A DNA stretch of 64,000 nucleotides, from positions 20,901 through 84,900 of the forward strand of contig CAZBQD010000002.1 of NCBI GenBank assembly GCA_964493995.1, read 5' to 3'. The translations under genes and the position numbers were made by a program. Shown in pieces: positions 1 through 64,000 of this stretch (positions within the stretch are counted from its first letter, which is position 1; each line of letters starts with the position of its first letter). Source of the stretch: an uncultured Francisella sp. Lineage in GTDB: Bacteria > Pseudomonadota > Gammaproteobacteria > Thiomicrospirales > Thiomicrospiraceae. Below the pieces are notes generated by a model that was not told the origin of the DNA, did no database searches, and worked only from the letters and a program-made list of their open reading frames with translations.

Positions 1-1
1 A

Positions 2-1234
2 CGCATTGATAGCGCGCTACACGCCATTGAAGAAGCCAACGGCGCAAAGCTCACAGGCGTATTTCAGGGCATCAGCTTTAATACCGATAAGCTGGGCGAA
101 GAAAAACAGAAAAATGAAATCTTGCGCCACCTGCTAGAAGACTTTGCCTGCGATACCTTAGATCTGCGTCCGCACCGAATTGGCAAGCTCGACATTATTG
201 GTAACGCTTACGAGTTTCTGATTAAACACTTTGCCGCAACTTCGGGCAAGTCGGCAGGAGAATTTTATACCGCTCCAGAAGTGTCTGAGCTGCTTGCAAG
301 GGTGTTACAACCACAAGAAGGTGACCAGATTTGTGACCCGACTTGTGGCTCAGGCTCGTTATTGCTCAAATGTGCGAAACAGATTCAACAGCATTTTAAT
401 GGCTCGAAAAAATACGCGCTGTTTGGACAGGAAGCCATTGGTTCGACTTGGGCATTAGCGAAAATGAACATGTTCTTGCATGGCGAAGATAACCACCGCA
501 TTGAGTGGGGCGATACCATTCGCAACCCTAAGCTACAAGATAAAAACGGTGGACTATTGCATTTTGATGTGGTAACGGCTAATCCGCCTTTTTCGTTAGA
601 GAAGTGGGGGCATGAACATGCCGAACATGACCCTTGGGGACGTTTTGAGCGTGGCGTACCACCCAAAACCAAGGGTGATTATGCCTTTATTTTGCATATG
701 ATCGAAACGCTGAAACCACAAAGTGGGCGTATGGGCGTGGTTGTCCCGCATGGGGTGCTATTCCGTGGTTCGTCGGAAGGGGCGATTCGTACAAGGTTGA
801 TTGAAGAAAACCTGTTGGATGCGGTGATTGGACTGCCAGAAAAGTTGTTCTTCGGTACGGGTATTCCTGCCGCTATTTTGATTTTCAAAAAGCACAAAAC
901 AGACAATAGTGTTTTGTTTATCGATGCCAGCCGTGAGTACAAGTCGGAAAAGAATCAAAATAAACTCACCGACGACAACCTAAATAAAATCGTCAGCACC
1001 TACTTTGCTCGCCAAACGGTTGAAAAGTATGCTTACCTCGCCAGCTTAGACGAGATTAAAGATAATGACTACAACCTAAACATTCCGCGCTATGTCGATA
1101 CCTTTGAGGAAGAGGAAGAAATCGACCTGATGGCGGTGCGTAGCGAACGCATTGCCTTACAGGCAGAACTCAATGCGCTAGAAGCGCAAATGGAAGCTTA
1201 TTTGTTGGAATTGGGTTATGAGGCAAACGCATGA
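2..1234 (+). CDS. hsdM: Type I restriction-modification DNA methyltransferase subunit HsdM (5' end lies upstream of the window)
   Basis: The frame is open from nt 2. The translation has the SAM-binding motif DPTCGSGSLL and the N6-adenine catalytic motif NPPF (VVTANPPFS). hsdS and hsdR follow in the same operon. Confidence 0.9.
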   Translation, partial: RIDSALHAIEEANGAKLTGVFQGISFNTDKLGEEKQKNEILRHLLEDFACDTLDLRPHRIGKLDIIGNAYEFLIKHFAATSGKSAGEFYTAPEVSELLARVLQPQEGDQICDPTCGSGSLLLKCAKQIQQHFNGSKKYALFGQEAIGSTWALAKMNMFLHGEDNHRIEWGDTIRNPKLQDKNGGLLHFDVVTANPPFSLEKWGHEHAEHDPWGRFERGVPPKTKGDYAFILHMIETLKPQSGRMGVVVPHGVLFRGSSEGAIRTRLIEENLLDAVIGLPEKLFFGTGIPAAILIFKKHKTDNSVLFIDASREYKSEKNQNKLTDDNLNKIVSTYFARQTVEKYAYLASLDEIKDNDYNLNIPRYVDTFEEEEEIDLMAVRSERIALQAELNALEAQMEAYLLELGYEANA

Positions 1235-1977
1235 CATTCACGCAACTGGATCAACTTAAAGCACGGCTAGACGCTTATCGTCCGCTCGATGCCCATATTG
1301 TGCGAAACCTGCACGAGAATTTGGTTTTACAATGGACTTATCACAGTAATGCCATTGAAGGTAACACACTTACACTCAAAGAAACCAAGGTTGCGCTTGA
1401 GGGCATTACTATTGGTGGTAAAACACTGCGTGAGCATTTCGAGGTGATTAACCACAAAGAAGCGATTTTGATGGTTGAAGAGTTGGTGAGCCAACAAGCT
1501 CCGCTAACCGAGCGCGTGATTAAAGACTTGCATTATCTGGTGCTGAAAAACATTGACCAAGACAATGCAGGACGTTACCGACAGGTGAATGTGTTGATTT
1601 CGGGTGCAGAACATAAACCCGTCGATGCGCTTCATGTTCCTGAACAGATGACGACTTTTATCGACTGGTACGCCACACAAGCCGCTCACTTACATCCTGT
1701 TGAACGCGCGGCACGGGTGCATGGGGAGTTTGTGAAAATTCATCCGTTTGTTGATGGTAATGGACGCACTGCGCGATTATTGATGAATTTAGAATTGATG
1801 AAATCAGGTTTTCCTGCGGCAGTATTACCTGTCGAAAGCCGATTAGCCTATTACGAAGCCTTAGACACTGCGCATTGCAAAGGGGATTATGCGCCTTTTA
1901 TCGCCTTACTCTGCCAAGTCGTTGCCGATAGCTTTAAGCCTTACTGGTGGGCATTGGGGGTTGAAGATGTTGCCTGA
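1231..1977 (+). CDS. Fic family protein (class II, putative AMP-transferase) embedded in the type I R-M operon
   Basis: Canonical Fic motif HPFVDGNGRTARLL (nt 1741-1782). An N-terminal inhibitory-helix motif SNAIEG, of the form (S/T)xxxE(G/N), lies near nt 1345-1362. The start overlaps the hsdM stop as ATGA (1231-1234). Confidence 0.85.
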   Translation: MTFTQLDQLKARLDAYRPLDAHIVRNLHENLVLQWTYHSNAIEGNTLTLKETKVALEGITIGGKTLREHFEVINHKEAILMVEELVSQQAPLTERVIKDLHYLVLKNIDQDNAGRYRQVNVLISGAEHKPVDALHVPEQMTTFIDWYATQAAHLHPVERAARVHGEFVKIHPFVDGNGRTARLLMNLELMKSGFPAAVLPVESRLAYYEALDTAHCKGDYAPFIALLCQVVADSFKPYWWALGVEDVA

Positions 1978-3133
1978 GGGGTGGAAACGCATTCCAATTA
2001 AAGACGCTTGTGAATCAATCATTGATTGTGTAAATAAAACAGCTCCTGTTGTTGATTATGAAACTCCTTACAAAATGATTAGGACTACTAATGTTAGGCA
2101 CGGTCGTGTGGATGTAACTGATGTTCGATATGTTGCAAAGGAAACATACTTAGAGTGGACACGAAGAGGACTTCCTAAAAAAGGAGACATTATCTTCACT
2201 CGTGAAGCGCCTGTTGGCGAAGTAGGCGTTCTTGAAGATGATACTGGTGTTTTCCTTGGGCAAAGAACAATGATGTATCGTGCAGATAATAATAAAGCAA
2301 ATAATTATTATCTTTTTTACTCTTTATTAACTAAATTTTGCCAAAAACAAATTGAAGACTTTAGTAATGGTGGAACAGTTGCTCATATGAGAGTACCTGA
2401 TTGCGGTGAAATTTTAGTCAACTTACCCCCTCTCCCCGAACAAAAGAAAATCGCCCAAATCTTATCTACTTGGGATAAAGCCATCACCACCACCGAGCAA
2501 CTGATTGCCAATAGCCAACAGCAGAAAAAAGCCCTCATGAAACAACTGCTCACAGGCAAAAAACGCTTGCTTGATGATAACGGGGTTAGGTTTAGTGGGG
2601 AGTGGGAGCATTCAACTCTTAGAAATATACTGACGGTTTCTAAAGGTCAGCAACTTAATAAAGATACACTAGATTCAACAGGGCTTTATCCTGTAATTAA
2701 TGGCGGCATTACGCCATCAGGTTATACTGACCAGAAAAATAGGTCAGCAAATACAATTACCATTAGTGAAGGTGGTAATTCGTGTGGTTATGTAGCATTC
2801 CAGACAAAAGACTTTTGGTGTGGTGGGCATTGCTATTCTGCTACAAACTTAAAACTTAACCTACAGTTTACTTATCACTGTTTGAAATTTAATGAAAATA
2901 GAATCATGAAGTTAAGGGTTGGTTCTGGTTTGCCAAATATTCAGAAAAAAGACATTGATGGATTAGTAATTAAGTATCCTAACTGTCATATAGAACAACA
3001 AAAAATCGCTTCTGTTCTTTCCTCAGCAGATCGTGAAATTGAGGTGTTGCAAAGCAAGCTAACTGCACTCAAGCAAGAGAAAATATCCCTGATGCAACAG
3101 TTGTTGACAGGGAAACGGAGAGTTATTGTATGA
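1967..3133 (+). CDS. hsdS: Type I R-M specificity subunit HsdS
   Basis: Two variable target-recognition regions are separated by duplicated conserved helices (EQKKIAQILSTWDKAI...LMKQLLTGKKRL and EQQKIASVLSSADREI...LMQQLLTGKRRV). I chose the ATG at 1967 (MLPEGWKRIP) because the ORF-track start at 1889 lies inside fic. It overlaps the fic stop by 11 nt. Confidence 0.85.
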   Translation: MLPEGWKRIPIKDACESIIDCVNKTAPVVDYETPYKMIRTTNVRHGRVDVTDVRYVAKETYLEWTRRGLPKKGDIIFTREAPVGEVGVLEDDTGVFLGQRTMMYRADNNKANNYYLFYSLLTKFCQKQIEDFSNGGTVAHMRVPDCGEILVNLPPLPEQKKIAQILSTWDKAITTTEQLIANSQQQKKALMKQLLTGKKRLLDDNGVRFSGEWEHSTLRNILTVSKGQQLNKDTLDSTGLYPVINGGITPSGYTDQKNRSANTITISEGGNSCGYVAFQTKDFWCGGHCYSATNLKLNLQFTYHCLKFNENRIMKLRVGSGLPNIQKKDIDGLVIKYPNCHIEQQKIASVLSSADREIEVLQSKLTALKQEKISLMQQLLTGKRRVIV

Positions 3134-4494
3134 CTGTTAGCTTTAACTCAAGAGATGAGTTTCAACGCCAACCAATCGCTCAGAAGCTAATAAAACTATT
3201 GGCTAGTGATGTGAATGTTTCCCCTATGGTCATTGATGGGCCGTGGGGGTCAGGTAAAACTGAATTTACTCTTAAATTAATTGATCTTTTTCAGAATAAA
3301 GAGCCTTCCTTTAATTTAATTTACATTGATGCATTTAAGGCTGACCATGCCGATAATCCTTTAATGATGGTACTGGCAGAAATCATAAAACACCTTCCTG
3401 AAGAGCAGAAGGATTCAGTAATTGATAAAGCAATTCCTGCTATTCGCTCTCTTTCAAAAACCATAGCAAAAGCTGCAACAAGCTGGATTCTAAGGCAAGA
3501 CAGCGCAGATATTATTGAAGATTTTGAATCCGAGATTAAAGAGGCATCAGATAGCTTAATTGATTATTCTGTTGAACAGCTTCTGAAGTCTCACATTGAA
3601 GCCGATAAGAACTTAACAGCTTTGCAAAAATTACTAGAAGAAATTTCAAAAGACGAGCCAATAATACTATTTATTGATGAATTAGACCGATGCCGTCCAG
3701 ACTTCTCAGTTTCTACTCTAGAGACCATTAAGCATGTTTTCAATGTTCCAAATGTTCAATTCGTTTTGATTACAAATCAAAGCCAACTTTTGGCATCCGT
3801 TAAGCACATCTATGGTTCACAACTCGATGCAAAGCGTTATCTTGATAAGTTCCTCAGATTTTCATTTAAGTTATCCTCAACCGTTGGAACTAATAGCCAT
3901 AATCTACAACATGCGTCTGAGATTTATTTCAGCAATTTGATAGTTAAAAGCGATGTCTTAAAAGACAGTGTTTTTAGAGAGCAGGCTGGACGTGGAATTA
4001 TTGGATTTGGCATCGATTTAGTCAAAAATCATCACTTATCATTAAGAGAGGTTGAGACTTTTGTTCGCTACATTGAAATTTATCATACCCTTTCTGAAGG
4101 CTTTTCTAAGAACCTCATCTTGGGATATGGGTTACTTCGAGTAATAGGGGTTTTTATTTATTCTTTTGCAAGTGGATTTGCGAAAGAACTTGATAGAGAC
4201 ATTGTAAGTGGTTACAGCGTTAATGAATTCTTCGGAAAAACTGACCTTATTGACATTGAAAATACGAAACCGAAAAATTACATGCAAATAATTCATGCAA
4301 TGTTTGCGATGGAATTAAATATGCATTCTGATAGTTACGATAAATTCGAGAAGCCTTTACAGAATCTAAAACCAAATTGGAATGTTCATTTTGGTTCAAT
4401 GTTCAGCGGGAGTTTTCATTACTATGCTGACGAAGGTAATCTAATTCACGTAAAGTCAGCCATTCGTGAACTAATGATGCTTTCATGTAACTAG
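3130..4494 (+). CDS. KAP family P-loop NTPase
   Basis: Walker A GPWGSGKT (nt 3238-3261) and the KAP-type Walker B IILFIDELDRCRP (nt 3661-3699), with YLDKFLRFSF downstream. The start overlaps the hsdS stop as ATGA (3130-3133). No hydrophobic transmembrane insert is visible between Walker A and Walker B. Confidence 0.8.
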   Translation: MTVSFNSRDEFQRQPIAQKLIKLLASDVNVSPMVIDGPWGSGKTEFTLKLIDLFQNKEPSFNLIYIDAFKADHADNPLMMVLAEIIKHLPEEQKDSVIDKAIPAIRSLSKTIAKAATSWILRQDSADIIEDFESEIKEASDSLIDYSVEQLLKSHIEADKNLTALQKLLEEISKDEPIILFIDELDRCRPDFSVSTLETIKHVFNVPNVQFVLITNQSQLLASVKHIYGSQLDAKRYLDKFLRFSFKLSSTVGTNSHNLQHASEIYFSNLIVKSDVLKDSVFREQAGRGIIGFGIDLVKNHHLSLREVETFVRYIEIYHTLSEGFSKNLILGYGLLRVIGVFIYSFASGFAKELDRDIVSGYSVNEFFGKTDLIDIENTKPKNYMQIIHAMFAMELNMHSDSYDKFEKPLQNLKPNWNVHFGSMFSGSFHYYADEGNLIHVKSAIRELMMLSCN

Positions 4495-4504
4495 AAGTAG
4501 CCTT

Positions 4505-4597
4505 ATGACCCAACCCATCGCCCAATTCCACGAAGAAGTCGGTGAAAACTTGATGACAATTTGCAGCACCAACTTGGATCAATGCCATGTTAAATGA
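4505..4597 (+). pseudogene. Remnant of an hsdR 5' end (30-codon ORF, MTQPIAQFHEEV...)
   Basis: nt 4505-4544 match the true hsdR start at 6518-6557 at 38 of 40 positions. The first 12 codons are identical, then the sequences diverge and a stop occurs at 4595-4597. The remnant sits 10 nt after the KAP stop. Confidence 0.55.
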
Positions 4598-6521
4598 ATA
4601 CTCCGCCGAATCTTTGCTCGAGCAGCTCCGTGAACTGGATGAGCATCCTCGTCTTGAGGCGAAAAGCGGTTCACAAATAGGCGCATCGGTAATGCAAACC
4701 GTGTGTGCGTTCGCGAATGAGCCGAATTTAGGCGGTGGTTACTTGCTGTTGGGTGTCGAAGAACCAGATGAAGCACATGTTAAGTTTTGGATGTCTGGGT
4801 TGTCTGATACTGACAAGTTATTAAATGAATTGCAAAACAACTGCCGAGAACAGTTTGAGCAGCCGATTTCAGTTAAGGCAGAAGTAGCGACTTTAGAAGA
4901 TAAGCGCGTTATTTTAATTTATGTACCAGAGCTGGAGTCAGCTGCCAAACCTTGTACCTTTAAGGGTAAGTTTGATAGTAAAAACAAAAGAAAAACAGGG
5001 GTATGGCGTCGTGGCTTAAATGGCGATTATGAGTGTTCTCAGCAAGAGCTAACGCCGTTGTTATTAGCTAAAAATGGTGTGAGTTATGAGCAAGTTGTTC
5101 TCGATGATGCCGAAATGGACGACTTAGATGCCAGCGTGATCACCTTATACCGAAACCTTCGCGCTAAAGTATCGCCGCAGGCCGAGGAATTATTGGCCGA
5201 TGATTTAGAACTGTTACGTGCGTTGCAACTTATCAAGAAACAACATGGCGAATTCAAACCCACTATTGCGGGTCTGCTTTTATTTGGTAAGCCTTTGGCT
5301 TTACGTCGCTTATTACCAGCGGTACGCGTGGATTATATTCGAGTACATGGAACACAGTGGGTTGAAAATCCAGAACAACGGTTTGCCTATACTCAAGACT
5401 TTCGTCAACCCATTATTAGCTTGATCTCTAAACTTGAAGCCACTATTTTGGATGATATGCCGCGCTATTTTCGACTAAATGAAGGCGAAACACAGCGTTC
5501 GGATACACCTCTTCTCCCTCAAAGGGTGGTGCGTGAGGCTGTCGTCAATGCCTTGATGCACCGAGATTATTTTGTTAATCAGCCAACTTTGGTGGTTCGG
5601 TTTAGCAATCGATTAGAAATTCGTAACGCCGGTTATTCACTCAAACCAGAAAACCAGTTAGGGGAGATGGGTTCTAAGCTTCGCAATCCGATTTTGGCCT
5701 CGGTGTTGTATGATCTTAACTTTGCCGAGACCAAGGGTTCAGGAATTCGAACTATGCGACGCTTGTTGCATGAGGTTGGATTGAGTGCACCTGTGTTTGT
5801 GAATCATCAAATTGAAAATCAGTTCACATCAATCTATTTGTTGCATCAGTTGATGGGGGAAGATCAACTCACATGGCTTAAACAGTTTTCTCATTTGTGC
5901 TTGTCTGACGATGAAGCCAAGGCGTTGACCCTTGCGAAGGAAACAGGTGCAGTTGATAATGCGGCCTTAAGATCTATTACGGATCTTGATACGCTGGCGG
6001 CAAGCCGTGTTTTAACGAAGCTGACCCATCAAAAAGGGTTACTTATGCAGGGTGGTGCTGGTGCATCGACCTATTATCAGCTATCAGTGCTGTCGAATAT
6101 GCCGCTCTTTGATGTGGCAAATACGAGTGACCTAGAACCAAATACAGGTGACTTCGACTCAAATACAGGTGACTTCAACTCAAATACAGGTGAGCTAGAT
6201 GTTAATAGAGATGACCTACCAGAAGCATTGCACAATGCTATTAAAGAACTAACTCCTAAAGCAAGAAAAAACGTTTTATGGCCAATTATTATCTGGCTGT
6301 GTGCGCTAAGCCCTATGTCGGCTGACAAATTAGCACACATTATTGGCAGACAAATTAACGCATTAAAAGCAAGTCATCTAACTCAATTGAGAGAAAAAGA
6401 GGGCTACATTCAATATCTTTACCCAGAGGTCATCAATCATCCTGAACAGGCTTATATCTCAACAGAGTCTGGCAAGCAGTGGCTAAAACAGCAAACCATT
6501 TATAGTGATTCGAACTCATGA
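4587..6521 (+). CDS. AlbA_2 (Schlafen-like) domain plus HATPase_c_4 (RecG-like C-terminal) domain protein, putative nucleic-acid-binding ATPase or regulator
   Basis: The N-terminal signature EHPRLEAKSG...VCAFANEPNLGGGYLLLGVEE is typical of AlbA_2. The central REAVVNALMHRDYFVNQPTLVVRFSNRLEIRNAGY is typical of HATPase_c_4. The stop overlaps the hsdR start as ATGA (6518-6521). Confidence 0.7.
   Translation: MLNEYSAESLLEQLRELDEHPRLEAKSGSQIGASVMQTVCAFANEPNLGGGYLLLGVEEPDEAHVKFWMSGLSDTDKLLNELQNNCREQFEQPISVKAEVATLEDKRVILIYVPELESAAKPCTFKGKFDSKNKRKTGVWRRGLNGDYECSQQELTPLLLAKNGVSYEQVVLDDAEMDDLDASVITLYRNLRAKVSPQAEELLADDLELLRALQLIKKQHGEFKPTIAGLLLFGKPLALRRLLPAVRVDYIRVHGTQWVENPEQRFAYTQDFRQPIISLISKLEATILDDMPRYFRLNEGETQRSDTPLLPQRVVREAVVNALMHRDYFVNQPTLVVRFSNRLEIRNAGYSLKPENQLGEMGSKLRNPILASVLYDLNFAETKGSGIRTMRRLLHEVGLSAPVFVNHQIENQFTSIYLLHQLMGEDQLTWLKQFSHLCLSDDEAKALTLAKETGAVDNAALRSITDLDTLAASRVLTKLTHQKGLLMQGGAGASTYYQLSVLSNMPLFDVANTSDLEPNTGDFDSNTGDFNSNTGELDVNRDDLPEALHNAIKELTPKARKNVLWPIIIWLCALSPMSADKLAHIIGRQINALKASHLTQLREKEGYIQYLYPEVINHPEQAYISTESGKQWLKQQTIYSDSNS
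6120..6203 (+). repeat. In-frame 21-bp tandem repeat, 4 units, encoding NTSDLEP/NTGDFDS/NTGDFNS/NTGELDV
   Basis: Units 6141-6161 and 6162-6182 differ at one position. The flanking units are more diverged. The repeat lies in a linker of the AlbA_2 protein. Confidence 0.85.
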
Positions 6522-9500
6522 CACAACCCATCGCCCAATTCCACGAAGAAGTCAGTGCTAAACTGCCAGCCCTAACATTGCTAACCAATCTCGGTTATCA
6601 GTTTATCTCGCCACAACAAGCACTGGAAATGCGTGAGTCTTTATCATCGGTTGTGCTGGTCGATGTACTGCGCGAGGTATTGCAACAGAAGTCTATTGAT
6701 TTTCAGGGTAAGCGTTATCCCTTGTCCGATGCAGCCATTTACAACATTATTCATCAGCTCTCGCACCCTGCCATGAATGAAGGGTTACGCATTGCCAATG
6801 AAAAGCTGTATGACACCCTCACTTATGGCGTCAATATTACCGAATTTATCGAAGGTAAAAAGGTTCACGCCACCATTCAGCTCATCGACTGGGACGCACC
6901 GAGCAATAACCGCTTTCACTTCACCGAAGAGTTTGAGGTGCTCAATACGCACGGTATCGGCAAGCGTATCCCCGATATTGTCTGCTTTGTAAATGGCTTG
7001 CCTTGGGTGGTGATTGAAGCAAAGCGTCCCGATGCTTCACATACAGGCAAACCAACGGTTGAAGAAGGCATTTCGCAAAATATTCGCAACCAAAAAGTCG
7101 ATGAAATTCCGCATTTGTTTGCCTACGCCCAATTGTTATTAGCGGTGAATGGGCATGAAGGGCTATATGGAACTTGTGGCACACCTGCTAAGTTTTGGGC
7201 GAAGTGGAAAGAGGAACACATCAGCGAAGCCGACTTCTCGTCACTGAAAAACCAACGCCTAACGTCAGCACAACTAGAAACCATTTTTGCTCATCGAACG
7301 ACCAAGCAAAAACAAGATTATTTATCTTTGCTGGCGGGTGGTGAGTTATTGGTCACGGATCAGGATCGTTTGATTGTTGCCTTGCTAACCCCCGAACGAT
7401 TACTGGAAACGACACGCTTGTTTACGCTGTTCGATAAAAAGTCGGGTAAGATTGTCGCGCGTTATCAGCAGGTATTTGGCATTAAAGCCCTCGTTGAACG
7501 TATTTCAACCTTTGATGATAAAGGCGCACGTAATGGCGGAGTGATTTGGCATACCACAGGTTCGGGTAAGTCATTTACGATGGTATTTTTAGCCAAAGCG
7601 TTAATTTGGTTAGAAGCACTAGCCAAGTGCAGAGTGGTAGTGGTCACCGATAGAGTCGATTTAGAAGATCAACTGGCACGTACCTTTGCTTCAGGTGGGG
7701 CATTGTCGGATAAAGACAAAAAAGATGCCATGGCAACCACTGGCAAGCGTTTGGCAGAACAAATTGGTAAAGGTAACGAACGCATTATCTTCTCGATCAT
7801 TAATAAGTTTGGCACAGCAGTCGGTTTACCTGAGTGCTATAACGATAGCCCCGATATAATTGTACTGGTGGACGAAGGACACCGTAGCCAAAATGGTGAA
7901 AATAACATTCGGATGCAACAAGCCTTACCCAAAGCGGCTTTTGTTGCCTTTACAGGAACACCATTACTCAAAGACGACAAAACCGAGAATAAATTCGGGC
8001 AGATTCTTCATTCCTACACCATGCAACAAGCCGTTGCCGATGGTACGGTCACGCCCTTGTTGTATGAAGAGCGTATTCCCGAACTGAATACCAATGATGC
8101 AGCAATTGATGCGTGGTTTGATCGTATTTCGTCCCCCTTAAGCGATAAGCAAAAAAGTGACTTGAAGAAAAAGTTTGCGCAAAAAGGTCAGGTGTACCAA
8201 GCTGAAGGACGGATTGAACTGATCGCTTATGATATTTCTGATCACTTTCTGAACTTTAAGGCGTTAGGGTTAAAAGGGCAATTAGCCTGTGACTCTAAAG
8301 CCTCTGCTATTCGTTACAAGCAATTGCTGGATAAGATTGGTAAGGTGACATCGGTCGTCGCTATGTCGCCTCCCGATACACGCGAAGGACATGATGACAT
8401 AGACACAGAAAGCAGCGACTTGGTGCAAAACTGGTGGAAATCAAATGTCGGTTCGCAAGATGAAAAAGCTTATACCAAGAACATTATTGCCGCTTTTGCT
8501 AAAGAAGACGGTCCTGACCTTATGATTGTTGTCGATAAGTTGCTAACGGGCTTTGATGAACCTAAAAATACCGTTCTTTACATTGATAAACCGCTGAAAC
8601 AGCATAACCTGATTCAAGCCATTGCGCGTGTTAATCGCTTACACGCGCAAAAGCAATTTGGTTATTTGATTGATTACCGCGGCATTCTCAAGGAATTGGA
8701 TACCACCATTGCCGACTATCAAGATTTAGCCAAACGTACCCAAGGTGGTTTCGATATAGACGACTTAAAAGGTTTGTATCAGCAAATGGAAACGGAATAT
8801 AAGAAGCTTCCACGGTTATACAGCGAACTCTGGGCTGTATTTGCCGATGTGCGTAACAAGCAAGATGGTGCGGCATTGCGGGCGCATCTTGCACCCAAGA
8901 TGGACAATATTGATGGTCAGGTGGTCGATACAAATCTTAAAAAGCGTGATGATTTTTATGAAGCACTCACCAGCTTTACCAATGTGTTAAAAGTGGCATT
9001 GCAATCGGCGAGTTATTTTGACGATAAGAGCTTTGACAGTAAGCGGCAGGTGTATAAAGACACCTTAAAAATGATGGTGCAACTGCGTCAACAAGTACGC
9101 CAAGACGCCGAAGAAACAGTCGATTACGACCAATATGCTAACGACATTAAAGCATTACTTGATAAGCATATCGGTGGACTTAGGGTGTTAGAAGCGGAAG
9201 GGGTTTATCTGGTGGGTGATATGGGCATAAAAGTGCAACCCGACACCATGACAGATGAAGAGGCACGCAATAAGAAAGATGTCATTACAGGTCGTGTCAC
9301 GCGCATGATTGAACAGGACTTAGCTGATGATCCCTACGCTCAGGCTCATTTTTCTAAAATGTTGAAAGATGCCATTGAGCAAGCTAAAGCCATGTTCGAC
9401 GCACCTGTGAAGCAATATATGTTGTTTGCGGATTTTGAACAAAAAGTAAAAGACAGAAACGTCGAGGGCGTACCACAAGACAAGTTAGCAAAAATTGACC

Positions 9501-9787
9501 CATCAACCAAACGTCATGTACAGGCTTACTATGGCTTGTTTTTGAAGCATTACGAAGCGGGTTTACCGATTAGTGAAGAGAGCTGTTTTGACTATGCCAT
9601 TAAAATTGATGAAGTGGTACGAAAGTCGGTCGCTGAGTATTCCATCAATCCACAGGAAATTGAAAACCAAATTACCATTGGTCTGTTACCCCTATTGTTC
9701 CAAGACTTGGGTATCGAAAAGGCACAGGCGATCATTCACGATGTGATCAAAATTACCCGTTTAGGATTGGCGGGATACAGGGCATAA
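6518..9787 (+). CDS. hsdR: Type I restriction enzyme endonuclease/translocase subunit HsdR
   Basis: 1089 aa. Contains a PD-(D/E)xK-like nuclease motif PDIVCFVNGLPWVVIEAKRP, helicase motif I HTTGSGKSFT, and motif II VLVDEGHRSQ. Confidence 0.92.
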   Translation: MTQPIAQFHEEVSAKLPALTLLTNLGYQFISPQQALEMRESLSSVVLVDVLREVLQQKSIDFQGKRYPLSDAAIYNIIHQLSHPAMNEGLRIANEKLYDTLTYGVNITEFIEGKKVHATIQLIDWDAPSNNRFHFTEEFEVLNTHGIGKRIPDIVCFVNGLPWVVIEAKRPDASHTGKPTVEEGISQNIRNQKVDEIPHLFAYAQLLLAVNGHEGLYGTCGTPAKFWAKWKEEHISEADFSSLKNQRLTSAQLETIFAHRTTKQKQDYLSLLAGGELLVTDQDRLIVALLTPERLLETTRLFTLFDKKSGKIVARYQQVFGIKALVERISTFDDKGARNGGVIWHTTGSGKSFTMVFLAKALIWLEALAKCRVVVVTDRVDLEDQLARTFASGGALSDKDKKDAMATTGKRLAEQIGKGNERIIFSIINKFGTAVGLPECYNDSPDIIVLVDEGHRSQNGENNIRMQQALPKAAFVAFTGTPLLKDDKTENKFGQILHSYTMQQAVADGTVTPLLYEERIPELNTNDAAIDAWFDRISSPLSDKQKSDLKKKFAQKGQVYQAEGRIELIAYDISDHFLNFKALGLKGQLACDSKASAIRYKQLLDKIGKVTSVVAMSPPDTREGHDDIDTESSDLVQNWWKSNVGSQDEKAYTKNIIAAFAKEDGPDLMIVVDKLLTGFDEPKNTVLYIDKPLKQHNLIQAIARVNRLHAQKQFGYLIDYRGILKELDTTIADYQDLAKRTQGGFDIDDLKGLYQQMETEYKKLPRLYSELWAVFADVRNKQDGAALRAHLAPKMDNIDGQVVDTNLKKRDDFYEALTSFTNVLKVALQSASYFDDKSFDSKRQVYKDTLKMMVQLRQQVRQDAEETVDYDQYANDIKALLDKHIGGLRVLEAEGVYLVGDMGIKVQPDTMTDEEARNKKDVITGRVTRMIEQDLADDPYAQAHFSKMLKDAIEQAKAMFDAPVKQYMLFADFEQKVKDRNVEGVPQDKLAKIDPSTKRHVQAYYGLFLKHYEAGLPISEESCFDYAIKIDEVVRKSVAEYSINPQEIENQITIGLLPLLFQDLGIEKAQAIIHDVIKITRLGLAGYRA

Positions 9788-10533
9788 TGCAACAGCAATG
9801 TGAGTTATTCAGCTTCGTCTATGGTGAAGAAGCGATTCCGTATCGGGTGCTATGGTTGCCCGATCAGGCGGCTGAAAAGGTGAAGATTAAAGTCTACCCT
9901 AATGCAGAGGTGCTGGTTAATGCACCAGCACAAACCTCACCAGAACAGATTCATCAAGCTGTGATGAAACGTGCTCGGTGGATATGGCAGTCTGTCAGCA
10001 ACTTTCAGCAAAGCCGTGCTGATGTCACAGAAAAACATTATCAAAGTGGCGACATGATGTTTTACCTTGGTCGCCGCTATGTGCTCAAAGTGATGCAAAC
10101 TGATGACAAACCTAGGGTAAAATTGAACCAAGGACAGTTGCAAGTATACTTACCAGATAGCGAGCAACAGCGTCAACAGCAAGTAGAGCGTTTGGTCAAC
10201 CGATGGTATCGCCAGCAAGCCGAGCGTGTTTTTCGTGAACGTATTGAAGCGTTACTGTCACAAACTGATTGGGTAACAGAAGTGCCACCATTCAAGATCA
10301 TTTCTATGCAGAAACAATGGGGCAGTTGTTCTATTAAAGGTTGTTTAATGCTCAATCCGCATTTAATTAAAGCCGCTAAACCCTGTATCGATTATGTGAT
10401 TTTGCACGAACTATGTCACCTAGCCGAACACAATCATTCTGAGCGTTTCTGGAAGCTCCTAACCTTGGTTATGCCCAATTGGAAAGCACACAAGGCTAGG
10501 CTCGATGGGATGGCAGAGTTGTATCTTAAATAA
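9787..10533 (+). CDS. YgjP/DUF45-like (M48/WLM-type) zinc metallopeptidase
   Basis: HExxH motif in ILHELCHLAEHNHSERFW. The start overlaps the hsdR stop as TAATG (9785-9789). Confidence 0.8.
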   Translation: MQQQCELFSFVYGEEAIPYRVLWLPDQAAEKVKIKVYPNAEVLVNAPAQTSPEQIHQAVMKRARWIWQSVSNFQQSRADVTEKHYQSGDMMFYLGRRYVLKVMQTDDKPRVKLNQGQLQVYLPDSEQQRQQQVERLVNRWYRQQAERVFRERIEALLSQTDWVTEVPPFKIISMQKQWGSCSIKGCLMLNPHLIKAAKPCIDYVILHELCHLAEHNHSERFWKLLTLVMPNWKAHKARLDGMAELYLK

Positions 10534-10553
10534 TAACGCTGCAAAAATTTCAA

Positions 10554-11828
10554 TTAACGCGGATAGCGTTCTCCCTCTTGTGGCAATCGGTATTGATAAG
10601 GTTTGTTCGCTGATTCCGTAACGCTTTGCTTCACTTGACTCATTTGTTCTTTCAAACTCTGTTGCAATAGGCGTAATTCAGCCATTTCCTGACGCAAGCG
10701 CGTTAATTGATCCATAATCGGTTTGGTATCGACAACAGCCGTTACATTGGGGGTTGTTTTGCCTGTTTCAGCAGCGGGAGTAGGGAGTTTGGCCAAACGT
10801 GCTGCCAGTTTTTCATCCATTTGAGAAGCGACTTGTTGCCATTGCTGGTTTTGTGCTTGCGCTTGCGCAATGGCGTTTTGTTCCATTTGCTGCAACTGCT
10901 GACTCAACTGATCGACTTGCGTGAGCAATTGTTGCCAGGCTTCTGCAGAAGGGGCGGTCACTTTTGCCACAGTGGCATTATTGTTTTGCTGTACCGGCTC
11001 TGCTGGTGTAACGGCCGTCGTTGGTGCCAGAATTGGGCTGGGTGCGGGTGCCGCGTTAGGCGTCATAACCGGTGCTGAGGCGACGGTGTGATTGGCATCC
11101 GCCATCAGCGTAGGTTCAGTTGCGTTGTTTGCTTGAGTTGGCGTATCTTCTACCACTGACGCAACCACACCATCTTGTGGCGATTCGCTAGATGCAGTGG
11201 AAGGCGTCATGTCGATTTTGTTGAGCTTCATCTGCTCAATACTGGCTTGCATCTGCTCAATGGTACTGGCCAATTCATCCAGTTTGAGGGTCAGGGTTTT
11301 GCTGACAATCGTTTGATGTTCATCGACATTTTCTAAAATGGCGTTCGACATACTGACGAAGCTGGCACGACTTTGTAGCATCACGCCAATGGTCGTACCA
11401 AAGCCCGCAACCGCAATTAAGCCACTAATAAGCGTGAGAATAATGATGTTCTTCTTCGTCGCACTGACTTCTTGTACCGCTTGACGGGTGGCATGGCGCC
11501 AACCACTGGCGGCATCACTCAACTCTTTGATGCTTTCTTGTTGTTCTTTAGCCAGTTCAATATTTTTTCGCGTCGCTTCTTGTGACAGTTGCGTACCTTC
11601 GTGTAAGGCACGACTGGCTGCTTCAATGACATCTGCCCAGGTTTGCGAAGCTCGATGCGCCTCATCATGAGAAGGCTCAGGCTGCACCGCAGCGTGAACC
11701 ACCTTGGCTGAAGACAGCTCTTCCTGCGATGGCGCTTGCGACCCTTTCGCTAGGGGGGCAGATGCGAGATTCGTTTTAGGATTATCTAACAGATTATCTA
11801 AATCGTCTAAATAATTATGTGTGGACAA
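10554..11828 (-). CDS. Hypothetical membrane-anchored coiled-coil protein with an A/P/T/Q-rich low-complexity region
   Basis: 424-aa ORF with a single hydrophobic segment IIILTLISGLIAVAGFGTTIGVML. Heptad-like, Q-rich stretches flank it. I recognise no family motif. Confidence 0.5.
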   Translation of the reverse strand: MSTHNYLDDLDNLLDNPKTNLASAPLAKGSQAPSQEELSSAKVVHAAVQPEPSHDEAHRASQTWADVIEAASRALHEGTQLSQEATRKNIELAKEQQESIKELSDAASGWRHATRQAVQEVSATKKNIIILTLISGLIAVAGFGTTIGVMLQSRASFVSMSNAILENVDEHQTIVSKTLTLKLDELASTIEQMQASIEQMKLNKIDMTPSTASSESPQDGVVASVVEDTPTQANNATEPTLMADANHTVASAPVMTPNAAPAPSPILAPTTAVTPAEPVQQNNNATVAKVTAPSAEAWQQLLTQVDQLSQQLQQMEQNAIAQAQAQNQQWQQVASQMDEKLAARLAKLPTPAAETGKTTPNVTAVVDTKPIMDQLTRLRQEMAELRLLQQSLKEQMSQVKQSVTESANKPYQYRLPQEGERYPR

Positions 11829-11857
11829 GGGCGTACCCTCCTGTTTGGCGCGAGGCG

Positions 11858-12754
11858 TTAGAGACGAGACAATTCTTGACGAATTTTAGCGTTGCGCTGA
11901 CTGATGTCATCCGTTTTTTCGGCGACTTGTTGCGCTTTAATACGCCAATCGTCTTCTGTCCAGCCAAGCGTTTGCGGGGTTGCCAAGCTGGTACCCAAGG
12001 CGGCAGAAAGTTGCGCTAACTGTTTTTGTGGGCTGTTGGCTAGCTGTTCGGCCAGTTGTTGCTGTTGATTGGTTACTGTGTCTAGCAGCACATCTAATTG
12101 TGCCAGACTTTGTTGTGGACCCTTGTGTTCGCCTTCTTGGCGTAATTGCATCCAGTCTTGCAAGGCTTGAATGGCGTTCGCCACCACCGCTTGCAAATGT
12201 TCGGCAATCGGAGCTGTATCGCCAAGTGATGGTGTAATGGCATGATTCGCTGGAGTCTCACTCATCACTGGCTCTTCAACAATTTCTTCAGCCACTTCAT
12301 CAGTGATGGCTAGACCATCACATTCTTGACTATCGGCATCGCTCATATCATGGGTATCGGCTAAGTCTGCTGGTGGGAATTCTTCATCACTGGCTTGAGT
12401 GAATGTCGTTTCTAGGTCTTCATCAAAGCTCAGACCTGCCAGTTCATCCTGTTCTTCTAAGCTGTCTAAGCCTTCAAGCAGTTGCGTGGTCTCATCGTTA
12501 TCGGCCATTTCGAGCACTTCTGTGTCTGTTGTTTCGGCAAGCTCCATCGTCGATAAGGCTTCCAGTTCTTCATCGAATGTGGCCGAAGTTGGCGGTGTGT
12601 CACTGCTGCTTTCATCGAGCGTTAGGGTGTCGATCAGTTCCGTTTCATCGTGCGTTTCATCGGCAATGAGGACATCATCGACTTCGACGCCTTCAAACAT
12701 TTTTAACATTTCTTCTGTCGCTAAAGCGTCTTGATCTAGGTTTTCGTTCGACAT
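11858..12754 (-). CDS. Hypothetical highly acidic (D/E/T-rich) protein with a C-terminal coiled coil
   Basis: 298-aa ORF. The first ~160 aa are dominated by D/E/T/L. The C-terminus (QQQLAEQLANSPQKQLAQL...) looks helical. It lies directly upstream of 10554-11828 on the same strand. Confidence 0.5.
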   Translation of the reverse strand: MSNENLDQDALATEEMLKMFEGVEVDDVLIADETHDETELIDTLTLDESSSDTPPTSATFDEELEALSTMELAETTDTEVLEMADNDETTQLLEGLDSLEEQDELAGLSFDEDLETTFTQASDEEFPPADLADTHDMSDADSQECDGLAITDEVAEEIVEEPVMSETPANHAITPSLGDTAPIAEHLQAVVANAIQALQDWMQLRQEGEHKGPQQSLAQLDVLLDTVTNQQQQLAEQLANSPQKQLAQLSAALGTSLATPQTLGWTEDDWRIKAQQVAEKTDDISQRNAKIRQELSRL

Positions 12755-12769
12755 GGTATCACTCCTAAG

Positions 12770-13666
12770 CTACTCCGATTTATCGGCAGGCTTGACAATA
12801 AATAGTGCTAATCCCAGTAAAATTAAGCTCGCACCCAATAATAGGGCTGGCGTAATCGGTTCTTCATTAAGCAAGGCTCCCCACACTAGCGCCAAACTGG
12901 GCGCTAATAGGGTGATGAAGCTGCTCATGGTGGCCGAAAATACGGCTAACACCTGGTAGTAAAGCAAAAACCCTGCCAAAGATCCGATAATGGCCAAATA
13001 AACAATCGATGCCTGTACACTAACGCTAAGATCATCGGGCCAGGTTGCGCCATTGATGAGCCAAAAAAGCAAGCTAATGGGAATGGCGACCAGTAACCCC
13101 CCCATAACGGTATCCACTGGGGCAAGTTTGTGACTGATGCGTTTAACCCAGCTGGCACTTAAGGCATGGAAAAAAGTCGAAGCCAACATGGCGATGAGAC
13201 CCCATGTCATGTGCTCGGAGAGATGATGATCGGGATCGTGAAAGATAAACCACAAGCCAAGGGTGGCCAGTAAAATGCCCAACCAGTGAATGGCTGTCAG
13301 TCGTAAACTTCGAAAAAACAAGCCTTCTAACAGCGCTGTAAACAAAGGCGTTAAACCAAAAATGAGTGCAATCCAACTTGAAGGTAGGGTTTGAGCGGCA
13401 TAGTAAACCAAAGACATATACAAGCCGATGCCAACCGCCCCAACGGCTAGGTGGGTCGGTAATGCCGCCCGATAAAAAGGAAGTGGACGACCTTGATAAG
13501 CAAACCAGAGACCCAATAATAAGGCTGATAGGCTCATGCGTAAGGCGAGATTGAGATAGGGGTCGATGCCCGTACTGCTAAAAACAATGGCCAGTGGTGT
13601 GGTAGACCAAATAAACACAACTCCGGCATAAACAGCCCAGTTACCCAGGCTGATGGCGGCTAGCAT
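12770..13666 (-). CDS. EamA/DMT family transporter
   Basis: 298 aa with about 10 hydrophobic helices arranged as two similar halves, as expected for the drug/metabolite transporter fold. Confidence 0.8.
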   Translation of the reverse strand: MLAAISLGNWAVYAGVVFIWSTTPLAIVFSSTGIDPYLNLALRMSLSALLLGLWFAYQGRPLPFYRAALPTHLAVGAVGIGLYMSLVYYAAQTLPSSWIALIFGLTPLFTALLEGLFFRSLRLTAIHWLGILLATLGLWFIFHDPDHHLSEHMTWGLIAMLASTFFHALSASWVKRISHKLAPVDTVMGGLLVAIPISLLFWLINGATWPDDLSVSVQASIVYLAIIGSLAGFLLYYQVLAVFSATMSSFITLLAPSLALVWGALLNEEPITPALLLGASLILLGLALFIVKPADKSE

Positions 13667-14149
13667 TTAGTCGGCTCGAACAAACAGGGCGCGTTGCTTG
13701 TCTTTCACAACCTGTCCCGCTGGAAAGCACTCAGCTTGCATGGCAATAAAGACGCCTGGTGATAAGTGTTGCGCACAGGCAATGGCGTAGGCTAAATTAA
13801 AGCTGGCATCGCTGTGGCCAAAAGCATAGGGACGCATAGCGCCTGTTAGCACAATGGTTTTATTCAACTCGGCTTGTTGTAAGAAGTGCGCCGTTTCCGT
13901 CATGGTGTCGGTGCCATGTACAATGACAATTTCGGTTTCAACCGCTGCACGACAGGCTTCGAGCAGTTGCATGCGGTCGGCGAGGGTAAGCTCTAAACTG
14001 TCTTTTTTTAACAGCGACACAAAGCGATGTGGCAGGGTCATTCTCGCTTCCTGCAACAGCTTAGGAATACAAGATTGCGCAAAGATGAGTGAACCGTCAC
14101 TCAGCTCATAATCTTTATCGAAAGTGCCACCTGTACCAATAATTAACAT
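13667..14149 (-). CDS. Asparaginase N-terminal-domain-only protein
   Basis: Contains the motifs IIGTGGTFDK and VIVHGTDTMTETA, which carry the asparaginase catalytic threonines. I chose the ATG at 14149 (MLIIGTGG) because the longer ORF would overlap yciI. The protein is only ~160 aa. Confidence 0.6.
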   Translation of the reverse strand: MLIIGTGGTFDKDYELSDGSLIFAQSCIPKLLQEARMTLPHRFVSLLKKDSLELTLADRMQLLEACRAAVETEIVIVHGTDTMTETAHFLQQAELNKTIVLTGAMRPYAFGHSDASFNLAYAIACAQHLSPGVFIAMQAECFPAGQVVKDKQRALFVRAD

Positions 14150-14162
14150 AAGTGTGTTAGCC

Positions 14163-14459
14163 TCAGAACACTTGTTTGAACGGCTTAATATCCACCGACG
14201 CGTAAACACCCGCCGCAACATAAGGGTCGGCAGCAGCCCAGCTTTGTGCGCTTTGTATATCGGCAAATTCGGCGACGATTAAGCTGCCGGTAAAGCCAGC
14301 TACCGAGGGGTCGTCATTGTCAACGGCAGGAAAAGGGCCAGCTAGGATCAAGCGTCCTTCGTCACGCAGTTGTTGTAAACGCGCCAAGTGGGCTGGTCTG
14401 GCTTGTTGGCGTAAGCTCAGCGAGTTTTCAATATCGGTTGCCATAATTGCGTATAACAT
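14163..14459 (-). CDS. yciI: YciI family protein
   Basis: 98 aa. The N-terminus [28 protein letters not shown]...GRLILAGPF is typical of YciI. It is adjacent to yciB, as in other gammaproteobacteria. Confidence 0.75.
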
Positions 14460-15035
14460 TTAGTGTTTCTCCTCATGAGTGTCTGATTCAAGGGTTTCTG
14501 GCACATATTGCTGATGAATCTTCATTAAATATAAAGACTGAGCAATAATAAAAACAAAAGTCAGCGCCAGTAAACCAAATAGTTTGAAATTGACCCAAGT
14601 GTCCGTGTCGAAGGTGTAGGCTACCCATAAATTAATGATGCCGACACTGATGAAAAACAACGCCCATACCCAGCTCATGCGTTGCCAAACGCTGAGAGGA
14701 AGATGTTCGAATGCGCCTTCCATCATGCGTTGCAATAAAGGCTTGCTGCCCACATATAAGCTACCAATAAAGACAGCGGCAAAGAGCCAGTTAACCACGG
14801 TGGGTTTCCATTTAATGAAGTTGTCATCTTGCAATATTAAGGTCGCTGCGCCGAGCAAGACAATCAAGCCGGTGCTCGCCAGTAGCATGCCGGGAATGCG
14901 TTTTTCCGTTAGGTACACATAGCCTGCTTGCACGACCGAAGCCACAATCACCACCGCCGTCGCCACGTAGATGTCGTAAAATTTGTAGGCAATAAAAAAG
15001 AGTAGAATGGGAATAAAGTCGATAAAAGCTTTCAC
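14460..15035 (-). CDS. yciB: Intracellular septation protein A / inner-membrane protein YciB
   Basis: The N-terminus MKAFIDFIPILLFFIAYKFYDIYVATAV and five hydrophobic helices match YciB. The start codon is GTG. Confidence 0.85.
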   Translation of the reverse strand: MKAFIDFIPILLFFIAYKFYDIYVATAVVIVASVVQAGYVYLTEKRIPGMLLASTGLIVLLGAATLILQDDNFIKWKPTVVNWLFAAVFIGSLYVGSKPLLQRMMEGAFEHLPLSVWQRMSWVWALFFISVGIINLWVAYTFDTDTWVNFKLFGLLALTFVFIIAQSLYLMKIHQQYVPETLESDTHEEKH

Positions 15036-15163
15036 AGTTTGGTCCGATGTGATGAATCATTCAAAGGGGTCATTGTACGTCAGCAACGACCATGCATAAA
15101 GGCGTTTAATGCAAAATAGCACCACCAACCGACATTAAAGGCGCATTCACACCACAGCTGACA

Positions 15164-15775
15164 TCATTTGGCATTGGCTTTAAGTGTTTGCTCTGTCCAC
15201 GCCATCAATTCCTGAGCCATGGCTTGTTGTGCTTGGGAAAAGCTGGCTACAACCTGGGCTAAATCTGCTGAGCTGGCGCGCTGTTTGTGCGTAAACACCC
15301 GACTGGCTAGGATGCGTTTTTGGTTGGCATCAACTAAGCGTGCCACTAGCTGCAAATGTACCACCGGCACACCTTGTTCATATTCTGCTTGAAAAGCGCG
15401 CAAATCGCTGTCTAACTCCACCGATGCCATCAGTCGTTTGTCGTCACTACTCACATAATCGACCACATTGGCTTGGCGGAAGCTGTCTAACAGATGATTT
15501 CTCACCAACAAGGGCAGTGTTTCATTCCACTGAGCACCTTTGTAAAGACTGATTTGTTGCGCTTGCGTCATGACCAAGATACGCTGGCTGGCCAAGTAGC
15601 CCGAAGCATTGGGTTTGTTAATACGTAATGAAACGGGCAAGGGAGAGGGGTTTGCCGTGCCGCTGTTTGCCACACTCAGCGTGTAGGTGGTAATGGGTTC
15701 AGCTGTCGGCGTTAAACTACATGCCGACACAAACCCCAAACTGACGATCAGCATCGCTAGAAAAGATGATTTCAT
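15164..15775 (-). CDS. ABC-transport auxiliary lipoprotein (PqiC/YmbA-like)
   Basis: Lipoprotein signal MKSSFLAMLIVSLGFVSAC. It is the last gene of an MlaE-MlaF-MCE operon and overlaps the upstream gene by 4 nt. Confidence 0.65.
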   Translation of the reverse strand: MKSSFLAMLIVSLGFVSACSLTPTAEPITTYTLSVANSGTANPSPLPVSLRINKPNASGYLASQRILVMTQAQQISLYKGAQWNETLPLLVRNHLLDSFRQANVVDYVSSDDKRLMASVELDSDLRAFQAEYEQGVPVVHLQLVARLVDANQKRILASRVFTHKQRASSADLAQVVASFSQAQQAMAQELMAWTEQTLKANAK

Positions 15776-16731
15776 GGTTGAAACTCCTGTGCTGTGCCGC
15801 TATTGAATAGGTAAGTCGAAGGGGTTTGTTCAAGTTGCTGACTAATTTGGCGAACGGAAGCCAGCGTGTTTTTTAATTCGATGAGTGCTGGACCCAGCTC
15901 GGTCATGCCACTTAAGCTGGCATTGATATTATCTTGATTCTGATTAACAGTCTGATTGAGCTGAGTTAATGACGCTTCCGCCACGGCTAGACTTTGTTGT
16001 GCTTGCAACAGGGTGGCATGAGTTTGTGTCATCACCTGTTTACCTTCTTTAGCTAACAATTTATGGGATTGTTGCATTAATTGCGTTGCGGCGAGCAAGG
16101 TATTATTAGCTTGTTGACTGGCATGAGTCATATTTTTAACCAACTCGGTGAGCTGTGTTTCCTGTTTGCTAATCATGGCGGTTGATTGTTCAACATTGGC
16201 TAGGGTTTTTTGAATACTGCTGAGGTTTTCGGGTGACAACAGCTGACGCGTTTGCATGAGAATGGCGTTAACGGTGGTGAGCATATCTTCGCCATTGGCC
16301 AAAAGTTTGCTGATGGGGGAAGGTGAGGCGATGATGACGGGTACTTCGTCATCATCGTTTAATAAAATGCTATTCGCTTTGTGACCACTACTTAAGCGAA
16401 TCACGGATAACCCCGTAATGCCCGACGACATCAATTTGGCTTCGGTGTCACTGCGAATGGGGGCGGCATGGTCAACACGCACACGGGCAATGACTTTTTG
16501 CGCATCAGCTTCATCAAAGCGTAACGACACCACTTCACCAATACGAATACCATTAAATTCGACAATGCCGCCTTTGTTTAAGCCAGAAACGGCTTCGGCA
16601 AAGACGATGTCGTAAAGATCGTATTGTTTGTCGTGGCTGTTTTTGCTCAGCCACAGAGTAAAAGCAATCACCATCGCTAACACAATGAGGGTGAAAGCAC
16701 CGATTAACATATGATGGGCGCGCGTTTCCAT
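15772..16731 (-). CDS. MlaD/MCE family protein
   Basis: An N-terminal transmembrane anchor is followed by an MCE-like beta domain (GLNKGGIVEFNGIRIGEVVSLRFD) and a long helical C-terminus. Confidence 0.75.
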   Translation of the reverse strand: METRAHHMLIGAFTLIVLAMVIAFTLWLSKNSHDKQYDLYDIVFAEAVSGLNKGGIVEFNGIRIGEVVSLRFDEADAQKVIARVRVDHAAPIRSDTEAKLMSSGITGLSVIRLSSGHKANSILLNDDDEVPVIIASPSPISKLLANGEDMLTTVNAILMQTRQLLSPENLSSIQKTLANVEQSTAMISKQETQLTELVKNMTHASQQANNTLLAATQLMQQSHKLLAKEGKQVMTQTHATLLQAQQSLAVAEASLTQLNQTVNQNQDNINASLSGMTELGPALIELKNTLASVRQISQQLEQTPSTYLFNSGTAQEFQP

Positions 16732-17529
16732 TTAGGGGGTTACTCCAAATAAAGGATGCGATAGATTTTGGGCAGCCTGTGCCGCTCTGCCACGGGGGCC
16801 GTGAAAATAAGCTTGCACCCAGGGATCATCAAAGGCGGCGACCGTGGCTATGTCACTGTTAATGAGTACATGCTGCTGTGAAATGACGGCAACGCGATCG
16901 GAAATGGTGTAGATGGTGTCTAAGTCGTGCGTGACCATAAACACGGTTAGTCCTAACGCATTGCGAAGTGTCAAGATAAGCTGGTCAAAGTCGGCGGCAC
17001 TAATGGGATCTAATCCGGCTGTCGGTTCATCTAAAAATAAAATACTCGGATCTAACGCCAGTGCACGCGCTAAGGCGGCACGTTTAATCATGCCCCCCGA
17101 TAAATTGGCTGGAAATTTATGCGCCGCCTGTTGCGCTAATCCAACCAGCCCTAGCTTCATTAAGGCCACTTGATGTGCTTGTGGTCGTGTTAATCCTCTG
17201 TGTTCAATGAGGGGGAGCGCAATGTTTTCAGCCACAGTGAGTGAAGAAAATAGGGCGCCTTGTTGAAACAGTACACCGAATTGTTGTTCTAAAGCGCTAC
17301 GTTTGTGAGCGGGCAAGTGTTGAATATCTTGTCCTAAAATACGAATGTGACCATTTTTAGGTTTATTCAGACCAACAATGCTTCTGAGTAATACCGATTT
17401 GCCCGTGCCTGAGCCACCAACGACACTGAGAATTTCCCCTTTTTCTACATCAAGATCCAATCGGTGATGCACGACTTGAGTGCCGAATTGATTGTGTAGC
17501 TGACGCACTTCAATAATCGGTTTCACCAA
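16732..17529 (-). CDS. ABC transporter ATP-binding protein (MlaF-like)
   Basis: Walker A GGSGTGKS, ABC signature LSGGMIKR, and Walker B ILFLDEP. Confidence 0.9.
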   Translation of the reverse strand: MVKPIIEVRQLHNQFGTQVVHHRLDLDVEKGEILSVVGGSGTGKSVLLRSIVGLNKPKNGHIRILGQDIQHLPAHKRSALEQQFGVLFQQGALFSSLTVAENIALPLIEHRGLTRPQAHQVALMKLGLVGLAQQAAHKFPANLSGGMIKRAALARALALDPSILFLDEPTAGLDPISAADFDQLILTLRNALGLTVFMVTHDLDTIYTISDRVAVISQQHVLINSDIATVAAFDDPWVQAYFHGPRGRAAQAAQNLSHPLFGVTP

Positions 17530-18656
17530 CCCATCTCCATACAGACGATGGCAAAAATGGCATCAATAACAATCACCATAAAAATGGACTGCACCACCGA
17601 AGCGGTGGTGTGTTCACCCACCGATTGCGCACTGCCAGATACTTTGAATCCTTCCAAACAGCTAATCATGACAATGACAAACGCAAAAAAAGGCGCTTTC
17701 GCCAAACCAACCCAGAAGTGATGCAGCCCCACATTTTGTTGTAACACCGATAAAAACATGGTGCTGGAAATATCCAAGGTGGCTTGCGCAACCAACATAC
17801 CCCCCAGAATACCGGACATCATCGAGACAAAGGTTAAAATGGGTAAGGCCAACATTAGCGCTAATAGACGTGGAATCACCAGCAGTTCAATCGGGTTTAG
17901 GCCGAGCACACGAATGGCATCAATCTCTTCACGAGCACGCATCGATCCAATTTGAGCGGTAAAGGCGCTGGCGGTTCGACCAGCAATAATGATGGCTGCC
18001 AATAGCGGGCCAAATTCGCGCAAAAACGAAAAGGAAACCAAATGCACCGTATAAATGTTGGCTCCGAATTTAGTGAGCAAGGTGGCGCCTAAATAAGCGA
18101 CTACCGCGCCAATCAGAAAAGTCAGCAATATGACAATCGGTAGCGCGTTAAACCCTGTTTGCTCTAAGTGCGCAAAAAAGGGCGTCATGCGCCAACGTTT
18201 GGGGTGCAGCACTAGGGTAAACAAGACACTGAGCGTTAGCCCCATAAAACCGATTAAGGCAATCGCTTGTTGCCCCAAACCCTGGCTAAACCGACCTAGG
18301 TTAGCCAGATAATCACCTAACTGCCTTAACCATGAGTCGGCTGTGACAGTATCCGATTCCACTGCCGATGCCATGGCCTGTATCACTGTGCGCAGTAAGG
18401 CTTCACGCTCTGGCGTTAGGCGTAATTTGCCTTGATCGAGACACTGAGTAATGAAATCGGCACCCAACAGATTGACCAGTAACTGGCTCGCCACGGTATC
18501 TAATTGGGTTAAACCTTCGGCATCAATATGCGTTACCCGCCAATCGGCTCGCCACTGAGCGCACTGCTCAGTGAGTAGGGCATAGTGATCTAACGACCAT
18601 TCACCAGTTAACAGCAAAAGTTGTTGACTGGCATCGTAGCGCAAACTGGGCGGCAT
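17523..18656 (-). CDS. MlaE family ABC permease with an N-terminal STAS/MlaB-like extension
   Basis: 377 aa. The first ~110 aa are soluble and STAS-like. The C-terminal multi-helix permease has the conserved EIDAIRVLG motif. Confidence 0.85.
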   Translation of the reverse strand: MPPSLRYDASQQLLLLTGEWSLDHYALLTEQCAQWRADWRVTHIDAEGLTQLDTVASQLLVNLLGADFITQCLDQGKLRLTPEREALLRTVIQAMASAVESDTVTADSWLRQLGDYLANLGRFSQGLGQQAIALIGFMGLTLSVLFTLVLHPKRWRMTPFFAHLEQTGFNALPIVILLTFLIGAVVAYLGATLLTKFGANIYTVHLVSFSFLREFGPLLAAIIIAGRTASAFTAQIGSMRAREEIDAIRVLGLNPIELLVIPRLLALMLALPILTFVSMMSGILGGMLVAQATLDISSTMFLSVLQQNVGLHHFWVGLAKAPFFAFVIVMISCLEGFKVSGSAQSVGEHTTASVVQSIFMVIVIDAIFAIVCMEMGW

Positions 18657-18688
18657 GAATGAATTGTCGCTTAGCTGCTGAAGCGGAA

Positions 18689-19174
18689 TTAGTAAGCCTG
18701 CATGTATTCGTTATTAATAAAGCGATTGAGCTCGATAAATTGCTCATTCATGCGTTTAACTGTGGTGTGAATGGAACGGGTAATGGCGCGCATAACATGG
18801 TAAACCACATGCGGATTGGTGAGCAGAAGCTGTTCAAAAGCATCGCGTTGAATGGTCATGAGTTCGCAATCGCCCTGCGCACGCAAGGTGAGACTGTGCG
18901 TATTACCATCGACAAATCCCATTTCACCCGCCATATCACCCGGTTGCAGCGTGTGTAACACCATGTAATCGGGCAGAATTTTATCTTTCGTGACATTGAT
19001 TTTGCCGCTGACAATAACGTACAAGGTATCAGTTTTCTCGCCCGCTTTGAATAAGATATCTTCGTCAGCCAGTTGTTTGAATTCGACAATAGCAGATAAA
19101 ACACCGCAGTCATCCAGCGTCAGATCGCGTCCGAGTGAAGAGTTGAGAATTTTTTGGCAGTCGATATTACTCAT
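18689..19174 (-). CDS. Stand-alone cyclic-nucleotide-binding (CAP effector) domain protein
   Basis: The cNMP-binding beta-roll signature is present (FKAGEKTDTLYVIVSGKI...GDMAGEMGF...TLRAQ). At 161 aa there is no output domain. Confidence 0.7.
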   Translation of the reverse strand: MSNIDCQKILNSSLGRDLTLDDCGVLSAIVEFKQLADEDILFKAGEKTDTLYVIVSGKINVTKDKILPDYMVLHTLQPGDMAGEMGFVDGNTHSLTLRAQGDCELMTIQRDAFEQLLLTNPHVVYHVMRAITRSIHTTVKRMNEQFIELNRFINNEYMQAY

Positions 19175-19190
19175 GTTGTGTCTCTGTTTT

Positions 19191-20357
19191 TTATGATGGG
19201 TTGGTTAGCAAGCTAATCATGATGTGTCGGTAAATTTCTGTCAACTGAATTAAGTCGTTGACACCCACATGCTCATCGATTTTATGAATGCTTTCGTTTA
19301 GTGGTCCCAGTTCGATCACTTCCGCACCGGTGGGGGCAATAAAACGTCCGTCCGAAATACCGCCACCGGTTGAATGCACCGGCGTTAAACCCGTAACGGC
19401 TAAAATGGCTTGATCGGCTGCGGCAACCAGTGCCGCTTGCTCGGTTAGCCACGGCGTTCCCGATAAATTCCAGCGTAACTCGTAGTTAAGCGAGCGTGCA
19501 TCGAGCAAAGTATGAACGCGTTGCTTGAGCGTATCGGCGGTTTGTTCGGTCGAAAAGCGGAAGTTAAAATCGATGGTGATGTCGGGTGGAATGACATTGC
19601 TTACGCCTAAACCACTGCGAATATTAGAAATTTGGAAGCTGGTAGCGGGAAAAGCTTCATTGCCTTTGTCCCATTCAATTTGAGTGAGTTCTGTTAACAC
19701 AGGCATGGCTTTGTGAATGGGATTGTCGGCCAAATGAGGGTAGGCAATGTGACCTTGTTTACCATGAATAACCAAATGACCGGATAAAGAACCGCGACGA
19801 CCAATTTTGATCATATCACCTAGTCGCGCTTCGGCGGTCGGCTCACCGAGCACACAATAATCGATCTGTTCACCGCGTGCCACCAGTGTTTCCACCACTT
19901 TAACGGTGCCATTAATGGCTGCGCCTTCTTCATCGGAGGTAATCAGCACGCCAATACTGCCCTTATGATCTGGATGCAGAGCTAAAAACTCGGTTAAAGC
20001 CGCCATAAATGCCGCCACGCCCCCTTTCATGTCAGCACTGCCACGACCGTAGAGTTGCCCATCGACAATGGCGGGAAGGAAAGGGTCAAAGGTCCATTTG
20101 TCGGGATTGCCAGGGGGAACAACATCTGTGTGACCAGCAAAAATAAACAGCGGGGCTTGCGTGCCTTTACGCGCCCACAAGTTGGTCACATCATCAAAGA
20201 TCATTGTCTCGCAGCTAAAACCCAAGGCTTCAAGCTGAGTCTTTAACAGCTCTTGGCAACCCTTGTCGTCGGGTGTGACGGAATCTTTAGCAACCAGTTC
20301 ACCGGTTAGGGAAACAGCCGCATGGCTATGCTGGCGCGCGTCAAAATAAGTGGTCAT
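19191..20357 (-). CDS. dapE: Succinyl-diaminopimelate desuccinylase
   Basis: The M20 peptidase motifs AGHTDVVP and GRGSADMKG are present, and the N-terminus SVTPDDKGCQELL resembles E. coli DapE. An ATG lies at 20357. An in-frame TTG at 20366 is an alternative start. Confidence 0.85.
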   Translation of the reverse strand: MTTYFDARQHSHAAVSLTGELVAKDSVTPDDKGCQELLKTQLEALGFSCETMIFDDVTNLWARKGTQAPLFIFAGHTDVVPPGNPDKWTFDPFLPAIVDGQLYGRGSADMKGGVAAFMAALTEFLALHPDHKGSIGVLITSDEEGAAINGTVKVVETLVARGEQIDYCVLGEPTAEARLGDMIKIGRRGSLSGHLVIHGKQGHIAYPHLADNPIHKAMPVLTELTQIEWDKGNEAFPATSFQISNIRSGLGVSNVIPPDITIDFNFRFSTEQTADTLKQRVHTLLDARSLNYELRWNLSGTPWLTEQAALVAAADQAILAVTGLTPVHSTGGGISDGRFIAPTGAEVIELGPLNESIHKIDEHVGVNDLIQLTEIYRHIMISLLTNPS

Positions 20358-20417
20358 GGTCAACAATCATTCCTTGAGTAGCTTTATTCGTTGGTCATAA
20401 TGGGTGGATAAGGCGCA

Positions 20418-21623
20418 TTACCAACGGGTTTCTCGATCGGGGGTAGCGGTAATATGATGAATGGTCATGTCTGCACCATCATATTCTTCTTCATCGCTTA
20501 AGCGAATACCAACCGCTAACTTTAGCAAACCATAGACCAAGTATCCACCGAAAAACGCTATGGCAATGCCTAAAAGCGTGCCGATGATTTGCGATACAAA
20601 GGAAACACCGCCCATACCACCGAGCAACTCCTGTCCGAAAATACCCGCTGCCAGCGCACCAAAAGCACCACACAGCCCATGAAGGGGCCATACCCCCAGC
20701 ACATCATCAATTTTCCATTTATTTTGTGTTAGGGTAAAGAGTTTGACAAAGCCAGCGCCAGCGATCATGCCAATCAGCAAAGCGCCAATCGGGTGCACAA
20801 TATCCGAACCAGCACAAATCGCGACTAAACCGGCAAGGGGGCCGTTATAAGCAAAACCGGGATCGTTTTTACCCACAACCAAGGCGGCGAGTGTGCCACC
20901 GACCATCGCCATTAATGAGTTTAAGGCGACCAAACCTGTAATGGCTTCCAGTTTTTGTGCCGACATGACATTGAAACCAAACCAGCCCACAATCAAAATC
21001 CATGAACCCAATGCTAAAAAAGGAATGTTTGATGGCGGATGCGCTGAAATTAACCCTTCTTTGGTGTAGCGTCCACGACGCGCACCAAGATGCAGTACCG
21101 CGGCGAGTGCAATCCATCCCCCCACAGCATGAACCACGACTGAGCCGGCAAAGTCATGAAATTGAGCACCAAAGGTAGTGGCTAACCAGGCTTGAATGCC
21201 AAAATTACCATTCCAGGCGATGCCCTCGAATAAGGGGTAAACAAAGCCAACAATGGCAAAAGTCGCGGCCAGTTGTGGATTAAACTTGGCGCGTTCAGCA
21301 ATGCCACCCGACACAATAGCCGGAATAGCAGCGGCAAAGGTCATGAGAAAGAAAAACTTAATGAGCGCGTAGCCAGCATCAACCGATAAGGCTTGATCGT
21401 TCATTAAGAAGTGCGAACCATAAGCAAGCGTGTAGCCGATAAAGAAATAGGCTAGGGTTGAAACGGCTAAGTCGGCTAAAATTTTAACCAAGGCATTAAC
21501 TTGGTTTTTTTGTCTAACCGTGCCCACTTCTAAAAAGGCAAAGCCTGCGTGCATCGCCAGCACCATAACGGCGCCAATGAGAAGGAAGAGAACGTCTTGT
21601 ACGGGGAGGGTGGTGTTTTCCAT
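20418..21623 (-). CDS. amt: Ammonium transporter (Amt family)
   Basis: 401 aa with 11 transmembrane helices and conserved motifs AGFAFLEVG and DFAGSVVVH. No glnK is adjacent. Confidence 0.9.
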   Translation of the reverse strand: MENTTLPVQDVLFLLIGAVMVLAMHAGFAFLEVGTVRQKNQVNALVKILADLAVSTLAYFFIGYTLAYGSHFLMNDQALSVDAGYALIKFFFLMTFAAAIPAIVSGGIAERAKFNPQLAATFAIVGFVYPLFEGIAWNGNFGIQAWLATTFGAQFHDFAGSVVVHAVGGWIALAAVLHLGARRGRYTKEGLISAHPPSNIPFLALGSWILIVGWFGFNVMSAQKLEAITGLVALNSLMAMVGGTLAALVVGKNDPGFAYNGPLAGLVAICAGSDIVHPIGALLIGMIAGAGFVKLFTLTQNKWKIDDVLGVWPLHGLCGAFGALAAGIFGQELLGGMGGVSFVSQIIGTLLGIAIAFFGGYLVYGLLKLAVGIRLSDEEEYDGADMTIHHITATPDRETRW

Positions 21624-21702
21624 ATTGACTAGAAACTTCTGTTATAGTGGATAAAATTGGTTAATAGAATCATGCAATCGCGCATTGATAAGGAGGTGGG
21701 CG

Positions 21703-21909
21703 TTGGTTAAAGCGGTAATAGGGGCGTTTTTGTGCCTGCAAATCGTGGGTTGCAGTTGGGTAGAGCGACAGGTCACTCAGGTCGAACAGCGCATAAATAA
21801 AACGAAAAGTTGCGAACAGGTCTCCCAACGCGAAGCGCCCGACTATGTTTCGACCAAACGTTACCGTTGTATGGGTGAGGACTGTCATGAATACGGCTGC
21901 CGTCAGTGA
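21703..21909 (+). CDS. Possible small Cys-rich lipoprotein (68 aa)
   Basis: AAGGAGG (21690-21696) lies 6 nt upstream of an in-frame TTG at 21703. The signal MVKAVIGAFLCLQIVGC ends in a lipobox-like IVGC. The mature part has 4 more Cys. It is divergent from amt. I recognise no homology. Confidence 0.35.
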   Translation: MVKAVIGAFLCLQIVGCSWVERQVTQVEQRINKTKSCEQVSQREAPDYVSTKRYRCMGEDCHEYGCRQ

Positions 21910-24365
21910 GCAGTTAGGCTCTGCGTCATGACATCGATAGACAACACCAGTATGACATCATCATCGGACATGGTGACTAACCCCTGAATTAACCCTTGAC
22001 CAATATTGCTGGGCGAGGGCATGATCTGAGCTGGGCTTAAGTGTTGAATCTGCCCTAACTGATCTACCATAAGGGCAAAACGTATAAAGTTATGTTCGAT
22101 AATGAGCAACTGAGCCTGGGCTAATTCAACGGTTTGTCCCAACCAACGCACCGGCGATATAACCGGAATAACTCGATCTTGGTGAGAAACAAAGCCAACA
22201 AAGGAAGCATCTTCACTGGGAATGCCTTGACGCATTAAGGACAAGTCAACGGCTTCAATAATAGCATGTACCGGCAAGGCATAATGTTGATTGCCAATGC
22301 AGAAGGTTGCCAGGCTAACACTCTGGTCTGTTAGGGTGTTTTGCTTAGGAAGCAGACGCTCTTTCGCAGTAGGTTGTAGAGTTAACTTCTCAGCAGTCAA
22401 ATGATCGCCAATTCGGCTGAATAAAGCCGCATAAGTGGCTTTGCCATTGGTTTTAGCAGGGTACTCCCGATAACTCGAGGCTTGAGCAATACCGACGGCA
22501 TAACGCCCGTCCTGGCATTCGATGATGCCATATCCTCGCTCCAGCACGTCTGTTAATTTAATGGGTAAAGGCTTAGCCGGTTGAAAGCTGGCGTGGGTGC
22601 TAGCAATGACATTGGCTTGCTCGTCAAAGAATACAGCAAAGCTATTGAATTGTTCAGAGCTGGGTTGAGACTCTTCCAACATGGCCGTAAACTGGGGCAG
22701 GCTGTCAAAAATAAGTGCAATGCCACCGACTACTTGTTGAGTCTGTTGGGGGTGCATGATCGCAGCTGCATAAATATAAGTGGGGCGGTTGTCATAAAGT
22801 GGTGTGGCGCCAAAGTCCGAAATGACATACTCGCGGCTAGATTTAAGCCCTAAACTCTGACTTACCCAAGGCTCAGTCATCGCTTGCCCCAGCCATTCTG
22901 TTAAATGCGGCTGAGATACGGCGATGACTTTACCTGCTTTGTCATAGAGCATAATACCCGTATAAACCGTGTAAAGTTGGTTGATATAAGCCAAAATCCC
23001 ATTCAGCTCTTCGCCCATTTCAGTAGTGATGGCGCTTTGAGCTAAGACTTCTCTAAACCGGGCGGTGAGTGACCACCAGCGACAATCGTTTGCCCGTTCG
23101 TAGAGGTTTCTGTCTTTAATATTGACCGCCAAAGACGCCAAAAAACGATTATTGGCCAGTGTCGCCCCAATTACCGTTTGATAAAGGTTTTCGATCGCGT
23201 CGGCTAGTAGTGCCTTGGTTTTAAGTCCTGTCTGACTGATTTCCCACAACAGAGCACGAGAAAACAAGGTTTCACTCTGTCCGGCATGCTGATGCAGGCT
23301 ACCATTCCAAACCGAACGATTCAAGTTGACCTGAATACGATCAGCTTGCGTGGGAATGCTCATCAGTTCCGGTGAAAAAATCGCTAAGCCCTGCAAGTTA
23401 TGTATGTCAATGCTGGGTTGCTCATGACGTTCAAAGGCAAAATCGAGCGGAATCATTACATGCCCTAGCCAATTTTGCCCTGTGTAACCTTGATAACCCT
23501 TTCCCGCACGACTACTGACCAAATACTTACGCCCTGCCAGTCGTTGAATGCTCATGCCACCCAGGTGATGCTGAACCTGAGTGCCAATCGGTAATTGTTG
23601 CAAATCACTACTGGCAATGACCTTGCCGGAGCAGTCTGTTAAACTTATCACCGACCAATCGCCGTCGGAGAGTTCGGAAAAAATATGTTGGCATTCGTCT
23701 TGAAAATTAAAACATAAACACAGCACGCCTAGATTTTGCTGACGGGCATTTTGAACACGATAGGCATAAATGTGCGCTGTTGCCTGATCAGGTAATAAAT
23801 CACTTTTGCGAAATACTTCTACATAGGCTTCAGAACTCGTCAAAGCGGTCTCAATGAGTGGATCGTGACTTTGTACAACGCCATTAGGGCAGAGTCTGAA
23901 CACCACCTTGCCCTGGGTGTCGAGTAAAATGATGTCGTGGTAAACCGTGTAATTGGCTCGGTAAGCAGCCAAGTGTTGTGCTAGGGACTCGGTGCTAATC
24001 GCATCGGACTGACTGAGAAAGTCAATGATGGTTTGATCGGTGGCTAAAAAACCAATGTCCGCAGTGCGTTCAAACAGGTTGCGTTGCATCATATCGGTAG
24101 CGACACTGGCTTTCATCGCCAAGCGTTGATAGAGTTCTTGCCAGTATTCATTCCCCAGATGATTAACCAAAGACTCGCTCAGTTTGAAAAAGGACTCCCG
24201 CGTGGTTCCCATTTCATTACCCACGCCGGAAAGCTGACCGAGTAAAGCCAGATTGTCCCAAACGGCTTGATAACGACCGATAGTTTCTCTCAGATCATCA
24301 ACTTCGGGCATGTAGCGTATTAAAGGTAATAGGCGATCATCTAATTTAAGCCCTTTGTATTCCAT
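21903..24365 (-). CDS. Orphan CheW-domain protein with two N-terminal repeated sensor-like modules
   Basis: The C-terminal ~140 aa are CheW-like (SVSLATFCIGNQHYALPVHAIIEAVD...FVGFVSHQDRVIPVISP). There are two internal modules: RNLFERTADIGFLATD...YTVYHDIILLDTQGKVVF and RNLYERANDCRWWSL...YTVYTGIMLYDKAGKVIAV. I preferred the ATG at 24365, which has AAGGA 5 nt upstream, over the TTG at 24407. Confidence 0.7.
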   Translation of the reverse strand: MEYKGLKLDDRLLPLIRYMPEVDDLRETIGRYQAVWDNLALLGQLSGVGNEMGTTRESFFKLSESLVNHLGNEYWQELYQRLAMKASVATDMMQRNLFERTADIGFLATDQTIIDFLSQSDAISTESLAQHLAAYRANYTVYHDIILLDTQGKVVFRLCPNGVVQSHDPLIETALTSSEAYVEVFRKSDLLPDQATAHIYAYRVQNARQQNLGVLCLCFNFQDECQHIFSELSDGDWSVISLTDCSGKVIASSDLQQLPIGTQVQHHLGGMSIQRLAGRKYLVSSRAGKGYQGYTGQNWLGHVMIPLDFAFERHEQPSIDIHNLQGLAIFSPELMSIPTQADRIQVNLNRSVWNGSLHQHAGQSETLFSRALLWEISQTGLKTKALLADAIENLYQTVIGATLANNRFLASLAVNIKDRNLYERANDCRWWSLTARFREVLAQSAITTEMGEELNGILAYINQLYTVYTGIMLYDKAGKVIAVSQPHLTEWLGQAMTEPWVSQSLGLKSSREYVISDFGATPLYDNRPTYIYAAAIMHPQQTQQVVGGIALIFDSLPQFTAMLEESQPSSEQFNSFAVFFDEQANVIASTHASFQPAKPLPIKLTDVLERGYGIIECQDGRYAVGIAQASSYREYPAKTNGKATYAALFSRIGDHLTAEKLTLQPTAKERLLPKQNTLTDQSVSLATFCIGNQHYALPVHAIIEAVDLSLMRQGIPSEDASFVGFVSHQDRVIPVISPVRWLGQTVELAQAQLLIIEHNFIRFALMVDQLGQIQHLSPAQIMPSPSNIGQGLIQGLVTMSDDDVILVLSIDVMTQSLTAH

Positions 24366-24502
24366 GAGATTCCTTTTTGGTGCTATTTTTGTTTTATTTT
24401 GGTTCAAACAAGCATTTTTATGGTTATGAATCTCGCATTTGACGCTAATTGAGCAGCTAATGTGCCAAAGTTGAACAATTTGGCTCGAAGTTGCTTAGGT
24501 TA

Positions 24503-26203
24503 TCAAGGCGTAGGGGCTGTTCCCGCTTGCTGAATAAAGCGCACCGCTTGCTGCAAGGCGGCTTCTCGATCAAATCCCGTTCTGCCATCCAGTTTACCTA
24601 AAACGCCTTGGCGCGTCAGCTGATCTTGCGCATCGCCCAAGGCTAATAACAGCCACACTTGTGCGCCTCGGCTTTGAAGTCGATAAATTAAATCATCTAA
24701 TACCATAGCAGAGCTAAAATCGATGTAGGGAACAGAACGAAAGTCAAGTAGATAAGCTTTTCCCGGCATTGCCAATACGCGTCGTGAGAGTCCTCGTGCC
24801 GCACCAAAACTCATGGGTACATCTAAGTAGGCAAAAACCAGTTGATGGTCAGCCTGTGCCAGTAATTGCTTTTCGGAATCACTAAACCAAATACCAGGTA
24901 GTTCTTCGTAATGGCGACCCAATGTTAGGGCGTTTAATTGCAGTTGTGTCATGCGTCCAAATAACACAAAGCTAGCCATGGCTAAGCCCACCACCACAGC
25001 ACTGACCAGGTCTAATAAAATAGCCGTTGCCAACACAGCCAGCATCATGCTTTTACCTACTTTAGGAATGGCGCGCCAACGTTTCAAATACGACCAGTCA
25101 ATCTGATCTAAACCTACTTTAACAAGCAAACCCCCTAACACCGCGAGCGGAATATGAGCGAAAAAATCTTGTACGCTCAGTGCCAACACACCCACTAATA
25201 GCGCGTGAACCGCAGCCGCCCAACTAGAGCGAGAGCCATAAGACATAGCAACGGTGGTACGCATAGGAGCGCCGGTACTGGCCATACCACCAAGCAATCC
25301 ACTGGCGATATTGCTCATGCCTTGTCCCATCAGTTCTTTATCAGGATTATGGCTTTGACGCGTCATTTTTTCCGTAACGACAGAGCCCAACAGGGAAACC
25401 AAGCTGGCCACCACCGCTAGGGTAAAAGCGGTTTGAACCAAATAAGGCAGTTGCCAAACTTCAACCGACGGCAAATGCAAGCTCGGCAGGTGAAAACTGA
25501 GTTCACCAATAACACGAAAATCCCCCATCCACCACACCCCATTCACCGCGAGTAGGTGATGGTGAGAGAGCAGGCTCACCGCAATAACTCCCAGCAACAG
25601 CACCATAATGGGAGCCGGTAAATAGCGATTGAGTCGGGGAAAACGTTTTGGCCAAATCATCATGAATGAAATGGTGGCCATGCCGAGCATCAATTCTGGC
25701 CAGGAAGGGGTAGCGAGCATACTAGGTAAGGCCATAATCACTTCCAACGGATAGACCCAGTTTTCACCTCCTAAAATGGCGGGAAGCTGTTCTAGTATCA
25801 ACATAATACCAATGGCACTGAGCAATCCCGAAATGACCGAATGCGGTAGATATTCAATGAATCGTCCCCATTTAAGCCAACCGAATAGCATTTGCATGGC
25901 GCCAGCCAATACCACCACGGCAAAAGTCAGCATCATTGCCGCATCGGGATTGTTGGGAATGGCTTGAGTAAAGTGCGCGACTGATAAAGCCAATAACACC
26001 GAAACAGCACCGGTAGGGCCAGAGTGTTGTCCGGGTGTGCCACCCCAAAGCGCCGAGACAAAGCCGGCGATCACGGCACTGAGTACCCCTGCTTCTGCCC
26101 CCAGCCCCGAAGCAACACCAAAAGCCAAACCCAAGGGAAGGGCGATCAGGGCGGATACCAGAGCACCAATTAACTGTTGCGAGTAGGATAGAGAGGAGTT
26201 CAA
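24503..26203 (-). CDS. SulP family anion permease with a C-terminal STAS domain
   Basis: 566 aa. A polytopic N-terminal region (GALVSALIALPLGLAFGVASG) is followed by a soluble STAS-like C-terminus. The start codon is TTG. Confidence 0.85.
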   Translation of the reverse strand: MNSSLSYSQQLIGALVSALIALPLGLAFGVASGLGAEAGVLSAVIAGFVSALWGGTPGQHSGPTGAVSVLLALSVAHFTQAIPNNPDAAMMLTFAVVVLAGAMQMLFGWLKWGRFIEYLPHSVISGLLSAIGIMLILEQLPAILGGENWVYPLEVIMALPSMLATPSWPELMLGMATISFMMIWPKRFPRLNRYLPAPIMVLLLGVIAVSLLSHHHLLAVNGVWWMGDFRVIGELSFHLPSLHLPSVEVWQLPYLVQTAFTLAVVASLVSLLGSVVTEKMTRQSHNPDKELMGQGMSNIASGLLGGMASTGAPMRTTVAMSYGSRSSWAAAVHALLVGVLALSVQDFFAHIPLAVLGGLLVKVGLDQIDWSYLKRWRAIPKVGKSMMLAVLATAILLDLVSAVVVGLAMASFVLFGRMTQLQLNALTLGRHYEELPGIWFSDSEKQLLAQADHQLVFAYLDVPMSFGAARGLSRRVLAMPGKAYLLDFRSVPYIDFSSAMVLDDLIYRLQSRGAQVWLLLALGDAQDQLTRQGVLGKLDGRTGFDREAALQQAVRFIQQAGTAPTP

Positions 26204-26311
26204 GCGCGTTCTCGCTCAAGATAACAAGTGGGTTAATCGAGCCATTAGCTTAACCCCTCTAGCGCGATTAAAACAACCCTGCTACACTGAAATAAAATAA
26301 AAGTGGTTAGT

Positions 26312-26427
26312 GCTCAACGCTGTTCACTTAAAGAATACTTCCGTTCGCCCTGAGCTGGTCGAAGGGGTGGAGGGAAGCAACCAGTGGTTCGACAGGCTCA
26401 CCACGAACGGTTGAATGAACAGTATTG
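26312..26427. repeat. 116-nt nested-palindrome MITE/REP-like element, copy A
   Basis: By eye I count about 8 mismatches over 116 nt against 37921-38036. The outer inverted repeat is ctgttcacttaa / ttgaatgaacag. The inner inverted repeat is ccgttcgccctgagctggtcgaa / ttcgacaggctcaccacgaacgg. Confidence 0.8.
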
Positions 26428-26494
26428 GGTTAGTGCCGCACAAAAAACGACACCGGGTTAACAGAGATTGATTTTATAATCTTTACGGTGGACT

Positions 26495-27856
26495 ATGCTC
26501 GAAAATAATGAGAGTTACGAGCGCTTTTTTGCGCTATTTCAACAACAAAATCACACACGCTTGTCGGGGTTTGATGACTTCATGCAACGTCAGGGTGTGA
26601 CCTTTAATCTATACAAAAATAATCAGTTTGTCGAACAAACCTTTCCGTTCGATGCCATTCCTCGCATCATTCCGGCCGATGAGTTTGCGCGTCTTTCTAA
26701 AGGGTTAGCGCAGCGTGTTGCTGCCTTAAATGCGTTTTTGAATGACATTTATGGTGAGCAAAAAATCATTAAAGACGGCATCATTCCGCCCGATTTTGTC
26801 TTCAGTAGCAAAGCTTATCTGCCCAGTTTTCAAGGTTGTGCGGTGGCCAAAAATATTCGTACCCACATTAGTGGTTTGGATTTGGTGAAAGATTCGGCGA
26901 CGAACGAGTGGTTAATTTTAGAAGACAACCTGCGTGTACCCTCCGGGGCGAGTTATCCCTTGAGTATTCGTCGAGCTTACCGCCAGTTGTTTCCGCAATT
27001 ATTTGAGCAAATGTCGATTATGCCCAGCGATCACTACGGAGACAGCTTGGCGTCGATGTACGATTTCGTCAATCCAGGTGGCATCAGTGTGGTGTTGAGT
27101 CCGGGGCGCTTCAATTCTGCTTTTTATGAGCATAGCTATTTAGCGCGTATCAGCGGTGCACGTTTGGTCACGAATGAAGACCTGTTTGTTGAAAACAAGG
27201 TGTTGTATCTTAAAAGTTTTAATGGCAAGCGTATTCGTGTGGGGGTGGTTTATCGCCGCTTAGATGATGACTTTTTAGATCCATTATGTTTCCGTGACGA
27301 TAGTATGATTGGCGTTCCCAATTTAATGAGTGTTTACCGAGCGGGTAATGTCGCTTTGCTTAATGCGGTGGGTAACGGTATCGCCGATGATAAAGGCATT
27401 TACTATTTCGTACCTAAAATGATTGAGTACTATTTGGGCGAAACACCACTTATGTCGAATGCGCCGACCTTCTTGCCGTGGTTCGAAGATGACCGTCGTT
27501 TCGTATTGGAAAATCTGCATCGATTAGTCATTAAAGATGTGGCCGAAGCAGGTGGCTATGGTGTGCTCTTTGGCGATAAGCTAAGCCAACAGCAGCTAGC
27601 CGATTTAGCGGAACATATCAAGGCCGAGCCGCGTCGCTTCATCGCGCAAGAACGCATTGAATTTTATGATATTCCCACCTTTATCAATGGTCAGGTCGAA
27701 CCGCGTAAATCTGATTTGCGCATGTACATTGTGCACGGCGAAGTGATTAAAGTATGGGCGGGCGGCTTGACCCGTTTTGCACGAGAAGAGGGGAATTATT
27801 TGGTCAACTCTTCGCAAGGTGGCGGTTTCAAAGATACTTGGGTATTGGGGGCGTAA
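26495..27856 (+). CDS. Circularly permuted type 2 ATP-grasp protein
   Basis: 453 aa. It is followed by the typical alpha-E and transglutaminase partners. Family-typical conserved stretches are present (VPSGASYPL, VVYRRLDDDFLDP, GNGIADDKGIY). Confidence 0.8.
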   Translation: MLENNESYERFFALFQQQNHTRLSGFDDFMQRQGVTFNLYKNNQFVEQTFPFDAIPRIIPADEFARLSKGLAQRVAALNAFLNDIYGEQKIIKDGIIPPDFVFSSKAYLPSFQGCAVAKNIRTHISGLDLVKDSATNEWLILEDNLRVPSGASYPLSIRRAYRQLFPQLFEQMSIMPSDHYGDSLASMYDFVNPGGISVVLSPGRFNSAFYEHSYLARISGARLVTNEDLFVENKVLYLKSFNGKRIRVGVVYRRLDDDFLDPLCFRDDSMIGVPNLMSVYRAGNVALLNAVGNGIADDKGIYYFVPKMIEYYLGETPLMSNAPTFLPWFEDDRRFVLENLHRLVIKDVAEAGGYGVLFGDKLSQQQLADLAEHIKAEPRRFIAQERIEFYDIPTFINGQVEPRKSDLRMYIVHGEVIKVWAGGLTRFAREEGNYLVNSSQGGGFKDTWVLGA

Positions 27857-27858
27857 TT

Positions 27859-28527
27859 ATGGCAACTTCATTATATTTAAGCCCACGCATGGCCGACGCT
27901 TTATTGTGGTTAGGACGTTATCAACAGCGACTGGAAACCTTGGGTAAAGAAGTCTTGGTTCAGTTTGATGCCGTTATCGATAAGGATAAGGCTGCGGGTA
28001 GTCGTTTGTTTCACAAGCTAGGTGTTGAGTTGAACTATGCCTGTGCAACCGATTTTTTGAAGCAAGCCTGCTATGGCAATCATGCCACTCAGTTGTTTAG
28101 GATCAGTGCTCAGGCACGTGAAAATGCCATAACCGTGCGAGATTTGTTGTCCGATAGCCTGTTTGGCAGTGTTAATGGCGTTTACGATGCGCTCAAACGT
28201 CATCAAGCCGACGATAACCTAGACGCTTATGAGCTTGAACAGTTGTTTGGTGAAATTGAATACTTCTGGGGACGACTCAGCACGCGTTTGGTAAAAAGTC
28301 GAGCGGCTCAGTTCATCTTACTGGGGCAGGCGATTGAAATCATTGATCTCAAAATGCGTCTCTATGGCGAAATTGACAGCTTGGTTGAGGATGCAAAACG
28401 CTTAAACTTACTGGGCACTCAGTTGTCGGATCACTGGAAACCTTTTCAGCCTTTGAATCAAAGCTTGGTGCAGAATATGAATAGTTTAGCTGGCGCGGGT
28501 GCGCAGGTCATTCGCTATGCGAGTTAA
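27859..28527 (+). CDS. Alpha-E domain protein (short, 222 aa)
   Basis: The N-terminus LSPRMADALLWLGRYQQRLE is typical of the alpha-E (DUF403) family. The ATG at 27859 lies 2 nt after the ATP-grasp stop. Confidence 0.7.
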   Translation: MATSLYLSPRMADALLWLGRYQQRLETLGKEVLVQFDAVIDKDKAAGSRLFHKLGVELNYACATDFLKQACYGNHATQLFRISAQARENAITVRDLLSDSLFGSVNGVYDALKRHQADDNLDAYELEQLFGEIEYFWGRLSTRLVKSRAAQFILLGQAIEIIDLKMRLYGEIDSLVEDAKRLNLLGTQLSDHWKPFQPLNQSLVQNMNSLAGAGAQVIRYAS

Positions 28528-28539
28528 GGGAAGCGTGGC

Positions 28540-29313
28540 GTGATGGTGTTTCAGTTAACTTATCAGCTGTCTATCCAGTTTTCGCAGTCGGTGCGTCAGC
28601 ATCAGTATGCGTTGCGACTGCTACCGCGTTTGGCGAGTGGCGTTCGTGTGCATCAGCAACAACTCAGCATTGCGGGCAGTCATGACCAAGGCGAGTTGCT
28701 CGACGGTTTTGCTAATCAACTGATTTATGGCAACTATGCAGCATGTCACGGACATTTTGAGGTCGCTTATCAAGCGCTTGTGAGTCGAGAGATGGTTTTT
28801 GGCACAGACTTGCCGGTTGACTGGTTTCGTGCGCCAACGTTACTCACTCTTGCCGAGCCGTCATTATTAGCTCAGTGGATGGTACATCAGCCTAATTTAC
28901 CGCTATTTGAGCAGGCGATGCGCATTATGGATTCCGTTTATCAGCGCATGACTTATGTTAAAGGGGCGACTCAAGTCGGTCATGGCGTGGATAGCGTGCT
29001 CCAACATGCGACGGGGGTGTGCCAAGACTATGCTCATATCATGATCGCATTGTTGCGATTTGTTGGCATACCGGCGCGTTATGTGGCAGGGGTGGCACAG
29101 GGTGAAGGAGAGAGTCATGCTTGGGTTGAAGCCTGGATTGACGGTTGGTGGCAAGGCTTTGATCCGACCCATAATTGTATGGTCAGTTATCAAGATGCCT
29201 ACATTCCCATTGCGGTGGGGCGAGATGCGGCCGATTGCCCGCTGAATCGGGGGCAATTTGTCGGTCAAGCCGAACAAATGCTGTCGGTACAAACGCAGTT
29301 ATTAGCTGCCTAG
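28540..29313 (+). CDS. Transglutaminase-like cysteine protease-fold protein
   Basis: A Cys-His-Asp triad context is intact: GVCQDYAH (Cys codon 29020-29022), SHAWVEAW, and GFDPTH. Confidence 0.8.
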   Translation: MMVFQLTYQLSIQFSQSVRQHQYALRLLPRLASGVRVHQQQLSIAGSHDQGELLDGFANQLIYGNYAACHGHFEVAYQALVSREMVFGTDLPVDWFRAPTLLTLAEPSLLAQWMVHQPNLPLFEQAMRIMDSVYQRMTYVKGATQVGHGVDSVLQHATGVCQDYAHIMIALLRFVGIPARYVAGVAQGEGESHAWVEAWIDGWWQGFDPTHNCMVSYQDAYIPIAVGRDAADCPLNRGQFVGQAEQMLSVQTQLLAA

Positions 29314-29334
29314 TCAAGATTGAGAGAATCAACC

Positions 29335-30285
29335 ATGTTAGAAACTTTGTTAAGTATTGAGTTGCCGGTTGGCGAGCATTATTACCTTAAACGCCATCGT
29401 TTTACCCCAGCTGAAGGGAGTAACGATAGCGGTAAACGCATCAGTATTGTTTCGGGCACGCACGGGGATGAGTTAGAGGGTATTTATGTCATTACCTTGC
29501 TGGCCGAATGGCTGAAAGCGAATCCCAGCTTGATTACCGGCACCATTGATTTGTATCCTTCGCTTAATTCTTTAGGTATCGACTCCATCACCCGCACCGT
29601 GCCCTTTTATCAAACCGATTTGAATCGAATTTTTCCCGGTACGGCAAAAGATACCTTTCCTAATCAAATGGCTGCGGGTATTGTTGAAGCCATTCAGGGT
29701 AGTGATATTGCGATTGATATTCATGCCAGTAACATTTTTCTGCGTGAACTGCCGCAGGTACGCATTGCGAGTCCTTATCGAGAGTCGCTTGTGCCTTTAG
29801 CAAAACAACTGAATATGGATTTCATTTGGGTTCATGATGCCATTACCGTGCTGGAAGCAACACTGGCGCATAGCTTAAACCAATTGGGTACGCATACCTT
29901 GGTGGTGGAGTATGGTGTAGGTATGCGATTAACTCCCAGTTATGGCGAGCAGTTATTGGAAGGATTGTTTAACCTCATGGCGCAGCAAGGCATTCTGGCT
30001 ATTCCAACCAGACCAGTGCGCGTGCCTTGCTATTCCGATCAGGGTGAGGTTTACTATGTGAATTCACCGGCCGCTGGTTTGTTTGTGCCAGCGATGGATC
30101 ATTGTCAGATGGTGGTGAAAGGTCAGCTCATCGGTCATATTCATGATCCCTATGGCGTAGAGTCTCCTGTTCCCTGTTATACACCGGGCGCGGGGGTGCT
30201 GTTTACACTGCGTGAGTATCCGATTGTTTATGAAGGTTCATTGCTGGCGCGCATTTTCGACGATCAAAAAGGGGTATGTGTATGA
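29335..30285 (+). CDS. AstE/AspA (succinylglutamate desuccinylase/aspartoacylase, M14-like) family zinc deacylase
   Basis: Metal-ligand motifs SGTHGDELEG (HxxE) and IDIHAS are present. GAGAG lies 8 nt upstream of the ATG at 29335. Confidence 0.75.
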   Translation: MLETLLSIELPVGEHYYLKRHRFTPAEGSNDSGKRISIVSGTHGDELEGIYVITLLAEWLKANPSLITGTIDLYPSLNSLGIDSITRTVPFYQTDLNRIFPGTAKDTFPNQMAAGIVEAIQGSDIAIDIHASNIFLRELPQVRIASPYRESLVPLAKQLNMDFIWVHDAITVLEATLAHSLNQLGTHTLVVEYGVGMRLTPSYGEQLLEGLFNLMAQQGILAIPTRPVRVPCYSDQGEVYYVNSPAAGLFVPAMDHCQMVVKGQLIGHIHDPYGVESPVPCYTPGAGVLFTLREYPIVYEGSLLARIFDDQKGVCV

Positions 30286-31226
30286 TGCGACAGCCATTGG
30301 TTCGTTTGGCTTCGCCTAGCCGAGACGCTTATCAGGTAGATGGATTTCGTTTTCAGCCGCAAGACAAACAAGACTCGCAAACCTCGGTTGCCATTGTGTC
30401 GGGTTTGAATGGACATGAGTTAGCACAAATGCACGTCGCGGCTCAATTAGTGAATTTTTTGAAAGTGCGTCAAGAAGCTGATCCCAGTTTTATTACCGGT
30501 GACATTTTGGTGGTTCCAGCGGTGAATACCTTTGGCTTTAACATGGGTGAACGTCATTGGCCATTAGATAAAACCGATATTAATGCCATGTTTCCGGGGT
30601 TTGATGCGGGTGAAACGACGCAACGTATCGCCCATCAGTTATTCGAGCAGGTGAAAGGCTTTGAGTGGGGCGTCGAATTAGAAGACAGACGCGACCAATA
30701 TGATTGTATGCCTTATGTGCGCATGATTAAATCGGGTTTTGAAGACGCGCAAGCGGCGAAGTATTTTGGCCTGCAATTTGCCCATTATCGTGACTTTGTG
30801 CCTAGTGATGCAGGTAGTTTGCAGTATAACTGGTCGGTTTGGGAAACGAAAAGCTATGGGCTGGTGTTTGGTAATAAACAGCAAATTCATCGAGATAGCA
30901 CCCATCAGTTGCTGGATGCGTTGATTCGCTTTTTAGCCAAAGTCGGGGCGATTCGCACTCAAATTTTTGCCGGTTATGATACCAATATCATTACGCAAGA
31001 AGCCATTACACTCATACCCGCACAACGAGCCGGCGTGTTCGAACCCAGACAAGCTGTCGGTAGTTTTGTGCAAAAGGGCGATTTATTAGCTAAGGTCTTC
31101 GATGCGTTAGATGGTTCATTAAAAGAAAAGTTGTATGCGCCTGTCGATGGCTTGGTAACGTGTCATTACCATTATCCGCTCATTTATCAGAATACCATCG
31201 CTTATCGTATGATTTCGATTGGATAG
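30282..31226 (+). CDS. AstE/AspA-like paralog with degenerate metal ligands (probable pseudoenzyme)
   Basis: It has the same length and architecture as the upstream gene. However, the HxxE position reads SGLNGHELA, and the second His site reads GVELEDRRD instead of IDIHAS. The start is ambiguous among ATGs at 30276, 30282 and 30285. Confidence 0.6.
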   Translation: MMRQPLVRLASPSRDAYQVDGFRFQPQDKQDSQTSVAIVSGLNGHELAQMHVAAQLVNFLKVRQEADPSFITGDILVVPAVNTFGFNMGERHWPLDKTDINAMFPGFDAGETTQRIAHQLFEQVKGFEWGVELEDRRDQYDCMPYVRMIKSGFEDAQAAKYFGLQFAHYRDFVPSDAGSLQYNWSVWETKSYGLVFGNKQQIHRDSTHQLLDALIRFLAKVGAIRTQIFAGYDTNIITQEAITLIPAQRAGVFEPRQAVGSFVQKGDLLAKVFDALDGSLKEKLYAPVDGLVTCHYHYPLIYQNTIAYRMISIG

Positions 31227-31262
31227 CAATTAAAAAGGCTTTTCTAAAACCAATAGTTCATC

Positions 31263-31333
31263 CTTCGACAAGCTCAGGACGAACGGCAACTTATCATTTT
31301 TACTTTACTCCGTTCGCGCTGAGCTTGTCGAAG
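31263..31333. repeat. REP-related hairpin between convergent genes (possible bidirectional terminator)
   Basis: The arms cttcgacaagctcaggacgaacgg (31263-31286) and ccgttcgcgctgagcttgtcgaag (31310-31333) are near-complementary. They are the same arm sequences as in the 116-nt element, but in swapped order. Confidence 0.7.
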
Positions 31334-31373
31334 TGCTGTTTTTAGCGACTCTCAAATGAACAAGAAAGAGACC

Positions 31374-31655
31374 CTAACCATTTATATTCAGTAAGCACAC
31401 TTCAATGGGATGGGCTTGTTGACTCACCATTTGCTTGAGTTCGGTTGCTGCTTCACTAGGGAGCGTTAGGCTGAATCGGTAATAATCGGCAAAGCCTTTC
31501 ACTTGCTCGCTACGGCTTAATTGAGTGTGATTAAGACCGTAGCGCCGCACGGCTATCACGTCAAGGCTACCCTGGTGCTGTTCAAGCAACCAGGTTAACC
31601 AAAAGTCGTAATCGACTGCTGAACAGGTCAGCTCAACACGTTGCCATGATTGCAT
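31374..31655 (-). CDS. DUF3240-like small protein downstream of czcA
   Basis: 93 aa, starting 2 nt after the czcA stop. Its size and position match the small conserved protein often found after heavy-metal RND pumps. The family assignment is from memory. Confidence 0.5.
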   Translation of the reverse strand: MQSWQRVELTCSAVDYDFWLTWLLEQHQGSLDVIAVRRYGLNHTQLSRSEQVKGFADYYRFSLTLPSEAATELKQMVSQQAHPIEVCLLNING

Positions 31656-31657
31656 GT

Positions 31658-34600
31658 TTATTTTCTCACAAAACGGTTATAAAGTAGCGGCAGTAACACC
31701 AAGGTCAACAAGGTCGAGGTAAAGAGTCCGCCAATGATAACAATGGCCAAGGGACGCTGAATCTCTGAGCCAGGACCGGTAGCAAAGAGCAACGGAACTA
31801 AGCCTAAAGCAGCAATACTGGCGGTCATTAATACGGGTCGTAAACGACGCTTAGCGCCATGGATGTAAATTTGGCTGGGGTTAATGCCTTGTTGTTCCAG
31901 TCGATTAAAGGTATCGAGCATCACCACGCCATTAAGAATGGCAATGCCCAATAGCGCAATAAAGCCTATCGAAGCGGGTAAAGACAGGTATTCACCACTG
32001 AGGTAAAGCGAAACGACACCGCCAATCAAGGCAAAAGGAATGGTTGACAGTGCCAGCAAGGTCATTGACCAACGTTTTAAGGTGACGACCAACAACAGGG
32101 CTATAAACAGAATGCCTAAAGGAATGAGCCAGCTCAGTCGTTGATTGACCCTTTGTTGATTTTCAAATTGACCGCCAAATACCAAATGGTAGCCAGCTGG
32201 CAGCGGTAAATCGGCCAGACGCTGTTGTGCTTCAACCACAACACTGGTTAAATCGCGCTCAGCCACATTAACCAACACCACGGAAAAGCGTTGCCCTTGC
32301 TCACGACTGATGGAAACGGCCGATTCACTGCGTTCGCTCGTTGCTAGGTCACCGAGCAGTAAACCGGGTGCATGTGTATTAGGAATGGCTAGCTGGCTTA
32401 AATCAGTTAAGGACTCATCGAGAACGCCCGACCCACGGAGCATAATGGGTGTGCGTCGATTGGCTTCATAAACAATGCCCGCCGGAATACCTTCGAGTTG
32501 ACTGCGCAAGTAGGCTTGCAACTCATCGACGGTGAGAGAAAAATGACGAATCTTTTCATGATCGAGCGTAAACGTCAGATACTGTAAGCCATCGTTAGTG
32601 GGGGTGAAAATTTCGCTTACGCCCGCCATACCCTGCAATCTGCCATAAATATCAGTTGCAAGCTGGGTCAGTTGATGACTATCACTTCCATAAACCTTGA
32701 TAGCAATATCTCCCCGCGTGCCAGTGAGCATTTCAGAAACGCGCATTTCAATGGGTTGCGTAAGCGTGGTGTTAATGCCCGGAAATTGCTCCAATACCGT
32801 TTGAATGGCTTGTTTCACCGCTTCTTTATCGTAAGGGGTGCGCCAGGTATGGGCAGGATGTAAGCTGACAAAGGTATCGGTATCGTTCAGTCCCATGGGG
32901 TCAAGACCAATTTCATCTGAACCAGCGCGAGCGATAATCGCTTTAATTTCGGGAACTTGGCTTAACAGGGCTTGTTGTACTCGACCATCTATGGCAAGTG
33001 AGTCGATGAGGTTAATAGAAGGCGTTTTCTCCAGTTGCACAATCAAATCGCCTTCATCCATGGTCGGTAGAAAAATTTTACCAATTTGTCCAAATAACAA
33101 CACGGCAGCAACCAGCGAAACAGCTGCGATAGCGAGTAGGGGTAGGGTCAAGTTACGCCAACGCATAAGAGCCTGTTCATAAGCCTGTTCTAGGCGTTCT
33201 AACCAGAGCTGCTGATACGGACGATGATGTTTGATAAGCTGAGCGGCAATGGTTGGTATCACCAATAAAGCCAACAGCAATGCGGAAATGAGAGTAAAGA
33301 TGATGCTTAACGCTACGGGTCTGAAGAGTTTGCCTTCGATATCCTCTAAACTGAGTAGTGGCAAGAAAATAAGCACAATAATGGTCATACCCACGCCTAC
33401 AGGTAAGGCCATTTCTTTAACCGCCATAGCCATTAGGTTTAACCTAGGCAGTCGATGTTGGGGAGACTGTTCCAAACGATGGACGATGTTTTCGACCACC
33501 ACCACGCCATTATCGACGATTAAGCCCAAAGCAATGACCAGTCCGCCCAAGCTCATTAAATTAGCAGAGACTCCCAAAGCGTAAAGCCAAATAAAGCTGA
33601 TGAGCAAGGCCATAGGAAGCAGTGTAGCCACGGTTAGCGCAGCGCGCCAATTACCCAAAAAGACGATCAGTAACACCAAAACAAGCGCAATGGCTTCTAG
33701 CAAGGCTTGGCTAATGGTTTCAATCGCACGATCAATTAACTGCCCACGATGATAAAAAACGTTGAGACTGAGATTGGTGGGTAGGGCAGGAGCTAAGCTG
33801 TCTAGCTTTTTTTCGACTTCATTCAGAACGGCTTTGGTGTCTACACCTGTCATCGCCAACACAATGCCTTGCACGGTTTCACCTTCGCCATTGCGGGTAA
33901 CACCGCCGTAACGTGTGAGACTGCCCATGCGTACTCGTGCCACATCACCCACGGTAATGGCTTGATGATTGACTTCGGCTACACGCAATGCGGCAATCGC
34001 CTGAGTACTGCTGAGCGTGCCGATACTGCGCACAATCAGCACCTCTTCGCCTTCAACCAGACGCCCGGCACCATCATTTTGATTGTTATCTGCCAAGGCT
34101 GCTTGTAATTGTGCGAAGGTAATGCCATGTGCCACCATGCGCTGAGGGTCGGGTTCGACTTCGTAGCTACGCACTTCGCCTCCCAGCGCGTTGACGTCTG
34201 CCACACCGGCAACGGTGCGTAGGGCTGGGCGAATGACCCAATCGAGTAACTGACGACGTTCGGCTAGTGACAGTGTTGGGCTATCGAGGGTAAACATTAA
34301 AATATCACTTAACGGCGTGGTCGGTGGCGCAATGCCGCCGTCGAGTCCCGAGGGGAGTTTGTCGCGCAAGCCGTTTAAGCGTTCAGCCACTTGCTGACGC
34401 GCCCAATAAATATCGGTTCCATCTTCAAAGGTAACGGTAATATCGGTTAGAGCATATTTCGTCACGGATCTGAGTGTCTTCTGCTTGGCAATGCCCAGCA
34501 TTTCCGTTTCAACCAAAGCGGTAATACGACTTTCGATTTCTTCCGGCGTCATGCCCGGTGCTTTCAAAATAATTTTGACCTGCGGGCTAGTCACATTCGG

Positions 34601-34717
34601 GAAGGCGTCGATGGGCGTTTTGAACCAAGCCATTAGGCCTAGCGCCAATAAAGCCAATAAGAGCATCCATACCATCAGGCGCTGCGTTAGCGCCGCATCA
34701 ATCCAGCGGTTTATCAT
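31658..34717 (-). CDS. czcA: CusA/CzcA family heavy-metal efflux RND transporter
   Basis: 1019 aa with 12 transmembrane helices and two large periplasmic loops. The conserved VDNGVVVVENI and N-terminal IDAFPNVTSPQV are typical of the HME-RND family. Confidence 0.9.
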   Translation of the reverse strand: MINRWIDAALTQRLMVWMLLLALLALGLMAWFKTPIDAFPNVTSPQVKIILKAPGMTPEEIESRITALVETEMLGIAKQKTLRSVTKYALTDITVTFEDGTDIYWARQQVAERLNGLRDKLPSGLDGGIAPPTTPLSDILMFTLDSPTLSLAERRQLLDWVIRPALRTVAGVADVNALGGEVRSYEVEPDPQRMVAHGITFAQLQAALADNNQNDGAGRLVEGEEVLIVRSIGTLSSTQAIAALRVAEVNHQAITVGDVARVRMGSLTRYGGVTRNGEGETVQGIVLAMTGVDTKAVLNEVEKKLDSLAPALPTNLSLNVFYHRGQLIDRAIETISQALLEAIALVLVLLIVFLGNWRAALTVATLLPMALLISFIWLYALGVSANLMSLGGLVIALGLIVDNGVVVVENIVHRLEQSPQHRLPRLNLMAMAVKEMALPVGVGMTIIVLIFLPLLSLEDIEGKLFRPVALSIIFTLISALLLALLVIPTIAAQLIKHHRPYQQLWLERLEQAYEQALMRWRNLTLPLLAIAAVSLVAAVLLFGQIGKIFLPTMDEGDLIVQLEKTPSINLIDSLAIDGRVQQALLSQVPEIKAIIARAGSDEIGLDPMGLNDTDTFVSLHPAHTWRTPYDKEAVKQAIQTVLEQFPGINTTLTQPIEMRVSEMLTGTRGDIAIKVYGSDSHQLTQLATDIYGRLQGMAGVSEIFTPTNDGLQYLTFTLDHEKIRHFSLTVDELQAYLRSQLEGIPAGIVYEANRRTPIMLRGSGVLDESLTDLSQLAIPNTHAPGLLLGDLATSERSESAVSISREQGQRFSVVLVNVAERDLTSVVVEAQQRLADLPLPAGYHLVFGGQFENQQRVNQRLSWLIPLGILFIALLLVVTLKRWSMTLLALSTIPFALIGGVVSLYLSGEYLSLPASIGFIALLGIAILNGVVMLDTFNRLEQQGINPSQIYIHGAKRRLRPVLMTASIAALGLVPLLFATGPGSEIQRPLAIVIIGGLFTSTLLTLVLLPLLYNRFVRK

Positions 34718-35805
34718 GGGGCGATGCTTTCTGTATAAATGGATTTAGCTGCTGCAGTGCCGCTGATAATCACCGCCGATTGCTCGTTTAAGGCGGGTGC
34801 ACGTACCACCCAGCCTTCTCGCGTCGCCCGCACCAGCTCCACCTTAATGGCGCTGAGCGCTTGTGCATTGACCACAAACACATGCGGCAGATTGTTGATG
34901 TAAACAATCGCCTGACGCGGCAAACGCCAGCTTGGTAGTGCGTTAGCACTGGTTTCGCTTAACTGCACCGACACGCGCTGTCCAGCCCTCAGACTGGCAT
35001 GCTGAAAACTGGCCGTCACCATTACTTTTTGTGCATCAGAAAGGGTGTTTTGGATATTGATAATGCGAGCCTGAGTGCCATCGCTTAAGCTTAAAAAGTC
35101 GCCTAGTTGTAAATTGCCAAGTTGAGCTTGCGTCAAGCCAACTTCTAAGGTTAGCGCGTCACTTGTTAGAAGTGTCATCAGAGTTTTGTTGGCATCGACG
35201 CTCTCGCCCATTGTCAGTGAAATCTGCTGAACTTTCCCTTCGGCTGGCGCATTGAGCGTAATATGACCCTCTAAATGCCGATTTTTCGGGTCTTTAAGCA
35301 ACCTCAACTCTGATTGCGTTAAGCCCATGCGTTGCATTTGCGTGAAAATACCCAGCGCATCTTCCTCGGCCTGCTGGTATTCCGTTTGGGTAACTTCATA
35401 CTGTTTGGGAGCGATAATCCCTTCTTTTAATAACTGTGCTTCGCGTTGTTTTTTTTGCTGAGCTAACTGAGCGCTGCTCAAGGCATTATGGTATTGATGT
35501 TCTAACTTTTGTAATTCGGGCACAAAAATATCGGCTACAACCTGTCCTGGTTTAACCGAGTCACCCACTTTTACGTATAACTGTTTGACCTGAAGGGCAT
35601 AGGGTTTAGACAGCGTCCAACGAGCACTAGGAGCTTGTTGAACCACGCCAATCACCATAGCTCGAACGGCCACATCGTCAGCGATGGGCGGCGTGGTATG
35701 AATACCCAATGCCTGTTGTTGCTCCAGAGAAAGTGTAGCGGTTGCAGCCGCCTGCACCATGCCCGTCGAAAATAAAGCAAGCCATCCGATGACAACCCAG
35801 TTCAT
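34714..35805 (-). CDS. Efflux RND periplasmic adaptor (CzcB-like)
   Basis: 363 aa with a signal peptide and a lipoyl/beta-barrel pattern (VKVGDSVKPGQVVADI). It overlaps the czcA start by 4 nt. Confidence 0.8.
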   Translation of the reverse strand: MNWVVIGWLALFSTGMVQAAATATLSLEQQQALGIHTTPPIADDVAVRAMVIGVVQQAPSARWTLSKPYALQVKQLYVKVGDSVKPGQVVADIFVPELQKLEHQYHNALSSAQLAQQKKQREAQLLKEGIIAPKQYEVTQTEYQQAEEDALGIFTQMQRMGLTQSELRLLKDPKNRHLEGHITLNAPAEGKVQQISLTMGESVDANKTLMTLLTSDALTLEVGLTQAQLGNLQLGDFLSLSDGTQARIINIQNTLSDAQKVMVTASFQHASLRAGQRVSVQLSETSANALPSWRLPRQAIVYINNLPHVFVVNAQALSAIKVELVRATREGWVVRAPALNEQSAVIISGTAAAKSIYTESIAP

Positions 35806-35838
35806 GTTAAAGGCCTTTTAGGAATAATGTGTGTCATT

Positions 35839-35874
35839 ATTATAAAACAAAAAAGCATTATAAAACAAAAAAGC
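35839..35874 (-). promoter_or_regulatory. Perfect 18-bp tandem duplication, each copy ending in TATAAT on the minus strand (candidate czcBA -10 boxes)
   Basis: attataaaacaaaaaagc occurs at 35839-35856 and again at 35857-35874. The minus strand reads gcttttttgttttataat twice. The proximal TATAAT lies 34 nt upstream of the czcB ATG. Confidence 0.4.
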
Positions 35875-35900
35875 CTTCATCCTTTTGAGATGAAGGCTTT
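35858..35900 (-). terminator. Rho-independent terminator of the hydrolase gene
   Basis: A 12-bp stem forms from aaagccttcatc and gatgaaggcttt with a 7-nt loop. On the minus strand it is followed by a T-rich run. Confidence 0.7.
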
Positions 35901-35954
35901 GAAACCAACATTCAGAGCTTTTATGACATCTGTTCTATGTTGAACTGCGTCCGA

Positions 35955-36842
35955 TCATTTTAGAAATTTAGCCACAGCGGCTGCCACGTCTTCGTTAGCT
36001 AGATCGACGAAGAAATGATCGCCGCCGTCAATGGTGGTGATGGTGACGTTTTTCTGGTTTTTAATCGCTTCTAAACGTTTGGGCAGCTCAGGCACCACCG
36101 TATCTTCTGACCCGACAATAACCAACGTGGGTTTTTTGATGGATTTCAGCACTGTGGGTGTGTCAAATTTGGGTTTAACGTCATAGTAATCAACAAAGGC
36201 TTCAGCCGTAACCTGAGATTTTTCGCAGTAGATAAAGTCGGTGTCCTTCATCATCTGCTTGCCTTTACCGGCTTTGACCATCTCTTTCGCATTTTTCAGT
36301 ACAGAATCGAGGGATTTGCCGTATTTTTCTTGGTATTCTTTACCAGACTGTTGCTCGCCGGTAGCGGGCGCCAGCAAAATAACCTTGTTAATGGCGTCGC
36401 TGTCTTTCTCACTCACATACCAGGCAATTTGATTACCACCGCGAGAATGTCCCATCACTGACACTTTCTTCACGCCTTGTTGTTTGAGCCAATCCATCCA
36501 AACACCGACTTCGGCAATGGCATCGCTATGTTTGTGGGTGTGTGGTGTGGCGCAATCATACTCGCCTCGACGATCACTGAGTCCCAATGAAAGGTTCATT
36601 GATAAGCTTGTAATGCCTTCTTTCGCTAAATTGTTTTGTAAGTCGGCGTAGGTCGAACGACCATTGTGTGTTAGCGTGCCATGCAATAATAACACCACCT
36701 TGTCGCCATAGCTTTTGCCATCGGCATAGACCAAATTGGCGTTAAGGGTTTTGCCTTGGTAGGTTTGTTTGACATCTTCAGCAGATGCTAAGCCAGAAAC
36801 ACTGAGTAGACTGGCAAAAAGTAGGGCTGATAGTTTTTTCAT
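35955..36842 (-). CDS. Secreted alpha/beta hydrolase
   Basis: Signal peptide MKKLSALLFASLLSVSGLASA and nucleophile elbow GHSRGG. Confidence 0.7.
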   Translation of the reverse strand: MKKLSALLFASLLSVSGLASAEDVKQTYQGKTLNANLVYADGKSYGDKVVLLLHGTLTHNGRSTYADLQNNLAKEGITSLSMNLSLGLSDRRGEYDCATPHTHKHSDAIAEVGVWMDWLKQQGVKKVSVMGHSRGGNQIAWYVSEKDSDAINKVILLAPATGEQQSGKEYQEKYGKSLDSVLKNAKEMVKAGKGKQMMKDTDFIYCEKSQVTAEAFVDYYDVKPKFDTPTVLKSIKKPTLVIVGSEDTVVPELPKRLEAIKNQKNVTITTIDGGDHFFVDLANEDVAAAVAKFLK

Positions 36843-36970
36843 GGTCTTCTCTCTTTTCTGTTGTGAGCGTGGGTAATGTTTACTACTTAAATTTAACGGG
36901 AATTAGGCGGCGTGTCAATCAAGGTAATTTGAATTTGAAAGCCAGTCTATTTGATGTGTTAAATGACACA

Positions 36971-37005
36971 AAATAAAAACCCCAGCATGAACTGGGGCTT
37001 TTTTG
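36971..37005 (-). terminator. Rho-independent (bidirectional-looking) terminator after fabI
   Basis: A GC stem ccccag/ctgggg with a 6-nt loop is flanked by an A-run and a T-run. Confidence 0.65.
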
Positions 37006-37027
37006 AGAGGGTCTGCTGAGGCTGGTA

Positions 37028-37807
37028 TTAAGCGGCGGCGACGATATTAAAGCCGCCATCGACATAAATAACGTGCCCCGTGATACCGCTCGATAAGTCA
37101 GAAGCTAAGAAAGCCGCTGTATTACCCACTTCTTCAATGGTAACGTTTTTACCCGTAGGGGTCATGTCGGCGACATTATCAAGCATGGTGCGGAAATCTT
37201 TAATGCCACTGGCCGCCAGGGTGCGAATCGGACCAGCGGAAATGCTGTTCACACGAATACCGTCTTTACCTAAATCGACTGCTAAATAACGCGTGGTGGC
37301 TTCTAATGCCGCTTTGGCAATACCCATGGTGTTGTAGTTAGGGACGGCTCTTACCGCACCCAAATAAGATAGGTTAATGATGCTCGCTTGGCGACCTTGC
37401 ATTAAGGGATAAGCCGCTTTAGTCAAGGCGGTTAAGCTATAAACACTCACTTCCATGGCGGTGTGGAAGCCTTCGCGCGTGCCGTTTTCGATCATTTTGC
37501 CATCAAGTTCATTTTTAGGGGCATAGGCGATGCTATGGACTAAAATATCGAAACCATCTGCCCAAACGCCTTTGACGCCTTCCATGCAGGCCGCGATTTG
37601 TTCATCACTGGTAGCGTCAAGTGGGAAAATGGCAGGACTATTCAATTCTGCAGCAGCGGCTTCAACACGACTTTTCAGCTTTTCGTTTTGGTAAGTCAGA
37701 ATGACTTCAGCGCCTTGAGCGTGTAATTGTTTGGCAATACCCCAAGCAATAGAACGATCATTGGCAACACCGATAACGAGGGCGCGTTTGTTGGCTAGAA
37801 AACTCAT
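37028..37807 (-). CDS. fabI: Enoyl-ACP reductase (NADH) FabI
   Basis: 259 aa. The N-terminus KRALVIGVANDRSIAWGIAK and the Y-x6-K region (YNTMGIAKAALE) are typical of FabI. Confidence 0.92.
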   Translation of the reverse strand: MSFLANKRALVIGVANDRSIAWGIAKQLHAQGAEVILTYQNEKLKSRVEAAAAELNSPAIFPLDATSDEQIAACMEGVKGVWADGFDILVHSIAYAPKNELDGKMIENGTREGFHTAMEVSVYSLTALTKAAYPLMQGRQASIINLSYLGAVRAVPNYNTMGIAKAALEATTRYLAVDLGKDGIRVNSISAGPIRTLAASGIKDFRTMLDNVADMTPTGKNVTIEEVGNTAAFLASDLSSGITGHVIYVDGGFNIVAAA

Positions 37808-37920
37808 GAGAAACTCCTGTATTGGTAACGTATGACGGCTATTATAGCCTGATGTCAGGTTTTAGGCGACTTTGCACACAGCGCAATCGTTTCGACAAAT
37901 GAGCGAAAAGACCTTGCTAG

Positions 37921-38036
37921 GCTCAATGCTGTTCACTTAAAGAATCTTTCCGTTCGCCCTGAGCTTGTCGAAGGGGTGTAGGTAAGCAACCCGTGGTTCG
38001 ACAGGCTCACCACGAACGGTTAAATGAACAGTATTG
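37921..38036. repeat. 116-nt nested-palindrome MITE/REP-like element, copy C
   Basis: Near-identical to 26312-26427. It sits between the stop of the GGDEF-EAL gene (38041) and the fabI promoter region. Confidence 0.8.
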
Positions 38037-38040
38037 CATG

Positions 38041-40071
38041 CTAGGCTTGGTGATTGAGAATGAAGGCTTCGGCTTGCTCAACAATCAGCGGTTGACTGTA
38101 GAAATAGCCTTGTATGTCGTGGCATCCGGCGGCAACCAGGAAGTTCTTTTGTGCTTCCGTTTCCACCCCTTCGGCAATGGTATTGATCGAAAAACTTTGC
38201 GCCAAACCAATAATGGCGGTGACAATCGCCGCATCTTCATAATCATCGGGTAAGTCTTTCACGAAGGATTGATCGATTTTCAAGGTGGTGATCGGCAGTC
38301 GTTTTAAGTAGGCCAGCGAGGAATAACCCGTACCAAAGTCATCAATCGATAAGGCAATGCCCAATGCTCGAATGGCTTCTAAAATGGGAATAATTACGTC
38401 GGGGTTGGTCATCACTTCCGATTCGGTAACTTCTAATTCAATCCAATCGGCTTGAGCGCCTGTTTCTTGTAATAGCGATTGTAAAAAGGGAATGAAATCG
38501 GGTTGTTGAAGTTGTTTCAACGCCAAGTTCATCGATAACACCCCTGTGTTTAAGGCCTTGTTACGCCAGGTCACCAGCTGTGAAATGGCTTGGCGCATCA
38601 CTTGGCGATCGAGCTGAACAATTAAGCCTGTTTCGATGGCTAGGGGGATAAAACGACCGGGCGGAACGATTTTTCCCTGTTGGTCTCTCATGCGCACTAG
38701 GGCTTCGAGACCAATCAAATGATGGCTAAAACCATTCATTTTCGGCTGATAAACAACGATGAAGGACTGATTGGCCAAAGCAAAGCGAATTTCGGATTCG
38801 AGCTGAACCCGCTCTAGCGCACGATGCGTCATTTCACAGGTGTAAAATTGGTAGCCATTACGACCCAGCTCTTTAGCACGATACATGGCTGAGTCGGCAT
38901 TACGCAACAGCGTTTCTGGCGTTTGTGCGTCGTCGGGATAAAGGCTGATACCAATACTACAGGAAATGAACACCGTTTTACCATTGACGACCAGCGGTTG
39001 TTTGAGCTGTTCATTTAAGGTGTTAGCGATATCACTAATCAACCCCAAGTGATCAATTTCTTCAACCAATACACAAAACTCATCACCCCCCATACGAACA
39101 ATGGTATCAATAGGGCGTAGGTTCTGTTTGAATATGGCGGCGACTTCAATGAGTAGGGCGTCACCGGTTTCATGACCATAGGAATCGTTGACTTCCTTAA
39201 AATGATCTAAATCGATGAACATGACCGCAACATAATGTTGCGATTTTTGAGAATGTTCAATCGCCCGCTGAAGTCGATCGACTAAGATCACTCTATTGGG
39301 TAACTTAGTCAGACTGTCGTGACTGGCTTGATAAGACAATTCTTTAATTTGCGATTTGAGCGATTGAATCATGAGTTCAAAGGCTTTACCCAAAGTGGCG
39401 ATTTCATCATTGCCATCAAATTTGGGTAGTTTGACCTGAAGTGTGCCTTGCGTAATGGCTTGTGCTGCTACAGCCAGTTGGCTAAGTTGAGCCACCATAC
39501 TTCTGAGCAGCAACCAAGTAATTAAGGCGCCCACCAACACGGCAATCAAGGCATATAAAACCGTATTGTGTAGTAACCGAGATGATTCCTGCTGAATAAA
39601 GCTGGTGTTAGACAGAATACGCGCATAGCCAATAATCGATTGGTCTATCATAATGGGAACGATGCTATCTAACTGAGCTTCGTTATGCCAATATTGGCTC
39701 GGCTGAGCCGTGGTAGTGGACAATAATGACTGTTGCCAACGTTGACTGAAATCGTCATTAAGCTGTTGACCTAAATAAGTATCCGGTACAGCCGCTTTGA
39801 CTTGACCGTGATGATCGACAACAAACACCATATCGACATCACCCAATGCGGACGTATTGTTCACCAGTTCTCTCAGACTGTTTAAGTCATTGTTCAACAG
39901 AGGAATGAGGGCGTTATTCGCAACCACTTTCGTTAAGTCTAATGCCTGTTGTTGCGCCTGTTGCGTCAAAATGGTGTGCTGTTTTTTCAGCACATCAATG
40001 ACCATCAGTCCCATCAGCAAGCTGAGGGTAACGATAACGCCAATAATCAATCGGGTATTAATGCTATTCAT
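38041..40071 (-). CDS. Membrane sensor diguanylate cyclase/phosphodiesterase (periplasmic domain-HAMP-GGDEF-EAL)
   Basis: Two transmembrane segments, GGDEF (RMGGDEFCVL) with an RxxD I-site (RPID) upstream, and EAL motifs (LEALVRM, ELTE, DDFGTGYSS). Confidence 0.88.
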   Translation of the reverse strand: MNSINTRLIIGVIVTLSLLMGLMVIDVLKKQHTILTQQAQQQALDLTKVVANNALIPLLNNDLNSLRELVNNTSALGDVDMVFVVDHHGQVKAAVPDTYLGQQLNDDFSQRWQQSLLSTTTAQPSQYWHNEAQLDSIVPIMIDQSIIGYARILSNTSFIQQESSRLLHNTVLYALIAVLVGALITWLLLRSMVAQLSQLAVAAQAITQGTLQVKLPKFDGNDEIATLGKAFELMIQSLKSQIKELSYQASHDSLTKLPNRVILVDRLQRAIEHSQKSQHYVAVMFIDLDHFKEVNDSYGHETGDALLIEVAAIFKQNLRPIDTIVRMGGDEFCVLVEEIDHLGLISDIANTLNEQLKQPLVVNGKTVFISCSIGISLYPDDAQTPETLLRNADSAMYRAKELGRNGYQFYTCEMTHRALERVQLESEIRFALANQSFIVVYQPKMNGFSHHLIGLEALVRMRDQQGKIVPPGRFIPLAIETGLIVQLDRQVMRQAISQLVTWRNKALNTGVLSMNLALKQLQQPDFIPFLQSLLQETGAQADWIELEVTESEVMTNPDVIIPILEAIRALGIALSIDDFGTGYSSLAYLKRLPITTLKIDQSFVKDLPDDYEDAAIVTAIIGLAQSFSINTIAEGVETEAQKNFLVAAGCHDIQGYFYSQPLIVEQAEAFILNHQA

Positions 40072-40077
40072 AAGCCG

Positions 40078-40977
40078 TTACTCGAGTCCTGATGCTTGAT
40101 AAGCTTTCAAAAAGTCGCGCACAGGTTCGTAGTCGGCGTTAGTGGCGGGTAAAAATCCTTCGCAAGAGGTGGGTGCAAGTAGTGACTTGCCGCGTTCCGT
40201 CTCGGCTAGGTGTACCAGTAAGGCGCTGACTGAGTCTCTTAAAGAAGCGGGCACATCATCACGTACCACCCAAGCATTGTTCACCAGCGAGGGCGTTTCC
40301 CAAAGGGTTTCTAGTTCCGTTGCCGCTTGGGGAAATTCGCGTTGCCAGGCATGGTAAGCCACCGGCCAGGTGGCAGCGACATCAGTGTCTTTGTTATAAA
40401 CATTCATAATGGCCGAAAATTGAGAGGTAACGTAGCGCGGGTGCATTTCTTTATCGACATGAACACCTTGTTGATACAAATAGTATTTTGGCATCATGGT
40501 CGCTGCTAAGGCAGTTTTGGCGGTAAAGGCGATAGAGCGCTGTTTTAGTTGCGCATGTTGCGTGATGTGGCTGTCCTTACGGGCGATAATCACCCCTTTG
40601 AAAACACTATCGGGTGCCATGCGGGCGGTGACGCGATAGCCGGCATCGAGACTAGCCAAGGTTTGGTAAGGATTGGGTAAGGCAAAATGATAATAACCCG
40701 AATTGAGCTTTTGTTCGTAGGTTGTGTAGTCGGGCGATGTTTCTAAACTAAAGTCAACGTTGGGTATTTGCTGCTCTAAATAATTGAGAATAGGGGCATA
40801 AGCGGAAAAAAGTTTCTGGCTGTTAAGGTAGGGATGAATGCCGACAATGTAATGCTCTTTGTGATGCGGGGCGGCAGTGGGTTGATAACTAGGCTGAGCG
40901 GAAGAGGAGTCGCAACCCAGTAAACTGAGCGTACAACCCACGATAAAGCCCCATGTTAACCACTGACCTTTCATCAT
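40078..40977 (-). CDS. PhnD-like periplasmic substrate-binding lipoprotein
   Basis: Lipobox LSLLGC, with the length and pattern of a type 2 periplasmic binding protein. It lies immediately upstream of the GGDEF-EAL sensor, so it is a likely ligand-binding partner. Confidence 0.65.
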   Translation of the reverse strand: MMKGQWLTWGFIVGCTLSLLGCDSSSAQPSYQPTAAPHHKEHYIVGIHPYLNSQKLFSAYAPILNYLEQQIPNVDFSLETSPDYTTYEQKLNSGYYHFALPNPYQTLASLDAGYRVTARMAPDSVFKGVIIARKDSHITQHAQLKQRSIAFTAKTALAATMMPKYYLYQQGVHVDKEMHPRYVTSQFSAIMNVYNKDTDVAATWPVAYHAWQREFPQAATELETLWETPSLVNNAWVVRDDVPASLRDSVSALLVHLAETERGKSLLAPTSCEGFLPATNADYEPVRDFLKAYQASGLE

Positions 40978-40988
40978 CGCCCCCTAAA

Positions 40989-43058
40989 TCAGAGACACCA
41001 TTCTTGCGAAGGGTTACAGCTTTTGCCGGCATTCGCGAGTTGTGTATTGAGCGGTTGTAAATAATCCGCCAGTCGGGTGGGTTGATCGCTCAGTCCTTTG
41101 CGTTCGAACACCATCATATATTCCATCACAGCTTTGACGTAATCGCGCGTTTCTTTGAACGGAATCAGCTCAATCCACTGATCCGTCGGCAAAGTCGGTT
41201 GTTGTTTTAGCCACTGCTTGACTCTGAATCCGCCTGCATTGTAAGAAGCGGTTGCCAGCACCAAATTACCATTAAACTCTTTTTTCAACTGCCCTAGTAG
41301 CTTAGTACCAAGATGAACATTCAGTTCGGGTTGGTAAACATCCCTTAATTGTTGAATGGGCGCGAGCGCTTGCGCTGTTTTGGGCATGAGTTGCATTAAT
41401 CCCATGGCGCCGGCACTCGATTTAACATCCTGTGCATAGGCACTTTCGCGTCGCATGATGCCATAAGCCCAAGCCAGTGAAATGTCGTGTTGTTCGGCTT
41501 TAGGTCTCACAATATCTTGGTAAGGCGTGGCAAAACGCAGGGTGGTGTAGTTCCAGTGTTCTGGTTTGCCCAAGGATAGGACGGCAAAAGAATGCCAACC
41601 CATCGATTGAGCCAACTGTGCGTAACCAGGCACCGCATCGGGACTAACTTTTTGAAGATTGCGAGCATAAACCCACTCGCGCCAAGCGACCTCTTTCAAT
41701 CCCGCTTCGTACAAGGCTTGCAATCTTTGACCTAGAGCTGATTGATGCGCTTGTTTCAGTTGTTCGGCACTGACGGCTTGCGTATTCAGTTTGTACTCTT
41801 TACCCAATACATCGGCGGCCATGAAACCGTAGTAACTGCGTTGTGCCGCCAGTTTTTCTAACAAGGGTTGCGCCTGTGCCGCTTGGTTGGTTTGTATTAG
41901 GGCTTTAGCGCGCCAGAATGTCCAGGCCTCTTGCGGCATGTCTTCTGGCATTTTCTGGGTCAGTTTAATCATCTCATCCCAGTTAGAATCGCGCAATGCT
42001 TGCTGCAATAGTGGCAACAAACTGGCCTCATCGTGCGCACTGGCATCAATTTTAGCCAGCCAGGTCAATTTTTGTTCGGGTTGCAGTTTGGCCAGTTGTA
42101 CAAACAGTTGTTTTTCGACTTTGCTCTGATCGGAGGGACTAAAGGGCAAAGCAGACTTAGCCTCTTGCCATAATGCCAGCGCTTGCTCGGCATTATTTTT
42201 AAGTTGCTGCTGAATCAGCCAGATAAAGGCTTCCGCATCTTGTTCGCGCTGAGCAAAGACAGCTTGATCTGTCAAACGCTGCGCATTGGCCGCTAGGTCA
42301 CCGTTAAACAAAGTCTGTAAGGTTTGATTGTAGGATTTGAGTGAATCGGGCAAAAGCGCTTGTTTACGGGCGGCTTCATCGACACGGCCATTTGCGTAAA
42401 GCTGTTTTAACTTGGCCATCCACTGAGCATCGGACAGCATTTGGCTACTTTCTAATTTTTGATAAAGCGCCGTGCAACTGGCGCTCGATTTTTGCTCGCC
42501 CAACCAGCGAGTAGCGCTTTCTGCTAACCAAGCATTGTTGTCTAAAAAACCGGTCGCAAATTGCGCCGACAACACTGAGCAACGGGCATTACCTTGGCTA
42601 AGTTGATCTTGATAGCTGATTAATTGCAGCCAGTCTTGGCGCATTTCTAACTGTTCCGCCCAACGTTGCGCTAACTGATTAGCCCAGCCGGTATCGCTAA
42701 ACTGCTGAATATAAGCAGCAATGGCGGCAGAGTAGGCTGGCTCATTCACCACCGACTTGAGCCATTGATAACGAGCAAAGGCTTCTAACGGGGTCTGTTG
42801 AAATTCGGCTGCCATGCTTTCGGCTTGTTTGGGGTTATTAATGGCTGTTTTTTCAATTTGCATCAAGCGTTCGCCCTGAGCGCTGAGTAAGGGTGCATTT
42901 GGCGCAACGTGCACACGATGCTTGTTGGCCTGTCCTGACTTGGCCGTCGTTTTGGCTTTCTCTGGGTTACTGGGACTAGATGAGGCCAAGGGCGACACAC
43001 AGAAACAAGCCACTGTGGTTATTAAGGCCGTAATGTGAGAGGCTTTATTGCTGGTCAT
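40989..43058 (-). CDS. slt: Soluble lytic murein transglycosylase (Slt70-like)
   Basis: 689 aa with a signal peptide, a superhelical repeat region, and a C-terminal SLT catalytic motif (RRESAY...GLMQLMP...YNAG). Confidence 0.85.
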   Translation of the reverse strand: MTSNKASHITALITTVACFCVSPLASSSPSNPEKAKTTAKSGQANKHRVHVAPNAPLLSAQGERLMQIEKTAINNPKQAESMAAEFQQTPLEAFARYQWLKSVVNEPAYSAAIAAYIQQFSDTGWANQLAQRWAEQLEMRQDWLQLISYQDQLSQGNARCSVLSAQFATGFLDNNAWLAESATRWLGEQKSSASCTALYQKLESSQMLSDAQWMAKLKQLYANGRVDEAARKQALLPDSLKSYNQTLQTLFNGDLAANAQRLTDQAVFAQREQDAEAFIWLIQQQLKNNAEQALALWQEAKSALPFSPSDQSKVEKQLFVQLAKLQPEQKLTWLAKIDASAHDEASLLPLLQQALRDSNWDEMIKLTQKMPEDMPQEAWTFWRAKALIQTNQAAQAQPLLEKLAAQRSYYGFMAADVLGKEYKLNTQAVSAEQLKQAHQSALGQRLQALYEAGLKEVAWREWVYARNLQKVSPDAVPGYAQLAQSMGWHSFAVLSLGKPEHWNYTTLRFATPYQDIVRPKAEQHDISLAWAYGIMRRESAYAQDVKSSAGAMGLMQLMPKTAQALAPIQQLRDVYQPELNVHLGTKLLGQLKKEFNGNLVLATASYNAGGFRVKQWLKQQPTLPTDQWIELIPFKETRDYVKAVMEYMMVFERKGLSDQPTRLADYLQPLNTQLANAGKSCNPSQEWCL

Positions 43059-43515
43059 ATCTTTTACCCTTGTTGCTCACGCTTGTGAATGTTATTGCTA
43101 TTACAGTTGGGCAGCTCTAAAATCCCCACTTCGTGGCATTTTTAGAGTCCCAAAGTTTATTTTACCTCTGGTGGAAGGGATTAAATCAAAGGGTTGCATG
43201 TTCTTTTTTAGACCCCTTCCCCCAGACCCCCTTCACGCTAGGATTTTTAGAGGTCATTAGCTATATATACTTCGATTATATCTTAAATCAACCTAAATAG
43301 CGTTAATTAAGTGCTTTGCGCTGCATTTTATAAGATTTATAAATTGCGTATATAAAATAGTTTTATTACGTAATTAACATAAGTAGCTTTGTTGAAATAA
43401 ATCAGCAATGATAGAATGCTAAAGTTTAGCTCAATTCGACTAAGCCCACTGAGCGCAGCTCCTGCACTGAGTAACGATCATAAATTAATTGATTAACATG
43501 AGAGGTATCCTTTCC

Positions 43516-44853
43516 ATGATGAAAGATGAAGCACCTGTAATGCAAGGTCGTCGTCGGTTATTAGCCGGCAGTATTGCCACAGCCTTTGCTTATTTCACCG
43601 GTTTAGAGTCGGCTATTGCGGCACAAGAAAGCAGCAAGCCAGTCAACATTGCCATTGTCGGTAGTGGTTCTGCGGGTATCAGCATTGCTAACCGTTTAGC
43701 AAAAGCCTTACCTAATGCGAAACTGACCATCATTGATAAAAAAGTAGATCATTACTACTGGCCAGGTTTGACCCTTGTGGCAACCGGTTTGTGGTCGAAA
43801 GCAGACGTCTTACCAGGTAAAAATACCGACTTCTTACCGTCGGGTGCTAACGTCAATCTCGTTAAAGAAATGGTAACCAGCTACAACCCCGAACAAAACG
43901 AACTGACCACCGATGCCGGTCAAACCATTAAATATGATTACCTTGTCGTCACCAGTGGTATTGAATACAACTACGAAGGCATTGAAGGCATGGATGTGAA
44001 CGCGATTGGCAGCAACGGCTTGACCAGCGTTTACCACAGTCCCGATATGGCAGAAAAATCTTGGCAAGCGATTAGTGAATACAGCAAGAAGGGTGGTAAG
44101 GGTATTTTCACTTTGCCATCGACCCCGATTCGTTGTGCTGGTGCGCCACTAAAAATGACCTTCTTAACGCTCGATCAGTTAAAGCGTAACGGTGGTTTCG
44201 ATAAAGCGCAAATGAACTTCTACTCATCAACCGGTGGAGTGTTTGGTTTGCCTTGGTTTAACGATTTTGTCATTAATCGTTTCAAAGAAAACAACATGGA
44301 CGTGAAGCTGAAAACACAACTGAAAGCTGTTGATGTTGCGAAGCGTGAAGCCACCTTCAGCACTGAGGATGGCACGGCACTGACCACCAGCTATGACCTG
44401 TTACACGTGGTTCCACCCATGCGCGCGCCTAAGTCGGTTCGTGAATCTGACTTGTCTTGGAAAGAAGGCGGTTTTGCCGGTGGTGGCTGGCTAGCTGTCG
44501 ATAAAAACACCTTACAACACGTTAAATACGACAATGTTTTCGGTTGTGGTGATGTGAATGGTACGCCGCTGGGTAAAACCGCAGCTACGGTCAAAATGAG
44601 TGTGCCGATTGTGGTTGCTAACTTGTTAGACACCATTGCTGGCAAAGAGCCCAGTGCTAAGTTTAATGGCTACACTTCGTGTCCGTTGATCACTCAAATT
44701 GGTTCGGCCATGCTAATCGAATTTGATTACGACAAAAATCTCATTCCTACCTTTAGCTTCATTAATCCACAACAAGAATCTTGGTTCGCGTGGATTATGA
44801 AAGAGCAAATGCTCAAGCCTGCTTATTTAGGCATGCTCAAAGGCAAAGTGTAA
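43516..44853 (+). CDS. sqr: Type II (SQOR-like) sulfide:quinone oxidoreductase with a twin-arginine signal
   Basis: FAD motif IAIVGSGSAGIS. Catalytic Cys contexts PIRCAGAP and GYTSCPLIT resemble mitochondrial-type SQOR. A Tat-like sequence, QGRRRLLAGSIATAFA...AIAAQE, is present. The start is ambiguous among 43489, 43498, 43516 and 43540. Confidence 0.8.
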   Translation: MMKDEAPVMQGRRRLLAGSIATAFAYFTGLESAIAAQESSKPVNIAIVGSGSAGISIANRLAKALPNAKLTIIDKKVDHYYWPGLTLVATGLWSKADVLPGKNTDFLPSGANVNLVKEMVTSYNPEQNELTTDAGQTIKYDYLVVTSGIEYNYEGIEGMDVNAIGSNGLTSVYHSPDMAEKSWQAISEYSKKGGKGIFTLPSTPIRCAGAPLKMTFLTLDQLKRNGGFDKAQMNFYSSTGGVFGLPWFNDFVINRFKENNMDVKLKTQLKAVDVAKREATFSTEDGTALTTSYDLLHVVPPMRAPKSVRESDLSWKEGGFAGGGWLAVDKNTLQHVKYDNVFGCGDVNGTPLGKTAATVKMSVPIVVANLLDTIAGKEPSAKFNGYTSCPLITQIGSAMLIEFDYDKNLIPTFSFINPQQESWFAWIMKEQMLKPAYLGMLKGKV

Positions 44854-44875
44854 TTAAAGGTAGGAGAAGAAAATC

Positions 44876-45226
44876 ATGTCTGCTTATGAAATCAGTTTAG
44901 CAGTGGTCACTCTGTTGGGTTTCCTGGAACTGCACTTAACCACAGTCGTGGTGGTGATTGCCGCCTTGGTGCTGTTGTACGGTATGTTGTTGGCGAAAGG
45001 CAAGGGCTTGGTGCATGGCAAAGCGTTCATCAATAGCATTGTTATTGGTATTGCCGCTTGGGTATTGTTGATTCTGGTGTTGCCGAGCGCCACTATGTCG
45101 TCATTGGCTCAAGTTACTTACTGGGTCGATTGGTTATTCTTAACCATGATCGCTGCTGGTTTTGCTTTTGTGCTGACATTATTGGTTTATCCAGTGTTGG
45201 CCATTCAGCAAGCGAAAAAAGCTTAA
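44876..45226 (+). CDS. Small integral membrane protein (3-4 TM) co-transcribed with sqr
   Basis: AGGAG lies 9 nt upstream of the ATG. The 116-aa product is almost entirely hydrophobic helices. A terminator follows. Confidence 0.55.
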   Translation: MSAYEISLAVVTLLGFLELHLTTVVVVIAALVLLYGMLLAKGKGLVHGKAFINSIVIGIAAWVLLILVLPSATMSSLAQVTYWVDWLFLTMIAAGFAFVLTLLVYPVLAIQQAKKA

Positions 45227-45264
45227 GCAAAAGCTTCTCTCAATCCGTTAGGGTTGAGTCAGTC

Positions 45265-45297
45265 AAAACAGACAAGGGCAGCCTTGTCTGTTTTTTT
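45265..45297. terminator. Bidirectional Rho-independent terminator between convergent genes
   Basis: A 13-bp stem forms from aaaacagacaagg and ccttgtctgtttt with loop gcag. It is flanked by an A-run and a T-run. Confidence 0.75.
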
Positions 45298-46039
45298 ATG
45301 TCGCCAGGTGTGACGGCTTACCGTACAAAAAACCTTGAAATTTTTGGTAGCCGAAATTCATTAAAATCTCTTGTTGTTGCTGCGTTTCAACTCCTTCGAC
45401 CAAAGCAGAAACACCGATGTCCTTGCTCAGTTTCACCACATAGTCTAAAATCGATAAACAACGCTTATCTTTGAAATTTAAGAAAGATTTATCGACTTTG
45501 ATTTTTTGCACATTGAGTTTCTGTAGTTTTTGGATGCCGGAATAGCCAATACCAAAATCGTCCAAAGCCACATCGATGCCAATATCGTTGAGGTGATCCA
45601 CCAGCCAACGCAATGAAGCAATATCGACAACCGAAATCGTCTCGGTCAATTCTACGCCGATCAGTTTGGGGTCAATTTTTTCGCGATAAATGGCTTTTTC
45701 TAGCGCTAATGAAAAGCGACCATTTTTTTGCACTTGTTTGCCGGAAATATTGAAGTAAAACTTATGTTGCTGACGCTTGGCATTGTAGCGACGTGCATCA
45801 ATGATTACCTTGTTGAGCACCCAATCACCCAACTCGTTAATAATGCCGTAATCCTCTGCAACCGAAATGAATAAGTCAGCTCGAACACTCGACCAACGGG
45901 TTAGGGCTTCGTAACCAATGGTGTGAATTTTACCCGAGTCAGTGATTTCCACTTGAGGTTGATAGAGTAAAGAAAAGTCCTGAAATGCGTTATTCATGCA
46001 GGCTTTCATATCACGCAGCATTTTGATTCTTTCGGACAT
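45296..46039 (-). CDS. Stand-alone EAL domain c-di-GMP phosphodiesterase
   Basis: All catalytic-type motifs are present: YEALTRW, VELTE, DDFGIGYSG, KVDKSF and EGVET. Confidence 0.85.
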   Translation of the reverse strand: MSERIKMLRDMKACMNNAFQDFSLLYQPQVEITDSGKIHTIGYEALTRWSSVRADLFISVAEDYGIINELGDWVLNKVIIDARRYNAKRQQHKFYFNISGKQVQKNGRFSLALEKAIYREKIDPKLIGVELTETISVVDIASLRWLVDHLNDIGIDVALDDFGIGYSGIQKLQKLNVQKIKVDKSFLNFKDKRCLSILDYVVKLSKDIGVSALVEGVETQQQQEILMNFGYQKFQGFLYGKPSHLAT

Positions 46040-46053
46040 AGAGTGTGACGCTT

Positions 46054-47067
46054 CTAAAGTTGGGTGATTCGGTTCCTTCCTTGAAGTTTCGAGAGAAGCC
46101 GTGCTTCTTCAGCTCGGCTGTGCAAGGAAGCCTCTGTGTCATCTTTACAAGCATGGGCTATGCCAAAAGAGGCGGTAATCGAACCTATTTCTTGTTTTGT
46201 GCTGCGTAATAAAATTTTAGAGTAAAAAATAGCCCGACGTGCTTTTTCTGCCCACTCTAATACCTCATCTGGGTTGGTATTGACAAAAATAAACACAAAC
46301 GACTTGCCACTGTATCTGGCTAGAAAGGCCACGTTGCCCAGTAGTTGTTTCATTTTTTGCGCCAAATAACGCAATACCGCATCGCCAACATGGAAGCCGA
46401 AGTTTTCATTTAACAGCGAAAATTGATCGATATCGGCAATGACGCAGCTCAGTTGTTGGGTCGATTCGGCATGGAGTGTTTTCTTGATGAAGTCATCATA
46501 AGCCAATCGGGAGTGTAAGCCCGTTAAGGGGTCGTAATTAATACTTTGTTGTAGATCGGATACTTTTTGTTTTAAGTCGGTGAGATGGGATTGTGTGCCT
46601 GTTAGGGTTTCCATAAACACATATTGAGAAACCGATAGGGTCATCGCTTCTTTTTTGAGCTTGCCAGCAATCGAGGAGAGATCAAGCGCCGATACCTCGT
46701 CGGCATCCAGGCGGTCAATTTGTTGATCGAGCACAGCGCTAGAACGCTCTGTAATGGTTTTGATTTTCAGTGAGCTTTCTTGTAATTGTTCTGTAATATC
46801 ATCTAATTGTGCAATATTATTAACACAGGATTCGCCAATATATTTGTGATAAAGGGTATTTAAGCCAAATTCGAGCGTTTTGCCTTTTTCTAGTGCCAAT
46901 AATTCATCGGACAGACTACAGGTAAAACCATTCATAGCCGCCTGATAAAAAACCGCATAGGCTAGGGGAGTAAACTTGATTTTGGCATCTCGAATGGCGG
47001 CACACACAATGCCGTGCAGATTAGCGCATTGCTCTTCACTGTAAGGATAGCGAGTTGCTGAAATCAT
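46054..47067 (-). CDS. GGDEF-domain protein with a degenerate active site (SGKSF)
   Basis: The GGDEF fold pattern is present (ADIDQFSLLNENFGFHVGD...ARYSGKSFVFIF...KLQGRNR), but the GG(D/E)EF motif reads SGKSF. The N-terminal ~170 aa are an unknown helical domain. Confidence 0.75.
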   Translation of the reverse strand: MISATRYPYSEEQCANLHGIVCAAIRDAKIKFTPLAYAVFYQAAMNGFTCSLSDELLALEKGKTLEFGLNTLYHKYIGESCVNNIAQLDDITEQLQESSLKIKTITERSSAVLDQQIDRLDADEVSALDLSSIAGKLKKEAMTLSVSQYVFMETLTGTQSHLTDLKQKVSDLQQSINYDPLTGLHSRLAYDDFIKKTLHAESTQQLSCVIADIDQFSLLNENFGFHVGDAVLRYLAQKMKQLLGNVAFLARYSGKSFVFIFVNTNPDEVLEWAEKARRAIFYSKILLRSTKQEIGSITASFGIAHACKDDTEASLHSRAEEARLLSKLQGRNRITQL

Positions 47068-47256
47068 AACAAAGGACAGCTCCTAAGTGTTAAGCGGTAA
47101 TAGGATTGAACGTTTCAACGACGCCTATTAACCTAGCAATCACTTAGCTCAATCTTATAATGATTATTGATGAGATTCAAGTCTTGACAAAGCCACAAAG
47201 CCAATAAACAGGCAATAAAACGCTAAAATAGGATAAACGTCCTATGCCATTTAACC

Positions 47257-48192
47257 TTATTCTTGCTGCATCAGACGGCGCAGATTCTCTTCGCGATCGG
47301 AACGGTCGTATTTAGCGGTGGTATTGGCATTGGCATGACGAGCTAGGGCTTGAACATCGCGTAGTTTGTGACCTTCATCTAACAGGTGGGTAATGCGCGA
47401 ACGGCGCATATCGTGAGGGGCTAAACTACTAGGGTCAATTCCCGCCAATAATGCAGTTCGTTTGAGTATGTCTCGTATGGCGACGTCACTCAGGGCTTGA
47501 CTGGCATCCAGTTGTCCACCTTTGCGAATGCGACAAAGGAGTGGACCTGGCTTCTGTCCGCGTATGGCTAACCAGGCTTGTAGATTTTGTTCAATTTCAT
47601 CACCATAAGGTAATTCAGCTTCTTTATTGCCTTTGCCAACAAAACGAATAATGCGACGTTGCTGATGAATGCTGGCAAGTGTTAATTTGGCGACTTCAAA
47701 ACGTCGTAATCCCAGTAAATACAATAAATTAAATATCAGTTTATCGCGAATTAGGGTGGCATTATGTGGCAGTTGCGCTTGTGTTGCGCGCATGGCGGTT
47801 AATTCCTCGTAGGTAATTTCTCGACCCGCAGGCAAGCGTTGAATTTTCTTAAATGGAATGGCTTTAATGCGAGCATAAACATCGCCATCCATATTGCCCA
47901 ATAACCATGCATTTTTGGCAACACCACGCACTAAGCTAATGACTTGATTGAGATAACGCTCTGATTTATTGGCATCTTGCAGACGCAACAAAGCTGTGAG
48001 CACATCATCAACCGTGAGCTGGTTCCAATCGATGGCATCTAATGAGCGGCTTTGACCGCCAGTTAAAGCTTCGACAAATGCCGGCGCGGCGGCACGTAAA
48101 TAGCCTTGACGAGAGCTGGTCGAAACGCTACTTAAGTAAGCGGTTAAGGGATTGGCTTGTGCGGTCGCCGGTAAAACAGTTGCTGAACTCAT
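47257..48192 (-). CDS. Tyrosine site-specific recombinase (phage integrase family)
   Basis: The catalytic pattern is present: R (GLRRFE), K (GKGNKE), HxxR (HDMRRS), H (ARHAN) and Y (TAKYDR). Confidence 0.85.
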   Translation of the reverse strand: MSSATVLPATAQANPLTAYLSSVSTSSRQGYLRAAAPAFVEALTGGQSRSLDAIDWNQLTVDDVLTALLRLQDANKSERYLNQVISLVRGVAKNAWLLGNMDGDVYARIKAIPFKKIQRLPAGREITYEELTAMRATQAQLPHNATLIRDKLIFNLLYLLGLRRFEVAKLTLASIHQQRRIIRFVGKGNKEAELPYGDEIEQNLQAWLAIRGQKPGPLLCRIRKGGQLDASQALSDVAIRDILKRTALLAGIDPSSLAPHDMRRSRITHLLDEGHKLRDVQALARHANANTTAKYDRSDREENLRRLMQQE

Positions 48193-48254
48193 GGGTTAAG
48201 ACTCACATTTCAGGGTTCATATCATAGGGTGGGTTGAGATAGGATAATACAAAG

Positions 48255-48292
48255 TTATTACTTTCGACAAGATCTATTGTCGGAAGTAATAA
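48255..48292. other. 16-bp-stem inverted repeat between the recombinase start and the rlmC stop (terminator or recombinase/regulator site)
   Basis: ttattactttcgacaa (48255-48270) pairs with ttgtcggaagtaataa (48277-92), with a 6-nt loop gatcta. 15 of 16 positions are complementary. Confidence 0.45.
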
Positions 48293-48307
48293 TAATCCCT
48301 TTGCAAT

Positions 48308-49477
48308 TTATCTTCGCACTAATAATACCAACACTTCAGCATGTTGTGTATGGGGAAACATATCAAACACCCGCGCATGAATCGGCTTGAACTGATGCAG
48401 CCGTTCCAAGTCTTGCGCTAAGCTATTCGGATTACAACTGGAATAAATGAGCTGAGTTGCCGTTGTTTCATTTAGGAATGCACATAAGGCTGCACCAATA
48501 CCGCGTCTGGGCGGATTGACGATAATACAATCTGGCGTGGCGTCGATGGCTGTGTGGGCAAAATCATCAGCTGTTAAGGCTCGAAACCGCATTCGATTTG
48601 ATAAGCCAAGTTGCTCCGCACTGCGTTGAGCACTGTTTATGGCATCGGCGTTGATTTCAATACCGGTTACATTTCCCTGCATTACTTGCGCCGCATGTAA
48701 AGCAAAGCCACCGACACCACAAAACAAGTCCCAGAGTTGATTCGGCTGACTTTCGGCAATCCAAGTTTGTGCTTGTGCGTAAAGTTGAGCGGCAACGGCT
48801 GAATTGGTTTGAAAAAAACTGCGCGGATGACAATACAAAGGTAATCCATTCAACCAATGCGTCAGAACCTTTTGTTCCGTCAACACGATTTCTTGCTCAC
48901 CTTCGACAATTGCCGCTGGCAAGGGTTGAATATTGACCGACACCACCGCTAGCTTTGGCATGGCTTTCATCAGTGCGGGCAAATGCTGTTGAATGGCGGC
49001 TATGGCTTGAGTCGATCGTAACACAAACCGACACATCAGCGCATGGGTCTGTTCATCTATGCTGACAATGACGTACTTTAACTCGCCTTGACGTTGAATC
49101 ACGTCATAAGGCATGAGCTTCACCTGTTGAATCCAGGCTCGGATTGGTTCAAAAGTGGATTGTAATTCAGCAGGATATAAAGGACAGTTAACTAAGTCAT
49201 GAGCCTGAAATTGCCGATCCAGCAGTCCCAGTATTGGTGCTTGCCAATGACCACTGACCACCATTTTGGCTTTGTTACGAAACCCCTTAATGGCACTTGG
49301 CACCAGCGGCAACCAGTTGATGTCACAAGAAAACTGAGACAAAATCGCTTCAACATCAGCCTGTTTTTGCTCACATTGTTGCAGGTAACTCAAGTCTAAT
49401 TGCGTACAGGAACGACAAATGCCTTGCTCGTAATAACCACAATTCAGTTGATTAGCCAAAAGAAAGACCACCTGCAC
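48308..49477 (-). CDS. rlmC: 23S rRNA (uracil747-C5)-methyltransferase RlmC (RumB)
   Basis: Close resemblance to E. coli RlmC throughout (GFRNKAKMVVSG, CPLYP, GELKY, FFQTN, WDLFCGVGGF, NPPRRG, FDMFPHT). The GTG at 49477 overlaps recD by 26 nt, and a TTG at 49459 is an alternative start. Confidence 0.85.
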   Translation of the reverse strand: MQVVFLLANQLNCGYYEQGICRSCTQLDLSYLQQCEQKQADVEAILSQFSCDINWLPLVPSAIKGFRNKAKMVVSGHWQAPILGLLDRQFQAHDLVNCPLYPAELQSTFEPIRAWIQQVKLMPYDVIQRQGELKYVIVSIDEQTHALMCRFVLRSTQAIAAIQQHLPALMKAMPKLAVVSVNIQPLPAAIVEGEQEIVLTEQKVLTHWLNGLPLYCHPRSFFQTNSAVAAQLYAQAQTWIAESQPNQLWDLFCGVGGFALHAAQVMQGNVTGIEINADAINSAQRSAEQLGLSNRMRFRALTADDFAHTAIDATPDCIIVNPPRRGIGAALCAFLNETTATQLIYSSCNPNSLAQDLERLHQFKPIHARVFDMFPHTQHAEVLVLLVRR

Positions 49478-51254
49478 GTTGTACGGAGCGCCCTACCGCT
49501 GTAAATAATGGCTGAGGATCGGCGCACGCCAAAATAAATTGATGCTTGGCGCGTGTGATGGCAGTGTAAATGAGTTCCTTGGTCAAAATGGGGCTATCCT
49601 GATATGGTAACAATAAACAAACTCGATTAAATTCAGAGCCTTGCGACTTATGTACGCTCATCGCATAAGCATCTTCTAGGTGAGACAAACGGGCGGGCAG
49701 AATCCAACGAATCCCCTTCTCGGTGGCAAAAGCGACACGCAAGCCTAACCTGGGATGAGACAAACATAAGCCAATATCCCCATTCATCAAATTTAGAGTG
49801 TAATCGTTGCGGGTGACCATCACCACTCGACCGGCTAGCCATGGCGCCGAATCTAGCCCCAACCACTTTGCCATACGCTGATTCATGGAGAGCAGACCCC
49901 AGCGCCCTTCTCTCACCGCGCATAATAATTGAAACTCACTTAATTGACCAAGACATTTTTTTGCCCAATCATCAGCATCCTGCTCTTTAACTGCTTCATT
50001 TACCATGACTTTTAGGCTGTGCCACTGAGTTAAAATCAGCTGTTTGAGCGCTTGCGTGTCATAGTCATGAATGGCTAACGCAACCACCGCCTCATTTGAG
50101 TTTTTCTGCCACGCAGCGAGTGATTTATAAGCGGTTCTCACCGACTTAACGGCTTGCTGATTCACCCAACCAGCCCACTGACCAATGGCGCTACTGGCAT
50201 CGAAACGGTGCGAATGACGCAGCATAATCGTTTGTTGCGCTAACCCGCTTCCCCTGAGCGAACAATAAGCCGCCGGCAAGTGTTGACCCGCATAGGCTAA
50301 CAACCACTGCTGAGTTTCTGACGAATAATGTCCCTGCTCAGCTCCATGGCACAACTGACCTAACACAGCGCCCGCATCAACCGAGGCGAGTTGATCTTTA
50401 TCGCCTAATAAAATGAGCCGTGTTGTCATGGGTAATTGTGTTAATAATTGCGCCATCAGATGCAAATCAATCATAGAAGCTTCATCGACAATAAAGCAAT
50501 CGCATTGTGTTAGCTCATCACTAGCCAGCCATTTATGCAAGGTTTGTGCCAGCGTGGGTAAATTGAGCTGAAACTCTGCGGGTAATTGACCGATTGCCTG
50601 CTGAATCGAAGAAGCCAATCGGGCGGCGGCTTTACCCGTTGGGGCAGATAAGCCAATACGTAAGGATTGCGTTGTTGTCGAGGTTTGCGCCAAACGTTGC
50701 AAGGTGGCTAACAGGCGCACGACGGTTGTGGTTTTACCCGTGCCCGGTCCACCGGTGATAATCGAAAAGGAAGCGCGTGTTGCCAAAGCGCAGGCGATAA
50801 CTTGCCAATTAGGCTCATTCGCATCAGTGCTATTATTCGGAAACAAGGCTGCTAACCAAGCGATTAATACGGTTTGATTGTCATCACGCAATGCCAAGCG
50901 CTGTTGAACATTCAGTTGAATCCTTTGTTCATCCAGCCAAGCACGTCGCATATAAAGTCGATTATCTTGCCACACTAGCGGACTCGATTCGTCATCGGCT
51001 TGCCACCAGGAACACTGATGCTGTTGTTCTGACCAAGTAGGACTTAACCGACTTTCAGACACGCCATGAGTATGATGGATGATCAGGCTGGTGATGTATT
51101 CGTCTAACAGTAAGCAAGCATGACCGGCACGGTAGGCATGACTGGTGAGTGCCGCCAGTAACCAAGCATCGGGGTGTGCGGCGGCTTGTCGCTGTAATAG
51201 ATGCGAGAAGGCCTCATCGACGGCATTTAGATGAATGTGCTTTAGCTGGGTCAT
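49452..51254 (-). CDS. recD: Exodeoxyribonuclease V alpha subunit RecD
   Basis: Walker A GGPGTGKTTTV, Walker B FIVDEASM, and the C-terminal motif VHKSQGSEF. The start overlaps the recB stop as ATGA. Confidence 0.9.
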   Translation of the reverse strand: MTQLKHIHLNAVDEAFSHLLQRQAAAHPDAWLLAALTSHAYRAGHACLLLDEYITSLIIHHTHGVSESRLSPTWSEQQHQCSWWQADDESSPLVWQDNRLYMRRAWLDEQRIQLNVQQRLALRDDNQTVLIAWLAALFPNNSTDANEPNWQVIACALATRASFSIITGGPGTGKTTTVVRLLATLQRLAQTSTTTQSLRIGLSAPTGKAAARLASSIQQAIGQLPAEFQLNLPTLAQTLHKWLASDELTQCDCFIVDEASMIDLHLMAQLLTQLPMTTRLILLGDKDQLASVDAGAVLGQLCHGAEQGHYSSETQQWLLAYAGQHLPAAYCSLRGSGLAQQTIMLRHSHRFDASSAIGQWAGWVNQQAVKSVRTAYKSLAAWQKNSNEAVVALAIHDYDTQALKQLILTQWHSLKVMVNEAVKEQDADDWAKKCLGQLSEFQLLCAVREGRWGLLSMNQRMAKWLGLDSAPWLAGRVVMVTRNDYTLNLMNGDIGLCLSHPRLGLRVAFATEKGIRWILPARLSHLEDAYAMSVHKSQGSEFNRVCLLLPYQDSPILTKELIYTAITRAKHQFILACADPQPLFTAVGRSVQRAGGLSFG

Positions 51255-54200
51255 GGTAATTCACTCGAAAAAATCTGTGATAGCCTTTCTAACTCAGCTA
51301 AGCTGGGCTTAGAGCGCCAAATACCCTGTTGCGGCTGTTGCGCATCGGCACCCCTTATGAACCAGTAAATGGCTCCCCCCATGTGCTGCTCATAATCATA
51401 ATTCGCTAAACGAGTTGATAATAAGCGGTGTAATGCCAACACATACAGCATGGCTTGCACATCGTAACGGTGGGACAGAATGGCTTGTTGACACGCCTTA
51501 TCATCGTAGCCATGGGCTAGTTTATTGGTTTTATAATCGAGCACATAATAGCGTCCCTCATGTTCAAAAACCAAATCCATAAAACCGGTCAATAAACCAC
51601 CCAAACGTTGATACGAGAGCTTGGGTCGATCCACGCCAGCCAACACCATAGTGCTGACGGCGTCATCAATCGCTTGACTATGCGATTGCGCCAGAGGTAA
51701 GGTGAAACTCATTTCACACCAAAAAGCCCCTTGAATTAGCTGATTCAGACTCAAGGGTGCTGTGTTCGATTCCGCCGCTAGCAGGCAAATGGGATGCTGT
51801 GCCAAAGTTATTAACCATTGGTGAAAATCTGGTTCAAAGGTTAAAGCTAATTGATGATAAGTCAGTTGTTGTGACCAGAAACGCGACCAAAAGTCGGTAT
51901 CGGCATGGGTTCCCTCTAGCAGCATGGTTTCTAACGCTTGGTGCATTAAATCACCGACTCCCGCTCCTGCTGGCAAGTCTTGCCAAGGGGTTTCGATGGC
52001 GGCGAATTGAAACAGCGGTAGGTCACGATGACCCACATCATCCTCATCACTTTGAGTCTCTTCTAACTGATCTTCCAGTAAGCGAAACTCACTAGCGTTG
52101 ATGCGCTGGGCATCGAGTCGTTGTGTTAAGCGTGAATAGCTGCTCACTTGCCAATAGGGCCAGTTGCGTGATTTAGGAAGCAAAACCATTGAGTGACGAG
52201 CGAGTGGTGGGTCATGAGTGATGAACTCAGACGTTTTTTCAGACGTTTTTTCAACCGCTTCGACTAAGGGTTCGCACTGAATGCCCGCGGTGGCTGACCA
52301 AGGCTTAAAAGCTTCTGCCCAAAGTGTTTCGTCATCGCCACGACGATCTCCTGCCAATAAATAACCCAAGGCGCTTTCATAAAAACCGGCACTTTGTGCG
52401 CTCGATTTCAGTCCTGCCACCCCTAACCACAAAGCATGACTGGCACGCGTTAAGGCCACATAAAGCAAGCGAATCGACTCTTGCCAATCGAGTTCACGCT
52501 CTTGATCATCGGTTACTTGTCTTTTATTCATACCCAAAGTCATGGCAAAGGGTAAGAACACCAAGGGATATTCAAGGCCTTTCGATTTATGAATGGTAAT
52601 GATGGTTATGCAAGAAGCATCACTTTCCAATCGCACCAAATGTTCTTGTGCTGTCGAGGCCTGCGGCTGACTGATATGCGAGGCTAACCAGCGAATCAGC
52701 GCCACACGCCCTTCTCGCTCTAATGAGGCTTGTTGAAGCACTTCCGCCAAATGCAATAAGTTAGTGAGTTTGCGCTCACCTTCCACCTGTTGTTGCCAAT
52801 AGTGTGCAATGCCTTGTTCGTGCATGAGCCGATACAGCATCGCCAGAACACCCTGATGTTGCCAGGTATCGCGCCACGATCGAAAACGCGTCACCCATTC
52901 ATCCCATGCGGCTTCATCATCTTTTAAGCTATCCAGCTCGGTTAACGAAAAAGCAAAGCTGCGACTGGCTAAAGCCGCTTTAATGGCACGGGTCGATTCC
53001 GGTTCATGCACTGCCCGTAACCAACGCCAAACATCCAAGGCTTCTTCGCTAGTCAGCACACTTTCCTTGTCCGATAAATAAACACTGGGAATACGTTTTG
53101 CTCTTAACGCCTGTTGAATGTTGATCGCTTCAGTGCGGTTTCGTACCAACACCGCGATATCTTTCGCTTCGAGGGATTGAAGTGCTTGCTCTGTGGCGAA
53201 ACCGGTGTCTGCACTGCTCAGTAAGCAAGCAATTTCATCTGCACACTGGACCGACATCTCCGTTAAGTAGCGCTCTTTAGTGACACATTGACCCGCTGCT
53301 AGCTTCCACAAGGTGATGGCGGCTTGATCTTGCCCCGCCACTTTCAAACTCGGGAGTGGCTTGCCCGCACTGACTTCGACAAAGGCAATCGGGTTTTCAT
53401 CCCCTTGCCGAAATTGAAAAGCGCCTTGTGGATGGCTTTCTGCCAGCTTAAATAAGGCATTAACAGCCGAAATGACTGACTCACTGGAGCGGAAGTTTTG
53501 CGTGAGTGTGTGGTGATGCTGTGCATCTTTTCTCGCCCGTAAATAGGTGTCCATATCGGCACCGCGAAAACGGTAAATCGCCTGTTTGGGATCACCAATC
53601 ATCAGCAACAGGCAATCATCGCGCTGCTGATATAGGGGCATTAAACAGCCATATTGCCAAGGGTCGGTGTCTTGGAACTCATCGACCAGTGCAACGGGAA
53701 ACTGCTTGCGAATGGCATTGGCTAGGGCTTCGCCCGCCTCTCCTTGCAATGCTTGATAGAGCTGTTGCAACAAATCATCGAAATCGAATAGTCCGTCACG
53801 CTGTTTGGCTTGCTGATACAAACGAGCGACCTCAAAACGGGCATGCTCAAGCAAGGCTGATTGATACTCAGGCTCTTGTTGCAACAGGCGCACATAGTTT
53901 GCCATGGCATCAAAAGCAGGATGTTCAGGCGCTTTACCTTTTACACTGGTAATAAAACCACCGCTACTCACCGCTGTCAGTTGTTTTATAGTCGGCGCAT
54001 TATGGCCTGTTTGCAACCAATTCAGTAATTGATTAAACCAACCTTCTTGATAATTTCTACCGTTGAGTGCTTTACTGGCTTTAGCTGCGTTAATTAAAGC
54101 CGTAACCTCATCTGTCCACAGCGTTTGAAGTTGCTTAAAACACGCGGTCAGTTCAGCTTGCCAGGCTAACCAAGGTTCAAGCGCTTGGCTGGGTTCGATC

Positions 54201-54850
54201 ATTGCGACCGAGTGATGAAGAGAAGCATCGGGTTTAGCCTGCTGAGCGTTAATCTGAGCCAACAAATCCTCTGGATTGCTTGCCCATGCTTGCACAGCTC
54301 GAATGGCATCAGGCTTGAGCGCATAATAAACTTGGCGCCAATAGCGCTTGCAAGCGGCTAATTTGAGTTGATGCGTGTCTTCAACCAAGGTTTGCTCAAA
54401 CAGCGATAAGCTATCGAAAGCGTGCTGTCGCAACATGCGACTCGCCCAGCCGTGAATGGTAAAAATAGCCGCTTCATCCATCCATTCAATGGCTAAACTC
54501 AGTTTTTGCACACAGAGTTCGTAAGTTTCAGGCGCAAACTCGTTCAACAGAGCGGATAACAAAGAGTCGTTGCTGTTCCCTTGCTCAAAAGCCCACTTGG
54601 CTTCCTGTAAACGCAAGCGAATACGCTCACGCAATTCCGCCGTTGCCGCTTCGGTAAAGGTCATGACCAAAATGTCGGGCGGCAACAAGAGGCGTTCGCC
54701 TTGGTCGAATAGCTGTTGATGCCCTAATACCAAACGCAGGTACAAGGCAGACAAGGTGTAGGTTTTACCCGTACCCGCACTGGCTTCGATCAGTTGTTGA
54801 CCTTGCAGCGGCAAGGTTAAGGGGTTGAGGTTGGTTGCAGTGAGTGTCAC
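51251..54850 (-). CDS. recB: Exodeoxyribonuclease V beta subunit RecB
   Basis: 1199 aa with UvrD-like motifs ASAGTGKTYTL and VDEFQDTD, and a C-terminal nuclease domain (GFMDLVFEHEGRYYVLDYKTN). The start codon is GTG. Confidence 0.92.
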   Translation of the reverse strand: MTLTATNLNPLTLPLQGQQLIEASAGTGKTYTLSALYLRLVLGHQQLFDQGERLLLPPDILVMTFTEAATAELRERIRLRLQEAKWAFEQGNSNDSLLSALLNEFAPETYELCVQKLSLAIEWMDEAAIFTIHGWASRMLRQHAFDSLSLFEQTLVEDTHQLKLAACKRYWRQVYYALKPDAIRAVQAWASNPEDLLAQINAQQAKPDASLHHSVAMIEPSQALEPWLAWQAELTACFKQLQTLWTDEVTALINAAKASKALNGRNYQEGWFNQLLNWLQTGHNAPTIKQLTAVSSGGFITSVKGKAPEHPAFDAMANYVRLLQQEPEYQSALLEHARFEVARLYQQAKQRDGLFDFDDLLQQLYQALQGEAGEALANAIRKQFPVALVDEFQDTDPWQYGCLMPLYQQRDDCLLLMIGDPKQAIYRFRGADMDTYLRARKDAQHHHTLTQNFRSSESVISAVNALFKLAESHPQGAFQFRQGDENPIAFVEVSAGKPLPSLKVAGQDQAAITLWKLAAGQCVTKERYLTEMSVQCADEIACLLSSADTGFATEQALQSLEAKDIAVLVRNRTEAINIQQALRAKRIPSVYLSDKESVLTSEEALDVWRWLRAVHEPESTRAIKAALASRSFAFSLTELDSLKDDEAAWDEWVTRFRSWRDTWQHQGVLAMLYRLMHEQGIAHYWQQQVEGERKLTNLLHLAEVLQQASLEREGRVALIRWLASHISQPQASTAQEHLVRLESDASCITIITIHKSKGLEYPLVFLPFAMTLGMNKRQVTDDQERELDWQESIRLLYVALTRASHALWLGVAGLKSSAQSAGFYESALGYLLAGDRRGDDETLWAEAFKPWSATAGIQCEPLVEAVEKTSEKTSEFITHDPPLARHSMVLLPKSRNWPYWQVSSYSRLTQRLDAQRINASEFRLLEDQLEETQSDEDDVGHRDLPLFQFAAIETPWQDLPAGAGVGDLMHQALETMLLEGTHADTDFWSRFWSQQLTYHQLALTFEPDFHQWLITLAQHPICLLAAESNTAPLSLNQLIQGAFWCEMSFTLPLAQSHSQAIDDAVSTMVLAGVDRPKLSYQRLGGLLTGFMDLVFEHEGRYYVLDYKTNKLAHGYDDKACQQAILSHRYDVQAMLYVLALHRLLSTRLANYDYEQHMGGAIYWFIRGADAQQPQQGIWRSKPSLAELERLSQIFSSELP

Positions 54851-54852
54851 AG

Positions 54853-55095
54853 TTATTCATTAACAAATTTAAAGTAATTTCTTTCTTTGCCTTCTTGCAA
54901 TAAAGAAAGAATATCACTTTCGGAAAGGCCTAAGTCCACCCCTTCAACACTTAGCGGCGATTGTTTTGGCGGCACTGGTGTGATGTAGAATGAATCCCCA
55001 TCTCGACGGCTAATGCAAATAACCCCTTCCTGTTTAGCCGTATCTAACACGAATGCTAGGTTTTGTCGTGCTTCTGTAAAGTTGTATTGTTTCAT
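54853..55095 (-). CDS. Phd/YefM-like antitoxin
   Basis: The N-terminus MKQYNFTEARQNLAFVLDTAKQEGVICISRRDGDSFYITPV fits the Phd/YefM pattern. GGAG lies 8 nt upstream of the ATG at 55095. The gene starts 1 nt after the PIN stop and ends 2 nt before the recB start. Confidence 0.65.
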   Translation of the reverse strand: MKQYNFTEARQNLAFVLDTAKQEGVICISRRDGDSFYITPVPPKQSPLSVEGVDLGLSESDILSLLQEGKERNYFKFVNE

Positions 55096-55096
55096 T

Positions 55097-55489
55097 TTAA
55101 TACTCCAATAAGGGAATGCCCATGTCACCAGCCACTTGTTTTAATGCGTTATCCAAGGTTAACAATCGGCTATTGGTTTGTTCAGCACATTGTAATAAAT
55201 AAGCGTCATATGCATAAATTCCATGACGTTGGCATATTAGTAAAGTTCGTTCCAGTTGAACATCAATAAAACGAATTGAAATGGATTTGTAAGATTCCAA
55301 TGCCATTTCTGCCTGATTTAGTGAAATGGCGCGACGCTTAAACATCGCTGAAAAAGCGTTACCAATTTCCCAATGAACCGAAAGTGGTGCGACCAAATGA
55401 GCGCCCTGAGTTGCTGTAACGAGCCTGATTTTACTGGTTTCGTTTCCAATCACGGCAATGAGAGCTGATGTATCGATAGTGACCAACAT
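55097..55489 (-). CDS. vapC: PIN domain (VapC-like) toxin
   Basis: 130 aa with PIN acidic residues in the expected contexts: IDTSALIA, HWEIGNA, AYDAYLL and TLDNAL. Confidence 0.75.
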   Translation of the reverse strand: MLVTIDTSALIAVIGNETSKIRLVTATQGAHLVAPLSVHWEIGNAFSAMFKRRAISLNQAEMALESYKSISIRFIDVQLERTLLICQRHGIYAYDAYLLQCAEQTNSRLLTLDNALKQVAGDMGIPLLEY

Positions 55490-55512
55490 GGGGCTGTTCC
55501 TTTTAAGCGCTT

Positions 55513-55545
55513 TAGCTTAAGTACATATGTACAATTATAGCTTAA
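55513..55545 (-). promoter_or_regulatory. Candidate TA promoter/operator: perfect palindrome GTACATATGTAC flanked by direct tagcttaa repeats, with TATAAT adjacent
   Basis: The palindrome is at 55521-55532. tagcttaa occurs at 55513-55520 and 55538-55545. A minus-strand TATAAT (plus-strand attata, 55534-55539) sits 1 nt upstream of the palindrome. A TTGACT lies 22 nt further upstream, which is non-optimal spacing. Confidence 0.45.
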
Positions 55546-55568
55546 TGACTTAATGAGCGCGAGTCAAT

Positions 55569-58500
55569 TTACTCACTGATCATTCTCTCCAACATCACCC
55601 CATAAAGCCGTTGAGCTAACTCAGCAAACTCTGGCTGTAATTCATCAAAAGTGGCAAAACAGCGTTGTAATTCCAAGGATTCTGCCCGCTCTCCTGCATG
55701 GTTGAACCCGCCTTCAAAGGTCTTTCTTGCTTCAGCAAGGGCTTTGCTTTGCAAGGCGGCTAAATCGGCTGTTTCATCTTTCTGTTTGGCTTGCTGCTGT
55801 TGTAAGCTCTGCACATAAGCGATGCCGCTTTTGCAAGCGACCTTAAGCGGTTGTTGCCAGGCTTGTTGATAGCATTCAACATAGCCTTGTAAATACAAAC
55901 GTGCTTCTGTTGGCGCAAGGGGTTGAAAACGAATCATCGCATCCGTTGCCAGAATAACACTGGTCACCGGCTGTGCTAAGGCATTGGCTAAACAATGTGC
56001 TAACCAGGCATCGATGAGTTTGTAGGCTTTAATCACCTTGTCTTTTTGCAGCTCACCGGGCACTAACTGCACCACACACTGCTCATTTTGTTCATTGGCA
56101 TAAAGCAAATCGAGCTGACCCGTTAGGGTCGTATTGGCTAGGGTTAACGACAGGGGTAAAGGTGCTAATCGCTGCGTGTAAGGGGCGATGACTGTCTGCC
56201 AAGTCTGCCACAACTGCTCGCTGGTTTGTTCTAATTGCTGTTGGTGCAGTTGAGCGAAGCCTGCTAAGGGTAAGGTGCCGCTCAGTTGCCATGGCAGCGC
56301 ATCGGCTCGACCGGTTGCTAACCAGTGTTCGATTTGTTGTTGATAGTGTTGATGTTGTTGCAGTGGATTGATAGAAAATAGCTCATCATCCCGCTCATCT
56401 TCTTGTGGTTGTGTCAGTTTAATGCCTAATCGGTGGCGCAATAGCACCCGCTGCGGATGACGCAACACCGCACTCAGCCGAGACAAGGCGAGCGTGGTGG
56501 GTAGGGGTTCGTCGGCAAGGCGCACCTTCGCCCAATCCGGGTCGGTTATGATGTCGTTTTTCTCGCCTAACCAGTCCGTGGCGTAACTTTGCACTCCTGA
56601 ATCCGTTTGCACATAGCGCTGTGAAAAAGGTTGTAACGGATGTTGTACCACCGTTAAAGGTGGTGTCCAAAGTTGATGGCAATAATCGATAAACTGCGAA
56701 ACCAATATGCTGGGGGCGCGGTGTTGATCGTCACGAATGCTGCGTCCAGTCCAGCTCAGATAGAGTTGTTGCCGCGCCGATAAAATCGCTTCTAAAAATA
56801 AATAGCGGTCATCATAGCGGCGAGACCTGTCCCCCGCTCGCCACTGCCCTGCTAAGGCCATTAAATCAAAGTCTTGTTTCACTTGTTGACGGGGGTAATC
56901 GCGCTCGTTTAACCCAATCAAGCAAATCACTTTGAAGGGAATGGCACGCATTGGCATGAGGGTGGCAAATTGCACCCCACCCGATAAAAACGGGCGCTGT
57001 AAACTCTGCGCATCATCAATGTTGTCTAGCCATGCTTTAGCAACCACCGACAAAGGCAATTTCTGTTGAAACTGCCCCAACTCACAAGCCGATAACCAAC
57101 GATTCAAGCCGCTACGAAATCGCGTCAACCATCGCTGACTAGCAAGATCATGAGACTCATCAAAAAAGAGCTGTAACACTTCTTCTAAATAACAGCCCCA
57201 GATCGCCGGCGGTAATTCATGACTCAATAAGGCTTGCGCAATCCGAATCGCTTTCAACCATTCAGCTAAAGCACCTAATAAATCCGCTGATGATCCGGTT
57301 GCAGCGGAGGTTGGTAAAATCGACTGCCATGCCAAGCCTGTCTCTCCACAAGCGTAACCCAGTAGCAATCGATCTAAGCCAAATAACCAGCTATTAGCAT
57401 TGATTCCTTGCGGTAACTGGTGGCGTTCGCTTCTGTCGTTGGCATCTAATCCCCAGCGGACGCCGGCTTTTAATAACCACTGATGCAGGCTTTCCACATC
57501 GGTTTCACTCAGCTGAAATTTGGCTTTAACGGCGTCTAATTCGAACATAGCGTGCCAATCACTCAGGCCAATATCGGCCGTTGGCAAGGTTAATAACCAT
57601 TGCAATAATTGCATCATCGGTTCGATGCGTAGGCTGCTGTCGGCAATGGAATAGGGAATGTAGCGCTTGTCTTTAGCGGAAAGTCGTCCAAATACCGAAC
57701 TCACTGCAGCGGCAAATTGATCCACATCGGGCATCATCACCATCACATCAGCAGGGGTTAAACTCTCATCGGCATCAAACAGCGCCAAGAGATGATCGTG
57801 TAACATTTCCACTTCGCGCTGCGATGAATAGCCAGAGCGTAAACAAATGGAATCATCCTGTGCTCTTGCTTCTGGCTCATTGGGTGGCGGCGTTAACTGT
57901 AAGATATGCCGTTGTAATTCGGCTAGCCGCGTGTTGTCAATCGGTTCGACAAACACATCGACACGCTGAAACCAATGCTGATGGCTGGGTGTTTCATCAA
58001 ACTCATTGAGTAACTGCACATAATCCTTGCCCTGTTTGCCCCATGCGGCCAATAAGGGATGAAAACTCGCGTAGTCTTCCTGCAAAGCCTTAAGCGGCAG
58101 GCCTTGTTTAATGGCGTGTCGTTGCGCTTTCATCAGTTGATTTCGACGCCAATAGCGCGCGTCTTGCACATCGCCCCAATAATATTGACAAGGATTATTG
58201 ACAAACAATAATACCTGAGCCACTTTCGCCATCGTCGATAAGGCTTCGAGGGTTTGTTGCGGCAAGCTACTGACACCAAAAACGACAATGCGCTGCGGCA
58301 GCTTCACCGATGACAGCCTTTGCTCTTGCCTCATCTGTTGCACAAATTGATCGTGCACACTGGCACGAGAGCTCAGAGAAGGTCTTAGACCTTCTATTTC
58401 TGTTTCTTGGTTGGTGGAAGGGATCAAATCTATGGATTGCATATCATTATGGTGCAGCCCTTCCCCCAAGCCCCTATCCCTTTGTATTTTGGAGAGTTGC

Positions 58501-59120
58501 CCTAAGTTTTTTTGCCCATTCGTTTCAATATCGCGCTGCAAATCGCGCCATAGAGCCGCTTGCCAGGTATTTTCATGCAAGGGGCTACTCTCAGCTTGTT
58601 GGTTGGTGATCTGATTGAGCCCCTGTGACCAATCAGCAATCCAGTCGGCTCGATAGGTTTGATATTGATCGTATAAATCGGCAATTTGCGACGCTAACTG
58701 AAAACGTCTTTCCGCGGCTTGTTCATTTTGTGCTAAATAATGTCTTAACGGCTGATAAACTTCGTCATCACTGGCTAAAATCGGATCTAACAAGCGGTGA
58801 ATGCGCCAGGTCAGCGGAGCTTTATCAAAAGCCATCTGCTTAGGAACTTGCTGACCGCCTAATACCTGTCGATAAGCGCGCCACAAAAACTCGCTCGGTA
58901 GGTAAAGTTCGACCCCCGCGCTCACGCCCAGTTGCTGTGCCATCGACTGCACCAACCATTGTTTCATGCCATTGCTTTGTACCAGTAGCACTTCGGGCGT
59001 TAAGGGCGGAAGCGGATGCGCTTGCAACCAAGACAACATGACATCGCGCAGGTCTTCCATGCGATTACCATGCACGATCACCAAACCCGGTGTTAAACGT
59101 GAAGCTGCAGAGGGGTTCAT
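55569..59120 (-). CDS. recC: Exodeoxyribonuclease V gamma subunit RecC
   Basis: 1183 aa. The N-terminus LVIVHGNRMEDL...LLVQSNGMKQWL is typical of RecC. It lies in a cluster with recB and recD. Confidence 0.9.
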   Translation of the reverse strand: MNPSAASRLTPGLVIVHGNRMEDLRDVMLSWLQAHPLPPLTPEVLLVQSNGMKQWLVQSMAQQLGVSAGVELYLPSEFLWRAYRQVLGGQQVPKQMAFDKAPLTWRIHRLLDPILASDDEVYQPLRHYLAQNEQAAERRFQLASQIADLYDQYQTYRADWIADWSQGLNQITNQQAESSPLHENTWQAALWRDLQRDIETNGQKNLGQLSKIQRDRGLGEGLHHNDMQSIDLIPSTNQETEIEGLRPSLSSRASVHDQFVQQMRQEQRLSSVKLPQRIVVFGVSSLPQQTLEALSTMAKVAQVLLFVNNPCQYYWGDVQDARYWRRNQLMKAQRHAIKQGLPLKALQEDYASFHPLLAAWGKQGKDYVQLLNEFDETPSHQHWFQRVDVFVEPIDNTRLAELQRHILQLTPPPNEPEARAQDDSICLRSGYSSQREVEMLHDHLLALFDADESLTPADVMVMMPDVDQFAAAVSSVFGRLSAKDKRYIPYSIADSSLRIEPMMQLLQWLLTLPTADIGLSDWHAMFELDAVKAKFQLSETDVESLHQWLLKAGVRWGLDANDRSERHQLPQGINANSWLFGLDRLLLGYACGETGLAWQSILPTSAATGSSADLLGALAEWLKAIRIAQALLSHELPPAIWGCYLEEVLQLFFDESHDLASQRWLTRFRSGLNRWLSACELGQFQQKLPLSVVAKAWLDNIDDAQSLQRPFLSGGVQFATLMPMRAIPFKVICLIGLNERDYPRQQVKQDFDLMALAGQWRAGDRSRRYDDRYLFLEAILSARQQLYLSWTGRSIRDDQHRAPSILVSQFIDYCHQLWTPPLTVVQHPLQPFSQRYVQTDSGVQSYATDWLGEKNDIITDPDWAKVRLADEPLPTTLALSRLSAVLRHPQRVLLRHRLGIKLTQPQEDERDDELFSINPLQQHQHYQQQIEHWLATGRADALPWQLSGTLPLAGFAQLHQQQLEQTSEQLWQTWQTVIAPYTQRLAPLPLSLTLANTTLTGQLDLLYANEQNEQCVVQLVPGELQKDKVIKAYKLIDAWLAHCLANALAQPVTSVILATDAMIRFQPLAPTEARLYLQGYVECYQQAWQQPLKVACKSGIAYVQSLQQQQAKQKDETADLAALQSKALAEARKTFEGGFNHAGERAESLELQRCFATFDELQPEFAELAQRLYGVMLERMISE

Positions 59121-61828
59121 TGAAACTCTGCAATAACGATTTGATTGCGTCCCGACGCTTTCGCTTGATAGAGCAAATCATCCACCTGACGATAGAGCGC
59201 ATCCCAGTTAACGGCATCATCATGCGGCCAACAACAGGCCCCCATGGAAATCGACAAATAACCCAAAGGAGCCAGTCGATTTTCAATTTTAGCGTCGAGA
59301 ATCTGTTTTCTCAGGTTTTCTAGGTGTTGATAAAAGGATTCAACATCTTTTGTGAAGGCAATGAGCATAAACTCCTCACCCCCCAAACGGAAAGCTAGCG
59401 TGCTTTCTAAATCAGTCGCTTGGCTACAACAATTTTTTAGGCAATCGGCTATTTGTTGCAATACTCGATCACCCACCACATGACCATAGGTATCGTTAAT
59501 CAGCTTAAAGAAATCGATATCGATCGAGGCCATACACAAATGCTTACCCGAACCCTGATAGTGCTGATAAAGACTCGGCAAGGCTTGATTGAAGTAATGA
59601 CGGTTGTAAAGCTTGGTTAACTCATCGGTGTTTGACAGCTCTTCAATGCGTTTTTTATCGGTAATATCGACGCGTGTTGCCCAAACGTGGGTCATGTTGC
59701 CAAATAAATTAGCTTGAGGTGTTAGGGTTAATTTGACCCAGTAGGCTTCACCATCACAGCGCCTGCCTTGCACCTCACCCACCCAGGTTTGTCCTGCCAG
59801 TAATTGCTGTTTAATGGCAGCGATCTCTTGTTGGGAGACTTGGTTACCCGCGAACTCACTAAAACGGCGACCGATTAAATCGTCGGCATCACAGCCGCGC
59901 AATCGCGCATAAGACTGACTAACCCAAACCACTCGCTCTGTTGCTAGGTCGATTTTCGAAGCCAAATTCAGCTCATTGACCTGAGTAATATATTGCTGAA
60001 AGCGATTACGCTGATAACGATAGACCAGCAAAATACTGAATAAAATGACCAATACGGCCAATACATAACCACTCAGTTGCCATAATTGTTGTTGATCCAA
60101 TCTTTTAACCAGCTCAATATGAATCCAACGATCATAAATGGCTCGTTTTTCTTCTTCAGACACACTGGCCAGCGCTTTTTGCATAATCGAAAACAAAATG
60201 GGGTCTGACTGATGCACACCAAAAGCCAACTCAAAACGCTGGTTAGACTCACCAACAAACGACAATCCCGTCAAACCATACTGCCGCATCGCATAATTAG
60301 CGGCTCCTAAATTTTCGGCATAAGCCAATGCCTTTCCTGACATGACGGCTGTCAAACCTTCTTTCACCGAATCGACAATCACTAACTGCACATTTGGAAA
60401 GTTATTCTTAAAATGCTCATGGGCAAAATAACCTCGAATGACTGCGACTTTCTTGCCGTTAAGTTGTTGAAAATCATCAATGTAATTAACGTCGTTTTTC
60501 GCCACCAACATCATCGGAAAAGACAAGTAAGGATCGGTAAAGTGCATATATTTTTGGCGTTCAGGGGTGCGCGTTGCTCCTGAAAACAGGGTTAATTTGC
60601 CTTCGCTGGCTAATTTGAGAACCTCATTCCAAGGAAGTTGCTTTTCGGGGATGAACTTAACACCGAGTTTTTGTTCGAAAATCTCAAAATATTCGGCGGT
60701 CAAACCTCGATAATTACCCTCCTCATCAATAAATTCAAAGGGCGCCCAGTCGATATCATTCGCTAATTTTATCGTTGGATGTTTTGCCAGATAGTCCAAC
60801 TCAGAGGCGCTTAAACTAACCTTTCCTTTCGTTATTCCCATGAAACTTTCCGGATCGAAAGCATCGAATTGAGCTTGATTGATTAAACCGATTTCTTTGA
60901 GCTCCACCGCGGTATCTTTAAGACGCGCTGATTCGACCACGCCAATGGGGCGAGACCCGACACTGACATAGGGTTTCAAGGCTTTTGCTTCATACATCAA
61001 GGCACGATGTGATTTAGGCACACTGTAATGAGTGAGCATGAAATCAATCACCGTTTCAGGGTTTTCTATGGCAAATTGCCACCCCTTTATGGTTGCTTCA
61101 CGAAACGCTGCCACAACCGCTGGGTGTGCATTAGCATAGGCTTTAGTGGTGTATACCAAGTCTTCGGCACTATTCACCCCGTAAAGTTTGGGATCAACAA
61201 TGTGATAAGGCACACCTAATTCTTGTAACTGAAAAGGCTCATTGCTAACGTAAGCACCATAAAAATCGACATGATGATTGATAAACTCGGCTAAATGAGT
61301 ATTGGCATAGCGTCGCTGCACCGCCTGTTTGTTTTGTTTGCTGGCCTTATTCAATAACGAGAGTACCTGCATACTATCGCTATACATGCCCGTTTTGCCA
61401 GCCAATTCTGACAAATCAGCAATGGGTTCGTGCGTTAACAGCACCATTGGAGAATGCTGAAATGAAGCCAACACCAATTGAATGGGCGCGCCTTTAATGT
61501 AATCGGCGATAACGCTGGAGTAGCCAATACCAAATTGTGCCCTACCTTCCAGCACTTCGGACAGCACATTTTTTTCCACTTGAAAAGGATGCAAGTGTAC
61601 GTCAAGCCCAGCTTGCTGGTAATAGCCTTGCTGTAAGGCGGCATAAAACCCACCAAATTGATATTGATGATGCCAATTCAGCTGCACATGAATAGGCGTT
61701 AACCCTTTGTCAGTCGGCAAGTTTTGCGCATAAACGAGTGTTGAAGACAGCACAGCCAACCCCACCAGTAACATGAGACTTCTGAGAGCAAGGAGAAAGG
61801 TATTGATTTGGGGAACTAAAACAAACAT
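59117..61828 (-). CDS. Sensor diguanylate cyclase (two periplasmic solute-binding domains-TM-PAS-GGDEF)
   Basis: A signal/TM segment, an NMT1/ThiY-like domain plus a type 3 SBP-like domain, a transmembrane segment (LSGYVLAVLVILFSILLVY), a PAS-like region, and an active-looking RLGGEEFMLI. The stop overlaps the recC start as ATGA. Confidence 0.85.
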   Translation of the reverse strand: MFVLVPQINTFLLALRSLMLLVGLAVLSSTLVYAQNLPTDKGLTPIHVQLNWHHQYQFGGFYAALQQGYYQQAGLDVHLHPFQVEKNVLSEVLEGRAQFGIGYSSVIADYIKGAPIQLVLASFQHSPMVLLTHEPIADLSELAGKTGMYSDSMQVLSLLNKASKQNKQAVQRRYANTHLAEFINHHVDFYGAYVSNEPFQLQELGVPYHIVDPKLYGVNSAEDLVYTTKAYANAHPAVVAAFREATIKGWQFAIENPETVIDFMLTHYSVPKSHRALMYEAKALKPYVSVGSRPIGVVESARLKDTAVELKEIGLINQAQFDAFDPESFMGITKGKVSLSASELDYLAKHPTIKLANDIDWAPFEFIDEEGNYRGLTAEYFEIFEQKLGVKFIPEKQLPWNEVLKLASEGKLTLFSGATRTPERQKYMHFTDPYLSFPMMLVAKNDVNYIDDFQQLNGKKVAVIRGYFAHEHFKNNFPNVQLVIVDSVKEGLTAVMSGKALAYAENLGAANYAMRQYGLTGLSFVGESNQRFELAFGVHQSDPILFSIMQKALASVSEEEKRAIYDRWIHIELVKRLDQQQLWQLSGYVLAVLVILFSILLVYRYQRNRFQQYITQVNELNLASKIDLATERVVWVSQSYARLRGCDADDLIGRRFSEFAGNQVSQQEIAAIKQQLLAGQTWVGEVQGRRCDGEAYWVKLTLTPQANLFGNMTHVWATRVDITDKKRIEELSNTDELTKLYNRHYFNQALPSLYQHYQGSGKHLCMASIDIDFFKLINDTYGHVVGDRVLQQIADCLKNCCSQATDLESTLAFRLGGEEFMLIAFTKDVESFYQHLENLRKQILDAKIENRLAPLGYLSISMGACCWPHDDAVNWDALYRQVDDLLYQAKASGRNQIVIAEFQ

Positions 61829-61894
61829 GAAGCTACTTTACGGACTGTTTTAACTGCCTTCGATTATAACAATATTTGTCCATCTTAGTGGGAG

Positions 61895-64000
61895 TTAATC
61901 CCCTTCAAAACGGTAAAAGATATCACCGCCTGAATATTGACCTGTTTGCACTTCCACAGAAAATAATCGATTAATGCGATATTCGGTAATGAAACGCGCG
62001 CCATATTCAAATGCGCCTACCACATAGCGGACATACAAATCGGGGGTTAGGCGTTTACCCAAAGAAAGACCGGTATTTTTCTCGCCTTTGATATTGGTTA
62101 ACCCCAAGTCTAACCCTGCTTCCTGTCCCAGTCGCTGCAATAAGGGATCATCATCACTTTCGGTAGCCAGTTTAGTCGCTAGCACAGCGGCATCGGTAGC
62201 GGTCATATCACGCGTTTTTTTGCCCAGAACCAACAGACTTAAGGCATCGGTGTCGGGCATCGTGGGTCGAGAAAACACTTTCAAACGTGGCTTAGCTAGG
62301 CTACCGGTTACGGTGACCCCCACCGTTTCATCGAGCACCTTACGCGAGGCGACCACATTCAAACCGGGATTGTCGCTGACACCATTAAATAAAATGCGAC
62401 CCTGTTCAATGGTTAAGTCTTGTTGGTAAGCCTTAAACTGGCCATTTTTCGTATTCACTTCGCCTTGAAACAACAAATTCCCCAAGCGTGAACGGGTAAT
62501 TTCTAATTGTCCTGTCAAGCCGGCACTTAAACCCGAACCGGATAGGCTAATATCATCCCCTAACAGCACGCGCATATGTGGCACCAGTTTCATTTTAGCG
62601 CTGTTATTTTCTTCACCCACGATAACCACATCGTCAGATAGGCCAACGCCCTTGCTACCGACGCTTTGCGCCCTGAGTCGGGCTTTGGGTACAATCAACT
62701 GACCTAAAATATCTACCTGTTCTGGCACCGCACTGAGTTGAATATTGGGCGACAACCAAATATCCGCTTGGGGTGTTTTGGCAATGAGTAGATTCTGCCC
62801 CTGAAGGGTTAAATCCATATTCCATTTCGACCAGTTTGCGACGCTTCCCCAGCCTTTCAAACTAGCCTGTCCTTCACCCGCTAAGAGTTGCCCATCGATA
62901 CTGACCGAGCCGGTAGGTTTAATATCCAAAAACAGTTGAGGTAAGCGAAACTCGACACCGGTCACTATGGGCGTCAGCTTAACCGAAGCCAAAGCCAGTT
63001 GTGCCGAAAGCTGGGGTTGGTTAAGCCTACCTGCAAGGGCAAAATGGCTGGTGAGGCGTCCCGCTAATCCTGTGATGTCGGGCAAAAGCCCTTGCGCAAT
63101 CGATAAGGATTCAACCCTTAACTGACCTTGCACGTCCAGATTATCCCACGCCCCCCAAGTATGGCGTGAACGGGCTTCTAAACTCACCCCTTGCCGAAAG
63201 CGAGCATTCAATTCAGTGCTCATCTGCTCATTATTCAATTCGGCTGTTAGGTTAATCCCATCGTAAGCAAAAGACTGAACCCCACTGAGGGTGGCATAAT
63301 TAAGCTGACTCGCCGGCAAGGATAGTGTCAACCTACCTTGTCGCGTCGAACCCAGTTGACGGAACTGGGCGTGGGCTTGTGCTTTTCCCGGCAACTTAAG
63401 CGTTTTGGGTAACCAAGGCTGAAAACGCGATAACCAAAGCTCATCCAGCTTTGCGCTGACTTGGGTGCCCTGCTTTTGCGACCAACTGGCTTGCGTAACA
63501 CAGGCTTGCGTACTCAGCTGTTGTAAGCAAAGCGGAGACTGCAATGACACCGATGTCGCTGATGCCGATAGTCGTGCAGCCGCTGTTTGTTGCCATAACC
63601 CTGCATCGGCTTGAATGAGTTGTAACTGCTCTAATCGTCCCGTCCACTGCTGTTGCTCATCGAGTCCACCCACCAGTCGGCTCGATAAAGACGCACCGCC
63701 AGCCACAGCCGACAGGCTCAGTTGATGTTTTGCCAGTGCGCCTTGCCAGCGCATGGTGACTCGACTGTCTTTGCCCACATCGGATAAGCCCTTTGCTTCT
63801 AATTGTGCCGAAAGTTGCTGAGTTTCTCCCTTGGCTTGTAACGACAACTGCGACAGTTGATGCGTTTTCCAGGCTAAGCCCTGCGCTTGCAGATTCACCT
63901 CTCCTTGCGGAGCTTGCCAGTCGCCCCGCAACTTGCCTTGTGCTTGAATTTTTCCCGCTAAGGGCAATAGGCTCTTGAAATGACTCAAATTGACTGCATC
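61895..64000 (-). CDS. tamB: Translocation and assembly module subunit TamB (C-terminal ~700 aa; the N-terminus lies beyond the window)
   Basis: The frame is open to nt 64000. It is repetitive and beta-rich, with a DUF490-type C-terminus (GKRLTPDLYVRYVVG...FSVEVQTGQYSGGDIFYRFE). Confidence 0.8.
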   Translation of the reverse strand, partial: DAVNLSHFKSLLPLAGKIQAQGKLRGDWQAPQGEVNLQAQGLAWKTHQLSQLSLQAKGETQQLSAQLEAKGLSDVGKDSRVTMRWQGALAKHQLSLSAVAGGASLSSRLVGGLDEQQQWTGRLEQLQLIQADAGLWQQTAAARLSASATSVSLQSPLCLQQLSTQACVTQASWSQKQGTQVSAKLDELWLSRFQPWLPKTLKLPGKAQAHAQFRQLGSTRQGRLTLSLPASQLNYATLSGVQSFAYDGINLTAELNNEQMSTELNARFRQGVSLEARSRHTWGAWDNLDVQGQLRVESLSIAQGLLPDITGLAGRLTSHFALAGRLNQPQLSAQLALASVKLTPIVTGVEFRLPQLFLDIKPTGSVSIDGQLLAGEGQASLKGWGSVANWSKWNMDLTLQGQNLLIAKTPQADIWLSPNIQLSAVPEQVDILGQLIVPKARLRAQSVGSKGVGLSDDVVIVGEENNSAKMKLVPHMRVLLGDDISLSGSGLSAGLTGQLEITRSRLGNLLFQGEVNTKNGQFKAYQQDLTIEQGRILFNGVSDNPGLNVVASRKVLDETVGVTVTGSLAKPRLKVFSRPTMPDTDALSLLVLGKKTRDMTATDAAVLATKLATESDDDPLLQRLGQEAGLDLGLTNIKGEKNTGLSLGKRLTPDLYVRYVVGAFEYGARFITEYRINRLFSVEVQTGQYSGGDIFYRFEGD

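Follow-up and report, generated by a model that had tools for sequence, protein, structure and literature searches.

A toxin-first PIN–Phd gene pair between recC and recB, probably a selfish toxin–antitoxin cassette tolerated in a recBCD operon

Genes and putative operator at the recC–recB junction

The window, i.e., the whole 64-kb stretch of DNA analyzed here, carries a recBCD operon on its minus strand, in which two small genes separate recC from recB. The recC gene (55569–59120), encoding the γ subunit of RecBCD, matches the Pfam families Exonuc_V_gamma (E = 6e-89) and RecC_C (E = 1e-33). It overlaps the sensor gene by 4 nt and ends with a TAA stop codon (55569–55571), whereas the stop codon of the outgroups is a TGA overlapping the recB start. 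Next come a 79-nt leader (55490–55568), a gene for a PIN-domain toxin of the VapC type (55097–55489; 130 aa, ATG start), and, 1 nt after the PIN stop codon, a gene for a Phd/YefM-type antitoxin of 80 aa (54853–55095). The stop codon of the latter is separated by 2 nt from the GTG (at 54850) of recB (51251–54850; Pfam UvrD-helicase, UvrD_C, and PDDEXK_1). The recD gene (49452–51254; Pfam RecD_N, AAA_30, and others) shares 4 nt with recB, and its overlap with the rlmC-like gene is 26 nt by the longest open reading frame or 8 nt by the L010 gene call. An initial annotation had described the same order and spacing from recC to the recB GTG, and all of its coordinates were verified on the minus strand.

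Junction alignments place the GTG at the native start-codon position of recB. Since a TGA lies two codons 5′ of it in the recB frame, this GTG is the only start codon available ahead of the conserved NLNPLTLP motif. Reading of the sequence upstream of recB revealed no Shine–Dalgarno sequence, and thus translation of recB is presumably coupled to termination on the antitoxin gene. Likewise, no terminator was found on the coding strand of the cassette. Because the cassette runs in the direction of the operon, lacks a terminator, and ends 2 nt before recB, recB and recD are now transcribed through it and probably translated through it as well; the proposal of the initial annotation that their expression passes through a toxin–antitoxin locus is thereby borne out.

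The first cassette protein matches Pfam PF01850 (PIN) with an E-value of 5e-10 and 40.5 bits, for a cut-off of 23.6, and scores far under the cut-off of the NCBIfam VapC model. Its acidic residues D6, E41, D95, and D113 are intact and are invariant in an alignment of 16 sequences, which are 58–95% identical to the window protein. The AlphaFold2 model (pLDDT 95.5) was matched by Foldseek to solved VapC/PIN proteins with TM-scores of 0.6–0.77, including PAE0151 (TM 0.77), VapCs of Mycobacterium tuberculosis, Rickettsia felis VapC2, and FitB. The best PDB sequence match is also the archaeal PAE0151 (E = 1.5e-4), although the solved VapCs are only 13–23% identical to the window protein, the nearest solved structure reaching 23%. 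According to the model, the protein has a VapC fold. An AAGGA Shine–Dalgarno sequence ends 9 nt 5′ of its ATG.

The second protein scores 28.5 bits against Pfam PhdYeFM_antitox (PF02604), slightly under the cut-off of 29.8. All 25 antitoxin family members compared match PF02604 at E ≤ 0.001 (best E-value, 1.9e-9), and the profile of the antitoxin family detects YefM (2A6Q; E = 1.1e-5) and Phd (E about 0.05). A GGAG Shine–Dalgarno sequence lies 7 nt 5′ of the ATG of this gene. Both cassette proteins contain all invariant residues of their families. These Pfam matches, together with the gene order of the family described below, support the earlier assignment of the two genes to a type II toxin–antitoxin pair with the toxin gene first. 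At the usual stop position of the antitoxin, the window copy has AAA, versus TAA in the sister species (L001), and five extra codons (KFVNE) and a stop follow (54853–54870). As a result, the antitoxin has 80 aa, compared with mostly 72–76 aa in the family, and its frame stops 2 nt short of the recB GTG, versus 9 nt in L001.

The leader contains GTACATATGTAC, a perfect 12-nt palindrome (55521–55532) that is predicted to be an operator. The perfect −10 hexamer TATAAT (55534–55539, minus strand) is located 1 nt upstream of the palindrome, and two direct repeats, TTAAGCTA, were read on the same strand, a promoter-distal copy (55513–55520) and one overlapping the −10 hexamer (55538–55545). Within the window, GTACATATGTAC has a single match at up to one mismatch; the expectation from shuffled sequence is 0.09, with at least one match in 8 of 100 shuffles. 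Its placement in this particular 79-nt gap and its recurrence in the family are a stronger argument than this chance count. Indeed, an exact copy of the palindrome is present in 44 of the 80 loci of the family and a copy with one mismatch in 11 others, always 13–24 nt 5′ of the PIN ATG; a palindromic variant, GTACAATTGTAC, is seen in distant members, and −10-like hexamers occur at the same place in family members, right before the palindrome. The operators of YefM are palindromes with TGTACA cores and extend over the −10 (PMC1802561). The combination of GTACATATGTAC abutting a −10, frequently accompanied by a TGTACA box in the −35 position, hence amounts to the prediction of a YefM-like operator, and the palindrome is the probable operator of the Phd-type antitoxin.

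The promoter is less clear-cut. No canonical sigma-70 promoter was scored in the 79-nt gap, and no −35 element lies 16–18 nt from TATAAT, the sole TTGACT (55562–55567) being 22 nt away. An upstream T(G/T)TACA box conserved in 43 of 54 family loci is missing in the window copy. It is therefore doubtful that the cassette has its own promoter in the window, and it may be expressed mainly by read-through from recC. An inverted-repeat search of the gap revealed nothing beyond the core palindrome, and Rfam revealed no known RNA families anywhere in the window. The initial annotation had interpreted the palindrome, the TATAAT, and the repeats as a set of autoregulatory sites. All three are placed as described, and the palindrome is kept family-wide, but there is no canonical promoter, and the significance of the TTAAGCTA repeats is doubtful since they are not conserved in L001.

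Insertion site and distribution of the cassette

The insert comprises exactly the 718 nt that separate the recC stop codon from the start codon of recB (54851–55568). Its GC content is 0.40 versus 0.49 in recC and recB, and its GC3 is 0.33–0.34 versus 0.48–0.49. It is missing from four outgroup lineages (L012/L013, L094, L095, and L096, with RecC identities of 73%, 73%, 70%, and 50%, respectively), in which recC and recB share the 4-nt overlap ATGA. Members of the clade are known solely from Logan assemblies and from the metagenome-assembled genome GCA_964646525.1, and RecC matches from beyond the clade do not exceed 50% identity. In Escherichia coli, the 2.9-kb protease gene ptrA lies between recC and recB. 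It resembles the cassette as an unrelated gene at this junction with the RecBCD genes kept, but it is not a toxin–antitoxin pair, and the ancestral state in the lineage of the window, in contrast to the E. coli arrangement, is the 4-nt recC/recB overlap.

Both ends of the insert could be defined with the empty site of L094. Since the latter shares the RecC ending (..ERMLSE*) and the RTGACA recB start, the C-terminus of the window RecC (..ERMISE*) and the recB start are native, and the insert measures only 718 nt. A GAAT target-site duplication, which appeared when L012 was taken as the empty site and the left boundary was set inside recC, was rejected through the same comparison. Neither a mobility gene nor an attC-like site nor a target duplication was detected at the insert, no flanking repeats were seen around it, and a nearby integrase gene (47257–48192) is also present in relatives without the insert. 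Mobility of the cassette family is suggested only by its patchy distribution and its composition.

At least 23 contigs encode an identical PIN protein. The 10 of them covered by the layout count, which belong to the window's species and come from 10 sequencing runs, all show the same layout; the cassette is fixed in this species. In a sister species (L001/L002; RecC 83% identical at the amino acid level), the pair is present with the same left junction but in only some strains. L011, another strain of the sister species, whose recC is 96.9% identical to that of L001 at the nucleotide level, has a reverse-strand GGDEF-EAL gene in place of the pair, and the recC and recB ends are replaced there. 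Thus, among the related genomes checked, the pair occurs in the window's species and in part of the sister species, but neither in L011 nor in the four outgroup lineages. The layout in L001 is most likely that of the window, with a 9-nt spacer before recB. The 35 nt after the antitoxin gene in L001/L002 had been considered unrelated DNA or a repeat, which was rejected because the alignment identifies ATGACAGCA as the recB start.

Between the window and L001, nucleotide identity is 0.85–0.94 for the cassette and about 0.70–0.79 for the adjacent recC. At four-fold sites, identity is 0.74 for the PIN gene, 0.59 for the antitoxin gene, and 0.50 for recC, and at the amino acid level it is 95% for the cassette versus 83% for RecC. 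A cassette less diverged than recC is unlike simple vertical descent and could reflect strong constraint or later exchange.

The PIN–Phd family and known toxin–antitoxin systems

The PIN–Phd family spans 443 species genomes and 2447 clusters. In 77 of the 80 loci examined, a Phd homologue directly follows the PIN gene, the other three being cut by contig ends, and in most loci the two genes either share 4 or 1 nt or are separated by 1–3 nt. A tblastn search of 72,556 plasmid and 50,697 phage records revealed no PIN homologues. Tight wedging between co-oriented neighbors on both sides, as in the window, occurs in only one of 57 family loci, and the idea that operon-wedging is a habit of the family was rejected accordingly. 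No experimentally tested member of this subfamily was found in the literature. For researchers on toxin–antitoxin systems, the family may be of use as a large, strongly conserved group with a fixed toxin-first order.

As in VapBC systems, such as M. tuberculosis VapBC, R. felis VapBC2, and Neisseria FitAB, a PIN toxin of roughly 130 aa with four conserved acidic residues shares one bicistronic unit with a small antitoxin, here predicted to bind DNA, and a palindrome, here a putative operator, lies at the putative promoter. The order, however, deviates. In vapBC the antitoxin gene comes first, whereas the toxin gene comes first in the cassette and in the family; the reversal noted in the initial annotation therefore holds for the window and also for the whole family (77 of 80 loci). 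With YefM-YoeB, Axe-Txe, and Phd-Doc, the cassette shares the PF02604 antitoxin domain and a GTAC-core palindrome, in the cassette a putative operator, that overlaps or abuts the −10. Yet, the toxins of these Phd/YefM systems are YoeB/RelE or Doc, not a PIN RNase, the antitoxin gene is second in the cassette, and the window leader has one 12-nt palindrome instead of the paired L and S sites of YefM-type operators.

The toxin-first type II systems named in a 2016 review are only higBA, mqsRA, hicAB, and rnlAB (PMC4803016). They share the gene order of the cassette but not its toxin and antitoxin folds, which are unrelated; the PIN–Phd family takes its place beside them as one with reversed order as a fixed trait. 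The same domain combination appears in the survey by Makarova et al. (2009; PMC2701414) as 285 PIN-PHD neighbor pairs, and the portion of that survey considered here does not describe gene order or an operator for the subfamily.

A selfish cassette and its alternatives

The best explanation, to which we assign a probability of about 0.77, is that of a horizontally acquired, selfish type II toxin–antitoxin cassette that is tolerated inside the recBCD operon. A self-contained cassette of about 0.72 kb would have inserted once, exactly in the 4-nt stop/start overlap of recC and recB, in the ancestor that the window's species shares with its sister species. The fallback proposal of the initial annotation, a selfish module in a permissive gap, fits the comparative data best as far as selfishness is concerned, but the site was an overlap with no pre-existing gap. 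From what is known of the two protein families, the first gene would encode a VapC-type PIN endoribonuclease and the second a Phd/YefM-type antitoxin, whose N-terminal domain would dimerize and bind DNA and whose conserved C-terminal half (SPLxVEGVDL..I..L.EG.ER) would bind the toxin and block it. The antitoxin, probably with the toxin as co-repressor, would bind GTACATATGTAC; since this site abuts the −10 hexamer, such binding would repress the cassette's own promoter. If antitoxin synthesis stopped, the more stable PIN protein would be expected to cleave RNA and cause growth arrest. Toxicity, neutralization, and autorepression are thus expected by analogy.

With the cassette in place, transcripts from recC read through it into recB and recD, and the toxin–antitoxin promoter may contribute as well. 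Translation of recB would probably be re-initiated by ribosomes ending on the antitoxin gene, as formerly by those ending on recC. The insertion is presumably tolerated because the arrangement is co-oriented and terminator-less and hands ribosomes on to recB. The locus would then be a natural example of a selfish two-gene cassette tolerated in a translationally coupled overlap of an important repair operon. The arrangement alone is no proof that the pair acts in the service of RecBCD, although fixation and the stop-to-Lys change are compatible with some degree of co-option.

Among the alternatives, a co-opted regulatory module is unlikely. The toxin would be incidental here, and the antitoxin, operator, and promoter would give recB and recD an additional, autoregulated input at the levels of transcription and translation, uncoupling their dosage from that of recC. 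A perfect −10 and an operator do lie upstream of PIN–Phd–recB–recD, the stop-to-Lys extension brings the antitoxin stop to 2 nt from the recB GTG (9 nt in L001), and recB has no Shine–Dalgarno sequence of its own. However, the promoter has no usable −35, and the module is absent from L011 and from all outgroups. Moreover, the PIN catalytic residues and both reading frames are intact and under purifying selection (95% amino acid identity versus 83% for RecC), which indicates that the toxin is not decaying. Co-option in either of two forms is quite unlikely: silencing of the recBCD operon would cut the antitoxin supply and free the PIN RNase as an alarm, or the antitoxin–operator unit would tune RecB/RecD dosage. 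Fixation, retention in a second species, conservation above that of recC, and the stop-to-Lys change are compatible with it, but none of them excludes the ordinary reading as a selfish cassette. If true, co-option would represent a new wiring of a growth-arrest module to RecBCD expression.

The initial annotation had suggested a guard of RecBCD. In such a reading, the pair would sense phage inactivation of the enzyme or shut-off of the operon and respond with PIN-mediated growth arrest, its position being functional. Retron Ec48 causes growth arrest upon RecBCD inhibition, but the likeness is confined to the guard concept: the cassette has no reverse transcriptase or non-coding RNA, the retron is encoded outside recBCD, and the PIN–Phd family has no recurrent association with recBCD. 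Indeed, recB, recC, or recD was found within 8 kb in none of the 80 other family loci, so that no recurrence of PIN/Phd pairs in recBCD contexts was observed among them. In favor of a guard, the pair is interlocked with recB without a terminator and across a 2-nt gap, occurs in each of the 10 contigs sampled from the species, has been kept by a second species, and is more conserved than the flanking recC. Furthermore, one unrelated junction (L162) has a weak MntA/HepT-like pair right before recB. Against this, four outgroup lineages have no insert at the site, another gene has replaced the pair in a strain whose recC is 97% identical to that of a carrier, and about 68 of 70 surveyed metagenomic recC–recB junctions are uninterrupted. 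Neither cassette protein matches the PADLOC defence models, and no feature of either points to a part that could bind RecBCD or act as a sensor. The protein inhibitors of RecBCD described so far target the enzyme itself and not the expression of its operon. A literature search for toxin–antitoxin pairs inside recBCD operons yielded nothing relevant. The initial annotation had itself set a strain-specific insertion with no recurrence at recBCD against its proposal, and a lineage-restricted insertion with no such recurrence is essentially what was found; a guard function is not supported by these data and is very unlikely.

Least probable of all is an inactive relic, i.e., a decaying pair merely carried by the operon and no longer working: the family's upstream operator/−35 box is lost and the C-terminal end of the antitoxin is altered, but neither reading frame is truncated, no invariant family residue is missing, the cassette is more conserved between the two species than recC, and its sequence is identical across many samples.

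A toxin-first PIN–Phd pair between recC and recB

The pair lies on the minus strand of a tightly packed gene string. recC (55569–59120), which shares a 4-nt overlap with an upstream GGDEF sensor gene, is followed by a 79-nt gap, a 130-aa ORF (55097–55489) and, 1 nt later, an 80-aa ORF (54853–55095) that ends 2 nt before the GTG of recB at 54850. recD overlaps recB by 4 nt, and an rlmC-like methyltransferase gene comes next. The gene order and coordinates of the initial annotation agree with the minus-strand sequence, and all of its gene assignments were matched by Pfam.

Its identification of a PIN/Phd pair was likewise correct. A PIN domain is recognised in the 130-aa protein (E 5e-10), and D6, E41, D95 and D113, invariant in an alignment with 15 homologues (58–95% identity), form the PIN acidic tetrad. 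A confident AlphaFold2 model (pLDDT 95.5), built from the homologue alignment, is structurally closest to the archaeal PIN proteins PAE0151 and PAE2754, followed by Mycobacterium tuberculosis VapC toxins, Rickettsia felis VapC2 and FitB, with TM values of 0.6–0.77 at 13–23% identity. PAE0151 was the sole match in a PDB sequence search (E 1.5e-4), and this PIN subfamily is therefore distant from all characterised VapCs. The 80-aa protein scores 28.5 bits against PhdYeFM_antitox, slightly below the cut-off of 29.8; the same model is matched by 25 of 25 members of the antitoxin family, whose profile picks up YefM (E 1.1e-5) and Phd (E ~0.05).

The toxin-first order, described earlier as reversed relative to vapBC, is present here and is also family-wide. 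Of the 80 best loci, 77 have a Phd homologue directly downstream of the PIN gene, and the remaining three end at a contig edge; toxin-first order is thus a family rule and not a local oddity. Most loci have either an overlap of 4 nt or 1 nt between the two genes or a spacer of 1–3 nt. A 2016 review lists only higBA, hicAB, rnlAB and mqsRA as toxin-first type II systems (PMC4803016). The PIN-PHD domain combination itself has long been known, one source giving a count of 285 pairs (PMC2701414), and the pair is a new uncharacterised member of this class of type II toxin–antitoxin systems. PIN homologues form 2447 clusters in the protein collection and occur in 443 species-representative genomes, mainly of Thiotrichales (the closest relatives), other marine or sulfur-cycle Gammaproteobacteria, Zetaproteobacteria, Chloroflexota and Bacteroidota. 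Neither the plasmid and phage collections nor the PADLOC defence models gave a family match.

Some family loci have features of their own. A conserved 129-aa ORF without a Pfam match lies 6–7 nt after the Phd gene in Leucothrix pacifica and related contigs (L006, 5632–6021, and four others, L007–L009 and L016), and could be a third component in this branch. The closest PIN relative beyond the clade (72% identical), at 4925–5622 of contig L003, follows a nirD-like (Rieske_2) gene by 76 nt within a string of nitrite-reductase and siroheme genes. Such co-oriented placement after an operon gene is not typical of the family, in which tight wedging between co-oriented neighbours on both sides was seen at 1 of the 57 loci with enough flanking DNA. 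On a 5.3-kb contig (L073), a Phd gene at the start (14–244) and the matching PIN gene near the end (4772–5158) suggest that the contig may be circular or end in a repeat.

A predicted operator upstream of the toxin gene

The 79-nt gap contains a perfect palindrome, GTACATATGTAC (55521–55532), flanked by TTAAGCTA direct repeats (55538–55545 and 55513–55520) and preceded by 1 nt by a minus-strand TATAAT (55534–55539). The palindrome occurs once in the 64-kb window, against a shuffle mean of 0.09 matches with at most one mismatch. The exact 12-mer is found 13–24 nt upstream of the PIN ATG at 44 of 80 loci, with one mismatch at 11 more, and distant family members carry a different perfect palindrome, GTACAATTGTAC. 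Family loci have a -10-like hexamer just 5' of the palindrome, resembling the TGTACA-core palindromes covering the -10 through which YefM represses its operon (PMC1802561). This conservation and the YefM analogy support, as a prediction, the earlier assignment of the palindrome as the operator of the pair. The family thus offers a large toxin-first group with a ready-made operator prediction. By analogy with known families, the PIN protein would cleave RNA, Phd would neutralise it through its conserved C-terminal half, and the complex would repress the promoter at the palindrome.

A T(G/T)TACA box stands 29–34 nt upstream at 43 of 54 loci, in the place expected for a -35. This box is absent from the window copy, from its sister species (L001) and from the nearest relatives L003 and L014. 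No canonical sigma-70 promoter was scored in the 79-nt gap, because the sole TTGACT is 22 nt away from the TATAAT. With the -35 region missing, the cassette may depend largely on read-through from recC. It is co-oriented with the operon, and the coding strand near the pair shows no terminator-like site.

Insertion into the recC/recB overlap

Relatives of the locus were found by a RecC search. The source clade is small, known only from Logan assemblies and one MAG, and RecC identity is at most 50% outside it. The site is empty in four outgroup lineages, where recC runs into recB with a 4-nt overlap (ATGA): L012/L013 (RecC 73% identical to that of the window), L094 (73%), L095 (70%) and L096 (50%). 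RecC of L094 ends in ..ERMLSE* versus ..ERMISE* in the window, and both share the RTGACA start of recB; the insert is therefore exactly the 718 nt that separate the recC stop from the recB start (54851–55568). Its GC is 0.40 (GC3 0.33–0.34), and that of recC and recB is 0.49 (GC3 0.48–0.49). The exact PIN sequence is present on at least 23 contigs, and the layout was identical in 10 of 10 inspected, one per sequencing run.

The sister species (L001/L002; RecC 83% identical in amino acids and 79% in nucleotides) carries the pair with the same left junction, a stop codon followed by ATTGACTCGC; its Phd has the usual 75 aa, and ATGACAGCA, the recB start, lies 9 nt further on. L011, whose recC is 96.9% identical in nucleotides to that of L001, has no toxin–antitoxin genes. 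Everything from the last ~11 codons of recC through the first ~5 of recB has instead been replaced by 2.9 kb of DNA carrying a GGDEF-EAL gene on the reverse strand (872 aa; L011, 10300–13400). Within the clade, the junction has thus undergone at least two rearrangements. The simplest history would be one insertion that predates the split between the two species, kept in one and polymorphic in the other. No recombinase, repeats or target duplication were found at the insert as clues to mechanism. A tyrosine recombinase just downstream of the rlmC-like gene (47257–48192; Phage_integrase E 7.5e-24), which may be XerC/XerD-like, is also present in the insert-free L012/L013 and hence is not linked to the insertion.

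Between the window (55097–55568) and L001 (3280–3983), cassette nucleotide identity is 0.85–0.94, versus 0.70–0.79 for the last kilobase of recC; four-fold-site identities are 0.74 and 0.59 for the cassette and 0.50 for recC. By these measures the cassette has plainly diverged less than the recC next to it, and is either younger than its flanks or under more constraint. Strong constraint, AT-biased codon usage or later cassette replacement are possible causes; the high identity stops at the recC flank, which argues against a recent homologous exchange taking in the flanks. The window RecC is also longer (1183 aa) than its relatives (1135–1150 aa), with ~130 nt (~44 aa) extra relative to L001 at 58300–58600, roughly residues 175–275; residues 197–251 include no invariant column in an alignment with other RecC proteins.

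Selfish insertion versus a role with RecBCD

Collectively, we favour a selfish insertion of the cassette into the recC/recB junction, with a probability of roughly 0.77. The position is unusual but explicable, and its interest lies in how neatly the cassette went into an overlap that couples two genes. In the outgroups, recB is coupled to recC via ATGA. In the window, recB lacks a Shine-Dalgarno sequence and its GTG lies 2 nt past the Phd stop, so that translational coupling has probably been handed to Phd. At the usual Phd stop position, the window species has AAA and L001 has TAA; the AAA adds KFVNE and places the stop 2 nt instead of 17 nt ahead of recB, a change that may be adaptive or neutral. 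A real co-option of the cassette seems very improbable.

The proposal that the pair guards RecBCD was not supported. No recB, recC or recD gene lies within 8 kb of any of the 80 other family loci, and in a RecC-side survey of ~70 informative metagenomic loci (RecC 35–42% identical) recC and recB abut (-19 to +35 nt) in ~68; the two exceptions are unlike each other, one having no recB within 5 kb and the other (L162) carrying unrelated genes at the junction, as detailed below. Although the samples are small, there is no recurrence of the sort that a guard requires, in substance the outcome that the initial annotation had named as speaking against its own proposal.

Further observations concern other loci. 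The recC–recB junction of an unrelated metagenomic locus (L162, 10531–12852) holds a reverse NAPRTase gene and, ~110 nt upstream of recB, genes for a 102-aa nucleotidyltransferase and a 178-aa protein that share a 4-nt overlap and weakly resemble an MntA/HepT type VII toxin–antitoxin pair (E 0.007 and 0.05). Elsewhere in the window, an apparent type I restriction-modification locus (1889–9787) comprises a 1089-aa ORF matching HsdR (6518–9787; TIGR00348, E 7e-135) and several co-oriented ORFs upstream (1889–6521). An ORF at 43489–44853 resembles type III sulfide:quinone reductase (E 3.5e-57, under the model cut-off) and, together with the Thiotrichales relatives of the PIN protein, hints at a sulfur-oxidising lifestyle of the source organism.
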